DNA from: Longimicrobiales bacterium
GTDB lineage: Bacteria > Gemmatimonadota > Gemmatimonadetes > Longimicrobiales > Gaopeijiaceae
Length of the DNA stretch: 64,000 nucleotides
Assembly: GCA_963664435.2 (NCBI GenBank)
Contig: CAXXKM010000002.1
Location: forward strand, 768,001-832,000
Direction: 5' to 3'
The notes below the pieces were generated by a model. That model saw only the letters and a program-made list of their open reading frames with translations. It had not been told where the DNA came from and did not search any database. Shown here in pieces: positions 1 through 64,000 of this stretch. Made by a program: the position numbers and the translations under genes. Each line of letters opens with the position of its first letter. Positions within the stretch are counted from its first letter, which is position 1.

Positions 1-317
1 GCGGCTTCCGACAAGGCAACGGCGCCGAGCGTCGGCCAGAAGACCCTGTGGAAGGACGGTGCCTGGGCGGAGTCAGGGTCCGCCCGATCTCCGACATGGG
101 GACCGGGCAACAAGGCCAGCTCGACGATCGTGAGCCCCTCGACATTGCTCGTCGTATAGAACGGACTCCGCCGCGCTTCGGTCATCGCCGCGCTGAGCGG
201 CGCTGGTTTCATGGGTGGCGGCGCGGCTTGTGCGCCCGCGCCGACCGGGAAGGCCACGGATGCGGCCAGCATGAGGCTCGGCGCGAGGGCGTGCGCGATT
301 CGCGGTTTCGTGATCAT
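1..317 (-). CDS. Secreted/membrane hypothetical protein (runs off the window start)
   Basis: Read manually: ATG at 317 with upstream AGGAG; MITKPRIAHALAPSLMLAASVAFPVGAGAQ... is signal-peptide-like; frame stays open to position 1. Confidence 0.55.
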   Translation of the reverse strand, partial: MITKPRIAHALAPSLMLAASVAFPVGAGAQAAPPPMKPAPLSAAMTEARRSPFYTTSNVEGLTIVELALLPGPHVGDRADPDSAQAPSFHRVFWPTLGAVALSEA

Positions 318-1094
318 TGCCCAACTCCTGTTCGATGGCACTCTGGCGCAACCCTCCGGCGGCACACCGGGTGACACCTGCTCGCGAACGGCGGTCGCAA
401 GGGCCGAGTTTCCAGAACTCCCCCGTTGAAAGGGCGGTTGCTCGTGGGACGTGAGGGCCGATCCCCGCGCGGCGGCGCCAATCTCATCCGCCAGCGGAGC
501 GGCCCACGCGAGTACCTCGTCCGGTAAGGTGTCGTCAAAGGTACGTGTATTGACGTGTCGTCGCCTCCGCGACGGCTCAGAGGCCGTTTTCGGCCGATCA
601 GAGAGCTTTTCGGGTAACGTACGGGCCGCAGAATCGCTTGAGACCGACGATCTCGGGTTCCCGGGGGGTAAGGGTAGGGTGGAACGCGGTCTCGCGGGAG
701 GGCGCGCCACCGTCGTCGCCAAGGGTGAGGTGGTCGCTTTCCGCCTCGCCGTCCGGGAGGCCCTCGACCAGAGGCCGGGGGTGGTTGCCCGCGACGGCCC
801 AGTGGGCGGTTCTGGACGGTGCCCTTCGAGGCGGTTTCGGCGGCTCCGCCAAGGGCTGGCTCACGCACGGTAAGAGCGTGAGCCAGCACACGCCGTGTTG
901 AACACGGCGGCTGGCGAGGGGGTGCTGCGCCCCCTTCGACCCCAGCTTCCCGCGCCGATGTCGGAGCATCGGGTAACGGGCGGGGTGGAGCCGGCCCCCG
1001 GGCCGTCGTGAACCCTTGCGACGTGGTATCTTCCTTGAATCGCCGGAAGGCAGCCTCAACGCCGATGGCGGGCCGATTCGCTGGGGAAAGCACG

Positions 1095-4000
1095 ATGGCC
1101 GGACCGAACAAGAAGCTGGTTGGCGCCGTGGAAGCGTATTTCGCCGATCTCGGGCGTGTGCGCGCTTCCGGCGGCGCGACGGGTGAGCGCTCCTACTATC
1201 CGGCGCTGGAGGGCTTGTTGCGCGCGGTCGGAGCCACGCTCAAGCCCAAGGTGTTCTGCGTTCAGGAACTGGCGGATCAGGGGGCCGGCCATCCCGATTT
1301 CGCCCTGTACACGGCGAGGCAGGTTCAGAAGGGCCGTCCGAGGCCGGGGCAGGTTCCCGAGCGTGGCGTCATCGAGGTCAAGGGCGTCGGCGACGATGCT
1401 TGGCTCACGGCGATATCCGATCAGGTGAGCCGCTATTGGGACCGCTACCGTTTGGTGCTGGTCACGAATCTTCGGGACTTCGTCTTGGTGGGCGCGGATG
1501 GTGGGGGAGGCCCCGTCAAGCTCGAAGCCTTCCGACTGGCCGAGGATGCCGACGACTTCTGGCGCAAGGTGGAGACACCCCGCGCCTTCGCTGGCGAGGT
1601 TGGCGCGGGTCTCGGCGAGTATCTGGCCCGGGGGCTCGCGCACCGGGCCGCACTGGCCGAGCCGAAGGACTTGGCGTGGCTGTTGGCTTCCTACGCCCGC
1701 GACGGCTTGGCTCGCGTCGAGGCGGCGGGGGACACGCCGTCGCTCGTGACCGTCCGGTCGGCGCTTGAGGAAGCGCTCGGGATTCGCTTCAAGGGCCAGC
1801 GCGGTGATCGCTTCTTCCGGTCCACGTTGATCCAGACGCTGTTCTATGGCGTCTTCTCCGCATGGGTGCTGTGGTCCCGCGAAGAGGCGAAGAAGAACGG
1901 CCCGCTGTTTGAGGGCCATTACAGCCCTCAGCGGTTCAGGTGGCGCGAGGCAGCTTGGCACCTGCGGGCGCCAGTGCTCCGAGCGCTGTTTCGGCAGTTG
2001 TCCGACCCGGGCGGGTTGCAGTCCCTCGGCCTTGTCGAGGTGCTGGACTGGACATCGGCGGCGCTCGACCGGGTGGACCGGACGGCGTTCTTCTCGCGCT
2101 TCGACGAGGGCGAGGCGGTGCCGTACTTCTACGAGCCGTTCCTCGAAGCGTTCGACCCGGGCCTCCGCAAGCAGTTGGGCGTGTGGTACACGCCGACCGA
2201 GGTGGTCCGCTACATGGTGGCGCGGGTGGACAAGGCGCTTAAGGACGATCTCGGGATCCCGGCGGGGCTCGCGGCCGAGAACGTCTACGTGCTGGACCCG
2301 TGCTGCGGAACGGGGGCGTATCTGGCGGAAGTGTTCCGCCGAATCGCCGACAATCTCGGGGAGCAGGGTCTCGGGGCGCTCGCGGGCGCGGCGGTCCGGA
2401 GGGCGGCAACCGAGCGGGTGTTCGGGTTCGAGATCATGCCCGCGCCGTTCGTGGTGGCGCATTTGCAGGTCGGCCTCACCATGCAGGATTTGGGTGCGCC
2501 GCTGGCGGAGGACGGATCGGAGCGCGCCGGAGTGTTTCTTACCAACGCGCTGACGGGCTGGGAGCCGCGAACGAACAAACCGCTCCCCTTCCCGGCGCTC
2601 GAGGAAGAGCGCGACCTTGCGGAAGCCGTGAAGCAGGACATCCCGATATTGGTGATCCTGGGCAACCCGCCCTACAACGGGTATGCGGGCATGGCGGTGG
2701 ACGAGGAGCGCGAACTCTCGGAAGCCTACCGCACGGTTAAGCGCGTTCGGAAGCCCGAAGGCCAAGGCCTGAACGATCTCTACGTCCGATTCTTCCGCAT
2801 GGCGGAGCGGCGCATCGCGAAGGAGACCGGCCAAGGCGTGGTCTGCTTCATCTCCAACTACTCGTGGCTCGATGGGCTGTCCTTCACCGGGATGCGGGAG
2901 CGCTACATCGAAGCGTTCGACGAGATCCGGATCGACTGTCTGAACGGCGACAAGTACAAGACCGGCAAGGTCGCGCCGGACGGCTCGCCCGACCCGAGCA
3001 TCTTCTCCACGGAAGGAGATCCGGTTGGCATTCAAGTGGGCACGGCCATCGCGACGCTGGTGCGAAAGAGGGACCATGAACCCGCTGAATCGCTGGGGTT
3101 CCGGCACTTGTGGGGACAGGCTAAACCGGAGGAGTTGATCGCCACGGCGGAGGCGGAGCCGAACGCGCTGTACTCCGAGGTTACACCATTGCTGCCGCTG
3201 GGCCTTCCCTTTGCGGAGACGGCGGTGAGCCCCGACTGGTTCGACTGGCCCGCGCTGCCCGAGCTGTTCCCTGTCTCGTTTCCGGGCGTCAAGACGAGCC
3301 GCGACGGGTTCCTTGTGGACACCGACCTCGACCCCCTCCGGGACCGTGTTGGCGAATACTTCGACTCGGCTCTGAGGCATGAGGACATCGGGCGGCGGTA
3401 TCCAAGGGTCATGAAGTCCACAGCGCGGTTCGATGCGCGCGCGGTGCGCGATGCGCTCTTGAGGCGCGGCGGGCCGGACGAGTCGGGATTCATGCGCTTT
3501 GCCTATCGGCCGTTCGACAATCGGTGGCTCTACTGGGAGAAGGATACGAAGCTGCTCGACGAGAAGCGTGCCGACTACCGTCCCCATGTGTTCGAGGGGA
3601 ACCGATTCTTGGTGGCCCAGAAGAAGCCGCGCCGGGAATGGTCACCGCCCCAAGTCATCTCGCCGCTCGGTTGCCTCGATTTGATGGATCGCGGGGCCAC
3701 TTGCGTCCCGGTTTGGCTTCGCGAGGAAGGCTTGGGCGCGGCGACCGGCACCGAACGCCGGCCCAACCTGTCGGGAGCGGCGCAAGGGTATCTTGCCCGC
3801 CACGGTCTCGGTGTCGAGGACCTGTTCCACCACGTACTGGCCACCCTTCACGATCCAGCGTATCGAGAAGTCAACGCGGGAGCGCTGCGCATGGAATGGC
3901 CGCGCATTCCGCTGCCCGGCTGGCCGGACGGCAAGTCCGAAGGAGTGGCGGAAGCAATCGCCCGGTCAGCGGCACGAGGCCGCACGATTGCCGCACTGCT

Positions 4001-4462
4001 CGATTCGGACCGACTGGTGTCAAGCGGAGCGGGGACCGACTTGCGCCCCGAAGTCGCCGTGCCGAGCACGGTCGCGGGGCGGAGGACGATTTCGCCGTGA
4101 GTGCGGGCTGGGGCCACTTTGGCACGGGCGACGCCGTGATGCCCGGCCGGGGCCGCATCGTCGAGCGTGCCTATCGACCCGAGGAGCGCGCAGCTTTGGC
4201 GGCACGCATCGCCGTACTCGGTGAGACCACCTTCGATGTCTACCTGAACGGGGAGGCGTACTGGCGCAACGTCCCCTCCGCCGTCTGGGACTACCGGCTC
4301 GGCGGCTATCAAGTGCTCAAGAAGTGGCTTTCGTATCGAGAGCGCGCGGTCTTGGGCCGAAGGCTTCACGCCGAGGAAGTTCAGCACTTCACCGACACGG
4401 CGCGCCGAATCGGCGCGTTGCTGCTGGCCACATCCGGCGAACCCGAGAGGAGTTCACAATGA
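1095..4462 (+). pseudogene. Type ISP/IIG-like restriction-modification enzyme (N6-adenine MTase plus C-terminal specificity domain), frameshifted near 4075-4085
   Basis: N-terminal PD..EVK nuclease-like motif, WYTP, motif I DPCCGTG, motif IV GNPPY. The ORF stops at 4100, but the typical C-terminus (GWGHFG...VWDYRLGGYQVLKKWLSYR) continues in another frame to 4462. Confidence 0.85.
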
Positions 4463-4671
4463 CCGAGAAGCTCATCGACCGAAACCCCGATGTCTTGGGC
4501 GGTACGCCCGTGTTCTCGGGGACCAGGGTTCCCGTGCGCATCCTGATGGAGCACCTCGAAGCGGGCGACCGTCTCGACGACTTTCTGGACGACTACCCCA
4601 CGGTGACGAGGGAGCAGGCCGTCGCGCTGCTCGAACGGGCCACGGTGCAACTGGTCGGCGATGCCCGATGA
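4459..4671 (+). CDS. DUF433-family antitoxin
   Basis: MTEKLIDRNPDVLGGTPVFSGTRVPV...DDYPTVTREQ; ATGA overlap with the upstream stop; GAGGAG RBS. Confidence 0.9.
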   Translation: MTEKLIDRNPDVLGGTPVFSGTRVPVRILMEHLEAGDRLDDFLDDYPTVTREQAVALLERATVQLVGDAR

Positions 4672-4994
4672 AGGTGTTGCTCGACGAATCCGTTCCAAGG
4701 CGACTCGCGGCGGAGTTTCCCGATTCGTTCGGAACGCGCACGGTCCAGGAAATGGGTTGGGCCGGGTGCACGAACGGTGAGTTGCTGCGACTCGTGGCTG
4801 AACATCGATTCGGTGTTCTTGTCACGGTGGACCAAGGGTTCGCGTTTCAGCAGAGCATCCGGGACCTTCCGATCCCCGTCGTCATCATGATCGCCGGTCG
4901 CACCCGATTGCAGGAATTGCGCCCCCTCGTACCGGAAGTGATCGCCGTTCTCTCGGGCAATCCCGGTCGGAGGATCCACCGTGTCGTGGCCTAA
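4668..4994 (+). CDS. DUF5615/PIN-like (VapC45-type) toxin
   Basis: MKVLLDESVP...NGELL...LVTVDQGF; translationally coupled to DUF433. Confidence 0.88.
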   Translation: MKVLLDESVPRRLAAEFPDSFGTRTVQEMGWAGCTNGELLRLVAEHRFGVLVTVDQGFAFQQSIRDLPIPVVIMIAGRTRLQELRPLVPEVIAVLSGNPGRRIHRVVA

Positions 4995-5089
4995 GAGATC
5001 TTGCCCACGGGGGCCGGCACCCGTCGAGTCCGGCAAGTCGGCGGTGTCGCGGGTTCGTCGCTTACGGCAATGGAGACTGTCCAGCGACA

Positions 5090-5833
5090 TTGACGCTGCC
5101 CGACCGCTCTTCGAGTTTTCCCGATAGGGCAATTCCCGACTTCACCGCGTCCATCCGGGACGCACTTGGCCTCGAAAGGGTAACCACATGCAACTTGCAT
5201 GATGCCGTCATGCAGTACATGGAGCGCGAACTGAAGAAGGACTCCGGTGTGAAGAACGCCACCTTGTTCACCGGTGCCCGCGAGATCGACGAGTCGGTCG
5301 GGGAGCTCACCCTGCAACAGTTTCACGCCAAGTATCGGCTACCGGCGACCCGGCGGATAGCGCCACGAAAGCAGCCCGCACGGCAGCAGAAGCCGGTCCC
5401 GGCACCCGACCCCGCGCCCGCGGCATCCGGCGACGGTGGCACCGTCATGGAGTACGTGGAGCGGACGCTCGAAGCAAACCCCAACGTCGCGAACGCGGAC
5501 CTGTTCGCGGGTGCCCGCGAGATCGACCCCTCCATCGCGGAACTCTCAGGCCGACAGTTCCACGCGAAGTATCCCCTGCAAGTGAAGGCGCGGCTCGCAA
5601 GGGCCGCCGCTCCCGAGCCCGAGACGCCCTCGGCGCCGGAGGTCCCAACGTCCGAGGAGCCCACCGCCCCGCAGGCACCGTCGGCGGTGGCGGGCGACCC
5701 GCTCGCGGTTCGCCGCCTGTTGCTCGATCTGGCCAAGGAACTCGCGAACGCGGAGAGCAAGGCGGAGGTGATCGAGGTCATGGCCCGGCTGGACGACTAT
5801 GTGGCCAAGATCATGGAGGCGGCACAGGGCTGA
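5090..5833 (+). CDS. Hypothetical protein with a duplicated ~45-aa helical domain and a C-terminal helical domain (start uncertain)
   Basis: Two copies of VM.Y.ER.L......NA.LF.GAREID.S..EL...QFHAKY separated by Pro/Ala linkers. Confidence 0.75.
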   Translation: MTLPDRSSSFPDRAIPDFTASIRDALGLERVTTCNLHDAVMQYMERELKKDSGVKNATLFTGAREIDESVGELTLQQFHAKYRLPATRRIAPRKQPARQQKPVPAPDPAPAASGDGGTVMEYVERTLEANPNVANADLFAGAREIDPSIAELSGRQFHAKYPLQVKARLARAAAPEPETPSAPEVPTSEEPTAPQAPSAVAGDPLAVRRLLLDLAKELANAESKAEVIEVMARLDDYVAKIMEAAQG

Positions 5834-5986
5834 GTCGTCCGCGAGCCTCGGCAGCCGGACATCGGCTTCGAGGGCCGCGAGGGTGCGGCCGTGACGCGCA
5901 CGGGTTGCGCGGCTCCGGCGTCCGGCCTCGGGCTTCCGGGGACGGACCATTGCGGGCGGCCCTCCTCGGGCCGCGCGGATGCCGCT

Positions 5987-6044
5987 CGGGGGTTCGGGGG
6001 TTTCCCCCGGCCAGAGGTTTTCGTGAAACGAAAACACATCTGGC
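5987..6044. other. oriT-like double hairpin
   Basis: CGGGGG-TTT-CCCCCG (5995-6009), then GCCAGA-G-GTTTTCGT-GAA-ACGAAAAC-ACA-TCTGGC (6010-6044); directly upstream of the integrase. Confidence 0.45.
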
Positions 6045-6188
6045 TCCACGGTAACCCGCAGAAACGAACGGCCCAGGACGCGCCTCACGCGGAAGCGGCC
6101 CGGGCCGCCAACTCTGGACGACGCGCCCGCGCGGCGCGAGGTTTCAAACACGCAGATCGTGCAGTCCATCATTCGGAGGTATCGAACG

Positions 6189-7349
6189 ATGGTACGCACG
6201 AAACGAAACCGGCGCTCCTACGGCGCCGGAGAATGGGGCCGCAACAGAGTCAGGGTGTTCCCGGACCCGAAAACCGGCCTGTTCCAGATTGAGTGGCGCG
6301 AGAACGGTCGAAGGCTGACCCGGTCGCTTGGGCACCGCGAGTGGACTCGCGCCAAGCGGCAGGCGGACGAGTTCGCCGCCGGGTTCGTTGGACCCGAGAT
6401 CGGGGGCAAGGCGAAAGCCGAGCCCGACCCGCTCACGCTGGAGATGCTCTTTGACATCTACGGTGAGGAGGTGACGCCCACGAAGACGGAGCGGGTCCGG
6501 CACCGGGACAGAATCGGGACGAGGATGTTCCTCGACCTCCTCGGGCGGGATCGAAGGCCCGAGACGTTGTCGCAGAGGGACTGGGACCGCTTCATCCGGG
6601 AGCGCCGGGCGGGCAGGATCGGACCGAGCGGGAAACCCGTGTCCAACCGGACCATCGAGTTGGACCTGAAGTTCCTGCTCGCGGTGCTCAACTGGGCGAC
6701 GAAGTCCAGAGACGAGGAAGGCCGCATGTTGCTCGACAGAAACCCGCTGAGGGGCCTGACGACGCCCAAGGAGAAGAACCCCGCCCGGGTCGTCCTCTCC
6801 GAGGAGGAGTACCAGGCGATGCTCGGGGTATCCCGGCAGGTCGATTGGCGGTTCCACGTCGCGTTCGTGCTCGCCCACGAAACCGGCCACCGGATCGGGG
6901 CCATCCGCAACCTTCGGTGGGGGGACATCGATTTCGAGGGCCGTGAGGTGAGGTGGCGCGCCGAGCACGAGAAGACCGGCTACGAGCACGTCACGCCGAT
7001 GACGGACGAGGCGGTCGCGGTGTTGCAAGAGGCGGGCGTGATGGGCACCGAGGCCGGCAATGCCCCGGTGCTGCCCTCGTCGAGGGACGCCACGCGGTCG
7101 GTGGACCGCTCTTCCGTCTTTCATTGGTGGAGCAAGGCCGAAACGCTCGCGGGACTGGAGCCGAAACCGCGGCGGGGCTGGCACTCGCTGAGGCGCAAGT
7201 TCGCCAGCGACCTGATGGACCTGCCGCTCAAGGTGCTCTGCGAGCTTGGCGGCTGGCGGGATGCCCAGACGGTGCTCAGGTGCTACCAGAGGCCGAGCGC
7301 TGGACAACTCAGGACGGCACTGGAAGGCCGCAGTAGGGTGCGCGGCTGA
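6189..7349 (+). CDS. Tyrosine recombinase/integrase
   Basis: Catalytic signature TGHRIG, WHSLRR, GGW, CYQ; GGAGGT RBS before ATG 6189. Confidence 0.93.
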   Translation: MVRTKRNRRSYGAGEWGRNRVRVFPDPKTGLFQIEWRENGRRLTRSLGHREWTRAKRQADEFAAGFVGPEIGGKAKAEPDPLTLEMLFDIYGEEVTPTKTERVRHRDRIGTRMFLDLLGRDRRPETLSQRDWDRFIRERRAGRIGPSGKPVSNRTIELDLKFLLAVLNWATKSRDEEGRMLLDRNPLRGLTTPKEKNPARVVLSEEEYQAMLGVSRQVDWRFHVAFVLAHETGHRIGAIRNLRWGDIDFEGREVRWRAEHEKTGYEHVTPMTDEAVAVLQEAGVMGTEAGNAPVLPSSRDATRSVDRSSVFHWWSKAETLAGLEPKPRRGWHSLRRKFASDLMDLPLKVLCELGGWRDAQTVLRCYQRPSAGQLRTALEGRSRVRG

Positions 7350-7360
7350 AATCCGGACCA

Positions 7361-7436
7361 GCGGGAATCATTCGGCGGGAATCCGGCCCACGAAACTCCT
7401 AAGGCCATCGGGTGCAATCAGTTGTAAACCCGATGC
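7361..7436 (+). mobile_element. Putative element terminus (att end) of integrase 1
   Basis: GCGGGAATC boxes at 7361 and 7375; CATCGGGT..ACCCGATG inverted repeat; ends AAACCCGATGC; same layout after integrase 2. Confidence 0.6.
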
Positions 7437-7439
7437 ATC

Positions 7440-7698
7440 TTGTCGCCTCGGCGGGCGTCACGCCCAGCACCGGCCCGATGCCGTAGAAGACGATCGCGGC
7501 GGGGACGATGTGGGAGAGGCGGGCGAAAACCTTGCGCTCGATGACGCGGTCGTCCCACGAGGAACGCGTCCGGGCCGCGACCCGCCGGATCGCGCCGTGA
7601 ACGATCCGGGTGGTCACCCAGTCGACGATCCACGCGCCGGCGACGAGGATCACGAGCCCGGCGACCAGGCTCAGCCAGTTGTCGGGTAGGAATGGCAT
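7440..7698 (-). pseudogene. 5' part of an MscS-family mechanosensitive channel gene, truncated by the element end
   Basis: TM segments plus RTRSSWDDRVIERKVFARLSHIVPA, as in YbdG/MscS N-termini; runs into element sequence after VTPAEA. Confidence 0.7.
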
Positions 7699-7725
7699 TG
7701 GTTCGGTTTTCGGCTCCCGCGCGTT

Positions 7726-7788
7726 CTAGATCTTCCTGCGCAGCCAGTCCAGGACGAGGCGCAGGGCGTACCTGAGAATCCGGATCAT
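7726..7788 (-). CDS. Putative 20-aa cationic amphipathic peptide MIRILRYALRLVLDWLRRKI
   Basis: ATG..TAG ORF read manually; AAGGAC upstream; below the ORF-track size cutoff. Confidence 0.35.
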   Translation of the reverse strand: MIRILRYALRLVLDWLRRKI

Positions 7789-7885
7789 GGCGGGGCCGTC
7801 CTTGTTGGGTTGTCGGGCATCGGCTGGCGGATGCCGGCATCACGATAAGGACGTGTACGGGAAGAGGGGGGTCAAGGGTTTGGCG

Positions 7886-10243
7886 CTACCCGATCAACCG
7901 GCGCAGGGCGGCGATTTCGTCCTGGATCGAGCGCTCGATATCGTCGGCACGGCGGTCGGCGTCGAGTTCCTCGATCTGCGTCTCGATCTCGCGGATCTTG
8001 CCGTCCAGGTCGTATTCCTCGATCTGCGACTCGAGCTCCGCGATCCTGCCATCGAGGTCGTATTCCTCGATCTGTGCTTCGATGGCGGCTACGCTCCCCG
8101 CGAGATCATACTCCTCGATCTGCCCTGCCAGTTCGGCCAGCCGCACTTCCAGGTCATCTTCCACGCGCTGCGTCGAATCCCGATACACCTCGTCGAGCGT
8201 CTCCAGACTCTCACGCAGCCGTTGCACACTTTGCGACAGCCCGTTCAGAGCCTCGCGCACGGCCGTCGCTTCCGGAACCTGCCCCGCTCTCCCGAATGCC
8301 CGGGACCAATCGACATCGTCCAAGGACCGCGTCGCACCCTGAACGTCGATTCGGTCGACGCGGTAGACTCGTTCGGCAGCTTGCCGGACCGCTGCAAGCG
8401 GTCCCTGCAGCCGGATGGCGCGAACCCTGGCGGAAGCCATCTGCGCGTGCAGTCCGGCAACATGCGCCCTGAGCGAAGCGATCTGACCGTCCAACGTCGC
8501 AACGTGCCAGCGGTGAGACGCGATCCTTCCCTGGAGCGTCGCGACCCAACCCCTGTGGGACGCGATCTCGCCGCGGAGGCTGGCTTCCCTGCCGCGAATC
8601 TGCTGCGCCTCACCGGAGCGTGCCAACACGGTGAACATCAAGTCGCGCCAATCCCGGGCCTCGGCGTCCAACGGTTGGGGCCGCCCATCGATGCTCCAGT
8701 CGTACTCGAGGCCATCGGGACCCGATGTGATGACCATCCGATGCAACATCTCGGCCTTCGACTGCAGCACCACCCAGCTGGCGGCATCCATGCTCTCAAG
8801 GGTTGTGCCGCTTGCGGTCATGACGACGTCGCCACGGCTTCGCATGCAGAGCTGCATCCCGTCCACGGTCGTCTGGACGGTCGTTGATCCACCGTCCCGC
8901 GTCTGGCGTACGCTCCAGAGATTGCAATCGAGCTCCTGCAGGGAGATGACTGCCGGGGGCTCCGGCACCGCGGTCTCCGGAGTGGTTGGCTCCGGCACCG
9001 CGTTCCCCGGGGACGCCGGCTCCGGCACCGGGTCCGCTTCCGCCATCGGCTCTGGTGAGGGAGCAGGAATCATGCGCTCCTGCGGTTGCGCCTCGCCCGA
9101 GGCCGTCTCCTCCACGTGGGGAGCGGGCTGCGCGGCCGAATCCCCCGGGACCGGATTGGCGCAGGCGATGAGCGTCCCCGCCACGCTGATGCCCGCCAGC
9201 GCGGCGGTGGTGCGGGCGAGCGAATAGCGGGGGCGATCCTGCTTCAGGATGGACATGATCCGGTTCTCCAGTTGCGAGCGCTGCACCATGGGGAGGGCCA
9301 GCACGGCGGGACCGTCCTTCGTCTCCGACGCGAGCGAGAACAGGTGCCGGGCGTACGCCGAGGGGCGGGTGCCGAGCGCCAGCACCTCCTCGTCGCATGA
9401 TCGCTCGGCGGCGATGGTCGCAGCCCGCCACGCCAGCCAGCTGAGGGGGTGGAACCAGTAGAGCGCCACGGCGGCACGTCCAACCACCTGTCGGAGCGCG
9501 TCCCGGCGGCGGGCATGGACCAGTTCGTGGGCCAGTACTACCCCACGGCGCTCCGGCGACCAGCCTTCCGCCGCGGACGGCAGAAGGATCACCGGTCGCC
9601 ACGCGCCGCCCGCCATCGCCGTGGCCACACTCGAGCTCATCAGGACTCGGACTTCGTCCCGAACGCGCAGGCGCCTTCGGATGGTCCTGAACTGTTGCAG
9701 CCAGGCCGGATTTCGCACCGGGACCGCTTCGCGGACCAGCTTCCGGAAGCGGAGGCCTCCGACTCCCAGAGACGTAAGCGTTGCAACACAGCCCAGAGCC
9801 CAAACCAGGAACGCGATGCCGGCGGGGGTCACCGGGACGGGCTCGCCGCTTGTTCCGGGCCCGGCCGCGCGTGACGCCAGCGTGCCGGAACCGGATGAGG
9901 CCATCGAGCCTTCGATCCGGCGCGGGGACCCGAATGAGGTGGTTGAGCCGCGCATCCCGGGCGCAACTCCTGCCGCCGGTGCCTCCTGGGCCGCCATCTC
10001 GAAGGACGGGCCCTCGGCCTCAACGCCCCTCTCCGGCAGGATGGGCACCGACCACGACGGGCCCAGCAGGCTCACCACCGGCAGCGCCAGCAGCACGACA
10101 AACGTCGTCGTCCATAGCAGGTGCAGGGTTCGGGCTGATCCCCGGCGCGCGAGCCACGCCAGGGCCAATGCCAGGCAAAGGACCAGCGTTGCCCTCGCGG
10201 CAAGTCCAGCCACACCGGCTGCGGCAGCGTCCAACCCGCTCAC
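7886..10243 (-). CDS. M56 (BlaR1/MecR1-like) metallopeptidase with a coiled-coil repeat C-terminus
   Basis: N-terminal TMs, HELVH zinc motif, ERSCDEEV; 14-aa and 16-aa (IEEYDLDG) repeats; coupled to BlaI. Confidence 0.9.
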   Translation of the reverse strand: MSGLDAAAAGVAGLAARATLVLCLALALAWLARRGSARTLHLLWTTTFVVLLALPVVSLLGPSWSVPILPERGVEAEGPSFEMAAQEAPAAGVAPGMRGSTTSFGSPRRIEGSMASSGSGTLASRAAGPGTSGEPVPVTPAGIAFLVWALGCVATLTSLGVGGLRFRKLVREAVPVRNPAWLQQFRTIRRRLRVRDEVRVLMSSSVATAMAGGAWRPVILLPSAAEGWSPERRGVVLAHELVHARRRDALRQVVGRAAVALYWFHPLSWLAWRAATIAAERSCDEEVLALGTRPSAYARHLFSLASETKDGPAVLALPMVQRSQLENRIMSILKQDRPRYSLARTTAALAGISVAGTLIACANPVPGDSAAQPAPHVEETASGEAQPQERMIPAPSPEPMAEADPVPEPASPGNAVPEPTTPETAVPEPPAVISLQELDCNLWSVRQTRDGGSTTVQTTVDGMQLCMRSRGDVVMTASGTTLESMDAASWVVLQSKAEMLHRMVITSGPDGLEYDWSIDGRPQPLDAEARDWRDLMFTVLARSGEAQQIRGREASLRGEIASHRGWVATLQGRIASHRWHVATLDGQIASLRAHVAGLHAQMASARVRAIRLQGPLAAVRQAAERVYRVDRIDVQGATRSLDDVDWSRAFGRAGQVPEATAVREALNGLSQSVQRLRESLETLDEVYRDSTQRVEDDLEVRLAELAGQIEEYDLAGSVAAIEAQIEEYDLDGRIAELESQIEEYDLDGKIREIETQIEELDADRRADDIERSIQDEIAALRRLIG

Positions 10244-10623
10244 CGTCCCTCCTCCGCGGCTTCATCGATCATCGCCTTGATGCGCTCGCGCTCGGCCGGG
10301 GTCAGATCGCTTTCCCGGAGCTTCAGGAGCGTGGCGACCGCGCCTTCGACGGAGCCGCCGAAGAACGTCGACAGGACGTGACGCATGGCGGAGCGGCTCG
10401 CCCGGGGCACCGGCGTCGTCGGAGCATAGACGTAGCGGGGTCCGTCCAGCTCCCGGGTCAGGTGTCCCTTGTTGATCAGGATGCGCAGGATCGAGCGCAC
10501 GGCCGAGTCCGTCGGCGGGTCTGCCATGCGCTCCCGGATCTGGACGGCGGTCGCGCCGCCCGACTCGTAGAGGATGTCCATCACTTGACGTTCACGCCTG
10601 CTCAGCGGGGGAAGCTCGCTCAT
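10240..10623 (-). CDS. BlaI/MecI/CopY-family repressor
   Basis: LSRRERQVMDILY...SAVRSILRILINKG...FFGGS. Confidence 0.92.
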   Translation of the reverse strand: MSELPPLSRRERQVMDILYESGGATAVQIRERMADPPTDSAVRSILRILINKGHLTRELDGPRYVYAPTTPVPRASRSAMRHVLSTFFGGSVEGAVATLLKLRESDLTPAERERIKAMIDEAAEEGR

Positions 10624-10680
10624 GTGTCTCGCGCTCCGGCCTGGGTTGTTCGCGGGCCACCGGACGGCACCATAGGACAA

Positions 10681-10706
10681 GACTGCTGAAAAATCACCAT
10701 TCAGTC
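10681..10706. promoter_or_regulatory. Putative operator of BlaI #1
   Basis: TGCTGA-AAAA-TCACCA near-palindrome with outer GACTG/CAGTC, about 60 bp upstream of blaI. Confidence 0.45.
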
Positions 10707-10873
10707 TCTGCTACCCACCTCGCTGACGATGGATCCGCACGCCGGTGTCACGTCGCGGTCGCCCGAATGCCATCTCTCGCCACAAGCCTTGAAAGATGTG
10801 AGCTTGGGGCGAGCCTCGGTGCGGGAAGACCGGTGGCGCCAATCAGACGTGCACCTTCAGCGGAGCCGGCGCA

Positions 10874-11662
10874 GTGATCTCACTCGAGGGCAGGAACGCG
10901 ATCGTCACGGGAGCGGCGAGAGGCATCGGGGCCGCGTGCGCGCTGGCGTTCGCGCGCCACGGAGCGAACGTGGTGCTCGGGGACGTCCTTGAGGAGGATT
11001 GCGCCGAAACCGCGCGCCGCATTCGCGACGAGACGGGGGCGTTTGCCGTGTCGATTCGGGCGGACGTGGGCCTGGAGGAGGATTGCGCCGGGTTGCTCGA
11101 CGTCTGCACGGAGCATTTCGGAGCCTGCGACATCCTCCTGAACAACGCCGGCATCATCGTCCCGGGATCGATTCTGGACGGCGCCGTCGAGGACTTCGAC
11201 CGGGTGCTGTCGGTGAACCTTCGGGGGACCTACCTGATGTCCCGGCTGGCGGCCCGCCACATGGTAGAGCGGGGTGTCGGGGGGGCCATCGTCAATATGT
11301 CGTCGACCAATGCCGTGGTGACCATCCCGAACCAGCTCGCCTACGCGGTCTCCAAGGGCGGGGTGGCGCAGCTCACCAAGGTGATGGCGATGGCGCTCGC
11401 GCCGCACGACATACGGGTCAACGCCATCGGGCCGGGCTCCATCGCCACGAACATGCTGGACGAGGTGATGGCCGACGAGGAGGCGCGGCAGACGATCCTG
11501 TCGCGGACGCCGATGGGGCGCGTTGGAGAGCCCGAGGAGGTGGCGAGCGTGGCGGTCTTCCTGGCCAGCGACTACGCGTCGTACCTCACCGGCGAGACCA
11601 TCTATCCGGACGGCGGGCGGCTGGCGCTGAACTACACGGTTCCGCTGCGCGACGATGGCTGA
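10874..11662 (+). CDS. Short-chain dehydrogenase/reductase
   Basis: TGAARGIG, NNAG, YAVSK motifs. Confidence 0.93.
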   Translation: MISLEGRNAIVTGAARGIGAACALAFARHGANVVLGDVLEEDCAETARRIRDETGAFAVSIRADVGLEEDCAGLLDVCTEHFGACDILLNNAGIIVPGSILDGAVEDFDRVLSVNLRGTYLMSRLAARHMVERGVGGAIVNMSSTNAVVTIPNQLAYAVSKGGVAQLTKVMAMALAPHDIRVNAIGPGSIATNMLDEVMADEEARQTILSRTPMGRVGEPEEVASVAVFLASDYASYLTGETIYPDGGRLALNYTVPLRDDG

Positions 11663-14600
11663 AGGTTCCCGTAAGCGCATGGAGGCGCCCGGGGCGCGTC
11701 TCGCGATCGACATCGGAGGCACCTTTACCGACGTGGCGCTGGAGGCCGGCGGGCCGCCTGTCACGACCAAGGTGCTCACCACGCCCGCGGCCCCCGAACA
11801 GGGGGTCCTGTCCGGAGTTCACAAGGTGCTGGAGATCGCGGGCGTGGCGCCCTCGGCGGTCCGGCTGGTTATTCATGGGACCACTCTGGCGACGAACGCG
11901 ATCATCGAGCGCAGGGGTGCGCGCACGGCCCTGATCGTCACATCCGGCCATCGCGACGCCCTCGAGATGGCGCGCGAGAACCGCTTCGAGCAGTACGACA
12001 TCAGCATCGACCGGCCCGAGCCCCTGGTGCCGCGCCGCCTGCGCCTGCCCGTGACCGAGCGCGTCGACCGGGACGGACGCGTGCTGGTGCCGCTGGACGA
12101 GGAGTCGGTGGGCGCGCTGCTACCTCTGCTGGACGTGCACGCGGTCGAATCCGTCGCCGTCGGGCTCATTCACGGCTATGCCAACCCCGAACACGAGCGG
12201 CGGATCGGCGCGATTCTCGCATCGGAGCGCCCGGCGCTTGCGGTGACGCTGGCCTCGGATGTGTGCCCGGAGGTGCGCGAGTACGAGCGGCTCTCGACCG
12301 CCTGCGCGAACGCCTATGTCCAGCCGCTCATGTCCCGCTACCTGGAGGGACTGGCAGAGTCGCTCGCGGCTTCGGGCCTCGACTGTCCCTTCCTGCTCAT
12401 GACCTCCGGGGGCGGCCTCACGACGCTCGAGACCGCCATGGCGGCGCCCGTGCGGCTGGTGGAATCCGGTCCAGCGGGAGGTGCGATTCTGGCGAGCCAC
12501 CTGGCGCGGCGGCTGGAGCTGGGCGACGTGCTCTCGTTCGACATGGGGGGCACGACCGCGAAGCTGTGCGTGATCGACGGGGGCCGGCCCCTGCAGTCGC
12601 GCGCCTTCGAGGTGGCCCGCAGCTACCGCTTCAGAAGGGGAAGCGGCCTGCCGGTACGCATTCCGGTGATCGAGATGGTCGAGATCGGGGCGGGCGGCGG
12701 ATCCATTGCGGCGGTGGACGACCTCGACCGCATCCGGGTAGGCCCGGCGAGTGCCGGGTCGGAACCGGGGCCGGCGGCATACTCCCGGGGCGGGACCGAC
12801 GCGACCGTCACCGACGCGGATGTGGTGCTGGGGCGCATCGATCCGGCCTTCTTTGCGGGGGGCGCGATCCCTCTGGACCGCGAGCGCGCGGCCGCGGCCA
12901 TTCGCAACGAGCCGGGGGCAAGACTTGGACTGGATGAGACGGATGCCGCCCTCGGGATCAGCGAGATGGTGGACGAGAACATGTCCAACGCCGCGCGAAC
13001 GCACGCGATCGAGTGGGGGAAGGGATTGACCGGCCGGACGCTGGTGGCGTTCGGAGGTTCGGCGCCCATCCACGCGGCCCGCCTGGCGGACAAGCTCGAG
13101 CTCGACCGTTTTCTGGTCCCCGCCGACGCGGGGGTGGGCTCGGCGGTCGGGTTCCTGCTGGCGCCGATTTCATACGAGGTGGTGCGCAGCCGCTACATGC
13201 GCCTGTCAGCGTTCGACGCCAGGGTGGTCCGGGACGTCATGCAGAAGATGCGGGCGGAGGCGACCGCCGTGGTCGCGCGGGGCGCTCCCGGCGCCCGGAC
13301 CACCGAGAGCGTGCGCGCCTACATGCGCTACGTGGGGCAGGGCCACGAGATCGGGGTGGTGGTGCCGCCGGAGGTGGTGGCGGGCCCTGGTTCGCTGGCT
13401 GGCGACGGCTCCGTGGACGTCCTGCGGCGGGCCTTCGACGAGGCGTACCGGGCCGTGTACGACCGCGTCATTCCCGGGTTGGACGTGGAGGTGCTGAGCT
13501 GGACGCTGGTGGTGACGGCGGAGGGAGTGCGGGCAGGGGTGGGATCGGTTTCGGACACAGCCTCCGCCGGGTCGGTCGCGGGCGGCGGGATGCGAATAGG
13601 GGAACCGGATTGCACGCCTTCCCGGCCGCCTTCGCCAACCGGTCGGGACCCGGCCGCCGTCGGTCGGATGCATGAAAGGGTATCGGCGGGAATCCCGTCC
13701 GGCTCGGCGTTGCCGGCTGGTCGGGATGCGTCTGCGGGAATCCCACCCTCCGACGCAGGCTCGACCGGTGGCCCGCCCACTACCGCCGCTCCCGCACCCG
13801 CGCCGGTCCGCCGGGCCGAACTGGTCGACGGCACGGAAGACGGCCCGGTCGCGGCGGCCGTCCATCCCCGCAGCGGGCTGGGGGAGGGAGCGCGGGTCGA
13901 GGGACCGGCCCTGGTCGTGGAGACCCAGACCACCACGGTTGTCCCGGGGGGGTGGGGGGCGGTGGTGCTCCCCGGCGGCCACCTCCTGGTGCGCAGAAAC
14001 GGGACACGGTCGCCCGCCTTTCCCGAACTCGAATCTGGCCGCCCGGCACTCGAATCTGGTCGCCTCGAACTCGAATCCGGCCGCCCCGCACTCGAATCCG
14101 GCCGCCCGACGTCCGCAACGGAGGATCCGGCGCCCCCATCGGTGGATCTGGAACCCGAATCCGCCGTTCCCAATCCTGCATCCGGCCGTCCCTCACCCGC
14201 ATCCACGGCGCCCGCGTCCGAATCCATCCCCCGCGCATCCGAGTCCACCCCGCCCGCACGAGAACCTGACCGTCCCACACCTTCATCCAACCGCCCCGCC
14301 CTCTCCCTCCTCCAGGACCAGATCATGTGGAGCCGCCTGCTCTCGGTTGTCGAGGAGCAGGCGCGCACGCTGGTGCGCACGGCTTTTTCCACACCGGTCC
14401 GGGAGGCCGGGGACCTCTCGGCAGGTGTCTTCGATCTGTCCGGGCGCATGCTTGCCCAGGCCGTCACCGGCACCCCCGGACACGTCAACGCGATGGCGGA
14501 ATCGGTGGGCTTCTTCCTGCGCGACCATCCCGTCCCCACCCTCGTCGACGGCGACGTACTCATCACCAACGACCCGTGGGAGGGCACGGGCCACCTGAAC

Positions 14601-15965
14601 GACTTCACGGTCGTCACCCCGGCCTTCGTCGCGGGTCGCCCGGTCGCCCTGTTCGCCGCCACCAGCCACATCGCCGACGTGGGAGGCCGCGGCTTCGGCG
14701 CCGACGCCAACCAGGTGTTCGAGGAGGGCGTGCGCATCCCCATCGGCTACCTGATGCGCGCCGGACGGGTTGACGAAACCCTGATTCGCCTCATCCGCGC
14801 CAACGTGCGCGATCCCGACGTGGCCCAGGGCGACCTCTACTCCCTCGCCGCCTGCAACCGCACCGGCTGCGAACGCCTCGCGGCGATGATGGCCGAGTTC
14901 GACCTCGATTCCCTGGATCCGCTGGCGGAGATGATCGTGTCCGCGTCCCGTCGCGCCATGCTGGCGCGCATCCGCGCCCTGCGTCCGGGCACCTATCGCA
15001 GCCACATGCGCATCGACGGCTACGACCGCGATCTCGACCTCGCCTGCGCCCTCACCGCGGCCCCCGACGGTATCCGCATCGACTTCGACGGCACCTCGCC
15101 CATGTCCCCGCGCGGCATCAACGTGCCCCTCACCTATACGCGAGCCTACGCCTCCTTCGGCGTTCGCTGCGTCGTCGGCTCCGAGGTTCCGAACAACGCG
15201 GGGTCGCTCAGCACCATCTCGGTCGGCGCCCCGCTCGGCTCCATCCTCAACGCGCCCCGCCCCGCCGCCGTCGCCGCCCGCCACGCCATCGGCCAGATGC
15301 TCCCCGACGTGGTGCTGGGATGCCTCGAGCAGGCCATGGAGCCGGGTTCCGTCCCCGCGGAAGGCGCCTCCTGCCTGTGGAACCCGGTGCTGCTCGGAGG
15401 CCCGGGCCTGACCGGCAGCCATCCGTACAGCGGCTCCGAGCCCTTCGTGGTCAATCCCTTCCACACCGGGGGTACGGGCGCCCGCCCGGGCAAGGACGGG
15501 CTTTCGGCCACCGCCTTTCCCTCCGGCGTCCGCAGCACGCCCATCGAAATCACCGAAACCGTCGCGCCGCTCATCTTCTGGAGGAAGGAATACATCCCCG
15601 ATTCCGGCGGTCCCGGCGAGTTCCGGGGCGGCCTGGGCCAGGTCATGGAGATCGCCCACGCCTCCGGCGAGCCCTTCGCGATCTCCAAGATGTTCGAACG
15701 GGTCCGCAACTCCGCCCGGGGCCGCGCGGACGGCCACCGCGGCGCGCTGGGACGGGTCTACGTGCCCGGAGTTGGGAATCTCCGTGCCAAGGGTCGCGAA
15801 GTCGTGCCGCCCGGACACCGAATCATGCTGGAGACCCCCGGGGGCGGCGGCCTCGGCGACCCGCTGCGCCGCTCCCGCAAACGCATCCGCGAAGACGTGC
15901 TCGACGGCTACGTAACCGAGGCCGCGGCGGCGAGGGACTACGGACTACGCTCTACCTCGGCGTGA
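11655..15965 (+). CDS. Fused hydantoinase A/B (5-oxoprolinase-like) with low-complexity inserts
   Basis: DIGGTFTD, HGTTLATN, SGPAGG, DMGGTT; B part with NDPWEGTGHLND and ETPGGGGLG. Confidence 0.9.
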   Translation: MAEGSRKRMEAPGARLAIDIGGTFTDVALEAGGPPVTTKVLTTPAAPEQGVLSGVHKVLEIAGVAPSAVRLVIHGTTLATNAIIERRGARTALIVTSGHRDALEMARENRFEQYDISIDRPEPLVPRRLRLPVTERVDRDGRVLVPLDEESVGALLPLLDVHAVESVAVGLIHGYANPEHERRIGAILASERPALAVTLASDVCPEVREYERLSTACANAYVQPLMSRYLEGLAESLAASGLDCPFLLMTSGGGLTTLETAMAAPVRLVESGPAGGAILASHLARRLELGDVLSFDMGGTTAKLCVIDGGRPLQSRAFEVARSYRFRRGSGLPVRIPVIEMVEIGAGGGSIAAVDDLDRIRVGPASAGSEPGPAAYSRGGTDATVTDADVVLGRIDPAFFAGGAIPLDRERAAAAIRNEPGARLGLDETDAALGISEMVDENMSNAARTHAIEWGKGLTGRTLVAFGGSAPIHAARLADKLELDRFLVPADAGVGSAVGFLLAPISYEVVRSRYMRLSAFDARVVRDVMQKMRAEATAVVARGAPGARTTESVRAYMRYVGQGHEIGVVVPPEVVAGPGSLAGDGSVDVLRRAFDEAYRAVYDRVIPGLDVEVLSWTLVVTAEGVRAGVGSVSDTASAGSVAGGGMRIGEPDCTPSRPPSPTGRDPAAVGRMHERVSAGIPSGSALPAGRDASAGIPPSDAGSTGGPPTTAAPAPAPVRRAELVDGTEDGPVAAAVHPRSGLGEGARVEGPALVVETQTTTVVPGGWGAVVLPGGHLLVRRNGTRSPAFPELESGRPALESGRLELESGRPALESGRPTSATEDPAPPSVDLEPESAVPNPASGRPSPASTAPASESIPRASESTPPAREPDRPTPSSNRPALSLLQDQIMWSRLLSVVEEQARTLVRTAFSTPVREAGDLSAGVFDLSGRMLAQAVTGTPGHVNAMAESVGFFLRDHPVPTLVDGDVLITNDPWEGTGHLNDFTVVTPAFVAGRPVALFAATSHIADVGGRGFGADANQVFEEGVRIPIGYLMRAGRVDETLIRLIRANVRDPDVAQGDLYSLAACNRTGCERLAAMMAEFDLDSLDPLAEMIVSASRRAMLARIRALRPGTYRSHMRIDGYDRDLDLACALTAAPDGIRIDFDGTSPMSPRGINVPLTYTRAYASFGVRCVVGSEVPNNAGSLSTISVGAPLGSILNAPRPAAVAARHAIGQMLPDVVLGCLEQAMEPGSVPAEGASCLWNPVLLGGPGLTGSHPYSGSEPFVVNPFHTGGTGARPGKDGLSATAFPSGVRSTPIEITETVAPLIFWRKEYIPDSGGPGEFRGGLGQVMEIAHASGEPFAISKMFERVRNSARGRADGHRGALGRVYVPGVGNLRAKGREVVPPGHRIMLETPGGGGLGDPLRRSRKRIREDVLDGYVTEAAAARDYGLRSTSA
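14025..14108 (+). repeat. In-frame tandem repeat (LESGRP[A], about x4)
   Basis: ACTCGAATC(T/C)GG(C/T)CGCC units in the A/B linker. Confidence 0.85.
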
Positions 15966-17037
15966 AGTCCTCGCTCTCGCCCAGGCTGCGCACGAAGGCG
16001 GCGAGCAGGTTCGCGGCCGCGTCCAGGTCGCTCGTGCTGACGATCTCGTTGGGCGAGTGCATGTAGCGGTTGGGAACCGACACCAGCCCGGTCGGGACGC
16101 CGGTGCGCACCAGGTGGATGCCGTCCGCGTCGGTGCGGGTTGCGCGCGGGGCCGCCTGGATGCTGTAGGCGATGTCTTCGGCCTCGGCCACCCGCGTCAG
16201 TCGCTCGAACACGACGGGATGGGCGGCGGACCCTCTGCTGAGCACCGGACCGCCCCCCAGCTCGTGCTCTCCCAGTTCCTTCTTGTTGATGGCCGGGGCG
16301 TCGGTGCTGAAGGTGACGTCGACGACCAGGGCGACATCCGGATCCACGGAATAGGCGCTGGTGCGCGCCCCGCCTCCGGAATAGCCGATCTCCTCCTGCA
16401 CAGTGGCGACCGCCACCGCGCCGGCTGAACCCGGGGACTCCGCCAGCCGGCGGAGCGCCTCCAGCACCACGTAGGCGCCGATTCGGTTGTCGATGGCGCG
16501 CGAGGCGATGCGGTCGCCGGCCAGCCGCACCAGGGCCGCGTCGATCACTGCCGGGTCTCCCACGCGCAACCCCAGTTCACCCGCGGCGTCGCGGTCGCCG
16601 GCCCCGATGTCGATCCAGAGTTCCCGGATCTTGCTGGCCCTGGTTCGATCCGACGCCTTCATCAGGTGGATCGGCTTCTTGCCGATGACGCCGGGCACCT
16701 CGCCCGAGGCGCCGAGAATGCGCACCCGCTGGCCCACGAGCACCTGCGCATCCCATCCGCCGATGGTGTCGAAGTAGAGGAACCCTTCCTTGTCGATGTG
16801 CGTGATCTGGAGGCCGATCTCGTCGACATGCCCGGCCATCATCACCCGCGGCCTGCCCTCGAGATCGACCGCGGCGAAGGAATTGCCGGTCACGTCCGTC
16901 CAGACGCGGTCGGCGAACTCCCTGGCCTGCTGCCGCCAGACCCGCGCGGGCCGGACCTCGAAGCCGGACGGGCCGGGCGCGTTGAGCAGCCGTTGGAGGA
17001 AGTCGATCTCCTGGGTCATCGATCCATTGCGCGTCAT
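15952..17037 (-). CDS. M42 family metallopeptidase
   Basis: GHVDEIG, AIDNRIG, VQEEIG, RYMHSP. Confidence 0.92.
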   Translation of the reverse strand: MTRNGSMTQEIDFLQRLLNAPGPSGFEVRPARVWRQQAREFADRVWTDVTGNSFAAVDLEGRPRVMMAGHVDEIGLQITHIDKEGFLYFDTIGGWDAQVLVGQRVRILGASGEVPGVIGKKPIHLMKASDRTRASKIRELWIDIGAGDRDAAGELGLRVGDPAVIDAALVRLAGDRIASRAIDNRIGAYVVLEALRRLAESPGSAGAVAVATVQEEIGYSGGGARTSAYSVDPDVALVVDVTFSTDAPAINKKELGEHELGGGPVLSRGSAAHPVVFERLTRVAEAEDIAYSIQAAPRATRTDADGIHLVRTGVPTGLVSVPNRYMHSPNEIVSTSDLDAAANLLAAFVRSLGESEDFTPR

Positions 17038-17582
17038 CTATCGTTTCGTTTCTCGGGTTGGATGATTTCTCCGGGGGCCGGAGGGGGCTCGCGCGCCTCT
17101 TCGCCGGAGCTGCCTTTGGAGCCGAATCCTCCACCTCCAGGCCCGAATCCCCATCCGGACGCCTCGCGAGCCCCGGCCTGCCCGCCGAGGGTGGTCACGC
17201 GGATCGAGCCCTCGGCGACCTGGCGCTCGATGCGCCGCTGCATCCGAGCCTGAATCCAGCGCCGGCTGGGAGGCAGCAGAAGCGCGAAGCCGAGCAGATC
17301 CGTGAGCAGCCCGGGAGTGAGCAGCACGGCGCCCCCGATGAGGATGCACAGCCCGTCCATGAGCGCCCGGCCCGGCACGCCGCCCCGCGCCAGCCGCTCC
17401 TGGAACGACCACAGCGCGCGCAGCCCTTCCCGGCGCGCCAGCCACGCCCCGGCCACGCCCGTCAGCACGCAGAGGGCGAGAGTGGGCATGAGGCCGATCA
17501 CGCCACCCAGCCGGATCAGGATGAACAGCTCGAGCAGCGGCACGGCGATGAAGAGGAGCGCGAGCCTGGACAGTATCGACAT
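17034..17582 (-). CDS. fxsA: FxsA family membrane protein
   Basis: LFIAVPLLE...LLTPGLLTDLLG. Confidence 0.88.
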   Translation of the reverse strand: MSILSRLALLFIAVPLLELFILIRLGGVIGLMPTLALCVLTGVAGAWLARREGLRALWSFQERLARGGVPGRALMDGLCILIGGAVLLTPGLLTDLLGFALLLPPSRRWIQARMQRRIERQVAEGSIRVTTLGGQAGAREASGWGFGPGGGGFGSKGSSGEEAREPPPAPGEIIQPEKRNDR

Positions 17583-17726
17583 TGGGCGCTCTACCCCGAG
17601 CCGCCGACTCCGGTGCCACCGGGCCGCCTGCAGCGCCCGGCAGCTTGATCGCAGCCGGAGCCTTCGCTTAGTTGCAGGTGTAGCAGCGGTTCCCTCCCAG
17701 TCTTCCCCCATCATCCCGGATCCGGC

Positions 17727-19028
17727 ATGGAAGAGACCTATTTCCGCAGAGGCTTCGGTCTCAAGAAGCAGGTCAAACCCATCATCGATGCCGAGTACCA
17801 CTCGCAGCTGGTGGATCGCATCCGTGCGCGTGGCTACACCGACGTCTTCGGCGACATCACCGTGCGTCTGGCGCAGGAATTCGGGTTCTGCTACGGGGTC
17901 GACCGCGCCATCGACTACGCGTACGAGACCGTGACCAAGTTTCCCGGCAGGAACATCTACCTGGTCGGGGAGATCATCCACAACCCGCATGTGAACGAGC
18001 GCATGCGCGAGATGGGCATCCGCTTCCTCTATCCGCGCGAGGACCAGAGCTTCGACTTCTCACACCTCACGCCCAGGGACGTGGTTCTGATTCCGGCGTT
18101 CGGCGTTACGCGCCAGGACTTCCGCACGCTGCGCGAGATCGGGTGCCTGCTTGTGGATACGACGTGCGGCTCCGTGCTGAACGTTTGGAAGCGGGTCGAG
18201 CGGTATGCGCGCGACGGCTTCACGGCCATCGTCCACGGCAAGTACACGCATGAGGAGTCCCGGGCCACCGCGTCCCAGGTCACCCTGTTCGACCGGGGCA
18301 AGTACCTGATCGTGCGCAACATGGAGGAGGCGGAGCTGGTGTGCGACTACATCGCGCACCGCCCCGGCAGCATGTCGACCAGGGAGTTCAGGGAGCACTT
18401 CCGCGAGAAGGCCACGCCCGGGTTCGACCCGGAGAAGGACCTGTGCAGGGTCGGGGTGGCGAATCAGACCACGATGCTGGCCAACGAGTCGCTGGCGATC
18501 GCCGCGAGGATTCGCGAGGCGATGGTGGCGGGACACGGGGAAGAGTACGCCAGCGAGCGCTTCCGCTCCTTCGACACCATCTGCTCGGCAACCCAGGAGC
18601 GGCAGGACGCGGTCGAGGAGATGATGGCGCAGCCGCCGGACGTCATGATCGTCATCGGCGGCTACAACTCGTCGAACACGAACCACCTTGCGAGCATGTG
18701 CCGCGAGTACACCGTGACCTACCACATCGAGGACTCGGTGTGCATCGACACGACGACGGGCACGGTGCGCCACAAGCCGGAGCTCGATCCGACCGCGGCC
18801 GAGCTGGTGGCCCGCGACTGGCTCCCCGAGGGACCCTTCCAGCTCGGCATCACGGCCGGCGCCTCCACCCCGAACAACAAGATCGGAGAGGCGCTTGCGC
18901 GCGTGCTGGCGATCCGGGGGGAGCTGCCGCGGCGGGCGGCGCCCGCCGAGAGGGTTGAGGCCGGCGGCGCCAGACCGGTCAGGCTGCCGTCCCTGCCCGT
19001 CCAGACCACGGCCACTCCGCGACACTAG
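17727..19028 (+). CDS. ispH: 4-hydroxy-3-methylbut-2-enyl diphosphate reductase
   Basis: GFCYGV, IIHNP, DTTC, DTICSATQERQ, NSSN, TAGASTP. Confidence 0.95.
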   Translation: MEETYFRRGFGLKKQVKPIIDAEYHSQLVDRIRARGYTDVFGDITVRLAQEFGFCYGVDRAIDYAYETVTKFPGRNIYLVGEIIHNPHVNERMREMGIRFLYPREDQSFDFSHLTPRDVVLIPAFGVTRQDFRTLREIGCLLVDTTCGSVLNVWKRVERYARDGFTAIVHGKYTHEESRATASQVTLFDRGKYLIVRNMEEAELVCDYIAHRPGSMSTREFREHFREKATPGFDPEKDLCRVGVANQTTMLANESLAIAARIREAMVAGHGEEYASERFRSFDTICSATQERQDAVEEMMAQPPDVMIVIGGYNSSNTNHLASMCREYTVTYHIEDSVCIDTTTGTVRHKPELDPTAAELVARDWLPEGPFQLGITAGASTPNNKIGEALARVLAIRGELPRRAAPAERVEAGGARPVRLPSLPVQTTATPRH

Positions 19029-19079
19029 CTCGACGGCGAGCTGTCCCGGCCCGCGGGCGTGGGATGCCGCTCCGCCCGG

Positions 19080-20486
19080 CTATATGTGAATCGCCCTGCC
19101 CAGCGCTGACAGCGCTCCCTCCGCCACGGCCTCGGAGAGGGTCGGGTGCGGGTGCATCGCCTTCTCCATCTCCTCGACCGTCGCCTCCAGGTGACGGCCC
19201 ACCACGAATTCGGCGATGAGCTCGGTCGCGCCCGGTCCCACGATGTGCGCGCCCAGGATCTCGGAGTAGCGCGTGTCGCGGATGACCTTCAGGAAGCCCT
19301 CCGAGTCGCCCGCCGCCAGCGCGCGCCCGTTGCCCACCCACGGGAACCTGCCCACCTCGATGTCGTGGCCGGCCTCCCGGGCCTGGGCCTCGGTGAGCCC
19401 GACGGACGCGACCTCCGGGTGGCAGTAGGTGCAGTTGGGGATGTTGCCGTAGTCCACGGTCCCGTGTCCGGCTCCGGCGATGTGCTCCACCGCCACGATG
19501 CCCTCGTGCGAGCCCTTGTGGGCGAGCAGGGGCGGGCCGGCGCAGTCGCCGATGGCGAAGATGCCGGGCACGCTGGTCTCCATGTGCTCGTTGACCTCGA
19601 CGAAGCCGTCGCGGGTGGCCACCCCGGCCCTCTCCAGCCCGATGTCCTCGATGTTGGGGACGCGGCCGACGGCCGACAGGACATAGTCGGCCTCGAGCAC
19701 GCGTTCCCTGCCGGCGCCGTCCTGCACCGTCAGCCGGACGCCGGAGTCGTGGATCTCGGTGTTCTGCAAGCTCGTGCTCGTGAGAATCTCCATCCCGCGG
19801 CGCTTGTAGCTCCGCGCCACCGCCTGCGAGACCTCTTCATCCTCCACGGGAAGAATGCGGTCGAGCATCTCGACCACCGTGACCTTGGAGCCGTAGGCGG
19901 CGTAGATGTCCGCGAACTCGATGCCCACCGCGCCCGCGCCCACGATCACCAGGTGAGCCGGGGCCTCCTGCTGGAAGAGGGCGTGGGTGGACGACCAGAT
20001 GCGCTCGCCGTCGATGATCAGCACGGGAATGTCGCGGGGCCGCGAGCCGGTGGCGATGATGACGTTGCGCCCGTGATAGCGCTGCGATTCGCCGTCGCCG
20101 TTCTGCACCTCCACGGTGCCTCCGCCGGCCAGTCGCCCGTAGCCCTCGATGTGGGTCACCCCGTTCTTCTTGAAGAGATGGCCGATGCCGCGCACCAGGC
20201 GCGAGGCGACGTTGCGGCTGCGCTTCTGCGCGGGGCCCAGGTCCACCCCCATTTCGCCCAGCATGATGCCGTGCTGCCTGGCCTTCTTCAGCTGGCCGAC
20301 CAGGAGCGCGCTCGAGAGCAGGGCCTTGGTGGGGATGCAGCCCACGTTCAGGCACACCCCGCCCAGCTCCTCGTACTCGACGCAGGCCGCGCTCATTCCG
20401 AGCTGAGCCGCGCGGATGGCCGCGACGTAGCCGCCCGGGCCGCTGCCGATGACGATCACGTCGTAGTTTTTTCGGACGTCGGTCAC
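19080..20486 (-). CDS. lpdA: Dihydrolipoyl dehydrogenase
   Basis: GSGPGGY, CLNVGC, HPHPTLSE. Confidence 0.96.
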   Translation of the reverse strand: MTDVRKNYDVIVIGSGPGGYVAAIRAAQLGMSAACVEYEELGGVCLNVGCIPTKALLSSALLVGQLKKARQHGIMLGEMGVDLGPAQKRSRNVASRLVRGIGHLFKKNGVTHIEGYGRLAGGGTVEVQNGDGESQRYHGRNVIIATGSRPRDIPVLIIDGERIWSSTHALFQQEAPAHLVIVGAGAVGIEFADIYAAYGSKVTVVEMLDRILPVEDEEVSQAVARSYKRRGMEILTSTSLQNTEIHDSGVRLTVQDGAGRERVLEADYVLSAVGRVPNIEDIGLERAGVATRDGFVEVNEHMETSVPGIFAIGDCAGPPLLAHKGSHEGIVAVEHIAGAGHGTVDYGNIPNCTYCHPEVASVGLTEAQAREAGHDIEVGRFPWVGNGRALAAGDSEGFLKVIRDTRYSEILGAHIVGPGATELIAEFVVGRHLEATVEEMEKAMHPHPTLSEAVAEGALSALGRAIHI

Positions 20487-20567
20487 TTCTTCACCTCCGA
20501 TTCAGTGCGGGAACCCGGAGAAGTGTAGGAGAGCCGGTGCGGGTTGCAACCCCCGTGCCCGGCTTCT

Positions 20568-20595
20568 TTGTCCACTGCCGTGGGCTGGTTATATT
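20568..20595 (+). promoter_or_regulatory. Putative sigma70 promoter of the tRNA
   Basis: TTGTCC-16 bp-TATATT ending 10 bp before the tRNA. Confidence 0.35.
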
Positions 20596-20605
20596 GCGCG
20601 TTCTT

Positions 20606-20679
20606 CGGGACGTGGCGCAGTCCGGTAGCGCACCTGAATGGGGTTCAGGGGGTCGCCGGTTCGAATCCGGCCGTCCCGA
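20606..20679 (+). tRNA. tRNA-Pro(GGG), CCA not encoded
   Basis: Acceptor stem CGGGACG/CGTCCCG; anticodon arm CCTGA-ATGGGGT-TCAGG; T-arm GCCGG-TTCGAAT-CCGGC. Confidence 0.96.
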
Positions 20680-20737
20680 TTCTTCGGGTCAAGAGTGTCG
20701 CGGACACGACGTTATTCCGTCCGGCAAGGAGCGACTC

Positions 20738-22567
20738 ATGCGGCTGCACCTGAGTGTTCTCCCGGGTTTTCTCGCCCTGTTCCTCGCATCGCCCGCCCTC
20801 TCCCTGGTGGCCAATCCCCCTCCGGCCCAGGCCGGCGCGGGCGCGGTTTCGGTCGGCTTCAGCCACGTCTGCACCCTGGGGGAGGATGGGGCGGCGAGCT
20901 GCCGGGGCGCCAACGCCAGCGGGCAGCTGGGCGACGGAGGCAGCGCCGACCGCGCCGAACCGGCCCCGGTGTCCGGCGGGCTGACCTTCCAGTCGATCTC
21001 GGTCGGCCACGGACACGCCTGTGGCGTGACGGCCGACGGCGCCGTCCACTGCTGGGGCAGAAACGGCTACGGGGAACTGGGGGACGGCTCCACCACCAAC
21101 CGGACGGAACCGGTGCGCGTCGCCGGGGACATGGCCTTCGAGGCGGTCGCGGCCGGCACCAACCACACCTGCGCGCTCACCGGCGACGGCGAGGCGTACT
21201 GCTGGGGGCTGAACAGCTCGGCCCAGCTGGGCGTGGCGGCCGGCAGCCCGAGCGGCACGCCGGTGCGGGTTGAGACCGACACCCGCTTCGAGTCGATCAC
21301 GGCCGGCGTCGACCACACCTGCGCGCTGGCCGGGAACGGGCGCGCCACCTGCTGGGGCTCGAACGATTTCGTCGAGCTCGGCGACAGCACCCGGGCCCTC
21401 GGCTCGGCCCAGCCCGGCGAAGTCGATGGACCGAGATACGAGGTGCTTTCCGCCGGGAGCAACCGCACCTGCGGGGTCACCGGCGGCGACGCGTACTGCT
21501 GGGGCAACAACAACTACGGCGTGCTGGGCGACGGCACCGAGGAGCGCCGCGGCGGACCGACCGAGGTGGCCGGCGGGCACGACTTCTCCACCATCAGCTC
21601 CGGCGGCGTGCACACCTGCGCGCTCACCGACGACGGCGAAGCCTACTGCTGGGGCCTGAACACCTTCGGCCAGCTGGGCGACGGCTCGACCACCAACCGC
21701 CTCGAACCGGTCGAGGTCACGGGCGGCCACACCTTCGAGTCGATCTCGGCGGGCAACTACGGCACCTGCGCGATTACCGCGGCGGGCGAGGTCTACTGCT
21801 GGGGCCGGGTGACCGGGATGGGAGGGTACGAGGAGGGCGAGGGGATGGACACCGAGCCCACGCTGGTGGGCGGCGAGCCATCCTCCGGCGAGACCGGCTC
21901 CGCGGGGACCCCCGACGCTGGCCCGGATGCCGCGGACAGAGGCCGCGAGTGGGCCGCGCTGGCCACCTCCCTCGGCGCCCTCTCCGCGCAAACTCCTCCG
22001 CGCACGGTTCAGCCGGGAGCGCCGGGGGAGGAGACGCGCGTGCTGGAGCCGGGCGAACTCGACGGCACCGAACTTCCCCCGCACACGGAAGCCGATCTTC
22101 GCTTCATGCGCGGGATGATCCCGCATCACGCCCAGGCGCTGGACATGGTGGACCTGCTCCGGGCACGCACGTCCAATCCGCGCCTGCATCGGCTGGCCCT
22201 GCGCATCGAGATCTCGCAGAAGGACGAGATCGCGATGATGCAGCGCTGGCTGCACGACCGGGGCGAGGAAGCCCCCGGCGCCATGGCGCAACACGGACAC
22301 GGCGGCATGATGGACGAACTCATGCCGGGGATGCTCTCGCCGGAACAGATGGCGCAGCTCGCTGAGGCGCGCGACGCCGATTTCGACCGCCTGTTCCTGG
22401 AGTTCATGATCGACCACCACGCGGGCGCGCTGGTCATGGTCGAGGAATTGTTTGCGAGCCCGGGCGCGGGACAGGGGTCCGCCATCTACCACTTCGCAGC
22501 GGATGTGGAAGCGGACCAGGAGATGGAGATTCGGCGCATGCGCGCGCTGCTGGAGGGCGGCAGCTGA
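20738..22567 (+). CDS. Secreted RCC1/BLIP-II-type beta-propeller fused to DUF305
   Basis: Signal peptide; about 7 HTCAL..DG.AYCWG.N..GQLG repeats; C-terminal FMRGMIPHHAQA / FMIDHHAGA. Confidence 0.88.
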   Translation: MRLHLSVLPGFLALFLASPALSLVANPPPAQAGAGAVSVGFSHVCTLGEDGAASCRGANASGQLGDGGSADRAEPAPVSGGLTFQSISVGHGHACGVTADGAVHCWGRNGYGELGDGSTTNRTEPVRVAGDMAFEAVAAGTNHTCALTGDGEAYCWGLNSSAQLGVAAGSPSGTPVRVETDTRFESITAGVDHTCALAGNGRATCWGSNDFVELGDSTRALGSAQPGEVDGPRYEVLSAGSNRTCGVTGGDAYCWGNNNYGVLGDGTEERRGGPTEVAGGHDFSTISSGGVHTCALTDDGEAYCWGLNTFGQLGDGSTTNRLEPVEVTGGHTFESISAGNYGTCAITAAGEVYCWGRVTGMGGYEEGEGMDTEPTLVGGEPSSGETGSAGTPDAGPDAADRGREWAALATSLGALSAQTPPRTVQPGAPGEETRVLEPGELDGTELPPHTEADLRFMRGMIPHHAQALDMVDLLRARTSNPRLHRLALRIEISQKDEIAMMQRWLHDRGEEAPGAMAQHGHGGMMDELMPGMLSPEQMAQLAEARDADFDRLFLEFMIDHHAGALVMVEELFASPGAGQGSAIYHFAADVEADQEMEIRRMRALLEGGS

Positions 22568-22631
22568 CGTGATTCACTCCCGCGCTGCCCGACCCGGGCC
22601 AGGCGCGGAACCTGGTTGGAGAAAGGCGACG

Positions 22632-24527
22632 ATGAAGAAGCGGCTTCAGATGATTGGAGGACCGATGGGGATGCGCGCGTTGAGGATGACCATCGTGATG
22701 GCGGCATTGGGGCTCCCGGCATACGCGGCCGCCCAGGCCGTTCCGCCGGGACAGCCGCGGCCCGAGGAACTCGCGGAGGTACGCGCCGACTCCCTGGCCG
22801 AACCGGCGCTCCCGGCCTTCGACTGGGACATCCTCGATCCGCGGGTGAACCTGGCGGCCGGCTGGCTCGACGCCGAGAGCGCCATCCGGAACCTCGAGCT
22901 GGTGGCGACCACGCCCCGTCCGGAGGGCTTCTTCAACCCGGAGACGCCGCGTCAGGGCGCCGGCTTCTCCAACACGGATCTCGCCTTTCAGGGGGATTAC
23001 CTCTTCCAGGGCAACTACAACGGCTTTCAGGTCTACGACATCTCCGATCCCGGCAACATCGAACTGCACGTCGCGGTGGTGTGCCCCGGCGGCCAGGGCG
23101 ACGTGTCGATCTACGGTGACCTGCTCTTCATGTCCGCCCAGGAGACCCGCGGCCGGCTCGACTGCGGCACCGAGGGCGTCCAGGACAGCGTGAGCGTGGA
23201 GCGCTTCCGCGGGGTGCGCATCTTCGACCTGTCGAACCTGGAGGCGCCCCGGCAGGTGGCGGCCGTCCAGACCTGCCGCGGCTCGCACACGCACACCGTG
23301 GTCACCGACCCCAATGACGACGAGAACGTCTACGTCTACGTCTCCGGCACATCCGGGGTGCGTCCGGCGGACGAGCTTCCCGGGTGCTCGGGGTTGCCCC
23401 CGGAGGAGGATCCCAACACCGCGTACTTCCGCATCGAGGTGATCCAGGTCCCGCTGGCGAACCCGGAGGACGCCCGCATCGTCAACATGCCGCGCATCTT
23501 CGCGGACCCCGAGACCGGCGAACTCGGCGGCCTCTGGCAGGGCGGCGACCACGGCGAGGGCACCCAGGAATCCCGTCTCACCAACCAGTGCCACGACATC
23601 ACGGTCTTCCCGGAGATCGGACTCGCCGCCGGGGCCTGCGCGGGCAACGGCATCCTGCTGGACATCTCGGACCCGGTGAACCCGGTGCGCCTCGACGAGG
23701 TGGTGGATCCCAACTTCGCCTACTGGCACTCGGCCACGTTCAACAACGACGGCACCAAGATCCTCTTCACCGACGAATGGGGCGGCGGAGGCCAGCCGCG
23801 CTGTCGCTCGACCGATCCGCCCGACTGGGGCGCGAACGCCATCTTCGAAATCGTCGACGGGCAGATGGAGCTCGCCGGCTACTACAAGCTGCCGGTGCCG
23901 CAGAGCGAGCTGGAGAACTGCGTGGCCCACAACGGAGCCATCATCCCGGTGCCCGGACGCGACATCATGGTGCAGGCGTGGTACCAGGGCGGCCTGTCGA
24001 TGCTCGACTTCACCGACGCATCCGACCCGGTCGAGATTGCCTTCTTCGACCGCGGCCCGCTGAGCGAGGAAGAAATGTTCACGGGCGGCTACTGGTCCAC
24101 CTACTGGAACAACGGCTTCATCTACGGCGCCGAGATCACGCGCGGGCTCGACATCTTCCGGCTGAGCCCCAGCGAGCATCTCTCCCGGAACGAGATCGAC
24201 GCCGCGAACATGGTGCAGGTCGAAGAGTTCAACGCGCAGCTGCAGCCGATGTTCACCTGGCCGGCACACCCCGCCGTGGCGGGATCGTACCTCGACCAGC
24301 TGGAGCGGGCCGGCGACATCCAGCCCTCGCTGCTGCGGCAGTCGCGGGAGGTCCTGGCTGCCGCCCGATCCATGCCGGGAGCCGACGTGGCCGCCCAGCT
24401 GCGTGAAACCGCGTCCGCCCTCGACGCGAACGCCGACGAGGTGAATGCGGGCGAGCGGCTGGGCGACGCGCCCCGCCAGCGCTGGCTGGCCCAGGCCATG
24501 CGGGAGCTGGCGGCGTCGATGGATTAG
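22632..24527 (+). CDS. LVIVD-repeat-type secreted protein
   Basis: NTDLAF, CPGGQGDVS, CRGSHTHT, CHDIT, WHSATF, CVAHN; typical partner of DUF305. Confidence 0.85.
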   Translation: MKKRLQMIGGPMGMRALRMTIVMAALGLPAYAAAQAVPPGQPRPEELAEVRADSLAEPALPAFDWDILDPRVNLAAGWLDAESAIRNLELVATTPRPEGFFNPETPRQGAGFSNTDLAFQGDYLFQGNYNGFQVYDISDPGNIELHVAVVCPGGQGDVSIYGDLLFMSAQETRGRLDCGTEGVQDSVSVERFRGVRIFDLSNLEAPRQVAAVQTCRGSHTHTVVTDPNDDENVYVYVSGTSGVRPADELPGCSGLPPEEDPNTAYFRIEVIQVPLANPEDARIVNMPRIFADPETGELGGLWQGGDHGEGTQESRLTNQCHDITVFPEIGLAAGACAGNGILLDISDPVNPVRLDEVVDPNFAYWHSATFNNDGTKILFTDEWGGGGQPRCRSTDPPDWGANAIFEIVDGQMELAGYYKLPVPQSELENCVAHNGAIIPVPGRDIMVQAWYQGGLSMLDFTDASDPVEIAFFDRGPLSEEEMFTGGYWSTYWNNGFIYGAEITRGLDIFRLSPSEHLSRNEIDAANMVQVEEFNAQLQPMFTWPAHPAVAGSYLDQLERAGDIQPSLLRQSREVLAAARSMPGADVAAQLRETASALDANADEVNAGERLGDAPRQRWLAQAMRELAASMD

Positions 24528-24534
24528 GGCCGAA

Positions 24535-26139
24535 GTGAAGACGGCCCGGAAGCGCGTAGGACTGCCTTGCATTCTCCTCGCACTCGTTTGGGTCGCCTGC
24601 GCGGAGCCAGCCAATCGCGGCGAGACTTCCGCGGCGGGCTCCGCATCGCCCGCGGCCGGAGACGCCCCCCTCCCCACGGCCCTCTGGCACGACGCTACCG
24701 ACGAACTCCTCCCCGCCACGGCCGAATGGACCAACAAGGTCGAGCTCGCCGACATCGACGGGGACGGCCGCATCGACCTGCTGTTCGCGAACGGCGGCAA
24801 CTACTCCGAGCCGGGTGAGCCCGAGCTGAACCGGGCGTTCGCCAACCGCGGCCCGCGGCAACCCTTCGAGGAGGTGACCGGCCGGGTGTTCGGCTCCACG
24901 CCGGACCTGGCGCGGGTGATCAAGGCGCGCGACTTCGACGGAGACGGCGATGCCGACATCATCGTCGGGGCGACCTACCAGACCCGGAGCAGGCTATACA
25001 TGGGAACGGGAGAGGGCGCGTTCGAGGAGCGCACCGCTACCCACCTCCCCCGGCTCCGGCTCAGCCTGGGCGACGCCGAGCCCGGGGACGTGGACCTGGA
25101 CGGCGACCTCGACCTGGTGCTCGCGGACTGGGGACCCGGCAACAACATGACCAACGAGGGCGGCCGGACGCGCCTCTGGCTGAACGACGGCACGGGCCGC
25201 TTCACCGACGCCACCGAAGGCCGCATGCCCGCGACCCTGGTCCGCTTCTCCTGGGACCTCGAGCTGGTCGATGTCGACAATGACTTCGACCTGGATGTCC
25301 TGGTGTCCTGCAAGCGCTGCGCGGGCAGCCTGCTCTATCGGAACGACGGCACCGGCGTCTTCGAGGAGGACCCGCGCGGGCTGCCGCAGTACACGAACAA
25401 CTACGAGTTCGAGGCGATGGATCTCGACGGCGACGAATTCCTCGACCTCGTGACCATCAACGACGGCGAGATCGTCGGCGAACGAGGCTCCCGACGCCGC
25501 GAGCACGTTTTCCGCAACGACGGCGAGGGCCGGTTCGTGGATGCGACGGATGCGTGGTGGCCGGCTTCCGACAACATCGGAGAGGACGACAACGTCGTCG
25601 CCTTTCTCGACTTCGATTCCGACTTCGACGCCGATTTCCTGATCGGCTCGCTCAGCGGCCCCGATCGCCTGCTGATCAACGACGGCACCGGCCGGCTGCG
25701 CCTGGCGACCGAGGTGTTCACCGGCGCGGAGACGCCCGGCACGCTGGGCATGGCCATCGCCGACCTCGACGGAGACGGGCGCATCGACGTGGTGCAATCC
25801 CAGGGCGAGCATCCCACGGCCATCCAGGAGCGCATCTTCCTGGGGCGGGGGCTGGCAGCCTACAATGCTGTGCCCGTGGTGGGGACGCCGATGACAGTCC
25901 CGGACGGCGACAGCGCGCTCGTCCTGGTCCGCATCCACCAGCGCAAGAGCCCGTCGCTCGCGGCCGAGTGGGAGAGCGTCGAGGTGACGTGGGAATCGGA
26001 AGACAGGGAAGGGACGGTCCCGATGCGCTGGTACGGCGAGTACCTCTGGCGGGCGCGGATTCCGCTGGAGGCGAGGCCGTCCATCATCGACGCGAGGGCT
26101 GCGGCCGGGGGCCGGACGCGTCTCGAACCACGGTCCTGA
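24535..26139 (+). CDS. FG-GAP/VCBS-repeat lipoprotein
   Basis: Repeated D.DGDG..D calcium-binding blades; lipobox-like VWVAC. Confidence 0.85.
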   Translation: MKTARKRVGLPCILLALVWVACAEPANRGETSAAGSASPAAGDAPLPTALWHDATDELLPATAEWTNKVELADIDGDGRIDLLFANGGNYSEPGEPELNRAFANRGPRQPFEEVTGRVFGSTPDLARVIKARDFDGDGDADIIVGATYQTRSRLYMGTGEGAFEERTATHLPRLRLSLGDAEPGDVDLDGDLDLVLADWGPGNNMTNEGGRTRLWLNDGTGRFTDATEGRMPATLVRFSWDLELVDVDNDFDLDVLVSCKRCAGSLLYRNDGTGVFEEDPRGLPQYTNNYEFEAMDLDGDEFLDLVTINDGEIVGERGSRRREHVFRNDGEGRFVDATDAWWPASDNIGEDDNVVAFLDFDSDFDADFLIGSLSGPDRLLINDGTGRLRLATEVFTGAETPGTLGMAIADLDGDGRIDVVQSQGEHPTAIQERIFLGRGLAAYNAVPVVGTPMTVPDGDSALVLVRIHQRKSPSLAAEWESVEVTWESEDREGTVPMRWYGEYLWRARIPLEARPSIIDARAAAGGRTRLEPRS

Positions 26140-26189
26140 CGGCGCGGATTGACTTGGCCTGATCGGGGCCCGGATGGAGGACCGAGCGC

Positions 26190-28808
26190 ATGAAGCCCCC
26201 GAAACCCCTCACGCACCGCAGCGTCTCTCTCAGCATCGTTGCCCTGTTGCTGTCGTTGCCTCCCGCGGTACCGGCGACGGCCCAGACCACCGGGATCATC
26301 GAAGGCATGGTCGTGGGCGCGAACGGTTTTCCGATGTCCGGTGCGCTGGTGACGCTGGCCGGCACCGCCGCGAGCCGGGAGAGCGTCGCGGGCGCCGATG
26401 GCTCATTCCGGTTCGCGGATCTGGCGGCCGGCGACTACGTCGTGACGGCGAGGCTTCCCGGTTTCGAGACGGCGGAACTCCAGGTCGCGCTCGAGGCGGG
26501 CGCCACCCGGACGGCCCAGCTGGTTCTGCAGGTCACCTATCTGTTCGACACACTCAGCGTCGTGGCCGAGGAGCCCCGGATCTTCGCGCGCAACTTCGTC
26601 CCCGAGTCGATGATCCGGCAGCAGTCGACCATCGCCAGCGTGGCCGCGGTGGTGGACAACCTCCCCGGGGTATCGGTCCAGGAGGGGGATGCGTACGGCT
26701 TCGACGACTGGTCGAGCAACGTCGCCGTGCGCGGCTTCCAGGTGACCATCAGCGAAGCGCAGATCGGGACGACCATCGACGGGTTTCCGAACGGCACCTC
26801 CGACTACTTTAGCGGCGCCAAGGCGAATCGCTTCGTCGACCCGATGAACCTCGCGAGCGTCGAGGTCTCGCAGGGCACGGCCGACATCGCCTCGCGGTCA
26901 GTGGAGGCGCTGGGCGGCACCTTCAACTACCTCACCAGCGATCCGGCGGCGGAGCGCACTTACACGGCGTCCGCCACCATCGGTGAGAACGGGGGCGAGC
27001 GCTTTTTCATGCGGGTCGACACCGGACCGTTGTTCGGCGGGGCGACGCGCGCCTGGATCGCCGGCGTGCGGCAGGAAGCGACCGACTGGGTGCAGGGCTC
27101 CGCGAGGAACGAACGGGAGCACCTCGCCGCCAAGCTGGTTTCGGCGCACGGGTCGCTCGATCTCACGAGCTACATCTCATACGACGCCATCCACGAGGAC
27201 ACCTACCAGCGGCTCTACAGCGACGCCGACTTCAGGGCCAACCCGCGCTGGGACCGGCTGGTCGGCGACTGGCCGGGGGTGCCGTACCTGAACCAGTTCT
27301 ACCGGCCCGGCTGGCAGACCCGGCGCAACAACACGCTCGCCTACCTCAGGGCGAACTGGGCGCAGAGCGAGCTGAGTTCGCTGAGCGCGGGCATCTACTA
27401 CCATCGCAACCGGGGCCGCGGCGACTGGCTGCCCCCATACATCGTCGACCTGGTCGACGACCGCGGCGGACCGGAATCCGAGCTCGCAGGCTACGCGCCG
27501 ATCCGGGGCGGCGCGCAACTCGGGCTCATCCGCTTCGTGGACGGGAACGGCGTCGCGGTCGACCCGACGCCCGGCTGCACCTCCTCCTACATCTTCAACT
27601 ACTACGGCTCGGGCGGCGCGGCGGTCGACCCGGCGTGCCACCCGGGGGCAACGGCGGTGCAGTCATACCGCCACAGCCACTACGGGAAGGACCGCTTCGG
27701 CCTGACCCTCGACGAAGAGTGGTCCGCCACCCTCGGCAGGGCCGGCAGCGCGCTCCGGGCCGGCATCTGGTACGAGGGTTCAACGCGCCACCTGGGCCGG
27801 GACTGGCACCGCATGCTCGACCCCACGCTCAGCTTCAAGTGGGACGAGCAGGCCTATTGGTACCAGTATGAGTGGGATTTCCCGCAGCACGTCTTCAAGT
27901 GGTACCTGGAAGAGACGCTGTATGTCGGCTCTTTCGCCCTCAGCGGCGGCGTCAAGAAGTTCCACATCAACGTTGCGCGGGAGGACCAGTTCGGCGCCGA
28001 TCGAGCGCTCGACGTCGACTCCGACTCAGGGCTGCTCTTCTCCGGCGGCGTCACCTGGGAGACGCCGGTCCAGGGCCTCGACGTCTTCGCAGGCTATGCC
28101 CAGAACTTCAAGGCGATCAGCAGCACGCTGCTCGAGGTCCCGGGCCGGAGCCTGGATCTGCTCGAGCCCGAGACGGCCTCCAACGTCGATGTCGGGGTGC
28201 AGTATGCCGGGGAGCGACTCGCGTTCAGTGCCGCCTGGTATTCCATCGACTTCCAGAACCGGATCTTCTACCTCGGCCCGCAGACGCCCGCCGGTCCCAA
28301 CTACCTCGTTCCCGGGGGCGGCGCCTACTTCAACGCCGGCGGCATCGAGACCAGCGGCGTCGAGGTGGCCGCGACGGTGCCGCTGTCCGAACGAACCTCG
28401 TTCTACACGGCCCTCACCTTCAACAACTCGGATTACCTGGGGACCGGTGATCCGCTCGTCGACGAGAACCAGGGCATCGTGGCCGGGACCGACGTGACCG
28501 GCGTGCCGAGTCGGCTTTGGGTCATCTCGCTCGACCGGAGCGGACCGCTGGGCGGAGGAATGTCCGCCAAGTACACGTCGTCGCGGCGCGTGAGTCTGAC
28601 CGCGGACTGGCACACGGACGCCTACTGGATCGTGGACGCCTACGTCACGTTGCGGGGCGAGGCCTTGAGCGACCTCCTGCGCTCGACGGAGTTCTCGCTG
28701 GTGGCGAACAACCTGGGCGACGCCGCATACCTGTCGGCGATCACCGAGAACGCGGCCTGGCTGGGCGCGCCACGGACGGTATCGATGAGCGCGACAGTGT
28801 CGTTCTGA
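26190..28808 (+). CDS. TonB-dependent receptor with N-terminal carboxypeptidase-regulatory-like domain
   Basis: Signal peptide, plug (VEVSQG...GGTFNY), LEPE motif, C-terminal GAPRTVSMSATVSF. Confidence 0.92.
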   Translation: MKPPKPLTHRSVSLSIVALLLSLPPAVPATAQTTGIIEGMVVGANGFPMSGALVTLAGTAASRESVAGADGSFRFADLAAGDYVVTARLPGFETAELQVALEAGATRTAQLVLQVTYLFDTLSVVAEEPRIFARNFVPESMIRQQSTIASVAAVVDNLPGVSVQEGDAYGFDDWSSNVAVRGFQVTISEAQIGTTIDGFPNGTSDYFSGAKANRFVDPMNLASVEVSQGTADIASRSVEALGGTFNYLTSDPAAERTYTASATIGENGGERFFMRVDTGPLFGGATRAWIAGVRQEATDWVQGSARNEREHLAAKLVSAHGSLDLTSYISYDAIHEDTYQRLYSDADFRANPRWDRLVGDWPGVPYLNQFYRPGWQTRRNNTLAYLRANWAQSELSSLSAGIYYHRNRGRGDWLPPYIVDLVDDRGGPESELAGYAPIRGGAQLGLIRFVDGNGVAVDPTPGCTSSYIFNYYGSGGAAVDPACHPGATAVQSYRHSHYGKDRFGLTLDEEWSATLGRAGSALRAGIWYEGSTRHLGRDWHRMLDPTLSFKWDEQAYWYQYEWDFPQHVFKWYLEETLYVGSFALSGGVKKFHINVAREDQFGADRALDVDSDSGLLFSGGVTWETPVQGLDVFAGYAQNFKAISSTLLEVPGRSLDLLEPETASNVDVGVQYAGERLAFSAAWYSIDFQNRIFYLGPQTPAGPNYLVPGGGAYFNAGGIETSGVEVAATVPLSERTSFYTALTFNNSDYLGTGDPLVDENQGIVAGTDVTGVPSRLWVISLDRSGPLGGGMSAKYTSSRRVSLTADWHTDAYWIVDAYVTLRGEALSDLLRSTEFSLVANNLGDAAYLSAITENAAWLGAPRTVSMSATVSF

Positions 28809-28890
28809 GGGGCTGGCTTCCGTTTCGGGGGGCTGGGGCTTCCGTTCCGAGGGGCCGGCTGATCTCGGCCGGGTCAGCACCCTCGGCGCC

Positions 28891-29035
28891 ATTCCGCATT
28901 TGCGCGTCCCATTTTGACATTGGCAGGTCTGGATTTCCGCCGCTGCGTGCAATCGGAAACCAGGTGACCCGATTTCGCATTCACGCGTCCCGTTTTGCCA
29001 TTGACAGGTTTCGAACCCGCCTTTCTGCAGTATCC
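28891..29035. repeat. Two degenerate direct repeats, about 81-bp period
   Basis: ATT(C/T)CGCATT..CGCGTCCC.TTTTG.CATTG.CAGGT at 28891 and 28972. Confidence 0.7.
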
Positions 29036-29223
29036 AATATCCCGCGTTCCATAGTCCGCCAGGGGCTCTGACCGGCCCTCTGGGGGCGTTCGCGGGCAGC
29101 GTCCTCCTGCGATGGCCTCCAGGCCCCGCGTCGGCCGCTACAGGCCATCCTGAGAGGCCGTTTTCAGTGGCGTTATATTTACAGGTAAGTCATCAACAAT
29201 GAAACCATATTTGGGGAAGACCG

Positions 29224-30951
29224 ATGATCGCGCCTGCAGACTATGGCTGCGCCACGCGCGAAGCGCCCTCTTCCAAAGAGGACGACGAACTCCGGAAGCT
29301 CGGCGAACGCATCGCGGAGCTGGCGGCCCGCATCAACTCCGCAGAAGCGCGGATGATGAAACTCATCGCCGAATTCGACCGCCGGGGCGGCTGGAAGGAC
29401 GGCGGCTTCTCGTCCTGCGCCGAATGGCTGGCGTGGCGGCTCGGCATGACCATCGGCCCGGCTCGTGAGCGCGTCCGGACGGCCCGTGCGCTGGAAAACC
29501 TGCCGGAGACGGCGGATGCCCTGGCGGCCGGCAGCATCTCGTACACCAAGGTGCGGGCGCTTACCCGGGTTGCGACCCCCGAGCGCGAGGCGGAACTGCT
29601 GGAGTTCGCGCGCGCGGCCTCGGCGGCGAGGCTGGAGCAGAGGGTGCGCATGTGGAAGAAACTGTCCCGCGACGAAGAGTTGACCGCGGAGGAAGCCCGC
29701 CATCGCAGCCGAACCTTCTCGGTGTTCGTGGACGGCGACGGGATGTACGTGGTGAAGGGCCGGCTCGAGCCGGAGGTCGGGGCGGTGCTCATGCGGGCGG
29801 TGGAGGCCGCATCCGATGCGCTCTTCCGGCGTGAGGGCGAAGCGGGTGCCGGTAGTCACGAGGAAGATGCGGGTGCCGGTCGTCACGAGGACGATGCGGG
29901 TGCGGGTCGTCGCGCCGGTGACGGCAATCCGCGCCCCGAACCGAAGCAGCGCCGGGCGGATGCGGTGGGTCTACTGGCGGAGCGGGCGCTCGCGGCGGGG
30001 TTCGGAGCTGACGGGTGCCATGAGCAGCGGCAGACTCACCCCCAAGAGGAGCCGCAGACTCACCCCCATGAGCAGCGGCAGACCCACCCCCGTGAGCAGC
30101 CGCAGACTCACCTCCGCGGGGAACCGGCGCCCCGATCCGACACCGAGACGCCGGCCCAACCCCGGGCCGAGTCCGGGACACGCGTCGAGTCCGGCACCCG
30201 GGCCGAGCGGTACCAGGTCATGGTTCATTGCGATGCCGCGACTCTCGGGGAGGAAGGTGAGCCCGGGCGCTCCGATCTGGACGGGATCCGCGTTTCCGCG
30301 GAAACGTCGCGGCGCATGGCGTGCGATGCCGCGGTGGTCGCGATGGTCCACGCGAAGAACGGCTCGGTGCTGAACGTGGGCCGCAGGACGCGCACGATTC
30401 CGCCCCACATCCGGCGGGCGCTGGAGGAACGCGACCGCGGATGCCGCTTCCCAGGGTGCGGCTGCAGGTTCACCGAGGCCCATCACGTGAAACACTGGGC
30501 CGACGGCGGTGAGACGAGCCTCGGGAACACCCTGTTACTCTGCCGGAGGCACCACCGGGCCGTCCACGAGGGGCGAGTGAAGGTGTCCGTGAACGGGGGC
30601 GGGACCGTGCTCTTCGTCACCCCGAAGGGGAGGATGCTTGTCGACGCGCCGACGAGGCCCAAAGCGGCTCGTGGCCGCGCGAGAAGGGAGATGATCGCCC
30701 GGAACACCCGGCCCGGGGGTGGCCTCGCCGGCGAGTCAGCCTCGGGCCTGCTGCCGGTCCCATCGGTTCATGGCCCCGCCCCGGACGAGACCGCGGCCTC
30801 GCCCCTGCCGCCGGTCCCATCGGTGTATCGCGGCGCCCCTGGGAAGGGCGATGGCATCACGCTCTCGAACGGAGCTGCGCTTTACCGCGATTCGGAGATC
30901 CCATGGGAGATCGAGGCCGCCGCGCGAGAGGCCATGGAGGAGTCTCCGTAA
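29224..30951 (+). CDS. DUF222 + HNH endonuclease (13E12-like)
   Basis: RRADA, RRMACDA, RDRGCRFPGC, EAHHVKHWADGGETSLGNTLLLCRRHH; internal 27- and 24-bp tandem repeats. Confidence 0.9.
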   Translation: MIAPADYGCATREAPSSKEDDELRKLGERIAELAARINSAEARMMKLIAEFDRRGGWKDGGFSSCAEWLAWRLGMTIGPARERVRTARALENLPETADALAAGSISYTKVRALTRVATPEREAELLEFARAASAARLEQRVRMWKKLSRDEELTAEEARHRSRTFSVFVDGDGMYVVKGRLEPEVGAVLMRAVEAASDALFRREGEAGAGSHEEDAGAGRHEDDAGAGRRAGDGNPRPEPKQRRADAVGLLAERALAAGFGADGCHEQRQTHPQEEPQTHPHEQRQTHPREQPQTHLRGEPAPRSDTETPAQPRAESGTRVESGTRAERYQVMVHCDAATLGEEGEPGRSDLDGIRVSAETSRRMACDAAVVAMVHAKNGSVLNVGRRTRTIPPHIRRALEERDRGCRFPGCGCRFTEAHHVKHWADGGETSLGNTLLLCRRHHRAVHEGRVKVSVNGGGTVLFVTPKGRMLVDAPTRPKAARGRARREMIARNTRPGGGLAGESASGLLPVPSVHGPAPDETAASPLPPVPSVYRGAPGKGDGITLSNGAALYRDSEIPWEIEAAAREAMEESP

Positions 30952-31003
30952 GGTGCCGTGGCATGCCGCGCGCGCGTTGCGTACCTGCGGCCCTGGTCGC
31001 ATA

Positions 31004-31041
31004 ATGACAGACTGGTATCCCGATGACAGACTGGTATCCCG
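31004..31041. repeat. Perfect 19-bp tandem duplication
   Basis: ATGACAGACTGGTATCCCG x2. Confidence 0.95.
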
Positions 31042-31104
31042 TTTTCGTCGGGTATGCATCAGGATTTGTCAGGGCACGCACCAGGAGTCGACGGAGTCCG
31101 CGCG

Positions 31105-34100
31105 ATGAGGCCCATCTTCAGCCTCGCCCCCTCAATGTTGTCGGGCGCGCTCCTGCCCTTCCGCGGGCCGGGCGCGCTCCTGCTCTCCATGCCGGGCGGG
31201 GTACTGTTCGCCGGCCTGGGCGCGTTGCTGCCTGCCGGTCCCGCCTCGGCGCAGACCCCCGAAGAGTTCTTCGAGACCCGGGTGCGTCCGGTGCTCGCCG
31301 AGAGCTGCATGGACTGCCACGGGCGACTCCGCCGCGGGAATCTGCGCCTCAACTCCAGGGAGGCGATGCTGCGCGGGGGCGACTCCGGGCCCGCGATCAT
31401 CCCCGGGGATCCGTCCGGGAGTCTGCTCATCCAGACCGTGCGCCACCAGATCGAGGGGCAGGAGATGCCTCGCGACGAAGATCCGCTCACACCGCAGCAG
31501 ATCGAGGGGCTCATCGAGTGGATTCGCATGGATGCGCCCTGGCCGGCCGTGGCGGAAGGCGCTGAAGGGGCGGGAGGCGCGGCGGGAGCCGCGGGGGGGC
31601 TTCTCGCCCTCGCCGACGAGGGACTCTCGCCCGGGGCCCGCCTCTTCGTCGACAAGGTGCGGCCGGTTCTCGAGCGCAGCTGCTTCTCGTGCCACACCGA
31701 CGACGAACGGAGCGGTCTCCGGCTCGATTCCCGCGAGCGGATGCTCCAGGGGGGCAGCCGCGGCCCCGCGATCATCCCGGGGAACGCGGAAGAGAGCCTC
31801 ATCATCGCCGCGCTCCGGCATGTGGACGATGATCTGCAGATGCCGCGCAACGCGGACCAGCTCCCCGAAGCCGAAATCGAGGGCTTCATCGACTGGATCC
31901 AGGCCGGCGCGGAGTGGGCCGAGATCACCGCGCCGCTGGCGATCCCGAGGCGGGGGGTCACGGCCGAGGAGCGCAACTTCTGGTCGTTCCGGCCACTGGC
32001 CGATCCCGCCGCACCCGACCCCGCCGCCGCCGCACCGGAGCCGAACCACGCCGCCGCCGCCGCCGCACCCGCCCCCCCCCACCGGGCCCACGACGACATC
32101 GACCGTTTCGTGCTCGCGAAGCTCGAGGAACAAGGACTCGAGCCGCTCGCGGCCGCCGATCGCCGACAGCTCCTCCGGCGCGCCACCTTCGACCTGACCG
32201 GCCTGCCCCCGACTCCCGATGAGGCCGACGCCTTCGTCAACGACACCTCGCCGGACGCCTTCGAGAAGGTCGTCGAGCGGCTGCTGACCTCCCCCCACTA
32301 CGGCGAGCGCTGGGGGCGGCACTGGCTCGACGTGGCCCGCTTCGGCGAAGACGACACCCGCGGGCTGGCGCCGGGCGGTTCGGGACGCGAGCGGTATCCC
32401 AACGCCTACATCCAGCGGGACTGGGTGGTGGAGGCCTTCAACCGCGACATGCCCTACGACCTCTTCGTCAGGGCGCAGATCGCCGGGGACCTGCTGGAGG
32501 AGGCCGAACGCGAGCGCGCCATCCCCGCCCTGGGCTTCCTGGGCGGCGGCCCCTGGTACTACGACATCGCCGATCCCGCGGTGGCGCGCGCGGACGAGAG
32601 GCACGACCGCGTCGACGTGACCACGCGCGGCTTCCTGGGCCTCACCGTGGGTTGCGCCCGCTGCCACGACCACAAGTACGACCCGATCGGCACGCACGAC
32701 TACTACGCGCTCGCCGGCATCTTCAACAATGCCAACTATCACGAGTATCCGATCGCGGAAGAGGACGAAGCCGAGGCCTACGAGAAGGAAAAGGAGTTCA
32801 TCGACGGCCTCAGAAAGAGCCTGAACGAGTACCTGAGCACCGAGGGCGACCAGCTGGCACGCGTCCTCTCGCTCCAGGTGTCGCGCTACATGATGGCCGC
32901 GTGGCAGGTCACCGGCAGGCCGCAGCTTCCGCCCGAGCAGGCCGCGTCGCAGGCCAAGGTCGACCTCGAAACGCTGCAGCGCTGGATCCGCTTCCTGGGC
33001 AAGGAGCCGAAGCACTACCCGTACCTCATCGACTGGCAGGAGATGATCGCGCGCGGGGACGCCGAGGAGGAGGAAGCCCGGGGGCTGGCCGACGCCTTCC
33101 AGCGCCTGGTGCTCGAGGTGGTCGCGGAGCAGGAGAAGCTGGAGGAGCGCAACAGCCGCATCATCGCCAAGGGCACGCCGCTCGAGGAAGTGAAGTCGAC
33201 GCCGATGCCCAACGGCTTCGAGAGCTTCTTCGACCAGCACCAGCTCGAGCTCGAGACCATGGAGCGGGAGCGCTTCAACCTCTACTCGGACATCTTCCGC
33301 AGCGACCTCGACAACGAGCTGGACACCTTCTTCCCGGCGCCGGGGCTGTTCCGGTTCCGCGGATGGGGGCTGGAGCGGCAGCTCGGGCGCGTGGCGATGG
33401 ACCACATCTCGGCCATGCGCGAGCGCATCGAGGAACTGGAGGAGGAACTCCCGGACCTGCCCTTCGCGATGGGCGTGGCCGACAAGGAGCCCGAGGACCT
33501 GACCGACATCGCGCTGCACATCCGCGGCAGCCCCACGAACCTGGGCGAAGCGGTGCCACGCGGCTTTCTGACCGTGCTGGACGAGGAGGGCGCCGAGCCG
33601 TACACGGAGGGAAGCGGACGCCTGCAGCTCGCCGAGGCCATCGCCGGGCACCCGATCACCGCGCGCGTCATCGTGAACCGCGTCTGGCGCTGGCACATGG
33701 GCACGGGCATCGTCGACACCCCCAGCAACTTCGGGACGATGGGCGAGCGGCCCACGAACCCCGAGCTGCTCGAGTATCTGGCTTCGCGCTTCGTCGAAGG
33801 CGGGATGTCGATCAAGCAGCTGCACCGCGACATCATGCTGTCAGCGACCTATCAGCGCGCGAGCGGCCAGCACGCGGGCAACGAGGAGATCGACGGGGCG
33901 AACCGCTACTACTGGCGCGCGGACCGGCGCCGGCTCGACGCGGAGAGCATCCGCGACGCAATCCTCTACGTGTCCGGCGATCTGGACGCGACGGTGGGAG
34001 GCCCCTCGAAGAGCCTGCGCGACGAGGAGAACAACCGCCGCACCATCTACGGCGAGGTGAGCCGCTTCCAGGTCGACGAGTTCCTGCAGACCTTCGACTT

Positions 34101-34890
34101 CCCGAACCCGAGCCTGTCCGCCGAGCGCCGCTACACCACCAACGTGCCGGGCCAGAGCCTGTATTTCATGAACAGCCCCTTCGTGCGCAGGCAGGCGGAG
34201 CTGTTCGTGAAGAGGCTGCTGGAGGAGACGGCTGCGGAGGAATTGGTTGCGGAGGATGGCGGGGACGGAAGCGGTGGCGTCGGCACCGGGAACGGAACAG
34301 GCGGCAATGGGAACGGAGCAGGCGGCACCGGGAACGGAGCAGGCGGCACCGGGAACGGAGCAGGCGGCAATGGCGGTTCAGCCAACGGGCTGGCTGGTGT
34401 CGGCAACGGAAACGGGGACCACGACAACGGCGCTGCAGAGGACGCCGTGACCGACGGTATCTCCGTCGTTTTCCGCAATCGAGAGATGATCGAGGCCGCA
34501 TATCCACTGCTCTACGCACGGGACGTTACCGAGGCCGAGATCGCGGCGGGCCTGGAGTTCCTGGAGGAACGCCGTGCCGCGTTCCTGGCGGAAGAGCTGG
34601 CGAAACTCGAAGATGAGTCCGGGGATGAAGCTGAAGCGGATGCCTCGGCGGAGGATGCGAGGGCTGCGGAGGATGTGAGGGCTGCGGAGGATGCGAGCGC
34701 TGGAGCGGAGGATGCGAGCGCTGGAGAGGAGGCGAGCGCTGAAGGGGATGCGAGGGCTGGAGAGGATGACGCCGCCGAGGAGGGCGCGGACCCCGAACCC
34801 GACACACCCGAGTACCGAGCCTCCATGCAGGCGTGGGTCCAGTACGCGCGCGCCCTGTTCAGCGTCGCGGAATTCAGGTTTGTGGACTGA
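31105..34890 (+). CDS. Planctomycete cytochrome c (x2) + PSCyt2/PSD1 (DUF1549/DUF1553) protein
   Basis: CMDCH, CFSCH, CARCHDHKYDP, YGERWGRHWLD, NRVWRWHMG. Confidence 0.92.
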   Translation: MRPIFSLAPSMLSGALLPFRGPGALLLSMPGGVLFAGLGALLPAGPASAQTPEEFFETRVRPVLAESCMDCHGRLRRGNLRLNSREAMLRGGDSGPAIIPGDPSGSLLIQTVRHQIEGQEMPRDEDPLTPQQIEGLIEWIRMDAPWPAVAEGAEGAGGAAGAAGGLLALADEGLSPGARLFVDKVRPVLERSCFSCHTDDERSGLRLDSRERMLQGGSRGPAIIPGNAEESLIIAALRHVDDDLQMPRNADQLPEAEIEGFIDWIQAGAEWAEITAPLAIPRRGVTAEERNFWSFRPLADPAAPDPAAAAPEPNHAAAAAAPAPPHRAHDDIDRFVLAKLEEQGLEPLAAADRRQLLRRATFDLTGLPPTPDEADAFVNDTSPDAFEKVVERLLTSPHYGERWGRHWLDVARFGEDDTRGLAPGGSGRERYPNAYIQRDWVVEAFNRDMPYDLFVRAQIAGDLLEEAERERAIPALGFLGGGPWYYDIADPAVARADERHDRVDVTTRGFLGLTVGCARCHDHKYDPIGTHDYYALAGIFNNANYHEYPIAEEDEAEAYEKEKEFIDGLRKSLNEYLSTEGDQLARVLSLQVSRYMMAAWQVTGRPQLPPEQAASQAKVDLETLQRWIRFLGKEPKHYPYLIDWQEMIARGDAEEEEARGLADAFQRLVLEVVAEQEKLEERNSRIIAKGTPLEEVKSTPMPNGFESFFDQHQLELETMERERFNLYSDIFRSDLDNELDTFFPAPGLFRFRGWGLERQLGRVAMDHISAMRERIEELEEELPDLPFAMGVADKEPEDLTDIALHIRGSPTNLGEAVPRGFLTVLDEEGAEPYTEGSGRLQLAEAIAGHPITARVIVNRVWRWHMGTGIVDTPSNFGTMGERPTNPELLEYLASRFVEGGMSIKQLHRDIMLSATYQRASGQHAGNEEIDGANRYYWRADRRRLDAESIRDAILYVSGDLDATVGGPSKSLRDEENNRRTIYGEVSRFQVDEFLQTFDFPNPSLSAERRYTTNVPGQSLYFMNSPFVRRQAELFVKRLLEETAAEELVAEDGGDGSGGVGTGNGTGGNGNGAGGTGNGAGGTGNGAGGNGGSANGLAGVGNGNGDHDNGAAEDAVTDGISVVFRNREMIEAAYPLLYARDVTEAEIAAGLEFLEERRAAFLAEELAKLEDESGDEAEADASAEDARAAEDVRAAEDASAGAEDASAGEEASAEGDARAGEDDAAEEGADPEPDTPEYRASMQAWVQYARALFSVAEFRFVD

Positions 34891-34927
34891 CAGGTTTGTG
34901 GACTGATAAGGCAGGTATGTGGACTGA
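34875..34927. repeat. Triplicated 16-bp unit covering the stop codon
   Basis: CAGGT(T/A)TGTGGACTGA at 34875, 34891 and 34912. Confidence 0.9.
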
Positions 34928-36414
34928 TGTCTGACAACCATCACGGTGACCATCAGGGCTGCGGCATGATCCACGGGGAGCCGCGCACGCGGCGCGAGGC
35001 CCTGAAGACCATGGGCGCGGGCTTCGGCATGATGGCGTTCGCGAGCCTGGTGGGGACGTCGATGCTTGAGGCCTCCAGCGGGCTCGTGTCGCCGGTGGGC
35101 ACGCCGCTGCCCAGGCCCGATTTCGAGCCGCGCGCGAAGAACGTCATCTTCCTGTTCATGAACGGGGGCGTCTCGCAGGTCGACACCTTCGATCCCAAGC
35201 CGGAGCTCGAGAAGTATCACGGGCAGCCGCTGCCCACCGGCGAGATCAAGACCGAGCGGCGCACCGGCGCGCTCATGAAGTCGCCCTTCAGCTTCAAGCG
35301 CTACGGGGAGTCGGGGATCGCCGTCAGCGAGCTCTTCCCGCACGTGGGCGAGTGCGCGGACGACATCTGCGTGATCCGCTCGATGCACACCGAGATCCCG
35401 AATCACGAGCCCTCGCTGCTCATGATGAACACGGGGCACATCCAGCCGGGCCGGCCTTCGCTGGGCTCGTGGCTCACGTACGGGCTGGGGACCGAGAACC
35501 GGAACCTGCCCGGATTCGTGGTGCTTTGCCCGGATCAGCCCACCGTCGTGGGCCCGCCGCTGTGGAGCAACGCCTTCCTCCCGCCCATCCACCAGGGCAC
35601 CTACATCTCCGACAAGGTGCCGAGGATCGAGGACGACTTCGACCCGGAGCGCCTCATCCCCAACATCCGCGGCGAGGACATGAACGGCGACGGCCAGCGC
35701 CGCGAGGTGGACCTGATCGAGAAGCTGAACCGGCTGCACATGCAGCGCCTGGAGGAGGAGGATCCGCAGATCGAGGGCGCGATCCAGGTGATGGAGACCG
35801 CCTACCGCATGCAGACCGAGGCCCCGGACGTGTTCGACATCCGCGGCGAAAGCGAGGCGACCCAGAAGCTGTACGGCCCGGGGAGCACCGCGCGCGGCTG
35901 CCTGATGGCGGTGCGGCTGGTCGAACGGGGCGTGCGCATCGTCCAGGTCTACTACGCGAAGGGCGATCCCTGGGATGCCCACACCGACATCTTCCAGCAC
36001 CGCAAGAACGCCCGCGACTCCGACCAGCCCTTCGCCGCCGTGATCAAGGACCTCAAGTCACGGGGCCTCTTCGACGAGACCCTGGTGGTGTGCGGCACCG
36101 AGTTCGGACGCACGCCCGTGCTTGAGACGGGGGGCGGGGGCGCCGGAGGCCGCGTGGTCAACGGCCGCGACCACAACCCGTTCGGCTTCAGCATCTGGCT
36201 CGCCGGCGGGGGCATAAAGGGCGGCATGACCTACGGCGCCACCGACGACTTCGGCTTCAAGGCCGTCGAGAACCCGGTCCACATCCACGACCTGCACGCG
36301 ACCATCCTCTACCTGATGGGCATCGACCACGAGAAGCTGACCTACAACTACAGCGGTCGTGATTTTCGGCTGACGGACGTGGCCGGCGAGGTGATCCACG
36401 ACATTATCGCGTGA
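34927..36414 (+). CDS. DUF1501 (sulfatase-like, Tat-like signal) protein
   Basis: TRREAL, FLFMNGGVSQVDTFDPKP, TEFGRTP, GRDHNP. Confidence 0.92.
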   Translation: MSDNHHGDHQGCGMIHGEPRTRREALKTMGAGFGMMAFASLVGTSMLEASSGLVSPVGTPLPRPDFEPRAKNVIFLFMNGGVSQVDTFDPKPELEKYHGQPLPTGEIKTERRTGALMKSPFSFKRYGESGIAVSELFPHVGECADDICVIRSMHTEIPNHEPSLLMMNTGHIQPGRPSLGSWLTYGLGTENRNLPGFVVLCPDQPTVVGPPLWSNAFLPPIHQGTYISDKVPRIEDDFDPERLIPNIRGEDMNGDGQRREVDLIEKLNRLHMQRLEEEDPQIEGAIQVMETAYRMQTEAPDVFDIRGESEATQKLYGPGSTARGCLMAVRLVERGVRIVQVYYAKGDPWDAHTDIFQHRKNARDSDQPFAAVIKDLKSRGLFDETLVVCGTEFGRTPVLETGGGGAGGRVVNGRDHNPFGFSIWLAGGGIKGGMTYGATDDFGFKAVENPVHIHDLHATILYLMGIDHEKLTYNYSGRDFRLTDVAGEVIHDIIA

Positions 36415-36432
36415 ACGGGGAGCCCTGATCGC

Positions 36433-36825
36433 GTGACCAGGAACTTCCTGCTGGCAACGGGCGCGGGCGCGGTCACGCTCTTCGTTGTGGGCGGCGTCTT
36501 CTACGGGTTCCTGGAAGACTTCTTCGCCAACGAGGTTTCGAGGGCGATGCCCGTCTGGTGGGCGCTGGGCCTGGCCGAACTCCTGTACGCGGCGGTCCTC
36601 ACCCTCGTGCTGAGTTGGAGGGGTGTCATCAGCGGCTGGGAGGGGTTCCAGGCCGGGGCCGTGTTCGGGGCTCTGCTGGGCCTGGGCATGGCGCTGATGG
36701 GCTACGCCACGCTGGACGACGTTCAGACACTCGCCACGGTCGGCGGGCACACCCTGATCGGGGTTGTCAACAACGGGTCGGCGGGGGCGCTGATTGCGGT
36801 GGTGCTGAACAGGGGCGGGGGCTGA
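36433..36825 (+). CDS. Small multi-TM membrane protein
   Basis: Four hydrophobic segments; co-oriented with the upstream operon. Confidence 0.65.
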   Translation: MTRNFLLATGAGAVTLFVVGGVFYGFLEDFFANEVSRAMPVWWALGLAELLYAAVLTLVLSWRGVISGWEGFQAGAVFGALLGLGMALMGYATLDDVQTLATVGGHTLIGVVNNGSAGALIAVVLNRGGG

Positions 36826-36873
36826 GGCCATCACCTGAAACGGCGGTCCCCGACTGCCGGCAGCCCGCAGTCG

Positions 36874-37502
36874 TTATCCGGCAATCGGGATGCGAACGGA
36901 TCCGACGAGCGAGATGGTCCGGTTCCGGCCCTCCGGTGCCTCGTCGCTGGCGAAGATCTCGGTCAATCCCTCGGTGAACAGCACCGTGACGCCGAGGGGG
37001 CCGACGATGTAGCCGGCCCCCGCGGTGATCCCGATATCGGTGTTCGTGTCGATACGCATATCGTCGCAGCTCTGCTCCCTCGACAGGTCGACCCCCTCGA
37101 CCGAGACGTCGATGGCCACGTTGCATCGCCTGTCCCGCGCAACGCTCGCGCCGGCGAGGAAATGGAAGTCGCCGCCGATCTCGAGCAGACCGCGCAGCAC
37201 GAGATAGTCGATCTCGATGTTCACCTGACCGGTCGCATCGCCTTCGCTGAGCTCCGCCCCGGCGCCCTTCTCGATGTAGCCGGCTTCCACCCGCAGGCCG
37301 ATCAGGTCGATCACCCGCAGGGAGAATCCCCCCCCGCGGCATTCCGTCCGATGCGGCTCTCCGTGGCCTCCTCATCCGTCGCGAGGCCCATGGTCGCTCC
37401 GGCTCCCAGGATCAGATCGGAGGTTCTCTGCTGTGCGTGGGTGTCGGCGGCAGCGATCACCAGCAGGAATGCGCAGAGAACCGGTGCGAGCGGCTGGCGC
37501 AT
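36874..37502 (-). pseudogene. Outer-membrane beta-barrel (porin-like) gene split at a G8 tract
   Basis: Signal-peptide ORF 37311-37502 plus barrel ORF 36874-37314; frame switch at C8 (37328-37335 on +). Confidence 0.7.
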
Positions 37503-37557
37503 GATGGGGGCTCCCTTCTCGGGGGGTCAGTGGCAGCGGCTGACCGCCGGCGATGGC

Positions 37558-37941
37558 CTACCCCGACGATGAACCGAGCTCGACATGCACGCTGTACCAG
37601 TCGAAACTCTGACCGGAAGCGTCCAGCGTGACAGACTGCTTCGCCCCGGCCGCGAGGTCAACCCTGGGCGTCGGACCGAGTTCGGTTCCGTTGGAGAGGT
37701 GGATTTCAACGCGCACGGCAGTGACCGTCGCGCTGGTCGTGTTGGTTACGGTGCCGCTGAACCGCCGGCCTGATGCATCGTAGCTGATGACCAGGTCCAC
37801 GCCGCTGCGGGTATCGGTCGCGGTCTCGTCGGCGTTCCAACGCGTACCCGACTCGCCCGGTTCGGTGGGGCTGTCGACGCAGGCGGCCACCATGGCCAGG
37901 AGGGCCAGGGTCGCTGCACGGGATGCTGTATGTCTAGTCAT
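37558..37941 (-). CDS. Lipoprotein with FxLYD-like Ig domain
   Basis: Lipobox MVAAC; FSGTVTNTT...VRVEIHLSNGTELGPT. Confidence 0.8.
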   Translation of the reverse strand: MTRHTASRAATLALLAMVAACVDSPTEPGESGTRWNADETATDTRSGVDLVISYDASGRRFSGTVTNTTSATVTAVRVEIHLSNGTELGPTPRVDLAAGAKQSVTLDASGQSFDWYSVHVELGSSSG

Positions 37942-39097
37942 GAGTCTCTCCTTCATTGTTGTCGTTGTCGTTGTCGTGCTCGAGGCTCGTGGGAGACCTG
38001 TGCTCCCGCGGCTGCTCGTGTTCCCCCTGTCGCGCGCCCTCGACGGCGCGCTGGTCCTCGTGGGGCCCTTCCGGTTCGGGTGCCACCGCCGGGGCGAACA
38101 ACGGGGCGAGAACCAGAACGCCCACCGCGCTCATGCGGCGCCAGGGGGACGATGGCGCCTGGGGTGAACCCTGTCCGGACATGAGCCTCCGAACGCGCTG
38201 CTCCAGCTGTGAGCGATGCCTGCCGATGCACGGAACCGGAGTGCGCCGGTCCCTGCCGATCACCCATCCGGCCACCTCGGTCAGGCAGCTCGCCATCGCG
38301 AAACGGTCATCGACCTGACTGGCGGCCCAGTCGTCGCACAGCTCCTCGGCGGCGCATCGAATCTCGCGCGCGGCAAGCCGGAAAAGCGGCTGGAAGAAGA
38401 AGACGGCCTGGAAGACGTTCAGAACCGCCAACCGGATCGGGTCTCCGCGCAGATGGTGCGCGACTTCGTGACCGAGAAGCGCACGGAGCTCTTCTTCGTC
38501 CAGTTCATGGAGTGCGCGCACGGGGACGCAGATCTCGCGACCTGTCCCAACGCCCAGGGCAATGGCCGAGCCCAGGTCGTCGCTCTCGGTCAGACGAGGC
38601 ACCGGTGCCAGGGACGCCCTGCGGCTGAGCGATGCCAGCGCGCCCGAGGCCCGCGGGTCCGCTACCGGCTCACGCTCGCCGAGTCGGCGCCGCAGCTTCC
38701 CCAACCGCAGGATGTAGAGGGCGAGCAAGCCCCCGGCGAACACGACCCACAGCGTGCCGGCAGAGTCCAACCAGCCCGCAGGAAGCGCAATCGCGGGGCT
38801 GTGGGCTTCTTCGCCCGATGGCGAGAAGACGGAGGCCACGCCGTCCCGATGGCCTGGTTCGCCCTGGGCGTGGCGCTCCTCGCCGGCGATGAGGTTGGGC
38901 ACGGGGAGCCGCCAGACGGCAGAGCCAGACGAGGTCACGGAGTGGACCGTCGGAGTGATCAGGCTGGCGGCGAGCACCGTGTGCCAGATTGTTTCCCGCA
39001 GGCGCGCATGCGCCCCGGGGAAGAGACGCAGGCCCAGCCAGGCAACGCCGCACCACAGAGTGCTGTGGACCAGGAAAGTGAAAAGCCACGCCGTCAT
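37934..39097 (-). CDS. M56 metallopeptidase lacking a large sensor domain
   Basis: HEVAH motif, EELCDDWA; short His/acidic tail. Confidence 0.9.
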   Translation of the reverse strand: MTAWLFTFLVHSTLWCGVAWLGLRLFPGAHARLRETIWHTVLAASLITPTVHSVTSSGSAVWRLPVPNLIAGEERHAQGEPGHRDGVASVFSPSGEEAHSPAIALPAGWLDSAGTLWVVFAGGLLALYILRLGKLRRRLGEREPVADPRASGALASLSRRASLAPVPRLTESDDLGSAIALGVGTGREICVPVRALHELDEEELRALLGHEVAHHLRGDPIRLAVLNVFQAVFFFQPLFRLAAREIRCAAEELCDDWAASQVDDRFAMASCLTEVAGWVIGRDRRTPVPCIGRHRSQLEQRVRRLMSGQGSPQAPSSPWRRMSAVGVLVLAPLFAPAVAPEPEGPHEDQRAVEGARQGEHEQPREHRSPTSLEHDNDNDNNEGETHD

Positions 39098-39492
39098 TTG
39101 GATTCCCCCTTCCGGTCCCCTTTCCGCCTGCTGGACACGATCGTCTTGAGGCCCTCCAGGTTGTCCGGGTCGATCTCGCCGGATCGGACCAGGTGGTTGA
39201 CCAATGCCGTGCTGTCACCGGAGAACAACCGCGTCACCAGGCTGGCCACCATCGTCTTGCGGACATCCGCCTCGGCGATCGCGGGCCGGTAGATGAACTG
39301 TCGTCCGGTCGTTCGGTGCTCCACGCATCCGTACTCCTCCAGCTTGCGCAGCATCGTCTTGATGGTCGTGACGGCGAGGCGCCGCTCTTCAAAGAGCGCC
39401 TTGTGAACCTCGATGGCCGGGGCCTCGCCGCGCTCCCAGAGCACGCGCATGATGGCGAGTTGCAGGTCTCCCAGTTGCCGCTTCCGCTTCAT
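39094..39492 (-). CDS. BlaI/MecI/CopY-family repressor
   Basis: LGDLQLAIMRVLWERG...TTIKTMLRKLEEYG...LFSGD. Confidence 0.92.
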   Translation of the reverse strand: MKRKRQLGDLQLAIMRVLWERGEAPAIEVHKALFEERRLAVTTIKTMLRKLEEYGCVEHRTTGRQFIYRPAIAEADVRKTMVASLVTRLFSGDSTALVNHLVRSGEIDPDNLEGLKTIVSSRRKGDRKGESK

Positions 39493-39524
39493 CACAGGGC
39501 TCTCCGTCGATATGACCGGGGACG

Positions 39525-39553
39525 ATTACTCGGGTGGTTACTACCGGAGTAGT
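39525..39553. promoter_or_regulatory. Tandem BlaI-type operators
   Basis: ATTAC-TCGG-GTGGT and ACTAC-CGGA-GTAGT. Confidence 0.65.
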
Positions 39554-39580
39554 CACTCACGGGTTCCTCCAACCGCTCCC

Positions 39581-40357
39581 TTACCTGGACCTGGCCGCGA
39601 GGGCGACCTCAAACGCACGCATCTCGCCACGCAGGATCTGGAGCTGGTTGTACACCGGCCGGAAGGCGGCGCCGCGCGGGCGGGCGGTCTCGCCACCTCC
39701 GTGTTCGCCGGGCCCTTCGCGTCCGCCATGCTCGTTGGCGCCTTCGCCGCGCTCTTCGCCCCCTTCTGCTCCGCCCTCTCCCTCACCTTCCTCCCCGCCT
39801 GCGCCGTGCCCCGCCTCGACGCCGGCTTCGGGGTGACTGACCCACTCGCTGAAGTCGTTCCCGAAGGCTCCCAGTTCGACGGGCACGGTCTCGCCGGGAC
39901 CGACATCGATGCGCCTCGTCGGGCCGAGTTCCGTGCCGTTGTCCAGGTGGACCTCCACGCGCACCTGCGCGAGAGGCCGTGCGGTGCTGTTCGTCACCGA
40001 GCCGACGAAGACCTGCGTCGCCGGGTCGAACTGCAGAACCAGACGAGCCCCGTTCGCGAAGAGCTTGTCCAGCTTCGTCATCTTCGACAGATACGCACCC
40101 TCGCCACCCTCGTTGCTCACGCGCCGCGCTCGTTGCGGGTCGCGGTAAACGGAGAGCCCCGCCCTCGCGCGCATCTCGCGGAGGTCGGCACGGGCCTGCT
40201 TCACGAGATCGTAGAGGTTGTCCGCATTCGCACGCTCCTGCGCCGGCTGTTGCTCTTGCAAGCCGGGTGCCGGAGCTTTCTCGCCGTCCACGTGCGCGGA
40301 CAGGCCGGCCCCGGCCATGCCGAGAACCATCAGGGACATCAGTGTGATCTTCATCAT
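39581..40357 (-). CDS. Secreted protein with FxLYD-like domain and Gly/Glu/His-rich tract
   Basis: Signal peptide; FVGSVTNST...VRVEVHLDNGTELGPT (paralogous to 37558-37941). Confidence 0.8.
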   Translation of the reverse strand: MMKITLMSLMVLGMAGAGLSAHVDGEKAPAPGLQEQQPAQERANADNLYDLVKQARADLREMRARAGLSVYRDPQRARRVSNEGGEGAYLSKMTKLDKLFANGARLVLQFDPATQVFVGSVTNSTARPLAQVRVEVHLDNGTELGPTRRIDVGPGETVPVELGAFGNDFSEWVSHPEAGVEAGHGAGGEEGEGEGGAEGGEERGEGANEHGGREGPGEHGGGETARPRGAAFRPVYNQLQILRGEMRAFEVALAARSR

Positions 40358-40411
40358 CGGTCTCCTCCGGAGTTGGGTAGCGACCCCGGGGCGACACCCG
40401 CCGCCGGTCCG

Positions 40412-40441
40412 ACTACCGCACTAGTTGACGACCGTAGTAGT
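40412..40441. promoter_or_regulatory. Tandem BlaI-type operators
   Basis: ACTAC-CGCA-CTAGT and ACGAC-CGTA-GTAGT. Confidence 0.65.
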
Positions 40442-40457
40442 CACCACGGGGCGCGAA

Positions 40458-40527
40458 GGTTCCTCGATGGAGAAGGGTCAACCGGGTTACGAGGGTTCCG
40501 CGATGGGAAGGGTTACCGGGTTACGGA
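40458..40527. repeat. Imperfect ~34-bp tandem duplication
   Basis: GGTTCC.CGATGG.(A)GAAGGGT..ACCGGGTTACG x2. Confidence 0.75.
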
Positions 40528-40627
40528 GGTGCAAGTCCGTGCGAAGCATGACTTGCTGACGTGAGAGCCGCCTCTCATCTTGGGAGCGCGCACAATAGTT
40601 GTCCGGCACGTGACGAGGAGACAAGGC

Positions 40628-41011
40628 ATGTCAGGGTGGTTCGGCGAGTGGTGGCCGCTGTTGGCAACGCTCCTGATCCTGGTCGTCGGTTTGAGTTGGC
40701 TGGTCCTTCGACTGGCCGGAAGCTCACACTCCGGCCGCAGGACCGCATTCGAGACGGTCTTCCGGAAGGGGATGGTGCAGCCGATCATCACCCACATCAT
40801 GGCGTGGACTTTCGCCCTGATGGCCTCCAGCCTGATCATCTTCTTTCTCTATGTGAGAGAATTTGACCGGGCCGAAGACGTTTTCTCCTACGTCGTCGCC
40901 GTGATCGGCCCCATAATCGGGTTCTGGTTCGGATCCAGAGGTCGAGAGGGCGGCACGGAGACCGGTGAGACCGGTGGCACGACGGAGAACCGCGGTCCCT
41001 CGCAGCCATAG
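40628..41011 (+). CDS. Membrane protein (3 TM)
   Basis: Hydrophobic segments; IIGFWFGS motif. Confidence 0.6.
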   Translation: MSGWFGEWWPLLATLLILVVGLSWLVLRLAGSSHSGRRTAFETVFRKGMVQPIITHIMAWTFALMASSLIIFFLYVREFDRAEDVFSYVVAVIGPIIGFWFGSRGREGGTETGETGGTTENRGPSQP

Positions 41012-41037
41012 GCTGAGTGACGGCGCGTCCGAAGCGG

Positions 41038-41724
41038 CTACCGCGTCTGGAACATGATGGGAAGCGAGATCCACACCGGGACCACCTTGTCCAGGTTGAG
41101 CGCCGGGGTGAACCTGAACACGGTTGCCACGCGCAACGCCGCGTCGTCGAGCGAAGCGTATCCGGAGGTCTCCGCGACGAGGGTGTTCTGAACGATCCCT
41201 TCCTCGTCGATGAAGAAGTGCACCGTCACCCTCCCGCCGATGCCGTTGTCGCGCAGGATCGGGGGATACTCCCGCTCCAGCGCACGCTCCACTTCACGTT
41301 GGTTGGTGAGGTCGGGACGGACGGTGTAGGGCGTGAACGACGGCGCCGCCGAGATGTCGACCGCCTCCTCGTCGGGAGGAGGAGGCAGCTCCTCGACCGG
41401 ATTGTCCTCGAAGGTGGTGGGCGCGATGGTGATGTCCTCGCTGATGTCGGCCGCGGCGATCACGGGGGTCGCGGGCCGGCTGATCGCCTGGGGCGGCGGG
41501 GGAATCTCGATCTCGGGCGGGAGTTCGATCGCCACGAGCTCCTCGGAGTCGAAGGAGACGTCCTCCGCGGTCATGCTCGGCCAGAACATGAACACCACGA
41601 AGTGAACCACGGTCGCGGCCAGAACCGATCCCCAGAACCAGGTGTCGAACGACTTCTTGAAGCGGTCGTTCGCCGTCTCCAGGGGCGCACCTTCCTGCAC
41701 CTGTACGGATTCGTTGTCGCTCAT
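41038..41724 (-). CDS. tonB: Energy transducer TonB
   Basis: Single TM, Pro-rich linker, YP..LRDNGIGGRV...FTPA. Confidence 0.9.
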   Translation of the reverse strand: MSDNESVQVQEGAPLETANDRFKKSFDTWFWGSVLAATVVHFVVFMFWPSMTAEDVSFDSEELVAIELPPEIEIPPPPQAISRPATPVIAAADISEDITIAPTTFEDNPVEELPPPPDEEAVDISAAPSFTPYTVRPDLTNQREVERALEREYPPILRDNGIGGRVTVHFFIDEEGIVQNTLVAETSGYASLDDAALRVATVFRFTPALNLDKVVPVWISLPIMFQTR

Positions 41725-41810
41725 CGCCTCTCCTCGTCATGCGGTCGAAGAACACCAGTTGGTACGATGGGGAGCAGAAACGGATCTGTCAACTAAGTTT
41801 TTAGTTGATG

Positions 41811-42216
41811 GTGGGAAGCGACTCCTTCCCCCATCCGCGGTACGCTGCCACTTCCGGTCCGGCGCATCCTCAGGAAGCTCGGCAGCGACATCCGGGACGC
41901 CCGGCTGCGACGGCGCATCCGCGCATCGACGATGGCCGAGCGCGCGCTGATCAGCCGCACGACGCTGCACAAGATCGAACGGGGTGATGCCGGCGTTTCC
42001 ATGGGCATGTATGCCACGGTCCTGTTCGTCCTGGGCATGCACGACGGCATCTCGGACCTGGCCGACCGCAGCCGGGACGGGATCGGGCTCGATCTGCTGG
42101 AGGAGCGCCTGCCTCAACGCGTCCGGGTACCGTCTGCCGGGCGTCGTCGGAGGGGCGGCGCGCGTCGGAGGGGCGACACGCGCCTTCCGGGCGCCGACGA
42201 CCAGGGTGCGGGATGA
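41811..42216 (+). pseudogene. XRE/HipB-like HTH antitoxin; no in-frame start before the conserved N-terminus and no toxin partner
   Basis: In-frame LPLPVRRILRKLGSDIRDARLRRRI..MAERALISRTTLHKIERGD; stop at 41806 precedes it with no start codon in between. Confidence 0.65.
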
Positions 42217-42248
42217 TGGACACCCCGGTCCTACGACGAGGAGGGCGC

Positions 42249-43565
42249 TCAATAGGACTGACGATTGTGGTTCATGAGGCCGGGGAAGGCGGCTACTGGC
42301 TCGACCTCGTATACCTCGATGAACTCGCGACCGAGTTCATCCTTGCGCAGCACCACGATGCGGTCATCGGCGATGTCCAGCAACTCATGGACCGGGCTCG
42401 GGATGGTGACTTCCCATTCAACGAGCGCGCGGCCGGTGATCGAGCCTTCACGGATCTGAAGCCAATCCGGACGGAAGACGGGAAGACGAATGGAGCCGAC
42501 CGGCGTTCCGTCCGGGCGGAGCATCGTCCAAAGCCGCTGCTCGGCCGATAGCTTCGCGTATTCTCCGATCCAGATCCTGCCACTGGCATCCACCTTGATG
42601 GACCCGAACGCCGGATACGTATCCCGTATATCTGATTGCGCCAATCTCCTCCTCCGGTCCGCCCGAACGATCTCCGGGAACATGTCCAGGTACAGATTGG
42701 TCCATTCCTCGCGTTCGCCCGGGGTAACCCTCCTCATGGAAGAACCGCCGCGGATCCTGGTACGCACGTTCGTGCCGTCGTACAGCGTCACGTCCAACGA
42801 GTCGTTCGTACCGACGACTGTATGGTCTCCCCGTCCGTCGTACAGTGCCGTACGCCCGAATCCGACGGCGTTCCACTGATTCGATGCGACGTAGCGCTCC
42901 TTGCCCGCCCACTCCCCCAATGTCTCGAGTGATCCTTCCCTGCCGGCACAGGCCACCAGGAACAGCGGACCGCGTTGCACGCCCGGCGGGAGATCGGGGC
43001 GGGTCTCGAGGACGCCGAGAAAGGCTTGCGCGTTCACATCCGCAAGGGGAACGACTTCTCCCGTTGCGACCGTGCATCGGCTTCGCTGGACCCCGATGAC
43101 GCCGCCCTCCCGATCGAGGAACGTGAACCGCCGCAAGGCTCGGTCATAGACGAACAGCGATCCATCGCTGGTGAGCCCAATCCGCGAGATCTCGGTGTAC
43201 TCGCCGGGGCCCTCTCCCTCTCGGCCCGCCTGTGCCCGCAGGCTCCCGTCCGGACGCAGGAAGCTGAGGTTGGGCGCAGCCTTGTCGGCAATAACCAGCG
43301 ACGCATCAGGTAGCAGGACCGCGCCCACCACCTCGACCAGGTCAAGATCGTCGGCCGTGGAGTGAAGCAGCGTCAGGCTGAGTTCAGGAAGGTCGAGGGC
43401 ATGCAGGTTCGGGATTCCGGCAACGCTCACTCCTCCAGAATCGACTACGCTTACCGGCCGGGCATCTGCGCCGGGATCAAGTCGTTGACCGGGCTCCGGC
43501 AGCTCCTCGCAACCGAGGGCCGGAAGCAGCGCCAGCAGGCAGGAGACGGATCCAGCCAATCGCAT
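42249..43565 (-). CDS. 6-bladed beta-propeller lipoprotein
   Basis: MRLAGSVSCLLALLPALGC lipobox; GREGEGPGEY; DASGRIWI; DELGREFIEVY. Confidence 0.82.
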   Translation of the reverse strand: MRLAGSVSCLLALLPALGCEELPEPGQRLDPGADARPVSVVDSGGVSVAGIPNLHALDLPELSLTLLHSTADDLDLVEVVGAVLLPDASLVIADKAAPNLSFLRPDGSLRAQAGREGEGPGEYTEISRIGLTSDGSLFVYDRALRRFTFLDREGGVIGVQRSRCTVATGEVVPLADVNAQAFLGVLETRPDLPPGVQRGPLFLVACAGREGSLETLGEWAGKERYVASNQWNAVGFGRTALYDGRGDHTVVGTNDSLDVTLYDGTNVRTRIRGGSSMRRVTPGEREEWTNLYLDMFPEIVRADRRRRLAQSDIRDTYPAFGSIKVDASGRIWIGEYAKLSAEQRLWTMLRPDGTPVGSIRLPVFRPDWLQIREGSITGRALVEWEVTIPSPVHELLDIADDRIVVLRKDELGREFIEVYEVEPVAAFPGLMNHNRQSY

Positions 43566-43606
43566 TGGGAACCCGCGTCTTAAGAAGGACCCCATTTGCC
43601 GCCCCC

Positions 43607-45352
43607 CTACGCGCCCGGCGCCTCCACCCGCACCGTGAGGATGTCGGTGTCGTGGTACTTCTGGTGCCGGACCGACCCGGCCAGGTGCCGCAGCAGCCGC
43701 AACGAGAAGTCGTGCTGGGCTTCGATCTCGACCGATTGTTCCGCGGCCAGCGCCATCCGGTCCTCCAGGTTCCCTCCTCCTGACACGGCAAGGAACTCCA
43801 GTTCCGCCGCTCCGCGCTCGGAACGCACGCTGAGTCGCAACCGCCGCGCCGGGCCGTCGGCGTCGCCCTCTTCCCCCATCAGGCTCACCAGCGCCTCTTC
43901 CGAAGCCAGATGTACCCGCTGGAGCATGTCGCCGCCCCATCCCGCACCCGCCGCGGCACTCTCGATGAACGCCCTGATCCCGGGCAGCGCGTCCACCTCG
44001 AGCGTCGTCACCAGACGCTGGCGGCGCGGGCCGGCGAGCTCGACGAACACCGACAGCGCGAGCGCCGCCAGCCCGCCCGAGGTCATGCCGTTCCCCAGCA
44101 TCTCGGCGAAGAAGGGGTTCATCCGGTCGACGAACAGGCCGCCGCTCTGGAAGCCGTAGCCGACCCAGAACGAGACCCCGACGATGGCCGCCTTCTGATA
44201 GTTGATGCCGTCCGCTACGACGATGCGCATGCCCAGAACGAACAGGATCGCGATCAGCACGATCAGATAGGTGCCGATGATCGCGTCGGGGACCGAGAGG
44301 ATCACCGCCACGAACTTGGGTAGCAGGGCCAGCGCGCAGAACCCGACGCCGATGGCGACGCCAACCCGCCGCGCGGCCACCCCCGTGATCTCCACGATCG
44401 CAACGGTGCTCGAATAGGTCGTGTTGGGAACCGTGGCGAGCAGTCCCGAAAGGAGGTTGCCCAGACCGTCCGCCATGACCGCCCCCTGCACCCCGCGAAA
44501 GTCCGTGGCCCGCTCTTTCCGCCACGACACGCGCTGCACGGCCACCGCATCGCCGATGGTCTCGATCGCCCCCACCAGCGTGACGAACACGAACGCCGGA
44601 AGCAGCGCCCAGAAGACGGGCCCGAAGCTGAAGTCGAATCCCGGCCAGCCCGCCAGCGGCAGTCCGAACCACGGGGCCGCGGCCACCGCGTCCCACGAGA
44701 ACGCGCCGAAGAAGCCGGCGACCGCGCTCCCGGCCAGGATCCCGATCACGGGCCCCCACAGCCGCATCGCCCCGGTGGCGCGCAGCACGATCACCATGGT
44801 GACGCCAAGGGTTACCGCGGCCGTGACCGGCCCGGCCGCCGGCGCCACCCCCTCGGGCACCCGCGCGATCAAGTCGAGGATCAGCGGCATCACCGTCACC
44901 GCGATCAGCATGATCACCGTCCCCGCGACGGTCGGCGTGATGATCCGCCGCAGCAGCGACAGCCGCGACGCCAGCACGAACTGAAACACCGCCGAGACCG
45001 CCACCAACGTTGCCAGCAGCGCCGGCCCCCCCTGCGCGAGCGCCGTCACCGACACCGCGATGAACGCCCCCGACGTGCCCATCAACAGGATGTATCCCGC
45101 TCCGAGGCGTCCCACGCGCCTGGCCTGGACGATGGTCGCGATGCCGCTCACCAGCAGCGCGGCGCACGCCGCCCACGACAGAAAGAGCTCGCTCTGGCCG
45201 GCCGCCCGTACCACGATCGCGACGGTCAGAACCACCGGCCCCAGGGTGAGCAGACAGTACTGCAGAGCCAATCCGATGGTGACGGGCCAGCCGGGATTCT
45301 CGTCGGGTTGGAATCGAACACCGGGACCGGATCGGCTGGTGGGCAGCGCCAT
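43607..45352 (-). CDS. NCS2 (uracil/xanthine) permease fused to an RsbW-like HATPase domain
   Basis: AIETIGD, DGLGN, PNTTYS signature; C-terminal LASEEALV...SLRLLRHLA. Confidence 0.85.
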   Translation of the reverse strand: MALPTSRSGPGVRFQPDENPGWPVTIGLALQYCLLTLGPVVLTVAIVVRAAGQSELFLSWAACAALLVSGIATIVQARRVGRLGAGYILLMGTSGAFIAVSVTALAQGGPALLATLVAVSAVFQFVLASRLSLLRRIITPTVAGTVIMLIAVTVMPLILDLIARVPEGVAPAAGPVTAAVTLGVTMVIVLRATGAMRLWGPVIGILAGSAVAGFFGAFSWDAVAAAPWFGLPLAGWPGFDFSFGPVFWALLPAFVFVTLVGAIETIGDAVAVQRVSWRKERATDFRGVQGAVMADGLGNLLSGLLATVPNTTYSSTVAIVEITGVAARRVGVAIGVGFCALALLPKFVAVILSVPDAIIGTYLIVLIAILFVLGMRIVVADGINYQKAAIVGVSFWVGYGFQSGGLFVDRMNPFFAEMLGNGMTSGGLAALALSVFVELAGPRRQRLVTTLEVDALPGIRAFIESAAAGAGWGGDMLQRVHLASEEALVSLMGEEGDADGPARRLRLSVRSERGAAELEFLAVSGGGNLEDRMALAAEQSVEIEAQHDFSLRLLRHLAGSVRHQKYHDTDILTVRVEAPGA

Positions 45353-45695
45353 GGGGCTCCCTCTTCTGCGGTTCGTGGATCGAAGGATTCTGAATCTGGG
45401 AGAGACGGCTGCTCTCCGCGAGGACTCCGATGGCTGGGGGTCAGCTCTCAGCAGACATCCGCGCACTCGCCGCGCACCACGCCGTAGAGCATCACCCAGA
45501 GCATCTCGCCTGGGTAGTTCTGCTCATCCTCGCGGGTAGACCATGACGCAGCTTTCCCGGCTGCGGGCGCAAGTCGAGGCGCCGCCAAGCCTTGTTGCGC
45601 CTGGAGGCGCATTGCTCAACCTTGCGGGCCGCCGAAACGTTGCGCAAGTATAATGGGCGCAGAAATTTAGCCACGATATTGAGGGAGCATCCCCA

Positions 45696-46886
45696 ATGCC
45701 GAGTACCCGGCTGTGCCAGCTAGCAGTGGGGAGCTTCTTTGCTCTCTCCTCCCCGGTGCTCCAGGCTCAGGAAGTGATCGAGCTTCCCGCCGAAGACCGG
45801 ATCCTCGAGGCGGAGTTCGAGGAGGTCTACCGGGTGGGGTCCCTTGATGGTGCCGCGTGGGAGCAGTTCAGCCGGGTCTTCGCGGTCGGCTTCGGCCAGT
45901 CCGGCGACCTGTATGTGATGGACGACCAGGGCGGACGGATTGTGGTTGTGAGCAGGGAGGGCGAGTTCGTCCGCGAATTCGGGCGGATTGGCGATGGGCC
46001 CGGGGAGTTTGCCGCCAATACCAACACGGCCGTCGGATTCACGGTGCTCCGCGACGGACGCACGGTGGTGTTCGATCCGGGCCATAGTGCATTTGACCTG
46101 TTCGGACCGGACGGCGAGTTCGAGCGCTCGGTGCGCATGCCCGGCAACTCACTCTACACGATCCGGACCTTGTTGCCCGCCAGGGACGGTCAGAACGTCA
46201 TCACGCCACGCGTATCAGCCTTCGGCAGGGGAGGCCCTGCCGGCGGCCCCGAGCCACCGTTCCGCCCCGTCTACCGATTGGTCCTTACCGGCGATGAGGC
46301 TGTGCAGGACACGGTGATCCGGGCCTGGCGGCCATCGGGAGATCCGGACGGCTTCAGACCGGAGCTGGTGGCCGGGGCGCTGCCGGACGGTCGCCTGGTC
46401 TACACCGACTCTTCCGCCTATGCGATCAAAGTGGCTGCGGGAAACGGGGACCTTGCCCGGGTGCTCACCCGGCCGTTTCGACCTGAACCTGTCACCGGCC
46501 GCATCAGGGATCGGGAGATCGAACGCCAGTTGGAGGAAAACGAGGAGCGCCCCGCCAGATCGAATGCCCGGTTCGCCGCCGCGCTGGCCGACATGAGACG
46601 CGAGCGGATCCAGAACATGGAGTTCTACCCCGAAGTCCCGGTGGTCCGCGACCTGAAAACCAGCTGGGAGGGGACCATCTGGGTGCTTCGGCGCGGGGAG
46701 GAACCTGCCAGCGATGGCCCGATCGATGTGCTGGCCCCCGACGGCCGCTACATCGGGACGTACGCTGCCAGCGCGACCGAGTTGCCCGACGCGTTCGGGC
46801 CGGACGGGCTGGCGGCGTTCATCGAGCGTGACGAATTCGACGTGACGAGCGTGGTGGTGCGGCGACTGTCGGGCGATGTGAGGTAG
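45696..46886 (+). CDS. 6-bladed beta-propeller secreted protein
   Basis: Signal peptide; [23 protein letters not shown]. Confidence 0.85.
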
Positions 46887-47016
46887 GGCTCACCGGCCCA
46901 ACTTCCTGGCCGGCCAGGCCCCGGGTCTCTCGAGCTCAACCCTCACCAGATCGAGGATCCTGGAGGGCCGAACCACTTCGCTGGCGGCCCCCTTCCACAA
47001 TCCCCCTCCCGGTCTC

Positions 47017-47985
47017 CTACTCCACGACCGTATGCCGGCCGGGCAGGTTGGCGGGGGCGTACCCCAGCGCGGGATCGTCCATGCGCGCCAGGACGCTTCT
47101 GTGGATGAGCGCACCTGGCGGGATGGTTCGCGGCGCCGGCCTCCACAGCTTCCACAGGCCGGTTCTCGAAACGTGGAGGCGGCCGGCGGGATCGGGTGAG
47201 AGCCTGCGGCGCCAGTGCGGTCTCAGGCGCAGGCCCCGGGCCTCGGCCCTGTTCAGCATCCATTCCAGTGCGATGTCGGAGAGGCCGGCATCCGTATACC
47301 AGCCGCCGACATCGGAGTGGACGCCGGCGAACCAGACCTGCTCGATCGTCTGGTGATCGGCCTTGACGTCCTCGCTCCACATGTTGGCCGGGAACTTCTT
47401 GCGCTGCTCGTCGATGGAGACCGCGTGGTAGCCGTACTTCACGTCCTGGTTCAGCGTTGAATCGAAGAACTTCCGGCCCCAGAACCAGCCCATCGAGCCG
47501 ACCGTGTCCCATACGCCGATGAGGTGCGGACGGCAGTCGTGGCAATAGGTCCGCTTGAACCCGGGCGCCATGCCGTGACGCGCGCGGTCGTTGTAGATCC
47601 GGGACGCGTACGGCACCAGGTTGAGGCTGCCCTTCTGCAGCAGGCCGCAAAGGTTCAGCATCCCGGCCAGCGCGCGCACGGTGAACGCGCCGCGGCTGAA
47701 GCCGAACAGATACAGCCTGTCACCCGGCTCGTACCGGTCCATGAGGAACCGGTAGGCATCCTCTATGTTCTGCTGGAGCCCGGCACCGAACGCCTTCCCC
47801 AGCGTCCGGCCCACCCGCCGTCCGAGCGTCCTGCCGAGAAAGCTGAAGGTTCCGACGCCCGGATCGTAGAAGGCGACCTGGTCCCCGTCGCGAACGATCG
47901 CCTCGTACAGCTTCACGACGTTGGTGTTGTTCGAGCCGTATTCGTTGCCCGTGCCGTCACAGCACACGACGATGTTCTTCGACAT
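47017..47985 (-). CDS. DUF2235 (Tle1-like phospholipase) protein
   Basis: CCDGTGN, GFSRGA, GVWDTV, FAGVHSDVGG. Confidence 0.92.
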   Translation of the reverse strand: MSKNIVVCCDGTGNEYGSNNTNVVKLYEAIVRDGDQVAFYDPGVGTFSFLGRTLGRRVGRTLGKAFGAGLQQNIEDAYRFLMDRYEPGDRLYLFGFSRGAFTVRALAGMLNLCGLLQKGSLNLVPYASRIYNDRARHGMAPGFKRTYCHDCRPHLIGVWDTVGSMGWFWGRKFFDSTLNQDVKYGYHAVSIDEQRKKFPANMWSEDVKADHQTIEQVWFAGVHSDVGGWYTDAGLSDIALEWMLNRAEARGLRLRPHWRRRLSPDPAGRLHVSRTGLWKLWRPAPRTIPPGALIHRSVLARMDDPALGYAPANLPGRHTVVE

Positions 47986-48111
47986 GTGTGTATTCCGTTG
48001 GTGATGGTTGCAGTCGAGAGTCGAGTTCGGTCATAAGTCTGGCAGAGAAGGCTTGTCTCCGCGAGACTTCCGATGCGTGGATTGTGCAGTCCATCATCGA
48101 AGGGAGGCAGC

Positions 48112-48474
48112 GTGCAACGCGTTCAGGGATTCGGCGGGTTCTTCTTCCGGGCGCAGGACCCGGCAGGACTTGCGAAATGGTATGAGGATCACCTCGGCAT
48201 CAATCCCGCCCCGAAGAACATGGAGATGCCGCCCTGGGTGACCGAGTCCGGGGTCACGGTCTTCGGACCCTTCGCCGCCGACACGGACTACTTCGCCGCG
48301 GACAAGACGTTCATGCTGAACTTCCGCGTGGCCGATCTGGACGCGATGATCGCACAACTGAAGTCCGCGGACATCGAGGTCAGCCACGAAAGCGAGATGG
48401 AGGGCATCGGCCGCTTCGCCCGCATCCACGACCCCGAAGGCAATGCGATCGAGCTTTGGGAGCCGGTGGGGTGA
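48112..48474 (+). CDS. VOC/glyoxalase family protein
   Basis: RVQGFGGFFFRA...LNFRVADL...HDPEGNAIELWEP. Confidence 0.9.
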   Translation: MQRVQGFGGFFFRAQDPAGLAKWYEDHLGINPAPKNMEMPPWVTESGVTVFGPFAADTDYFAADKTFMLNFRVADLDAMIAQLKSADIEVSHESEMEGIGRFARIHDPEGNAIELWEPVG

Positions 48475-48482
48475 GAAGGGCT

Positions 48483-48920
48483 TCACTGCCAGGCGGGGAC
48501 GCGGATCCCCACAGCGACTCCTCCCGACCGGTACCACGCCGGCCCAACCCGCAGCTCCGCGTTGCTCTCCTCAGTAATGGCTTGTTCGATGGCACGGACG
48601 ACGACCATCGCGGGCAACCCGATCAGAGCTCCAACCCCCGCCGCCTTGGCGATGGTCTCGGCGTGCTCACCCGCGCCTTCGCACTTTGGTACGGGCGGCG
48701 CGACACAGAAGCCGGCCGCGGGTGCCGGGGGCGGGGCGAGGTAGCTCTCCCCGGAACACTGGCTCACCCCCACGAGACTTCCGACAACAGCGCCAGCCAG
48801 GATCCCCTCGACGATGGCCCTCTCGTACCAGAGCCACTCGGTGTCAGCCGGTGGTTCCTGATTCTGTGCAATGAGCGGAGAGGAGGTCGCGAGCGCGACC
48901 AGGGCGAGTCGCTTGAACAT
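48483..48920 (-). CDS. Secreted/membrane hypothetical protein
   Basis: Signal peptide, Gly-zipper-like hydrophobic segments. Confidence 0.55.
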   Translation of the reverse strand: MFKRLALVALATSSPLIAQNQEPPADTEWLWYERAIVEGILAGAVVGSLVGVSQCSGESYLAPPPAPAAGFCVAPPVPKCEGAGEHAETIAKAAGVGALIGLPAMVVVRAIEQAITEESNAELRVGPAWYRSGGVAVGIRVPAWQ

Positions 48921-49039
48921 GAAGGAGGCTCCCGAACTCAAGGGTCACCGCGTAGCGCAGCGTTTTACGGTGATCCCCGAACGTAGCGACCTGCTTCTGG
49001 CGTCGCGAGATAGCCGATAGGATCGCGCGTGGCATCAGT

Positions 49040-49648
49040 GCCTCCTCTTCGACTACAGCCGCCGGTGCCGGCAGCGAGGCGTTGACGCACCGTATGACTT
49101 TGTTATCCAGGAGCACGCTCCTCGCTCTTTTACCGCGGCAGCCGACCGGGACCGGCTCGCGCGCCGTGGCATCAAGCTGCCGACGACAACGGCAGCCCGG
49201 GCGGCGGCCTTCTCGCAACGATCGGCTACGAAGGACGAAGCTACGAGGCCTACTTGAACCAGCTGCTTGGGCTGGGGATCTCTCGTCTCTGCGATGTTCG
49301 GCAGAACCCCCTCAGTCGCAAGTGGGGATTCTCGAAGCGACTCCTCTCTCAAGGCTGTGAAGAGCTCGGCATCCGGTATGAGTCCTTTCCGGAGCTGGGC
49401 ATCGCATCCAGGCACCGCGCCAGTCCCGGCGACCGGGCATCCTACAGCCGCCTCTTTGCTCGCTACGAAACCACGACTGTGCCGCGCTGTTGGGACGCCG
49501 TGGCTCGAATCGCGGGGGATGGATCGACGCGCGAGAGCGCGTGGCGATCACCTGCTATGAACGCGATTCACGCGACTGTCATCGTTCCCGCCTCGCTACG
49601 GCCATCGTCAAGAGCGCCTCCAGGTCCCTCTCGCCGAGACACCCGTAG
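49040..49648 (+). pseudogene. Degraded DUF488 copy
   Basis: Nucleotide paralogue of 61044-61814 with an internal deletion and frameshifts. Confidence 0.85.
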
Positions 49649-49728
49649 GAGGGCATAGCCCGCCCAGTCAGGTCCAAGACGGTCACCGACACGCCATCAC
49701 CAGATCCTGCCGATTCCGCAGGCGTCCG

Positions 49729-50360
49729 ATGCCGCATCCGCGGATACGACCAACTGGAGCGCGCGTCCGCCGCGAGAGGATGGTGCCCGGGCGGGCGCGG
49801 CGGGCGAGGGCGCCGGTCGACGAGGGGTGGGTCGACATGGAGGCTTGGCGGCGTGCCGAGGCGCAGGCTTGGGAGAAGGTCGAGGATCGGCGCATGCTGG
49901 AACTCTCGCGGCTGGAGAGCCGGGCGCGGGAGGAATGGGCCGAGCTGCTCAAGCGGCAGGAGGACATGCGCCAGAGGCTCGACCGGGAGAGCCGCTCGCT
50001 GCTCGGGCGGCTTCGGATCTGGCGGATCGACCGCTCGTTGCGGGAACTGGCCGGGGCGGTCCGGGGCCGGGAGGACCTTGTCGAGGGCTGGCGTGAGGAT
50101 CTCGACCGGTACAACAAGGGCGAGCGAGCCGCGCCGGGCAAGGCACACGCCGACAGCGCTCGGCAGATCGAGAGGAAGGTGCGCGAGGTGTACCGAAAGG
50201 GGCTGCAAGACGAGGAACGGCACGCACGGATCACTGTCCGGACCTCGTCAAGCGGGCGGCGCAGGAGATGAAGGAGCGCGGCCTCAGCATAACCCGCATC
50301 CCCGTACGGCCGCCCCGGCCCCTAGGCCCCGAGCGTGGCGGCGGAGGATTCGAGAGGTGA
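49729..50360 (+). pseudogene. C-terminal remnant of a relaxase/mobilisation protein
   Basis: Charged coiled-coil (SLLGRLR) ending, after a frameshift, in ...GPERGGGGFER*; no catalytic domain visible. Confidence 0.45.
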
Positions 50361-50677
50361 ACATTGACTCCTCGTTCCTCGCCAAGCGGGTCGTTCCAGA
50401 ACGGCCGAACCCAGAGCGGTTTTGGCGCATCTCTAGGGGCTCTGGGGATCGCCCAAGATCGACGATCGCCGACCTCCGAAGGGTGCTCGGGTCGGGTGAG
50501 AGTAGGGCTCCAGCACAGCCTCGACGAGGAACCGAGGGGATCCCGAAGCGGACCCGGATGGCTGCCGGGCTCTCGCCCTGAGCTAGCGCCATCCTCGCCC
50601 GGTCTTTCGCGACGAGACCGTCGAAGCCCGAGACTGCCTTGATGGCATGAATGGTCGCAGCACGGTAAAATAAGGTT

Positions 50678-51190
50678 GTGGTGTTCCGTTCCCCTTTGAC
50701 TCCCGGTTCCCCCCGCTCCGAGCGGTTGACCGCGAGCCCATGTCATGCACGTTGGAGGGTTCCCTTGCGCCGAGCCATTGATTCTCACACGTCGTATTCG
50801 GAACGGGTTGCTCAACTGATCCCGGCAGAGGTCGTCGCGGCCCACCTGACCATCCAGGGGTTGGTCTACAACCAAATCACGATCCGGGACCGTGCCATCG
50901 AGATAACGGCAGGAGTGCTGTTGGTCCTTCTCCCCTTCTATCTTTGGAGGTTGGGAGTTACGACGATGAAGCAGATCGTTCTGACGATGGGGAGCTTCGT
51001 CGCCTGGGTTCTCGCAGTCAGCCTCCCCGTCCATCAGAGATCCGGGTTGGACCCGCTTTGGGGGTCGATCATCCTGATCCTGTGGACCGTAGTGATTCCT
51101 GTCATCGCAGCCCCCAGCGTAGCGGGATCCTCTCCAGATGCGGACGATATGACGGCAAGTGGGGGAGGCCAGGGAGGGAGAACGGGATGA
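50678..51190 (+). CDS. 4-TM membrane protein (start uncertain)
   Basis: YSERVAQLIPAEVVA followed by TM helices. Confidence 0.65.
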   Translation: MVFRSPLTPGSPRSERLTASPCHARWRVPLRRAIDSHTSYSERVAQLIPAEVVAAHLTIQGLVYNQITIRDRAIEITAGVLLVLLPFYLWRLGVTTMKQIVLTMGSFVAWVLAVSLPVHQRSGLDPLWGSIILILWTVVIPVIAAPSVAGSSPDADDMTASGGGQGGRTG

Positions 51191-51975
51191 CGCGCGTCTG
51201 GCTGTGCCTCGCGCTAGCGGCGGCTCCGCTAGCTTCCCCAGCTCGGGCGCAGGATTTTCTGGAGCCCGACCGAATCATTAACCGCACGCGATTCTACGCT
51301 TCCCCGCTCGGAACTCTGGCTTTCCTTCCGCAAGTCACCAGGTCTGAGAACGCCAAGTACGCTGGCCAATGGGATTTGCTCGTCGAGAGCGGACGGTACA
51401 GGATTGCCCCAAGCGGTCAGTATTGCTTTGTCCTGAACCACCGGGATCGCGCCCAAGAGGGCAGACGTTCATATGTCGTGATCGGAGCCACGTCCATTCT
51501 CCCTTCTGGAACTCGACCGGCGCGCCCCATTTCGATGTTCAGGAATCCGGGATGGTCACGAAGTGATGACCCGGAATACTCTCGCGAGAACGGTTTGCCG
51601 AAGCACGTATCACTAACGCTGGAGACGTTCGTCGGAGCGCATGATCAGAGTGAGCTTGAGGAGAACGACCGGCTCTTGACTCACCGTTGGCACGGTGATT
51701 TTGGCGGTGGGGAGTCGTGGGTGGATCGCGATTTGTGGGTCGAAGCGGCTTCGGTCGAGCCAGAAGTGATTTCCGGCTTGGTGGGAGACGAAGAAGGACG
51801 ACCCGATTTGCGATTCGACGCCAAGCTCCTCCGGTTTATCTTCACGGGGGAACGCAATTCCGATCGGCCTGTTGCATTCTGCATGGAAGGTGATCGCCGA
51901 ATCGCCACCATCGTGACGGTGTTCAGCCCGCACTTCCACGTCGCGGAGAGACGGTTCGAGCTGGTCTTCCGGTAA
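51187..51975 (+). CDS. Secreted hypothetical protein
   Basis: MTRVWLCLALAAAPLASPARA signal; ATGA coupling. Confidence 0.7.
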   Translation: MTRVWLCLALAAAPLASPARAQDFLEPDRIINRTRFYASPLGTLAFLPQVTRSENAKYAGQWDLLVESGRYRIAPSGQYCFVLNHRDRAQEGRRSYVVIGATSILPSGTRPARPISMFRNPGWSRSDDPEYSRENGLPKHVSLTLETFVGAHDQSELEENDRLLTHRWHGDFGGGESWVDRDLWVEAASVEPEVISGLVGDEEGRPDLRFDAKLLRFIFTGERNSDRPVAFCMEGDRRIATIVTVFSPHFHVAERRFELVFR

Positions 51976-52232
51976 ACACTCACGCTCGGGGTGGGGTCTT
52001 GCGGTTAGGGCGTTCGCGAGGCGCTCCGTTCACCCCGTGGCGCGGAAGGTGGATCGATTCGCTGGCCTCCTGTCCGAGAGCCGGCGCGAGACGCTGAGTC
52101 CGGTCGCGGCGAGCACGCGCCCTCCCGCGGTCAGAGCGGCCGTTCGGCCCCGGGAGCGCCGCGCCTGCCGATACGGACCTAGGCTGGAAGTTAGCCGAGG
52201 CGCGTGCCTCGGTACCTTTGATCGTTCCCCAG

Positions 52233-52987
52233 TGACGCAAACGGGCAGGGAATCGGTTGGGACCGCCCATATCCTGCCGTTGCCGCCGTGGAATTCCTGA
52301 TAGACGCATGCGTGCAGGACGAATCCTGACTTGAGCCAAAGGGTGTCACAGACACCTAACAGGTCGTTGGCCGGACCATGGGCAATGACGCGCTCTCGCC
52401 GTGCCACCAGCCGGAGCCCTTGTCGGGGATTTCCCTCGCCTTTACGGCAGCCTGACGAAGGCGATTGACCCGCGTGATGGGAAAGAAAGTGGTCTTCATC
52501 GGCCTTGGTGACTCCTCCCCTCGCTTGGCCCCGAAGGAGCCGCATACCTTCCCGACTGGCCGCGCTTGGCGTCCGTGAGGCTGGCGACCACGAGGCCGGC
52601 GAACCTGCCCGCGACGGCCCCTCCCCCTGACCCCTCAGCCGCTCCCCGCGTTTCAAGCTCATCTCTGGGGTGAGAAGTCTCGGATCTCCCCTGCTCGCAC
52701 CGAACCAGCGTATCGCTTGCGTGCTCGTAGCGTCGGTTGACGAACTGGAAGAATAGCATGGCGCCGCTGCGAGTGACCGTTAGATGGCCGATCTCGCTAG
52801 CGATCAGGAGTCGCGCCGGTCGCATGCCCGTCGTGATCGTAGACGAACATGGAGATGCCGCCCTGGGTGACCGATTCCGGGGTAACCTATGCTGGTGGCC
52901 GGGACGGGATAGCGCGCTTGTCCCAACCGCAGTTGGAGGTTGATGTGGTTCCCGATATCCTGCCTCGCGGCCGAAACCCTCACGTTA
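52233..52987. repeat. Copy 1 of a long direct repeat (copy 2 at 62291-62851)
   Basis: Near-identical sequence; copy 1 has an extra ~192 bp flanked by TCGCTTG repeats. Confidence 0.92.
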
Positions 52988-53012
52988 ACGTCAGGGTTCT
53001 CGCATTGTCGCC

Positions 53013-54150
53013 TCAGTTGGGCATCATCCGTCCCATGGCGGTCATCGGATCCAGCACCTCGTAGCTCCCCCCATCCTCATGGGGGCGCCTCCAAGGAAGA
53101 GCCTCGCTCCCAGGGACAGCACCCAGAACGACGAGTCTGCCCCGGGAAACTCGCCTCGCGGCAGATTGCCTCTTTCGGCGCGAACCCGGTGATACTGCAC
53201 TTCCAGTAAGGGGCGCAGACTCACTGGATCCGAGGTCAGCTGCCGGGCGTAGGCCGCCGTGGCGATGAGCCATCGCGTCGCGCCGGTCACGTGCGCGTCG
53301 TGATCGTAGCGGAAAAAAGTCGTCCGAGCCGGCCGGCCCCATCCGCGCATACTCGGGACGCGTCGCGGATTCCAGCCGCAGATAGGGCTGGTGACGGTTC
53401 GCGTCGTAGCGCATCTCCGCGAGGAGGCTCGTGTATCCGTCGGAGTCTTCGGGAACGCTGCGCGAGGCTTCGGCCAACCCGTAGAGCATCCCCGGGGCGG
53501 CCGGCCCGGAACGACGCAGCACCGCGTTCAGCAGCCTGGTGGTCTCCTCGTGGCCATGGTGTGACTCGGTGACGCGCGCGTGGGAGACGGAGGCTTCCCA
53601 CTCGGTGGCGGCACCGGCCCCCGATGTCCATCTCCGCGTCATCCGGCCCGACCAGGAGTCGGGGCAACCAGCGACAACCCTCCGCCGGCGATCTCCCAGA
53701 GGTTCCAGCTGAGCATCGCCTCGTGAAGGAGCGTGTGCGGATGCCGTTTGTCGATGAAGCCTTCTCCCCAACCGCCGTAGGTGAGCTCACCGCTTCCCAG
53801 GGTCACCCCCTCGAAGTTGAGCGTCGTGCGGAGGACAAGCCCGCGGGACGGGCTCTCCAGGTTCGCCATCAGGGCCGGCTGGGTCAGATACCACTCGGTG
53901 CGGCGAGCTCTCCGCCGTTCCCGTTGTCCGGGCCTCCGGTGGTGACCACGGGAAAGACCTGGCCCATCCCGACGACGTGCCAGTCGCCCAGCGGGAGCCG
54001 GAACATCCGGTGCTGCATCCGGTGTTGCGCTTCGGGCTCCATCGCGTGGTCCATCTGTTGCGCGGGCGCCTGCCGCGGGAGGAGGAGCAGGAAAAGGCCT
54101 GCTGACGTGACGACGGCGCGGGCGGTCGCCACGGGTCGGTGCATGTGCAT
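53013..54150 (-). pseudogene. Fragmented outer-membrane beta-barrel gene with Met/His-rich N-terminus
   Basis: Pieces in several frames: signal + MDHAM..., GEGFIDKRHPHTLLHEAM, FWVLSLGARLFLG. Confidence 0.6.
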
Positions 54151-54211
54151 GAGTACCTCGCCATTGGGAAAAACATCCGAGAGAGACGCCCGGGACGGGC
54201 GCTACTGAGGC

Positions 54212-54563
54212 TCAGATGTCGTGGCGAGGCGGAGGGGGATCGACGCTCGATGCGACGATGGAGGGGGCCTGCTGGACGAACGGGCCAGCCTGGAAGGCGA
54301 CCCCGGGGAACGATCGGATGTCAGCTCGGCGCAACGGTTCACCCGAGGTGACGGCGCAGGCCAACATCATCGCGCACTCTCCATGCTCGGAAACTTCGTG
54401 CTGATGGGAGTGGGAAGACTCTCCGCCCGTGGGATGCGGGGCTCCGGGGTGGTGTGCCGTCGGGGCTTCCTGGATCATCGATTCGCCCGTGGCGCAGCGG
54501 ATCGCGGCGACAATGGGACCAAGAGAGGGCCAAGAAGGCGAGGAGGGCGATGGGGCGGTTCAT
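54212..54563 (-). pseudogene. His/Cys-rich small protein (DUF2946-like), frameshifted
   Basis: MNRPIALLAF..., HSHQHE..ECAMMLAC, C-terminal DPPPPR. Confidence 0.5.
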
Positions 54564-54626
54564 GGGGGAAGATGCGGGGGAGGGGTGGGGGGGACAAGTT
54601 TCCGCCGGGGTCGGGTTCAGCAGCAG

Positions 54627-54766
54627 GGCCGATCTGGACGCGATTGATCACACAGCTGAAGTCTGCGGATATCGAGGTCAGGCACGAAAGCAAGATGGAG
54701 GGCATCGCCCGCTTCGCCCGCATCCACGACCCCGAAGGAAACGCAATCGAGCTTCGGGAGCCTGTG
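54627..54766 (+). pseudogene. 3' fragment of the VOC gene
   Basis: Paralogue of 48330-48468. Confidence 0.85.
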
Positions 54767-54947
54767 TCCTTAGAGGCAACCATCGAAACTAGCTTGGGGA
54801 ACTGGACGGGGCCGACTCGTGGCGGTGCACTGCAGGAGTATTTCGGTGCTCTGCGGGAGATGCGGTCCAAATGACTACTTTTCCCGGCGATAAGCCGTCA
54901 CCATGAGCGCATCCGGGCCGCCGTCTGGCTTCGGATGCGCCGCCGCA

Positions 54948-55045
54948 TGTCAATTGCCGTTGAAAACGTCCCGCTTACGGTCATCGAGAATGTCCCACTC
55001 TTGGAGCCGCTCCGCGGAGGAACCGGAGCCATCGGAGCGGGGCGG
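54948..55045. mobile_element. Orphan IS21-like terminus
   Basis: TGTCAATTGCC with internal AA(C/T)GTCCC repeats; downstream GCTCCG.GGAGG..CGGAGCGGGGCG shared with the end at 56041. Confidence 0.55.
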
Positions 55046-55473
55046 CTGGCGGATGCCTATGAACACTCGCCGTCCTGGCGGATCGCGAAGCTGCGGCTGA
55101 TGGCGGGGGGATGAGGGGGCCCTTCGGCTCAGTGCCTCCGAAGACGCCCCCTTCCAGGCTCCATCCCCCAAGACGCCAGATCGCGTTCACGGTCCAGCGC
55201 TCGAGGAGCTGCGAGAGATGATGGTTCGTGGGATACTTGAGCCCGGGGGCGGGACCTGGGATCGTCGGTGCCGTAGGGAGGACCGGAGCGAACTACGACA
55301 CCGGCGAAACCAAGCCGGGACGGGCGCTACCGGAGGCTCAGATGTCGTGGCGAATCCTGATTGACATGGCCCGTTGTCTACAGGAATGCTTGTACAAACT
55401 AGGTGTCGCGCTTTGACCCCAGTGCCACGTACATTCCCGATCCTGCCTCGCTAAGTGCGCGTGCGGAAGGCCC

Positions 55474-55824
55474 CTAGCCGTTACAGGGCGTAGCGTAGTT
55501 GTCTAGGAGGTCGCTTTCCTCGGCAAGCCGACTGCTCTTGCTTGAGTTTGTGTGGGCGTGGAAATGCGTGGCCTCGCTTCGCTTGATGCAATAGCCCTTG
55601 TGGTGGCTGTCGGTGTCGGAGCGTTCCTTGAGGTTGCCCTGCCCGATGTAGACGGGGCTCCAAATCGTTGTGCCCCTCTCGTCAACGTGGCTGACGCGTG
55701 TATAGACGTAGTTGCCATCCACATCGCGCATCGACGTTCCTATCGGGTGGATGAAGTAAACGTACCGCGTACCGCTCCTGCCGTACCATTCGCATGTAGG
55801 TGTCTTGTCGGTCATCCTCTTCAT
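55474..55824 (-). CDS. Small GIY-YIG-like protein
   Basis: GNYVY...VYIGQ..L.ER...E..L...PCN. Confidence 0.6.
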   Translation of the reverse strand: MKRMTDKTPTCEWYGRSGTRYVYFIHPIGTSMRDVDGNYVYTRVSHVDERGTTIWSPVYIGQGNLKERSDTDSHHKGYCIKRSEATHFHAHTNSSKSSRLAEESDLLDNYATPCNG

Positions 55825-56040
55825 CGCTTGTTTGCGCCGTGGCGCGTGGTCCGTTCCAAGTCCCCCACGAACTGGCTGCGTGCCCGTTTTGTCAACCCCT
55901 GGATTGGGACGTCACATCATGGCGTCATCGATGTCAGCGCGTATTACGTTTTCCGGGTATTCGTGAACTTACCGCAGGCGTCACAGGCGACGGTCCACGA
56001 GTCGTTGCCACGGTTGCAGCTCTCGCCGCTGGCTATCCTG

Positions 56041-56490
56041 TGTCAATGGCCATCCAAGATCTGACACTTTTCGGGACGCTCCGTGGAGGGAGCGTAGCGA
56101 CCGGAGCGGGGCGTCCCGGGAGGATCCGATGGGCGGGCATCACTGGGGTCCCGTGTGCTTGGAGCGCTCCGCCGAGACGGCTCGGACGGCGGTCGGATGG
56201 ATGGCCTTGGAGATTTCGGTGTGGCGGCGCATCCGATAGCTGTTGCCCCGGATGTTGACGATGTGACAGCGGTGGAGGAGCCGGTCCAGCAGGGCGGCGG
56301 CCATCACCTCGTCGTGCAAGATCTCGCCCCAGCGCTCGAAGCCCTGGTTCGAGGTCAGCACGGTCGAGGCACGCTCGTAGCGTCGGTTGACGAGCTGGAA
56401 GAAGAGGATCACGCCGCTGCGGGCGACCGGGAGGTAGCCGATCTCGTCCACGACCAGGAGCGCCGGATGGGTCAGGGTCTTGAGGCAGCT
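56041..56490 (-). mobile_element. istB: IS21-family remnant: right end plus istB 3' part
   Basis: LLVVDEIGY...FFQLVNRRYE...TSN...LDRLLH...GNSYR; TGTCAATGG terminus at 56041. Confidence 0.88.
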
Positions 56491-56762
56491 GCCTGGACGA
56501 GGAGGCAGTGAGCTACCGGACGAGGAGCCCCCGTCGCGCAGGGATTTCACCTTCTTCTGCGGAGGATTCCGCTACGTCAACTGCGTCCCCCGCATTCCCC
56601 CGCAGGATGGTGGCTAGCTTTTCATGCGCTCTCATCCCGTCTACTCGGTGTGGCCGAGCTCGCCGCCGTCCCCGTTGTCCGGGCCTCCGGTGGTGACCAC
56701 CGGGAAAGGCCGCTGCTCGTTCCGGGAGCCGGTGTTACCTTCGGGGGACACAAGAAAGGCCC

Positions 56763-57134
56763 GTGATGGAGCCACCCGCCACGGGTCGGGACATCACCCC
56801 TTGCCATCAGGAGGCGATGGCCATGAGTATCAACCGCGAGCAGCGTTCTCCTCTGGAGCCGCGTGACCTCGATTCTCTGCTAAAACAGCTTCGTTTTCGT
56901 CACCGAGAGATTCAAGCCGAGTGGCATGAGCACGACCACGCTCTTGAATTACCCGATTCTCCGCTAGAGCTGGACGACCCTCGGCTAGCTGCTCATGCGC
57001 GGCGGTCGCGAAAGTATCTAGACGAGGTTTCTGAGATCGAAGATCGGATGGAAGCGCTCGAGGCTCGGAGGCAATCCCGGACATCGTCGGGAACCTTACT
57101 GAAATCGGGCGGCGTAGCTACTCATCCAGGCTAA
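56763..57134 (+). CDS. Hypothetical helical protein (start probably 56817-56823)
   Basis: AGGAGG before ATG; coiled-coil-like composition. Confidence 0.5.
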   Translation: MMEPPATGRDITPCHQEAMAMSINREQRSPLEPRDLDSLLKQLRFRHREIQAEWHEHDHALELPDSPLELDDPRLAAHARRSRKYLDEVSEIEDRMEALEARRQSRTSSGTLLKSGGVATHPG

Positions 57135-57177
57135 CCCTCTCCCGGTAGTTCCCGCAGCCCACTTCTCGACACCGCCA

Positions 57178-57930
57178 TTGAACCTCGCAACTTGGATACA
57201 GACGTTGGCGGCCGTAGTCGGAACATGGCTGACCGTGATGCTCTACTACCGTCCCCAGCGCGAAAGGCTGGGTGTGACCATGACGCTAGGACCCCATGGC
57301 TTTCAAGGCACGGTGGTGAACACGAGCGTGGCGGCCTATGCCGTTCTCACCCGCATCGACTTCACGACAGGTCGCTACAGGAAGCCAGCTCTGTCCAGCG
57401 CGCCATTCCGTGAGGAGGTATCACCGAACGGATTATTCAGATTGCGACAAGAACAGAAAAATCTCCATGTTCTCATCAGGCCAGAAGACAGGGAGCTGAA
57501 GTGGGTGATCGTCCGAACACAACGAGGCAACTCGTTTCGAGCACGGCTCAAGCACGAGAAGCGGGTGTTGTTCAAGAGACAACGCGGGCGATGCGGGAAA
57601 TGTGGCACCGAGTGCTGGTACGCTGACTCGGTTTTTCGGGAGACGGTGACGAAGCAAGAGCAGCACATGGCGTCCCGGTGGGACCTCGTATGCAGTCGAT
57701 GCCGCGAAGACAACGGTGACCCCTTAGCGTTAGAGATGCGCCGGATCCGCGAGCGTCGCGCTGAACGCCGCATTGGTAGCCGATACGGCATCAAGGACAT
57801 TGCATGGAGGATTGGCGGAACGACGAAACGGATTCCGCGTGAAGTAGACAGGCTGCAGGAACGCATCTCCAAACTCGAAGCCGAGAACCGTAGGCTTCGC
57901 GATGACATGAGGACCCTCGCCCTCCTTTAG
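57178..57930 (+). CDS. TM-anchored protein with HNH-like zinc finger and coiled coil
   Basis: N-terminal TM; RQRGRCGKCG...LVCSRC. Confidence 0.6.
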   Translation: MNLATWIQTLAAVVGTWLTVMLYYRPQRERLGVTMTLGPHGFQGTVVNTSVAAYAVLTRIDFTTGRYRKPALSSAPFREEVSPNGLFRLRQEQKNLHVLIRPEDRELKWVIVRTQRGNSFRARLKHEKRVLFKRQRGRCGKCGTECWYADSVFRETVTKQEQHMASRWDLVCSRCREDNGDPLALEMRRIRERRAERRIGSRYGIKDIAWRIGGTTKRIPREVDRLQERISKLEAENRRLRDDMRTLALL

Positions 57931-58152
57931 ACTCGAGTCAGCGACTTAGTTCCCATCAGAAAGGCCATTCGAGGGCCGGTCGAAGAGAAGGAGCCAAAGT
58001 TGGCGACGACGCCTTGGCAGAGATCGCCGAGCAGACGGAAGGCCATATAGTGCCCTTGATGTCCCTGGACAATAGTCTAGCAACCGTTCTGGGGTACAGG
58101 AGGCTCGGCGAGAACCACTGAGAGGTAGCCTGTACCAGGCCGATCGCACAGA

Positions 58153-58378
58153 GACCACTATTGCTTCGAGCGGGGCGCGCTCAAGGACTCCGGCGGTGAC
58201 GGCTGGGCGGACGTGTGGAAGCGTCACTGCTTCGCGTGGGAGTACAAGGGGAAGCGTGCAATCCTCGGTGCCGCGTTCGATCAGCTTAGGCAGTACGCGC
58301 TCGCCCGGGAGAGCCCGCGCCTGCTGATCGTCTCGGACATGAAGCGTTTCCGGATTCGGACGAACTGGACCAACGATG
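58153..58378 (+). pseudogene. Fragment of an MmeI-like type IIL/IIG R-M gene
   Basis: YCFERGA..GGDGWADVWKRHCFAWEYKGK...QLRQYA...LLIVSD..FRIRTNWTN. Confidence 0.8.
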
Positions 58379-58457
58379 CTGGCGAGGGTCTTTGGTGCTG
58401 AGTAGATCATGCCTATCATACCAATAGCAGAATGCGCGCACCGATGCGGGTTAGGGC

Positions 58458-59366
58458 GTGCCGAGACGCTTGGAGGATCGACAGCAGGGGGCCGAACCCA
58501 TGGTTGGACAGGATCGAGAACTTGTAGGCCCGGAACCCAGGGATGGCGGCGGGAGTGGCGATCATGCCAATACATGGAAGCAACTGAAAGGCGACACGCT
58601 ACTTGAGGAGGCCAACGCCCTCGCGCTGTACGTCGGACGTCACGGGAAACGGTTGTTCACCGAGGACGCGGGCGACACCACCAATGATCCATGCGATGCG
58701 CTGCTCGCAGCGATCGCAGAGGCCACGTCATCGCCCTCGGCGTCAAGCTGGAAGACGCTGATGCGCACGTACGCAAGCGTCTCAAGCGTGACCTACGAGA
58801 AGCACGGCGTGAACGGGCGTAGCGTCCTCGACACCGCCAATGTTCGACAGTCGCGTCTTTGGAGCGTTTCCCGGTTGGGTGAATGGTGGAGGGGCGCCCA
58901 AAGGTATCGTCCTTTAGTGATCGGGGTCACCTTGTTCTTGGCGGCCTTGGTCGCCCACGCCGCACCACACCTCAGCGCCCAACAATCCGCTGGCTTCGGG
59001 ATGAATCTCTTGCGCGTGCTGAACCCTTTGCTCGTCCCCGCACTTTGGGGAGGTATCGGCGCTTGCACGTTCCTCGCCAAGCACCTCTCGAACAAGCTCT
59101 CTGAGCAGGCGTACGAGCGGGCACGACAGCAGGGGGATATCGTGCGCATCTTCCTCGGCGCGATGATCGGCGTGTTCGCCGTCGTGGTCTTGACGGACTT
59201 CGGTTCGTCGGTCGGAGTGCCGAGTGACACGAACGAGGGCAGCTCGGCTCCGCTCGCGATGGGTGCCGTCGTGATCGCGTTCGCTTCAGGTCTCGCCGTG
59301 AAGCCGATCTATGCCGCCATCGAGAGTCTGGCCAATACGTTGGCGAGTCGGCTCGGCCGCAACTAA
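58458..59366 (+). CDS. Membrane protein, soluble N-terminus plus 4 TM
   Basis: WGGIGAC, RIFLGAMIG, IAFASG segments. Confidence 0.7.
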   Translation: MPRRLEDRQQGAEPMVGQDRELVGPEPRDGGGSGDHANTWKQLKGDTLLEEANALALYVGRHGKRLFTEDAGDTTNDPCDALLAAIAEATSSPSASSWKTLMRTYASVSSVTYEKHGVNGRSVLDTANVRQSRLWSVSRLGEWWRGAQRYRPLVIGVTLFLAALVAHAAPHLSAQQSAGFGMNLLRVLNPLLVPALWGGIGACTFLAKHLSNKLSEQAYERARQQGDIVRIFLGAMIGVFAVVVLTDFGSSVGVPSDTNEGSSAPLAMGAVVIAFASGLAVKPIYAAIESLANTLASRLGRN

Positions 59367-59499
59367 ACGTGGCCGCGAAGCACGCACCCGCCACCGCCTT
59401 CCCGCGCAGGGATCGCCGGTCTGGAAGCGACCCAAGGGGGCGGGGACAGGGGTGCGCAAGCCCACCTATCCCCGAATCCGTACCAGGCCTTCGGATTGG

Positions 59500-59930
59500 G
59501 GGGTTGCTCCCTGCGCGTCGCCCTGAGAGTCGCAAGAACCAGTTGGCGTCCGTCCCATCAACCGAGAGCCTCACTTGCCGCCCATCATCGACATCGCAAA
59601 ACGTCGAATCGTTGAGCGCCCACAAGATCGCTCTATCGTCGCTCCAGGAAAGCGCCAGCCCTCGCCCCTCCAGCGCCACCTCGAACGCAATCCCCAACTC
59701 GGCCGCCACATACGTCCCGGGGTATCACTCCAACACGTCGGCGGCGAGATCGACGGGCACTAACTCCCTGTGCCGAGGCCGGACCATCCGTACGCATCCG
59801 CCACGGTCATCGCGATCTCGATCGCCAGCTCGGACCCGGAATCGGAGTTCGTCATTGCGAAAACGCCGTCGTCGCCGTCGATGTGCGCCATGAACGTGGA
59901 ACGGCATTCCGAGCCGGCGCCGCGTTCGAA
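59500..59930 (-). pseudogene. 3' remnant of a serine hydrolase/beta-lactamase-family gene
   Basis: GVFAMTNSDSGSELAIEIAMTVADAYGW, then (shifted) L..Y.GTY; internal stop. Confidence 0.5.
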
Positions 59931-59996
59931 GGCCTGATGGGTGCCGACTCTGGCTACGAGGCCGTGCGCACCTACATCGACGCGCAGCTCGACTGG

Positions 59997-60482
59997 TCAG
60001 CTACGGTTGATCTGGTGCCAAATGCGCTCTAGATGCTCCTTTGGGTCTTCGGAGGACGTTTCCTCCAACGGAACATCTATCCGGGTCCTTGCCTTGTGCC
60101 AAATCGTTTCCTCGGCCCGGAGACTACGAACAATGGACAGGATGCGTCGCTCGCTCTTCTTGTTCCTTAGGAGCGCCTCTCGCAAATCTCTGAGATCCTT
60201 CCCGCGCTCGGGTAACTCGGAGCTCACAAGTTCCAAGAACCGATCCCGGTACCACTCGCCAGACAGCTTCTTCAGACAGATCGCGATGATGCGCCAGATC
60301 GCGTAGACAAGGCCGAACACACCCAGGAACACCGTGATGGATGGTGCCCCGATCCATTCCCAGCGGGCGTCGGCGAGAGTACTCACGGTAGCCAGGAGCA
60401 GCGGGATCATCAGGTCCAGCCGGTCGCCCCGCTTGCCCTTGATGATGTTCGCCAGATCGTCGTAGATCGCCACTACATGCAC
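59997..60482 (-). CDS. 2-TM hypothetical protein (5' end abuts the IS fragment)
   Basis: Two hydrophobic segments plus charged tail. Confidence 0.5.
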   Translation of the reverse strand: MHVVAIYDDLANIIKGKRGDRLDLMIPLLLATVSTLADARWEWIGAPSITVFLGVFGLVYAIWRIIAICLKKLSGEWYRDRFLELVSSELPERGKDLRDLREALLRNKKSERRILSIVRSLRAEETIWHKARTRIDVPLEETSSEDPKEHLERIWHQINRS

Positions 60483-60503
60483 CCGCTGTGAAGGCCAAGA
60501 AGG

Positions 60504-60610
60504 TTGAAACTAACGCCTGCGGGGCGACCCCTGTTGGTCTGCCGCATACTCGAGGAAGGCCAAGCGCCCGAGGAGGTTGGCCGAGCAGAGGACGTGAGCT
60601 GGCGGACGGG
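60504..60610 (+). mobile_element. IS481-like transposase N-terminal fragment
   Basis: KLTPAGR.LLV.RILEEG....VS.RT. Confidence 0.6.
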
Positions 60611-60938
60611 AGGTAGATCGCGCGCGGCGACGGCACGGGCGGTCGCCACGGGTCGGTGCATGTGCATGAATACCTCGCATGAGGCAGGATGCCGGTGGCG
60701 GGTGGGTGGGGAGGGGTGGTGCTGGGGTTCGGGTTGGCATCCGGCTAACCGGCGAGGACCTCAAGGGCGGCTTGGGCCGGATTCGAGTTGCGAGCCGGAG
60801 TAGCCCTCGGTGGACCCGCAATTGGCGTCCACGTAGATTGCTCGCCATGCCCGCCGAAGGACACCCGCTTCCAGGTTCCTTTTCCAGGCTCCATCCGGCA
60901 AGACGCCAGATCCCGTCCCGAGCGAAGGATGGTCTCCG

Positions 60939-61814
60939 ATGAGTGAAGGCGTCTCGGCGGCGGCGCGTTTGCTCCATCGCCAACGCCTCCTTCTTTCTCT
61001 CCTGCGCGCCTTTGGGGGAGAGATGCGGGACCGCGACTTCCAGCGCCTCCTGTTCGACTACAGCCGCCGGTGCCGCGAGCGAGGCGTTGACCCACCGTAT
61101 GACTTTGTCGCCCGGGAGTACGGTCCTCGTTCCATTACCGCCGCAGCGGACCGGGACAGGCTCGCGCGACACGGGCTTCTCACCTCCGGTGTCTGGCGTC
61201 TCACCGAGGAAGGGCATCGGCTCGCGGGTAAGCTCGAGAACCGCGATGTGGCCGTTTTCGCGGCCCGTCAAGGGAGGCGAAATGACGCTTCCGGGGCCGG
61301 TGTGGAGGACCAGACCTCAGTCGGCGATCACGACCCCGGCGAAGCTGCCGAAGACAACGGCAGCTCGAACGGCGGCCTTCTCGCAACGATCGGCTACGAG
61401 CGACGAAGCTACGAGGCCTACTTCAACCAGCTGCTCGGGGTGGGAGTCTCGCGTCTCTGCGATGTGCGCCGGAACCCATTCAGTCGGAAATGGGGATTCT
61501 CGAAGCGACTTCTCTCCCAGAGCTGTGAGGAGCTGGGCATCCGGTATGAGCCCTTTCCGGAACTGGGTATCGCATCCAGGCACCGTGCCGGTCTCAGCGA
61601 CCGGGCATCCTACAAACGCCTCTTTGCCCGCTACGAAGCCACAACCCTGCCGCGCTGTAGGGGCGCCGTGGCACGAATCGCCGGATGGATCGACGCGGGA
61701 GAACGAGTGGCGATCACCTGCTATGAACGCGATTCGCGGGACTGTCATCGTTCCCGTCTCGCTGCGGCCATCGTCAAGAGCGCCTCCAGGTCCCTCACGC
61801 CGAGACACCTGTAG
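60939..61814 (+). CDS. DUF488 family protein with N-terminal extension
   Basis: FQRLLF..YDFV..YGP.S; TIGYE, DVRRNPFSRKWGFSK, CYE....CHR. Confidence 0.88.
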   Translation: MSEGVSAAARLLHRQRLLLSLLRAFGGEMRDRDFQRLLFDYSRRCRERGVDPPYDFVAREYGPRSITAAADRDRLARHGLLTSGVWRLTEEGHRLAGKLENRDVAVFAARQGRRNDASGAGVEDQTSVGDHDPGEAAEDNGSSNGGLLATIGYERRSYEAYFNQLLGVGVSRLCDVRRNPFSRKWGFSKRLLSQSCEELGIRYEPFPELGIASRHRAGLSDRASYKRLFARYEATTLPRCRGAVARIAGWIDAGERVAITCYERDSRDCHRSRLAAAIVKSASRSLTPRHL

Positions 61815-61843
61815 GACGGCATAGCCCCCAGCCGACTGATCGC

Positions 61844-62556
61844 TCAGAAGACGAACCCCCGTGTTGCGGTCTTGCCCACATAACTGCCGGTGGGATACCT
61901 GTCCGTGACCCGGTAGACGTTTCCTCCAGCGATAGGATTGTAGGCGTGTAGAACGACCTCCGTGGCAGTTCCTGTCTCCACAAACGTCGGTGCCCATCTG
62001 TCAGGAACCGGGGCGTGCCACGTCCAATTCCCGACGGGTGCGTCCCCGGTCTCCGGTCGCTCGCTACCCGAGACATCCGGGTCGTCGGCCTGCCGTGGAG
62101 GCTCTGAGAGAATCGTATGAACGCTCCAGTCCAAGCCGTGCCAATATGCCCCGAATTCAGCTGCCTCGCGCGACAAGATCGAAGCAGACAGGTAGGACCA
62201 GGGACTCCCGTCACCCTCTATTGCCTCCATGAGCGGGACGGCTCCCGGAGGACGCTTCATCCACTCTCTTTCGAGATTGGGATGCCCGCCTGACGCAACG
62301 GGCAGGGAATCGGTTGGGACCGCCCATATCCTTCCGTTGCCGCCGAGGAATTCCTGATGGACGCATGCGTGCAGGACGAATCCTGACTTGAGCCAAAGGG
62401 TGTCGAAGACACCGAACAGGTCGTTGGCCGGACCGTGGGCCATCGACGCGCTCTCGCCGTGCCACCAGCCCGAGCCCTTGTCGGGGATTTCCTGGCCTTT
62501 ACGGCAGACTGACGAAGGCGATTGACCCGCTTGATGGGAAGGAGAGTGGTCTTCAT
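61844..62556 (-). pseudogene. Conserved-looking hypothetical gene with a single-base frameshift near 62490
   Basis: MKTTLLPIKR... joins EIPDKG...EFGAYWHG if the G present in copy 1 (52434-52440) is restored. Confidence 0.6.
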
Positions 62557-62851
62557 CGGCCTTGGTGACTCCTCCCCTCGCTGCGTGCTCGTAGCGTCGG
62601 TTGACGAACTGGAAGAATAGCATGGTGCCGCTGCGAGTGACCAGCAGATAGCGGATCTCGTTAACGATCAGGAGTCGCGCCGGTCGCATGCCCGTCGTGA
62701 TCGTAGACGAACATGGAGATGCCGCCCTGGGTGACCGATTCCGGGGTAACCTATGCTGGTGGCCGGGACGGGATAGCGCGCTTGTCCCAACCGCAGTTGG
62801 AGGTTGATGTGGTTCCCGATATCCTGCCTCGCGGCCGAAACCCTAACGTTA
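62291..62851. repeat. Copy 2 of the long direct repeat (includes istB and VOC scraps)
   Basis: Matches 52233-52987. Confidence 0.92.
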
Positions 62852-62860
62852 CGGCATGCG

Positions 62861-62940
62861 GCATCATGTTTGTATCTTTCTGTGGTCGTTAGAGTTACAG
62901 GATTGTCAGGCCGGATTCCCGCTGTTTGACTCCCGCCGAA
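62861..62940 (-). mobile_element. Putative element terminus of integrase 2
   Basis: Minus strand: GCGGGAGTC-N5-GCGGGAATCCGGCC, then 48 nt ending AAACATGATGC. Confidence 0.6.
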
Positions 62941-62949
62941 TCGCGAACC

Positions 62950-64000
62950 TCAGCCGCGCGGTCTCGGGCGGGCTTCCAGTGCCTTCCGAAGCTGTCCCTC
63001 GTCGGCTCGCTGATAGCACTGAAGCACCGTCTTGGCGGTCTTCCAGCCTCCGAGGTCGCAGAGGACCTTGAGTGGCTGGTCCATGAGATCGCTCGCGAAC
63101 TTGCGCCTCAACGAGTGCCAGCCCCGCCCACGCTTGGGTTCGAGTCCCGCGAGCTTCTGGGCTCGGTTCCACCAGAAGCGCACCAGCGTCCGGCCCGCGC
63201 ACCGCGACGGATCTCGTGGTGCGGGGAGCACCGGAGCAACCTCGATCCCGGCGCTCCGCTCTCGCGCCTCCTCAAGGACGGCGACCGCCTCGGCCGTCAT
63301 CGGAGTCCGGTGTTCGTAGCCTGTCTTCTCGTGTTCGGCCCTCCACCGGATGGCTCGGGCTTCAAGGTCGATATCCGGCCACCTGAGGTGGCGGATAGCC
63401 CCGATTCGGTGCCCGGTCTCGTGTGCGAGCACGAGCGCGACGTGAAACCGCCAATCGACCTCCCGGGACACCCCGAGAAGCGCCTGGTATTCCTCTTCGG
63501 ACAACACCACCCGCGTGGGGTTCTTCTCCGTGGGCGTCTTCAGACCCTTCAGCGGGTTCGAGCCGAGGAGCAGCCGGCCCTCCTCGTCCTTCGACTTGGC
63601 GGCCCAGTTGAACACGGCGATCAGGAACTTCAGATCGTGTTCGATCGTCGCGTCGGACACCGGTTTGCCGCTCGCTCCGACCTTGCCCGCGCGCCGCGCC
63701 CGGATGAACCGGTCCCAGTCGCGCCGGGAGAGCGTTGAAGGCTTGCGGCCTCGTCCGAAGAACCCGAGGAACATCCTCGTCGCGGCCCGGTCGGCCCGCT
63801 GCGACGCCTCCGCCTTGGTGGGCGTCACCTCTTCACCGTAGATTTCAAACAGCTTGTCCAGCGTGAGCGGCTCGGGCTCGGACTCCGCCTTGCCGTCGGG
63901 CGCGTCGATGAACCCGGCGGCGAACTGATCCGCCTGCTTCTTCGCTCGGGTCCAGTCCCGGTGCCCGAGCGACCGGGTGAGCCTGCGACCGTTCTCGCGC
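62950..64000 (-). CDS. Tyrosine recombinase/integrase, paralogue of 6189-7349 (5' end outside window)
   Basis: TGHRIG, WHSLRR, GGW, CYQ; long identical peptide stretches; frame open to the window edge. Confidence 0.93.
   Translation of the reverse strand, partial: RENGRRLTRSLGHRDWTRAKKQADQFAAGFIDAPDGKAESEPEPLTLDKLFEIYGEEVTPTKAEASQRADRAATRMFLGFFGRGRKPSTLSRRDWDRFIRARRAGKVGASGKPVSDATIEHDLKFLIAVFNWAAKSKDEEGRLLLGSNPLKGLKTPTEKNPTRVVLSEEEYQALLGVSREVDWRFHVALVLAHETGHRIGAIRHLRWPDIDLEARAIRWRAEHEKTGYEHRTPMTAEAVAVLEEARERSAGIEVAPVLPAPRDPSRCAGRTLVRFWWNRAQKLAGLEPKRGRGWHSLRRKFASDLMDQPLKVLCDLGGWKTAKTVLQCYQRADEGQLRKALEARPRPRG

Follow-up and report, generated by a model that had tools for sequence, protein, structure and literature searches.

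Tn916-type elements use coupling sequences, and the genes of Tn916 are expressed by read-through across the circle junction. The int gene of lambda is retroregulated by sib, a nuclease substrate. The closest analogue of the elements described here is ICEHptfs3/4 (TnPZ) of Helicobacter pylori, in which a heptanucleotide is duplicated at the junctions, 40 integration sites occur in 45 genomes, and each genome offers about 550 copies of the motif; gene disruption and nesting are also on record (PMC4234485). XerT, the recombinase of ICEHptfs, belongs to the simple Xer type and lacks an arm domain (bioRxiv 542381). In the case of mv4 Int, which works with degenerate core arms, it is overlap identity and not overlap sequence that decides specificity in vitro (bioRxiv 2023.11.06.565760). 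The integrase clade of the HE-PICIs has switched repeatedly to new sites within other mobile elements (PMC10111431), CTnDOT tolerates mismatched overlaps (PMC2817482; bioRxiv 2023.11.06.565760), and the targets of Tn916 are relaxed and AT-rich (bioRxiv 542381).

The element family described here resembles ICEHptfs3/4 in its duplicated heptamer and its many sites. It differs, however, in using 80 different 7-mers among 149 non-tRNA right ends, none of them the one fixed AAGAATG of ICEHptfs, and in combining an arm-domain integrase with elements of 4–50 kb at about 30 copies per genome. The family is not a member of ICEHptfs, given its variable motif and the additional N-terminal domain of its enzyme. 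With lambda-type integrases and mv4 Int it shares a three-domain integrase, arm boxes on both sides, and an identical 7-bp overlap; lambda-type integrases normally use one chromosomal site, whereas here the overlap has changed many times among natural lineages, some of which insert at many sites. Many target sites and arm-type repeats at both ends are features in common with Tn916, Tn1549, and CTnDOT, but unlike Tn916 and CTnDOT the overlaps here match and the targets are GC-rich. The doubled arm motif of the HE-PICIs lies 81 bp upstream of the attP centre, compared with 83 nt here; the HE-PICIs are phage satellites, each site group of which is coherent and aimed at prophage late genes, and a pairing between int leader and far end is not among the features described in the accessible part of that report (PMC10111431). 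A literature search, limited beyond open-access work, found the family described nowhere, although the TIGER promiscuous-clade paper could cover it.

The window analysed is a stretch of 64,000 nt, positions 768,001–832,000 of contig C2 in genome G000; X-numbers below denote public sequencing runs, searched as contigs. In an initial annotation of the window, the end behind the first of two integrases was thought to cut an mscS-like ORF. This ORF is a 5′ fragment of the gene for a 434-aa MscS, split by element 1, which measures 9,157 bp with one repeat counted (C2:766,287–775,443). The far end of the element lies at C2:766,287, with the remainder of mscS to its left, and excising the element in silico rebuilds the gene. 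A naturally short ORF was rejected, since mscS is uninterrupted in 13 of 13 fetched relatives, seven with CGCCTCG and six with variant 7-mers at the site. The right junction is crossed by contigs from X15 and X20 (either run may be the window's own sample) and the left junction by contigs from X15 and X1, in all cases with 0 differences; a mis-assembly at position 7440 was rejected on the strength of the X15 and X20 contigs. The search for empty sites and excised circles succeeded in part. One X16/X17 contig (one sample) joins the flanks exactly at the predicted base, and the same empty junction, seen from the junction, is visible in X18 and X11, but an attP circle junction was not found among the contig matches listed from the public runs. 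Because contigs drop rare forms, missing circles are no evidence of absence. Element 1 disrupts mscS as a strain-level presence/absence. The features of the window are collected in the table.

Table. Coordinates of element 1, element 2, and their associated features within the window.
Feature	Position	Strand	Basis or remark
Element 1, in-window part	1..7443	+	Far (left) end ~1.7 kb before window start
Type ISP/IIG restriction-modification gene, cargo	1008..4100	+	Pfam, PADLOC
DUF433 + DUF5615 pair, cargo	4324..4994	+	Pfam
Inverted repeat	6009..6044	.	Also upstream of several sibling integrases; beside decayed mobC-like start ~5952 (minus strand)
Predicted int leader hairpin ("lock")	6152..6201	+	5-nt unpaired toehold, stem burying start codon, Shine-Dalgarno in loop
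Tyrosine integrase, 386 aa	6189..7349	+	PF00589; N-terminal beta-sheet + helix domain
Two direct GCGGGAATC boxes, putative arm-type Int sites	7361..7383	+	Position, spacing, co-orientation
Element 1 inner core arm	7437..7443	+	Consensus in family ends T-G-Y
Overlap/direct repeat CGCCTCG, 7 bp	7444..7450	+	Second copy C2:766,287-766,293; single copy in empty mscS site
mscS 5′ fragment	7451..7698	-	Remainder left of element 1
Element 2 overlap CGTAACG, 7 bp	62847..62853	-	Centre of palindromic target; register as in element 1
Element 2 box pair, putative arm-type	62914..62936	-	Boxes at 62936 and 62922
Integrase 2, 3′ part	62950..64000	-	Gene start C2:832,107

The integrase of element 1 carries the catalytic R-K-H-R-H/W-Y set, with R235, K262, H332, R335, W356, and Y366 invariant in 30 rows. 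Pfam matches the catalytic domain only, and no NCBIfam model matches the N-terminus, for which strands (residues 11–46) and a helix (52–63) are predicted with pLDDT of approximately 61–79 over the N-terminal domain. In a fold search full-length lambda Int ranks second after XerA, aligned over 391 columns; Tn1549 Int is also found among the matches, weaker than lambda Int. The protein has the tested features of lambda-type heterobivalent integrases. There are 32 matches above 50% identity in its own genome, about 25 of them near full length, and 20 paired elements occupy 7.7% of this genome, in which the family has about 30 copies. Matches to the integrase, numbering 1–45, are present in 17 of 18 same-genus genomes. 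Most of the named relatives are MAGs of Longimicrobiales/Gemmatimonadota, the rest being a few bins with other labels, and 11 of the 20 runs containing the stretch carry a sponge metagenome label.

Both integrases in the window are followed, as first described, by two GCGGGA(A/G)TC boxes 14 nt apart (7361 and 7375; 62936 and 62922 on the minus strand). Of 172 distinct right ends across the family, 166 have GCGGGA at box 1 and 147 have it at box 2; these counts are partly by construction, as the right ends were located by the box motif itself. The boxes are far above chance. Two more GCGGGA boxes, co-oriented, are found at the far end of element 1 (C2:766,405 and 766,427), and because of this recurrence and the lambda-like three-domain layout of the protein the boxes are probably arm-type sites for Int, in agreement with the initial annotation. 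The sequences are also, as it proposed, the ends of a tyrosine-recombinase element family. The following 48 nt (7389–7436; 62908–62861 on the minus strand), ending in GATGC and with TAA at equal offset, are present in both window copies, but do not constitute a conserved terminus: AAAC occurs in 12 and GATGC in 13 of the 172 ends, and the agreement of the two window copies is therefore a coincidence. Aligning the homologues confirmed the boxes and not GATGC. Element 1 extends 7 nt past GATGC, and the crossover repeat is the next 7 nt; GATGC does not border the crossover, and the approximately 7 bp that had been suggested as a possible coupling sequence form the element's inner core arm. The far or left end, a second conserved end type, gave 45 matches in a genome pattern scan, 3 or 4 of them false. 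In 171 ends, the interval from the arm boxes to the crossover never contains five T in a row.

Element 2 spans approximately C2:830,847–843,133, with its far end near C2:843,133, and a sibling element of about 7 kb is nested within its int leader. Its integrase-side end had been placed in unrelated DNA. It lies instead in a dispersed palindrome, CCCTGACGT(A/T)ACGT(C/T)AGGG, which is the target of the entire clade and is used in 15 of 15 classified ends. A dif-like or integron attC reading of this palindrome was dropped by eye because its arms flank a 7-bp centre matching the family register. About 10 empty copies are found in G000 (for example C1:121,688, C1:888,650, and C3:1,457,565) and could represent an operator or a small repeat. 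The region beside this end (window 48000–62800) has the look of an accretion hotspot, containing many small ORFs, mostly without Pfam matches, together with a glyoxalase, an IstB fragment, and DUF488; a gene with a Tle1-like domain is found at 47017–47985.

Of the 52 right ends that have a candidate far end, 45 share with it an exact 7-mer that departs from the fixed register by no more than one base, a count that includes one probably spurious pair (C2 287094) and related sequences that are not independent events. Two of the other seven share a 7-mer at a larger shift, and five are without a far end of their own in the DNA examined. Shuffled pairing of the ends gives a mean of 1.9 exact matches versus the 45 observed. 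This control is generous, because the script that paired the ends took the best candidate and tolerated small shifts of register, steps that had no counterpart in the shuffle. In G005, from which 30 right and 30 left ends were fetched, there are 12 exact pairs and 1 pair with a single mismatch. Since the identical 7-mer stands at both junctions, the exchange is likely conservative and of the lambda type, and depends on homology rather than on Tn916 coupling. A right end followed by a left end is found at C3:727–853 (junction at about 810), 3 nt short of the expected register, and may be a tandem or an aberrant attP-like arrangement; this junction, the sole one of its kind in the genome, adjoins the contig start and counts against the attP model.

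The 7-mers track the integrase tree and drift stepwise. Of 26 pairs of integrases that are at least 95% identical and sit at different loci, 24 have 7-mers that are the same or one base apart, while pairs below 80% identity have a mean of 4.4–4.6 mismatches. Close relatives retain the 7-mer yet insert in unrelated DNA. In the host flanks (82 right, 34 left) the signal consists chiefly of a C at position +2 (90%) and a G at position −2 (76%). The genome offers 89–317 sites that fit the target rule of element 1. We consider it highly probable that these are lambda-type integrative elements with clade-dependent 7-bp targeting. Int would bind the GCGGGA boxes through its N-terminal domain and, in the element 1 clade, would read about two bases beside the overlap, leaving roughly 90–300 candidate sites per genome.

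It could also be that the integrase protein reads the 7-mer together with its flanks, and that these are ordinary site-specific integrases that evolve fast, the scattered insertions being secondary sites. Such an explanation fits the correspondence between 7-mer and integrase tree and the return of several clades to one site (mobC, int codons, palindromes, and an oriT-like hairpin, a target class that over-calls by taking in any flank starting GCTGGCT), and off-target events of HE-PICI integrases are documented in the accessible part of the report on them (PMC10111431). There is, however, no repeated primary site in the element 1 clade, whose integrases are at least 86% identical: nine ends, that of element 1 included, show eight different flanks, one flank occurring twice. 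Moreover, integrases at least 90% identical can differ at 4–5 of the 7 overlap positions, including a swap of att ends. One such swap (L081) combines a CGCGTAG-clade integrase with the end of another clade and with a 7-mer that differs at five bases, in keeping with an address that resides in the DNA. Recognition of the 7-mer by the protein is, in our estimation, improbable. Relaxed target choice, which the initial annotation had attributed to these elements, holds for the element 1 clade, with 7 distinct flanks among its 8 other ends, but is not family-wide, as the palindrome and tRNA clades attest. Its wider suggestion of a promiscuous transposon of the Tn916/CTnDOT type, with non-matching coupling sequences and little or no need for homology, is largely refuted and very improbable, for although there are many unrelated targets, arm boxes at both ends, a Tn1549 Int among the fold matches, and one single-mismatch 7-mer pair, the 7-mers at the two junctions are identical in 45 of 52 cases, that of element 1 is the native allele of the empty site, and relatives reuse their 7-mer at new loci.

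With a 7-bp address held in the DNA, the 7-mer may drift through occasional integration with one mismatch or through exchange of att ends, and this drift would retarget a lineage without a new protein, some clades having regained longer specificity. If this is true, one enzyme scaffold reaches dozens of targets by means of a rewritable DNA address. The address is readable in the element ends, and target switching is thus directly testable. An Int that needs a matched 7-mer and about two flanking bases would also be a candidate DNA-programmable insertion tool for GC-rich bacteria.

Target specificity varies by clade. Longer flanks are kept in several clades (GCTGGCT, CCCTGA/TYAGGG, and tRNAs), GCTGGCT being retained by one large clade, and protein-read specificity consequently matters in these clades. 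Of 171 ends, 23 lie within the int genes of siblings, 7 within mobC, and 1 within a relaxase; a second palindrome is used by 6 ends. This second palindrome, TCTGCCAAAATGGCAGA, is the target of another clade and has 23 copies in G000, often as pairs 41–42 bp apart (for example C2:148,196, C2:410,248, and C3:713,754). A conserved hairpin approximately 100–140 bp upstream of mobC, a putative oriT, is the insertion site of TGGGTAG-type siblings in the same genome (C1:1,162,910; C2:1,098,033; C3:44,452; C3:1,148,858).

The earlier observation that neither end in the window lies at a tRNA, with tRNA-Pro(GGG) free at 20605–20680, is correct for the window, but basal members of the family use tRNA anticodon loops. 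Non-tRNA members form one branch (SH-aLRT 99) with the tRNA users outside, in a quick tree built with IQ-TREE from 99 of about 208 rows, where 3 of 30 intended outgroup proteins fell inside the family. Among distant relatives (35–47% identity), a tRNA directly follows int in 15 of the 19 listed and a tRNA fragment in 3, with neither in the last, so that tRNA use is probably ancestral. The family offers a natural view of integrase retargeting, as a related series from tRNA-specific through palindrome-specific to near-promiscuous. At G000 C3:1,151,049–1,153,554 two members flank one tRNA-Val head to head, one element restoring the 3′ half of the tRNA and the other supplying the 5′ half, with both crossovers at or beside the anticodon loop. 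In G005, two left ends are found back to back on opposite strands at C1:4,300,861–4,301,001 and again at 4,320,449–4,320,589; the first pair shares one 7-mer, and one site has therefore apparently been used in both orientations.

A further feature of the family is a predicted RNA lock and key. Positions 6152–6167 of the int leader are complementary, on the same strand, to a 16-nt "key" at C2:766,345–766,360, about 50 nt inside the far end of element 1. In 99 of 99 leaders the start-codon region is paired by a hairpin with about five unpaired bases at its 5′ side. Across 44 cognate leader/key pairs the duplex comprises 671 Watson-Crick pairs, 32 G-U pairs, and 1 mismatch; shuffled partners have a mean of 5.0 mismatches, with 0 of 2000 shuffles as good as the cognate set, and compensatory double changes are found in three lineages. 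One of the keys, that of G033, was found by a direct DNA scan after a degenerate pattern search had missed it. When the whole elements (10–32 kb) of distant relatives with 35–47% identity and other leader sequences were scanned, 10 of 15 had their best complement 43–57 nt inside the far end and 2 more had a tied best there, where the 15 exclude 5 of 20 integrases whose far end was not called by rule (G079C2 was missed despite a visible end and key) and include as a miss G134C11, whose far end was wrongly called. On this sequence evidence the pairing of leader and key is probably real.

Folding models suggest what the pairing might do. The modelled cost of opening the ribosome footprint drops from about 19 to about 11 kcal/mol with the far end in 41 of 43 elements, as against 2 of 43 with a wrong-strand control. 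In equilibrium folding the AUG has a mean pairing of 0.95 with the key versus 0.98 without it; it is mostly paired even with the key, and unlocking is therefore partial. The probability of key-leader pairing exceeds 0.5 in only 27 of 43 full-length models. The key itself sits in a covarying stem with 87% of cells paired, for which 0 of 500 shuffles are as high on three of five measures but not on the remaining pair. RNAalifold favours a different fold of the left end, one with which the most frequent wobble is likewise compatible. Scans for sigma-70 consensus promoters found none at the far end or around int, and Rfam gave only three chance-level matches at the far end, none at the key. On the simplest reading, transcription of int would continue through attP once the element has become a circle, and the 16–19-nt complement in the far end would then open the lower stem, so that Int is made more readily and the element can re-integrate. 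In the 17 of 176 leaders in which an xis-like gene overlaps the int start, translational coupling could open the lock to permit excision. Activation of int by the key in the circle remains a tentative proposal, slightly less likely than not.

If the pairing is real, it might instead repress Int, the duplex being a nuclease substrate in the manner of sib, or the key might be a small RNA that acts in trans and comes from the left end of the integrated element. A duplex of 16–19 bp could be cleaved, the AUG stays paired in the models, and the key sits within a covarying stem of its own. Even in the absence of the key, however, the leader is closed, and the key lowers the opening cost; covariation between cognates, moreover, favours action in cis over pooled action among about 40 ends. 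We regard repression or action in trans as unlikely. Somewhat less likely still is that the complement is a DNA feature, such as inverted Xis or repressor sites or repeats that conversion has homogenised. Co-evolution within DNA is possible for inverted repeats, the motif is pseudo-palindromic, and in 17 of 176 leaders it doubles as the coding end of an upstream helix-turn-helix, xis-like gene. Against this, the non-Watson-Crick positions on the sense strands are 32 G-U to 1 mismatch, the two copies tolerate different substitutions, the leader copy forms one arm of the start-codon hairpin, and between distant elements the sequence has changed fully while pairing and position are kept.

The predicted lock and key resembles lambda sib and Tn916 read-through in that expression depends on formation of the att junction, but differs in that the far-end sequence is predicted to pair with the int leader and relieve the start-codon hairpin. 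The attP junction would place the key RNA behind int, and the start codon would be unlocked only in the circle, tying Int synthesis to the excised state. A literature search, limited and mostly without subscription papers, found leader/far-end pairing described nowhere, and such a mechanism is undescribed as far as searched. We favour as likely a reading in which the annotated motif is the end of a 9.2-kb element, a 7-bp match to attP sets most of the targeting, and Int translation is predicted to be unlocked by RNA pairing across the attP junction. A broader evolutionary proposal, that the clade left ancestral tRNA sites by means of a rewritable 7-bp address, so reaching sibling int, mobC, and oriT sequences, and that the whole clade senses excision by a toehold switch, falls somewhat short of probable.

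The cargo of element 1 includes a restriction-modification gene that may be frameshifted, since its C-terminal part lies in another frame (3524–4462), and a DUF433 + DUF5615 pair, which we take to be toxin-antitoxin-like. The element is without a relaxase and retains only a decayed mobC-like start and a hairpin; the inverted repeat at 6009–6044 is a possible oriT. The sibling nested in element 2 encodes MobC and has a weak PF03432 relaxase match, and the G000 genome contains 9 relaxase loci. Type IV secretion genes were not seen in the elements examined. Transfer between cells would rely on MobC and a MOBP-type relaxase, which some copies encode and others would borrow. Elsewhere in the window, a BlaI/BlaR1-like pair (Penicillinase_R and peptidase M56; 7886–10680) is found upstream of mscS, its M56 protein containing a long coiled-coil-like repeat, and a DUF222-HNH gene is found at 29224–30951.
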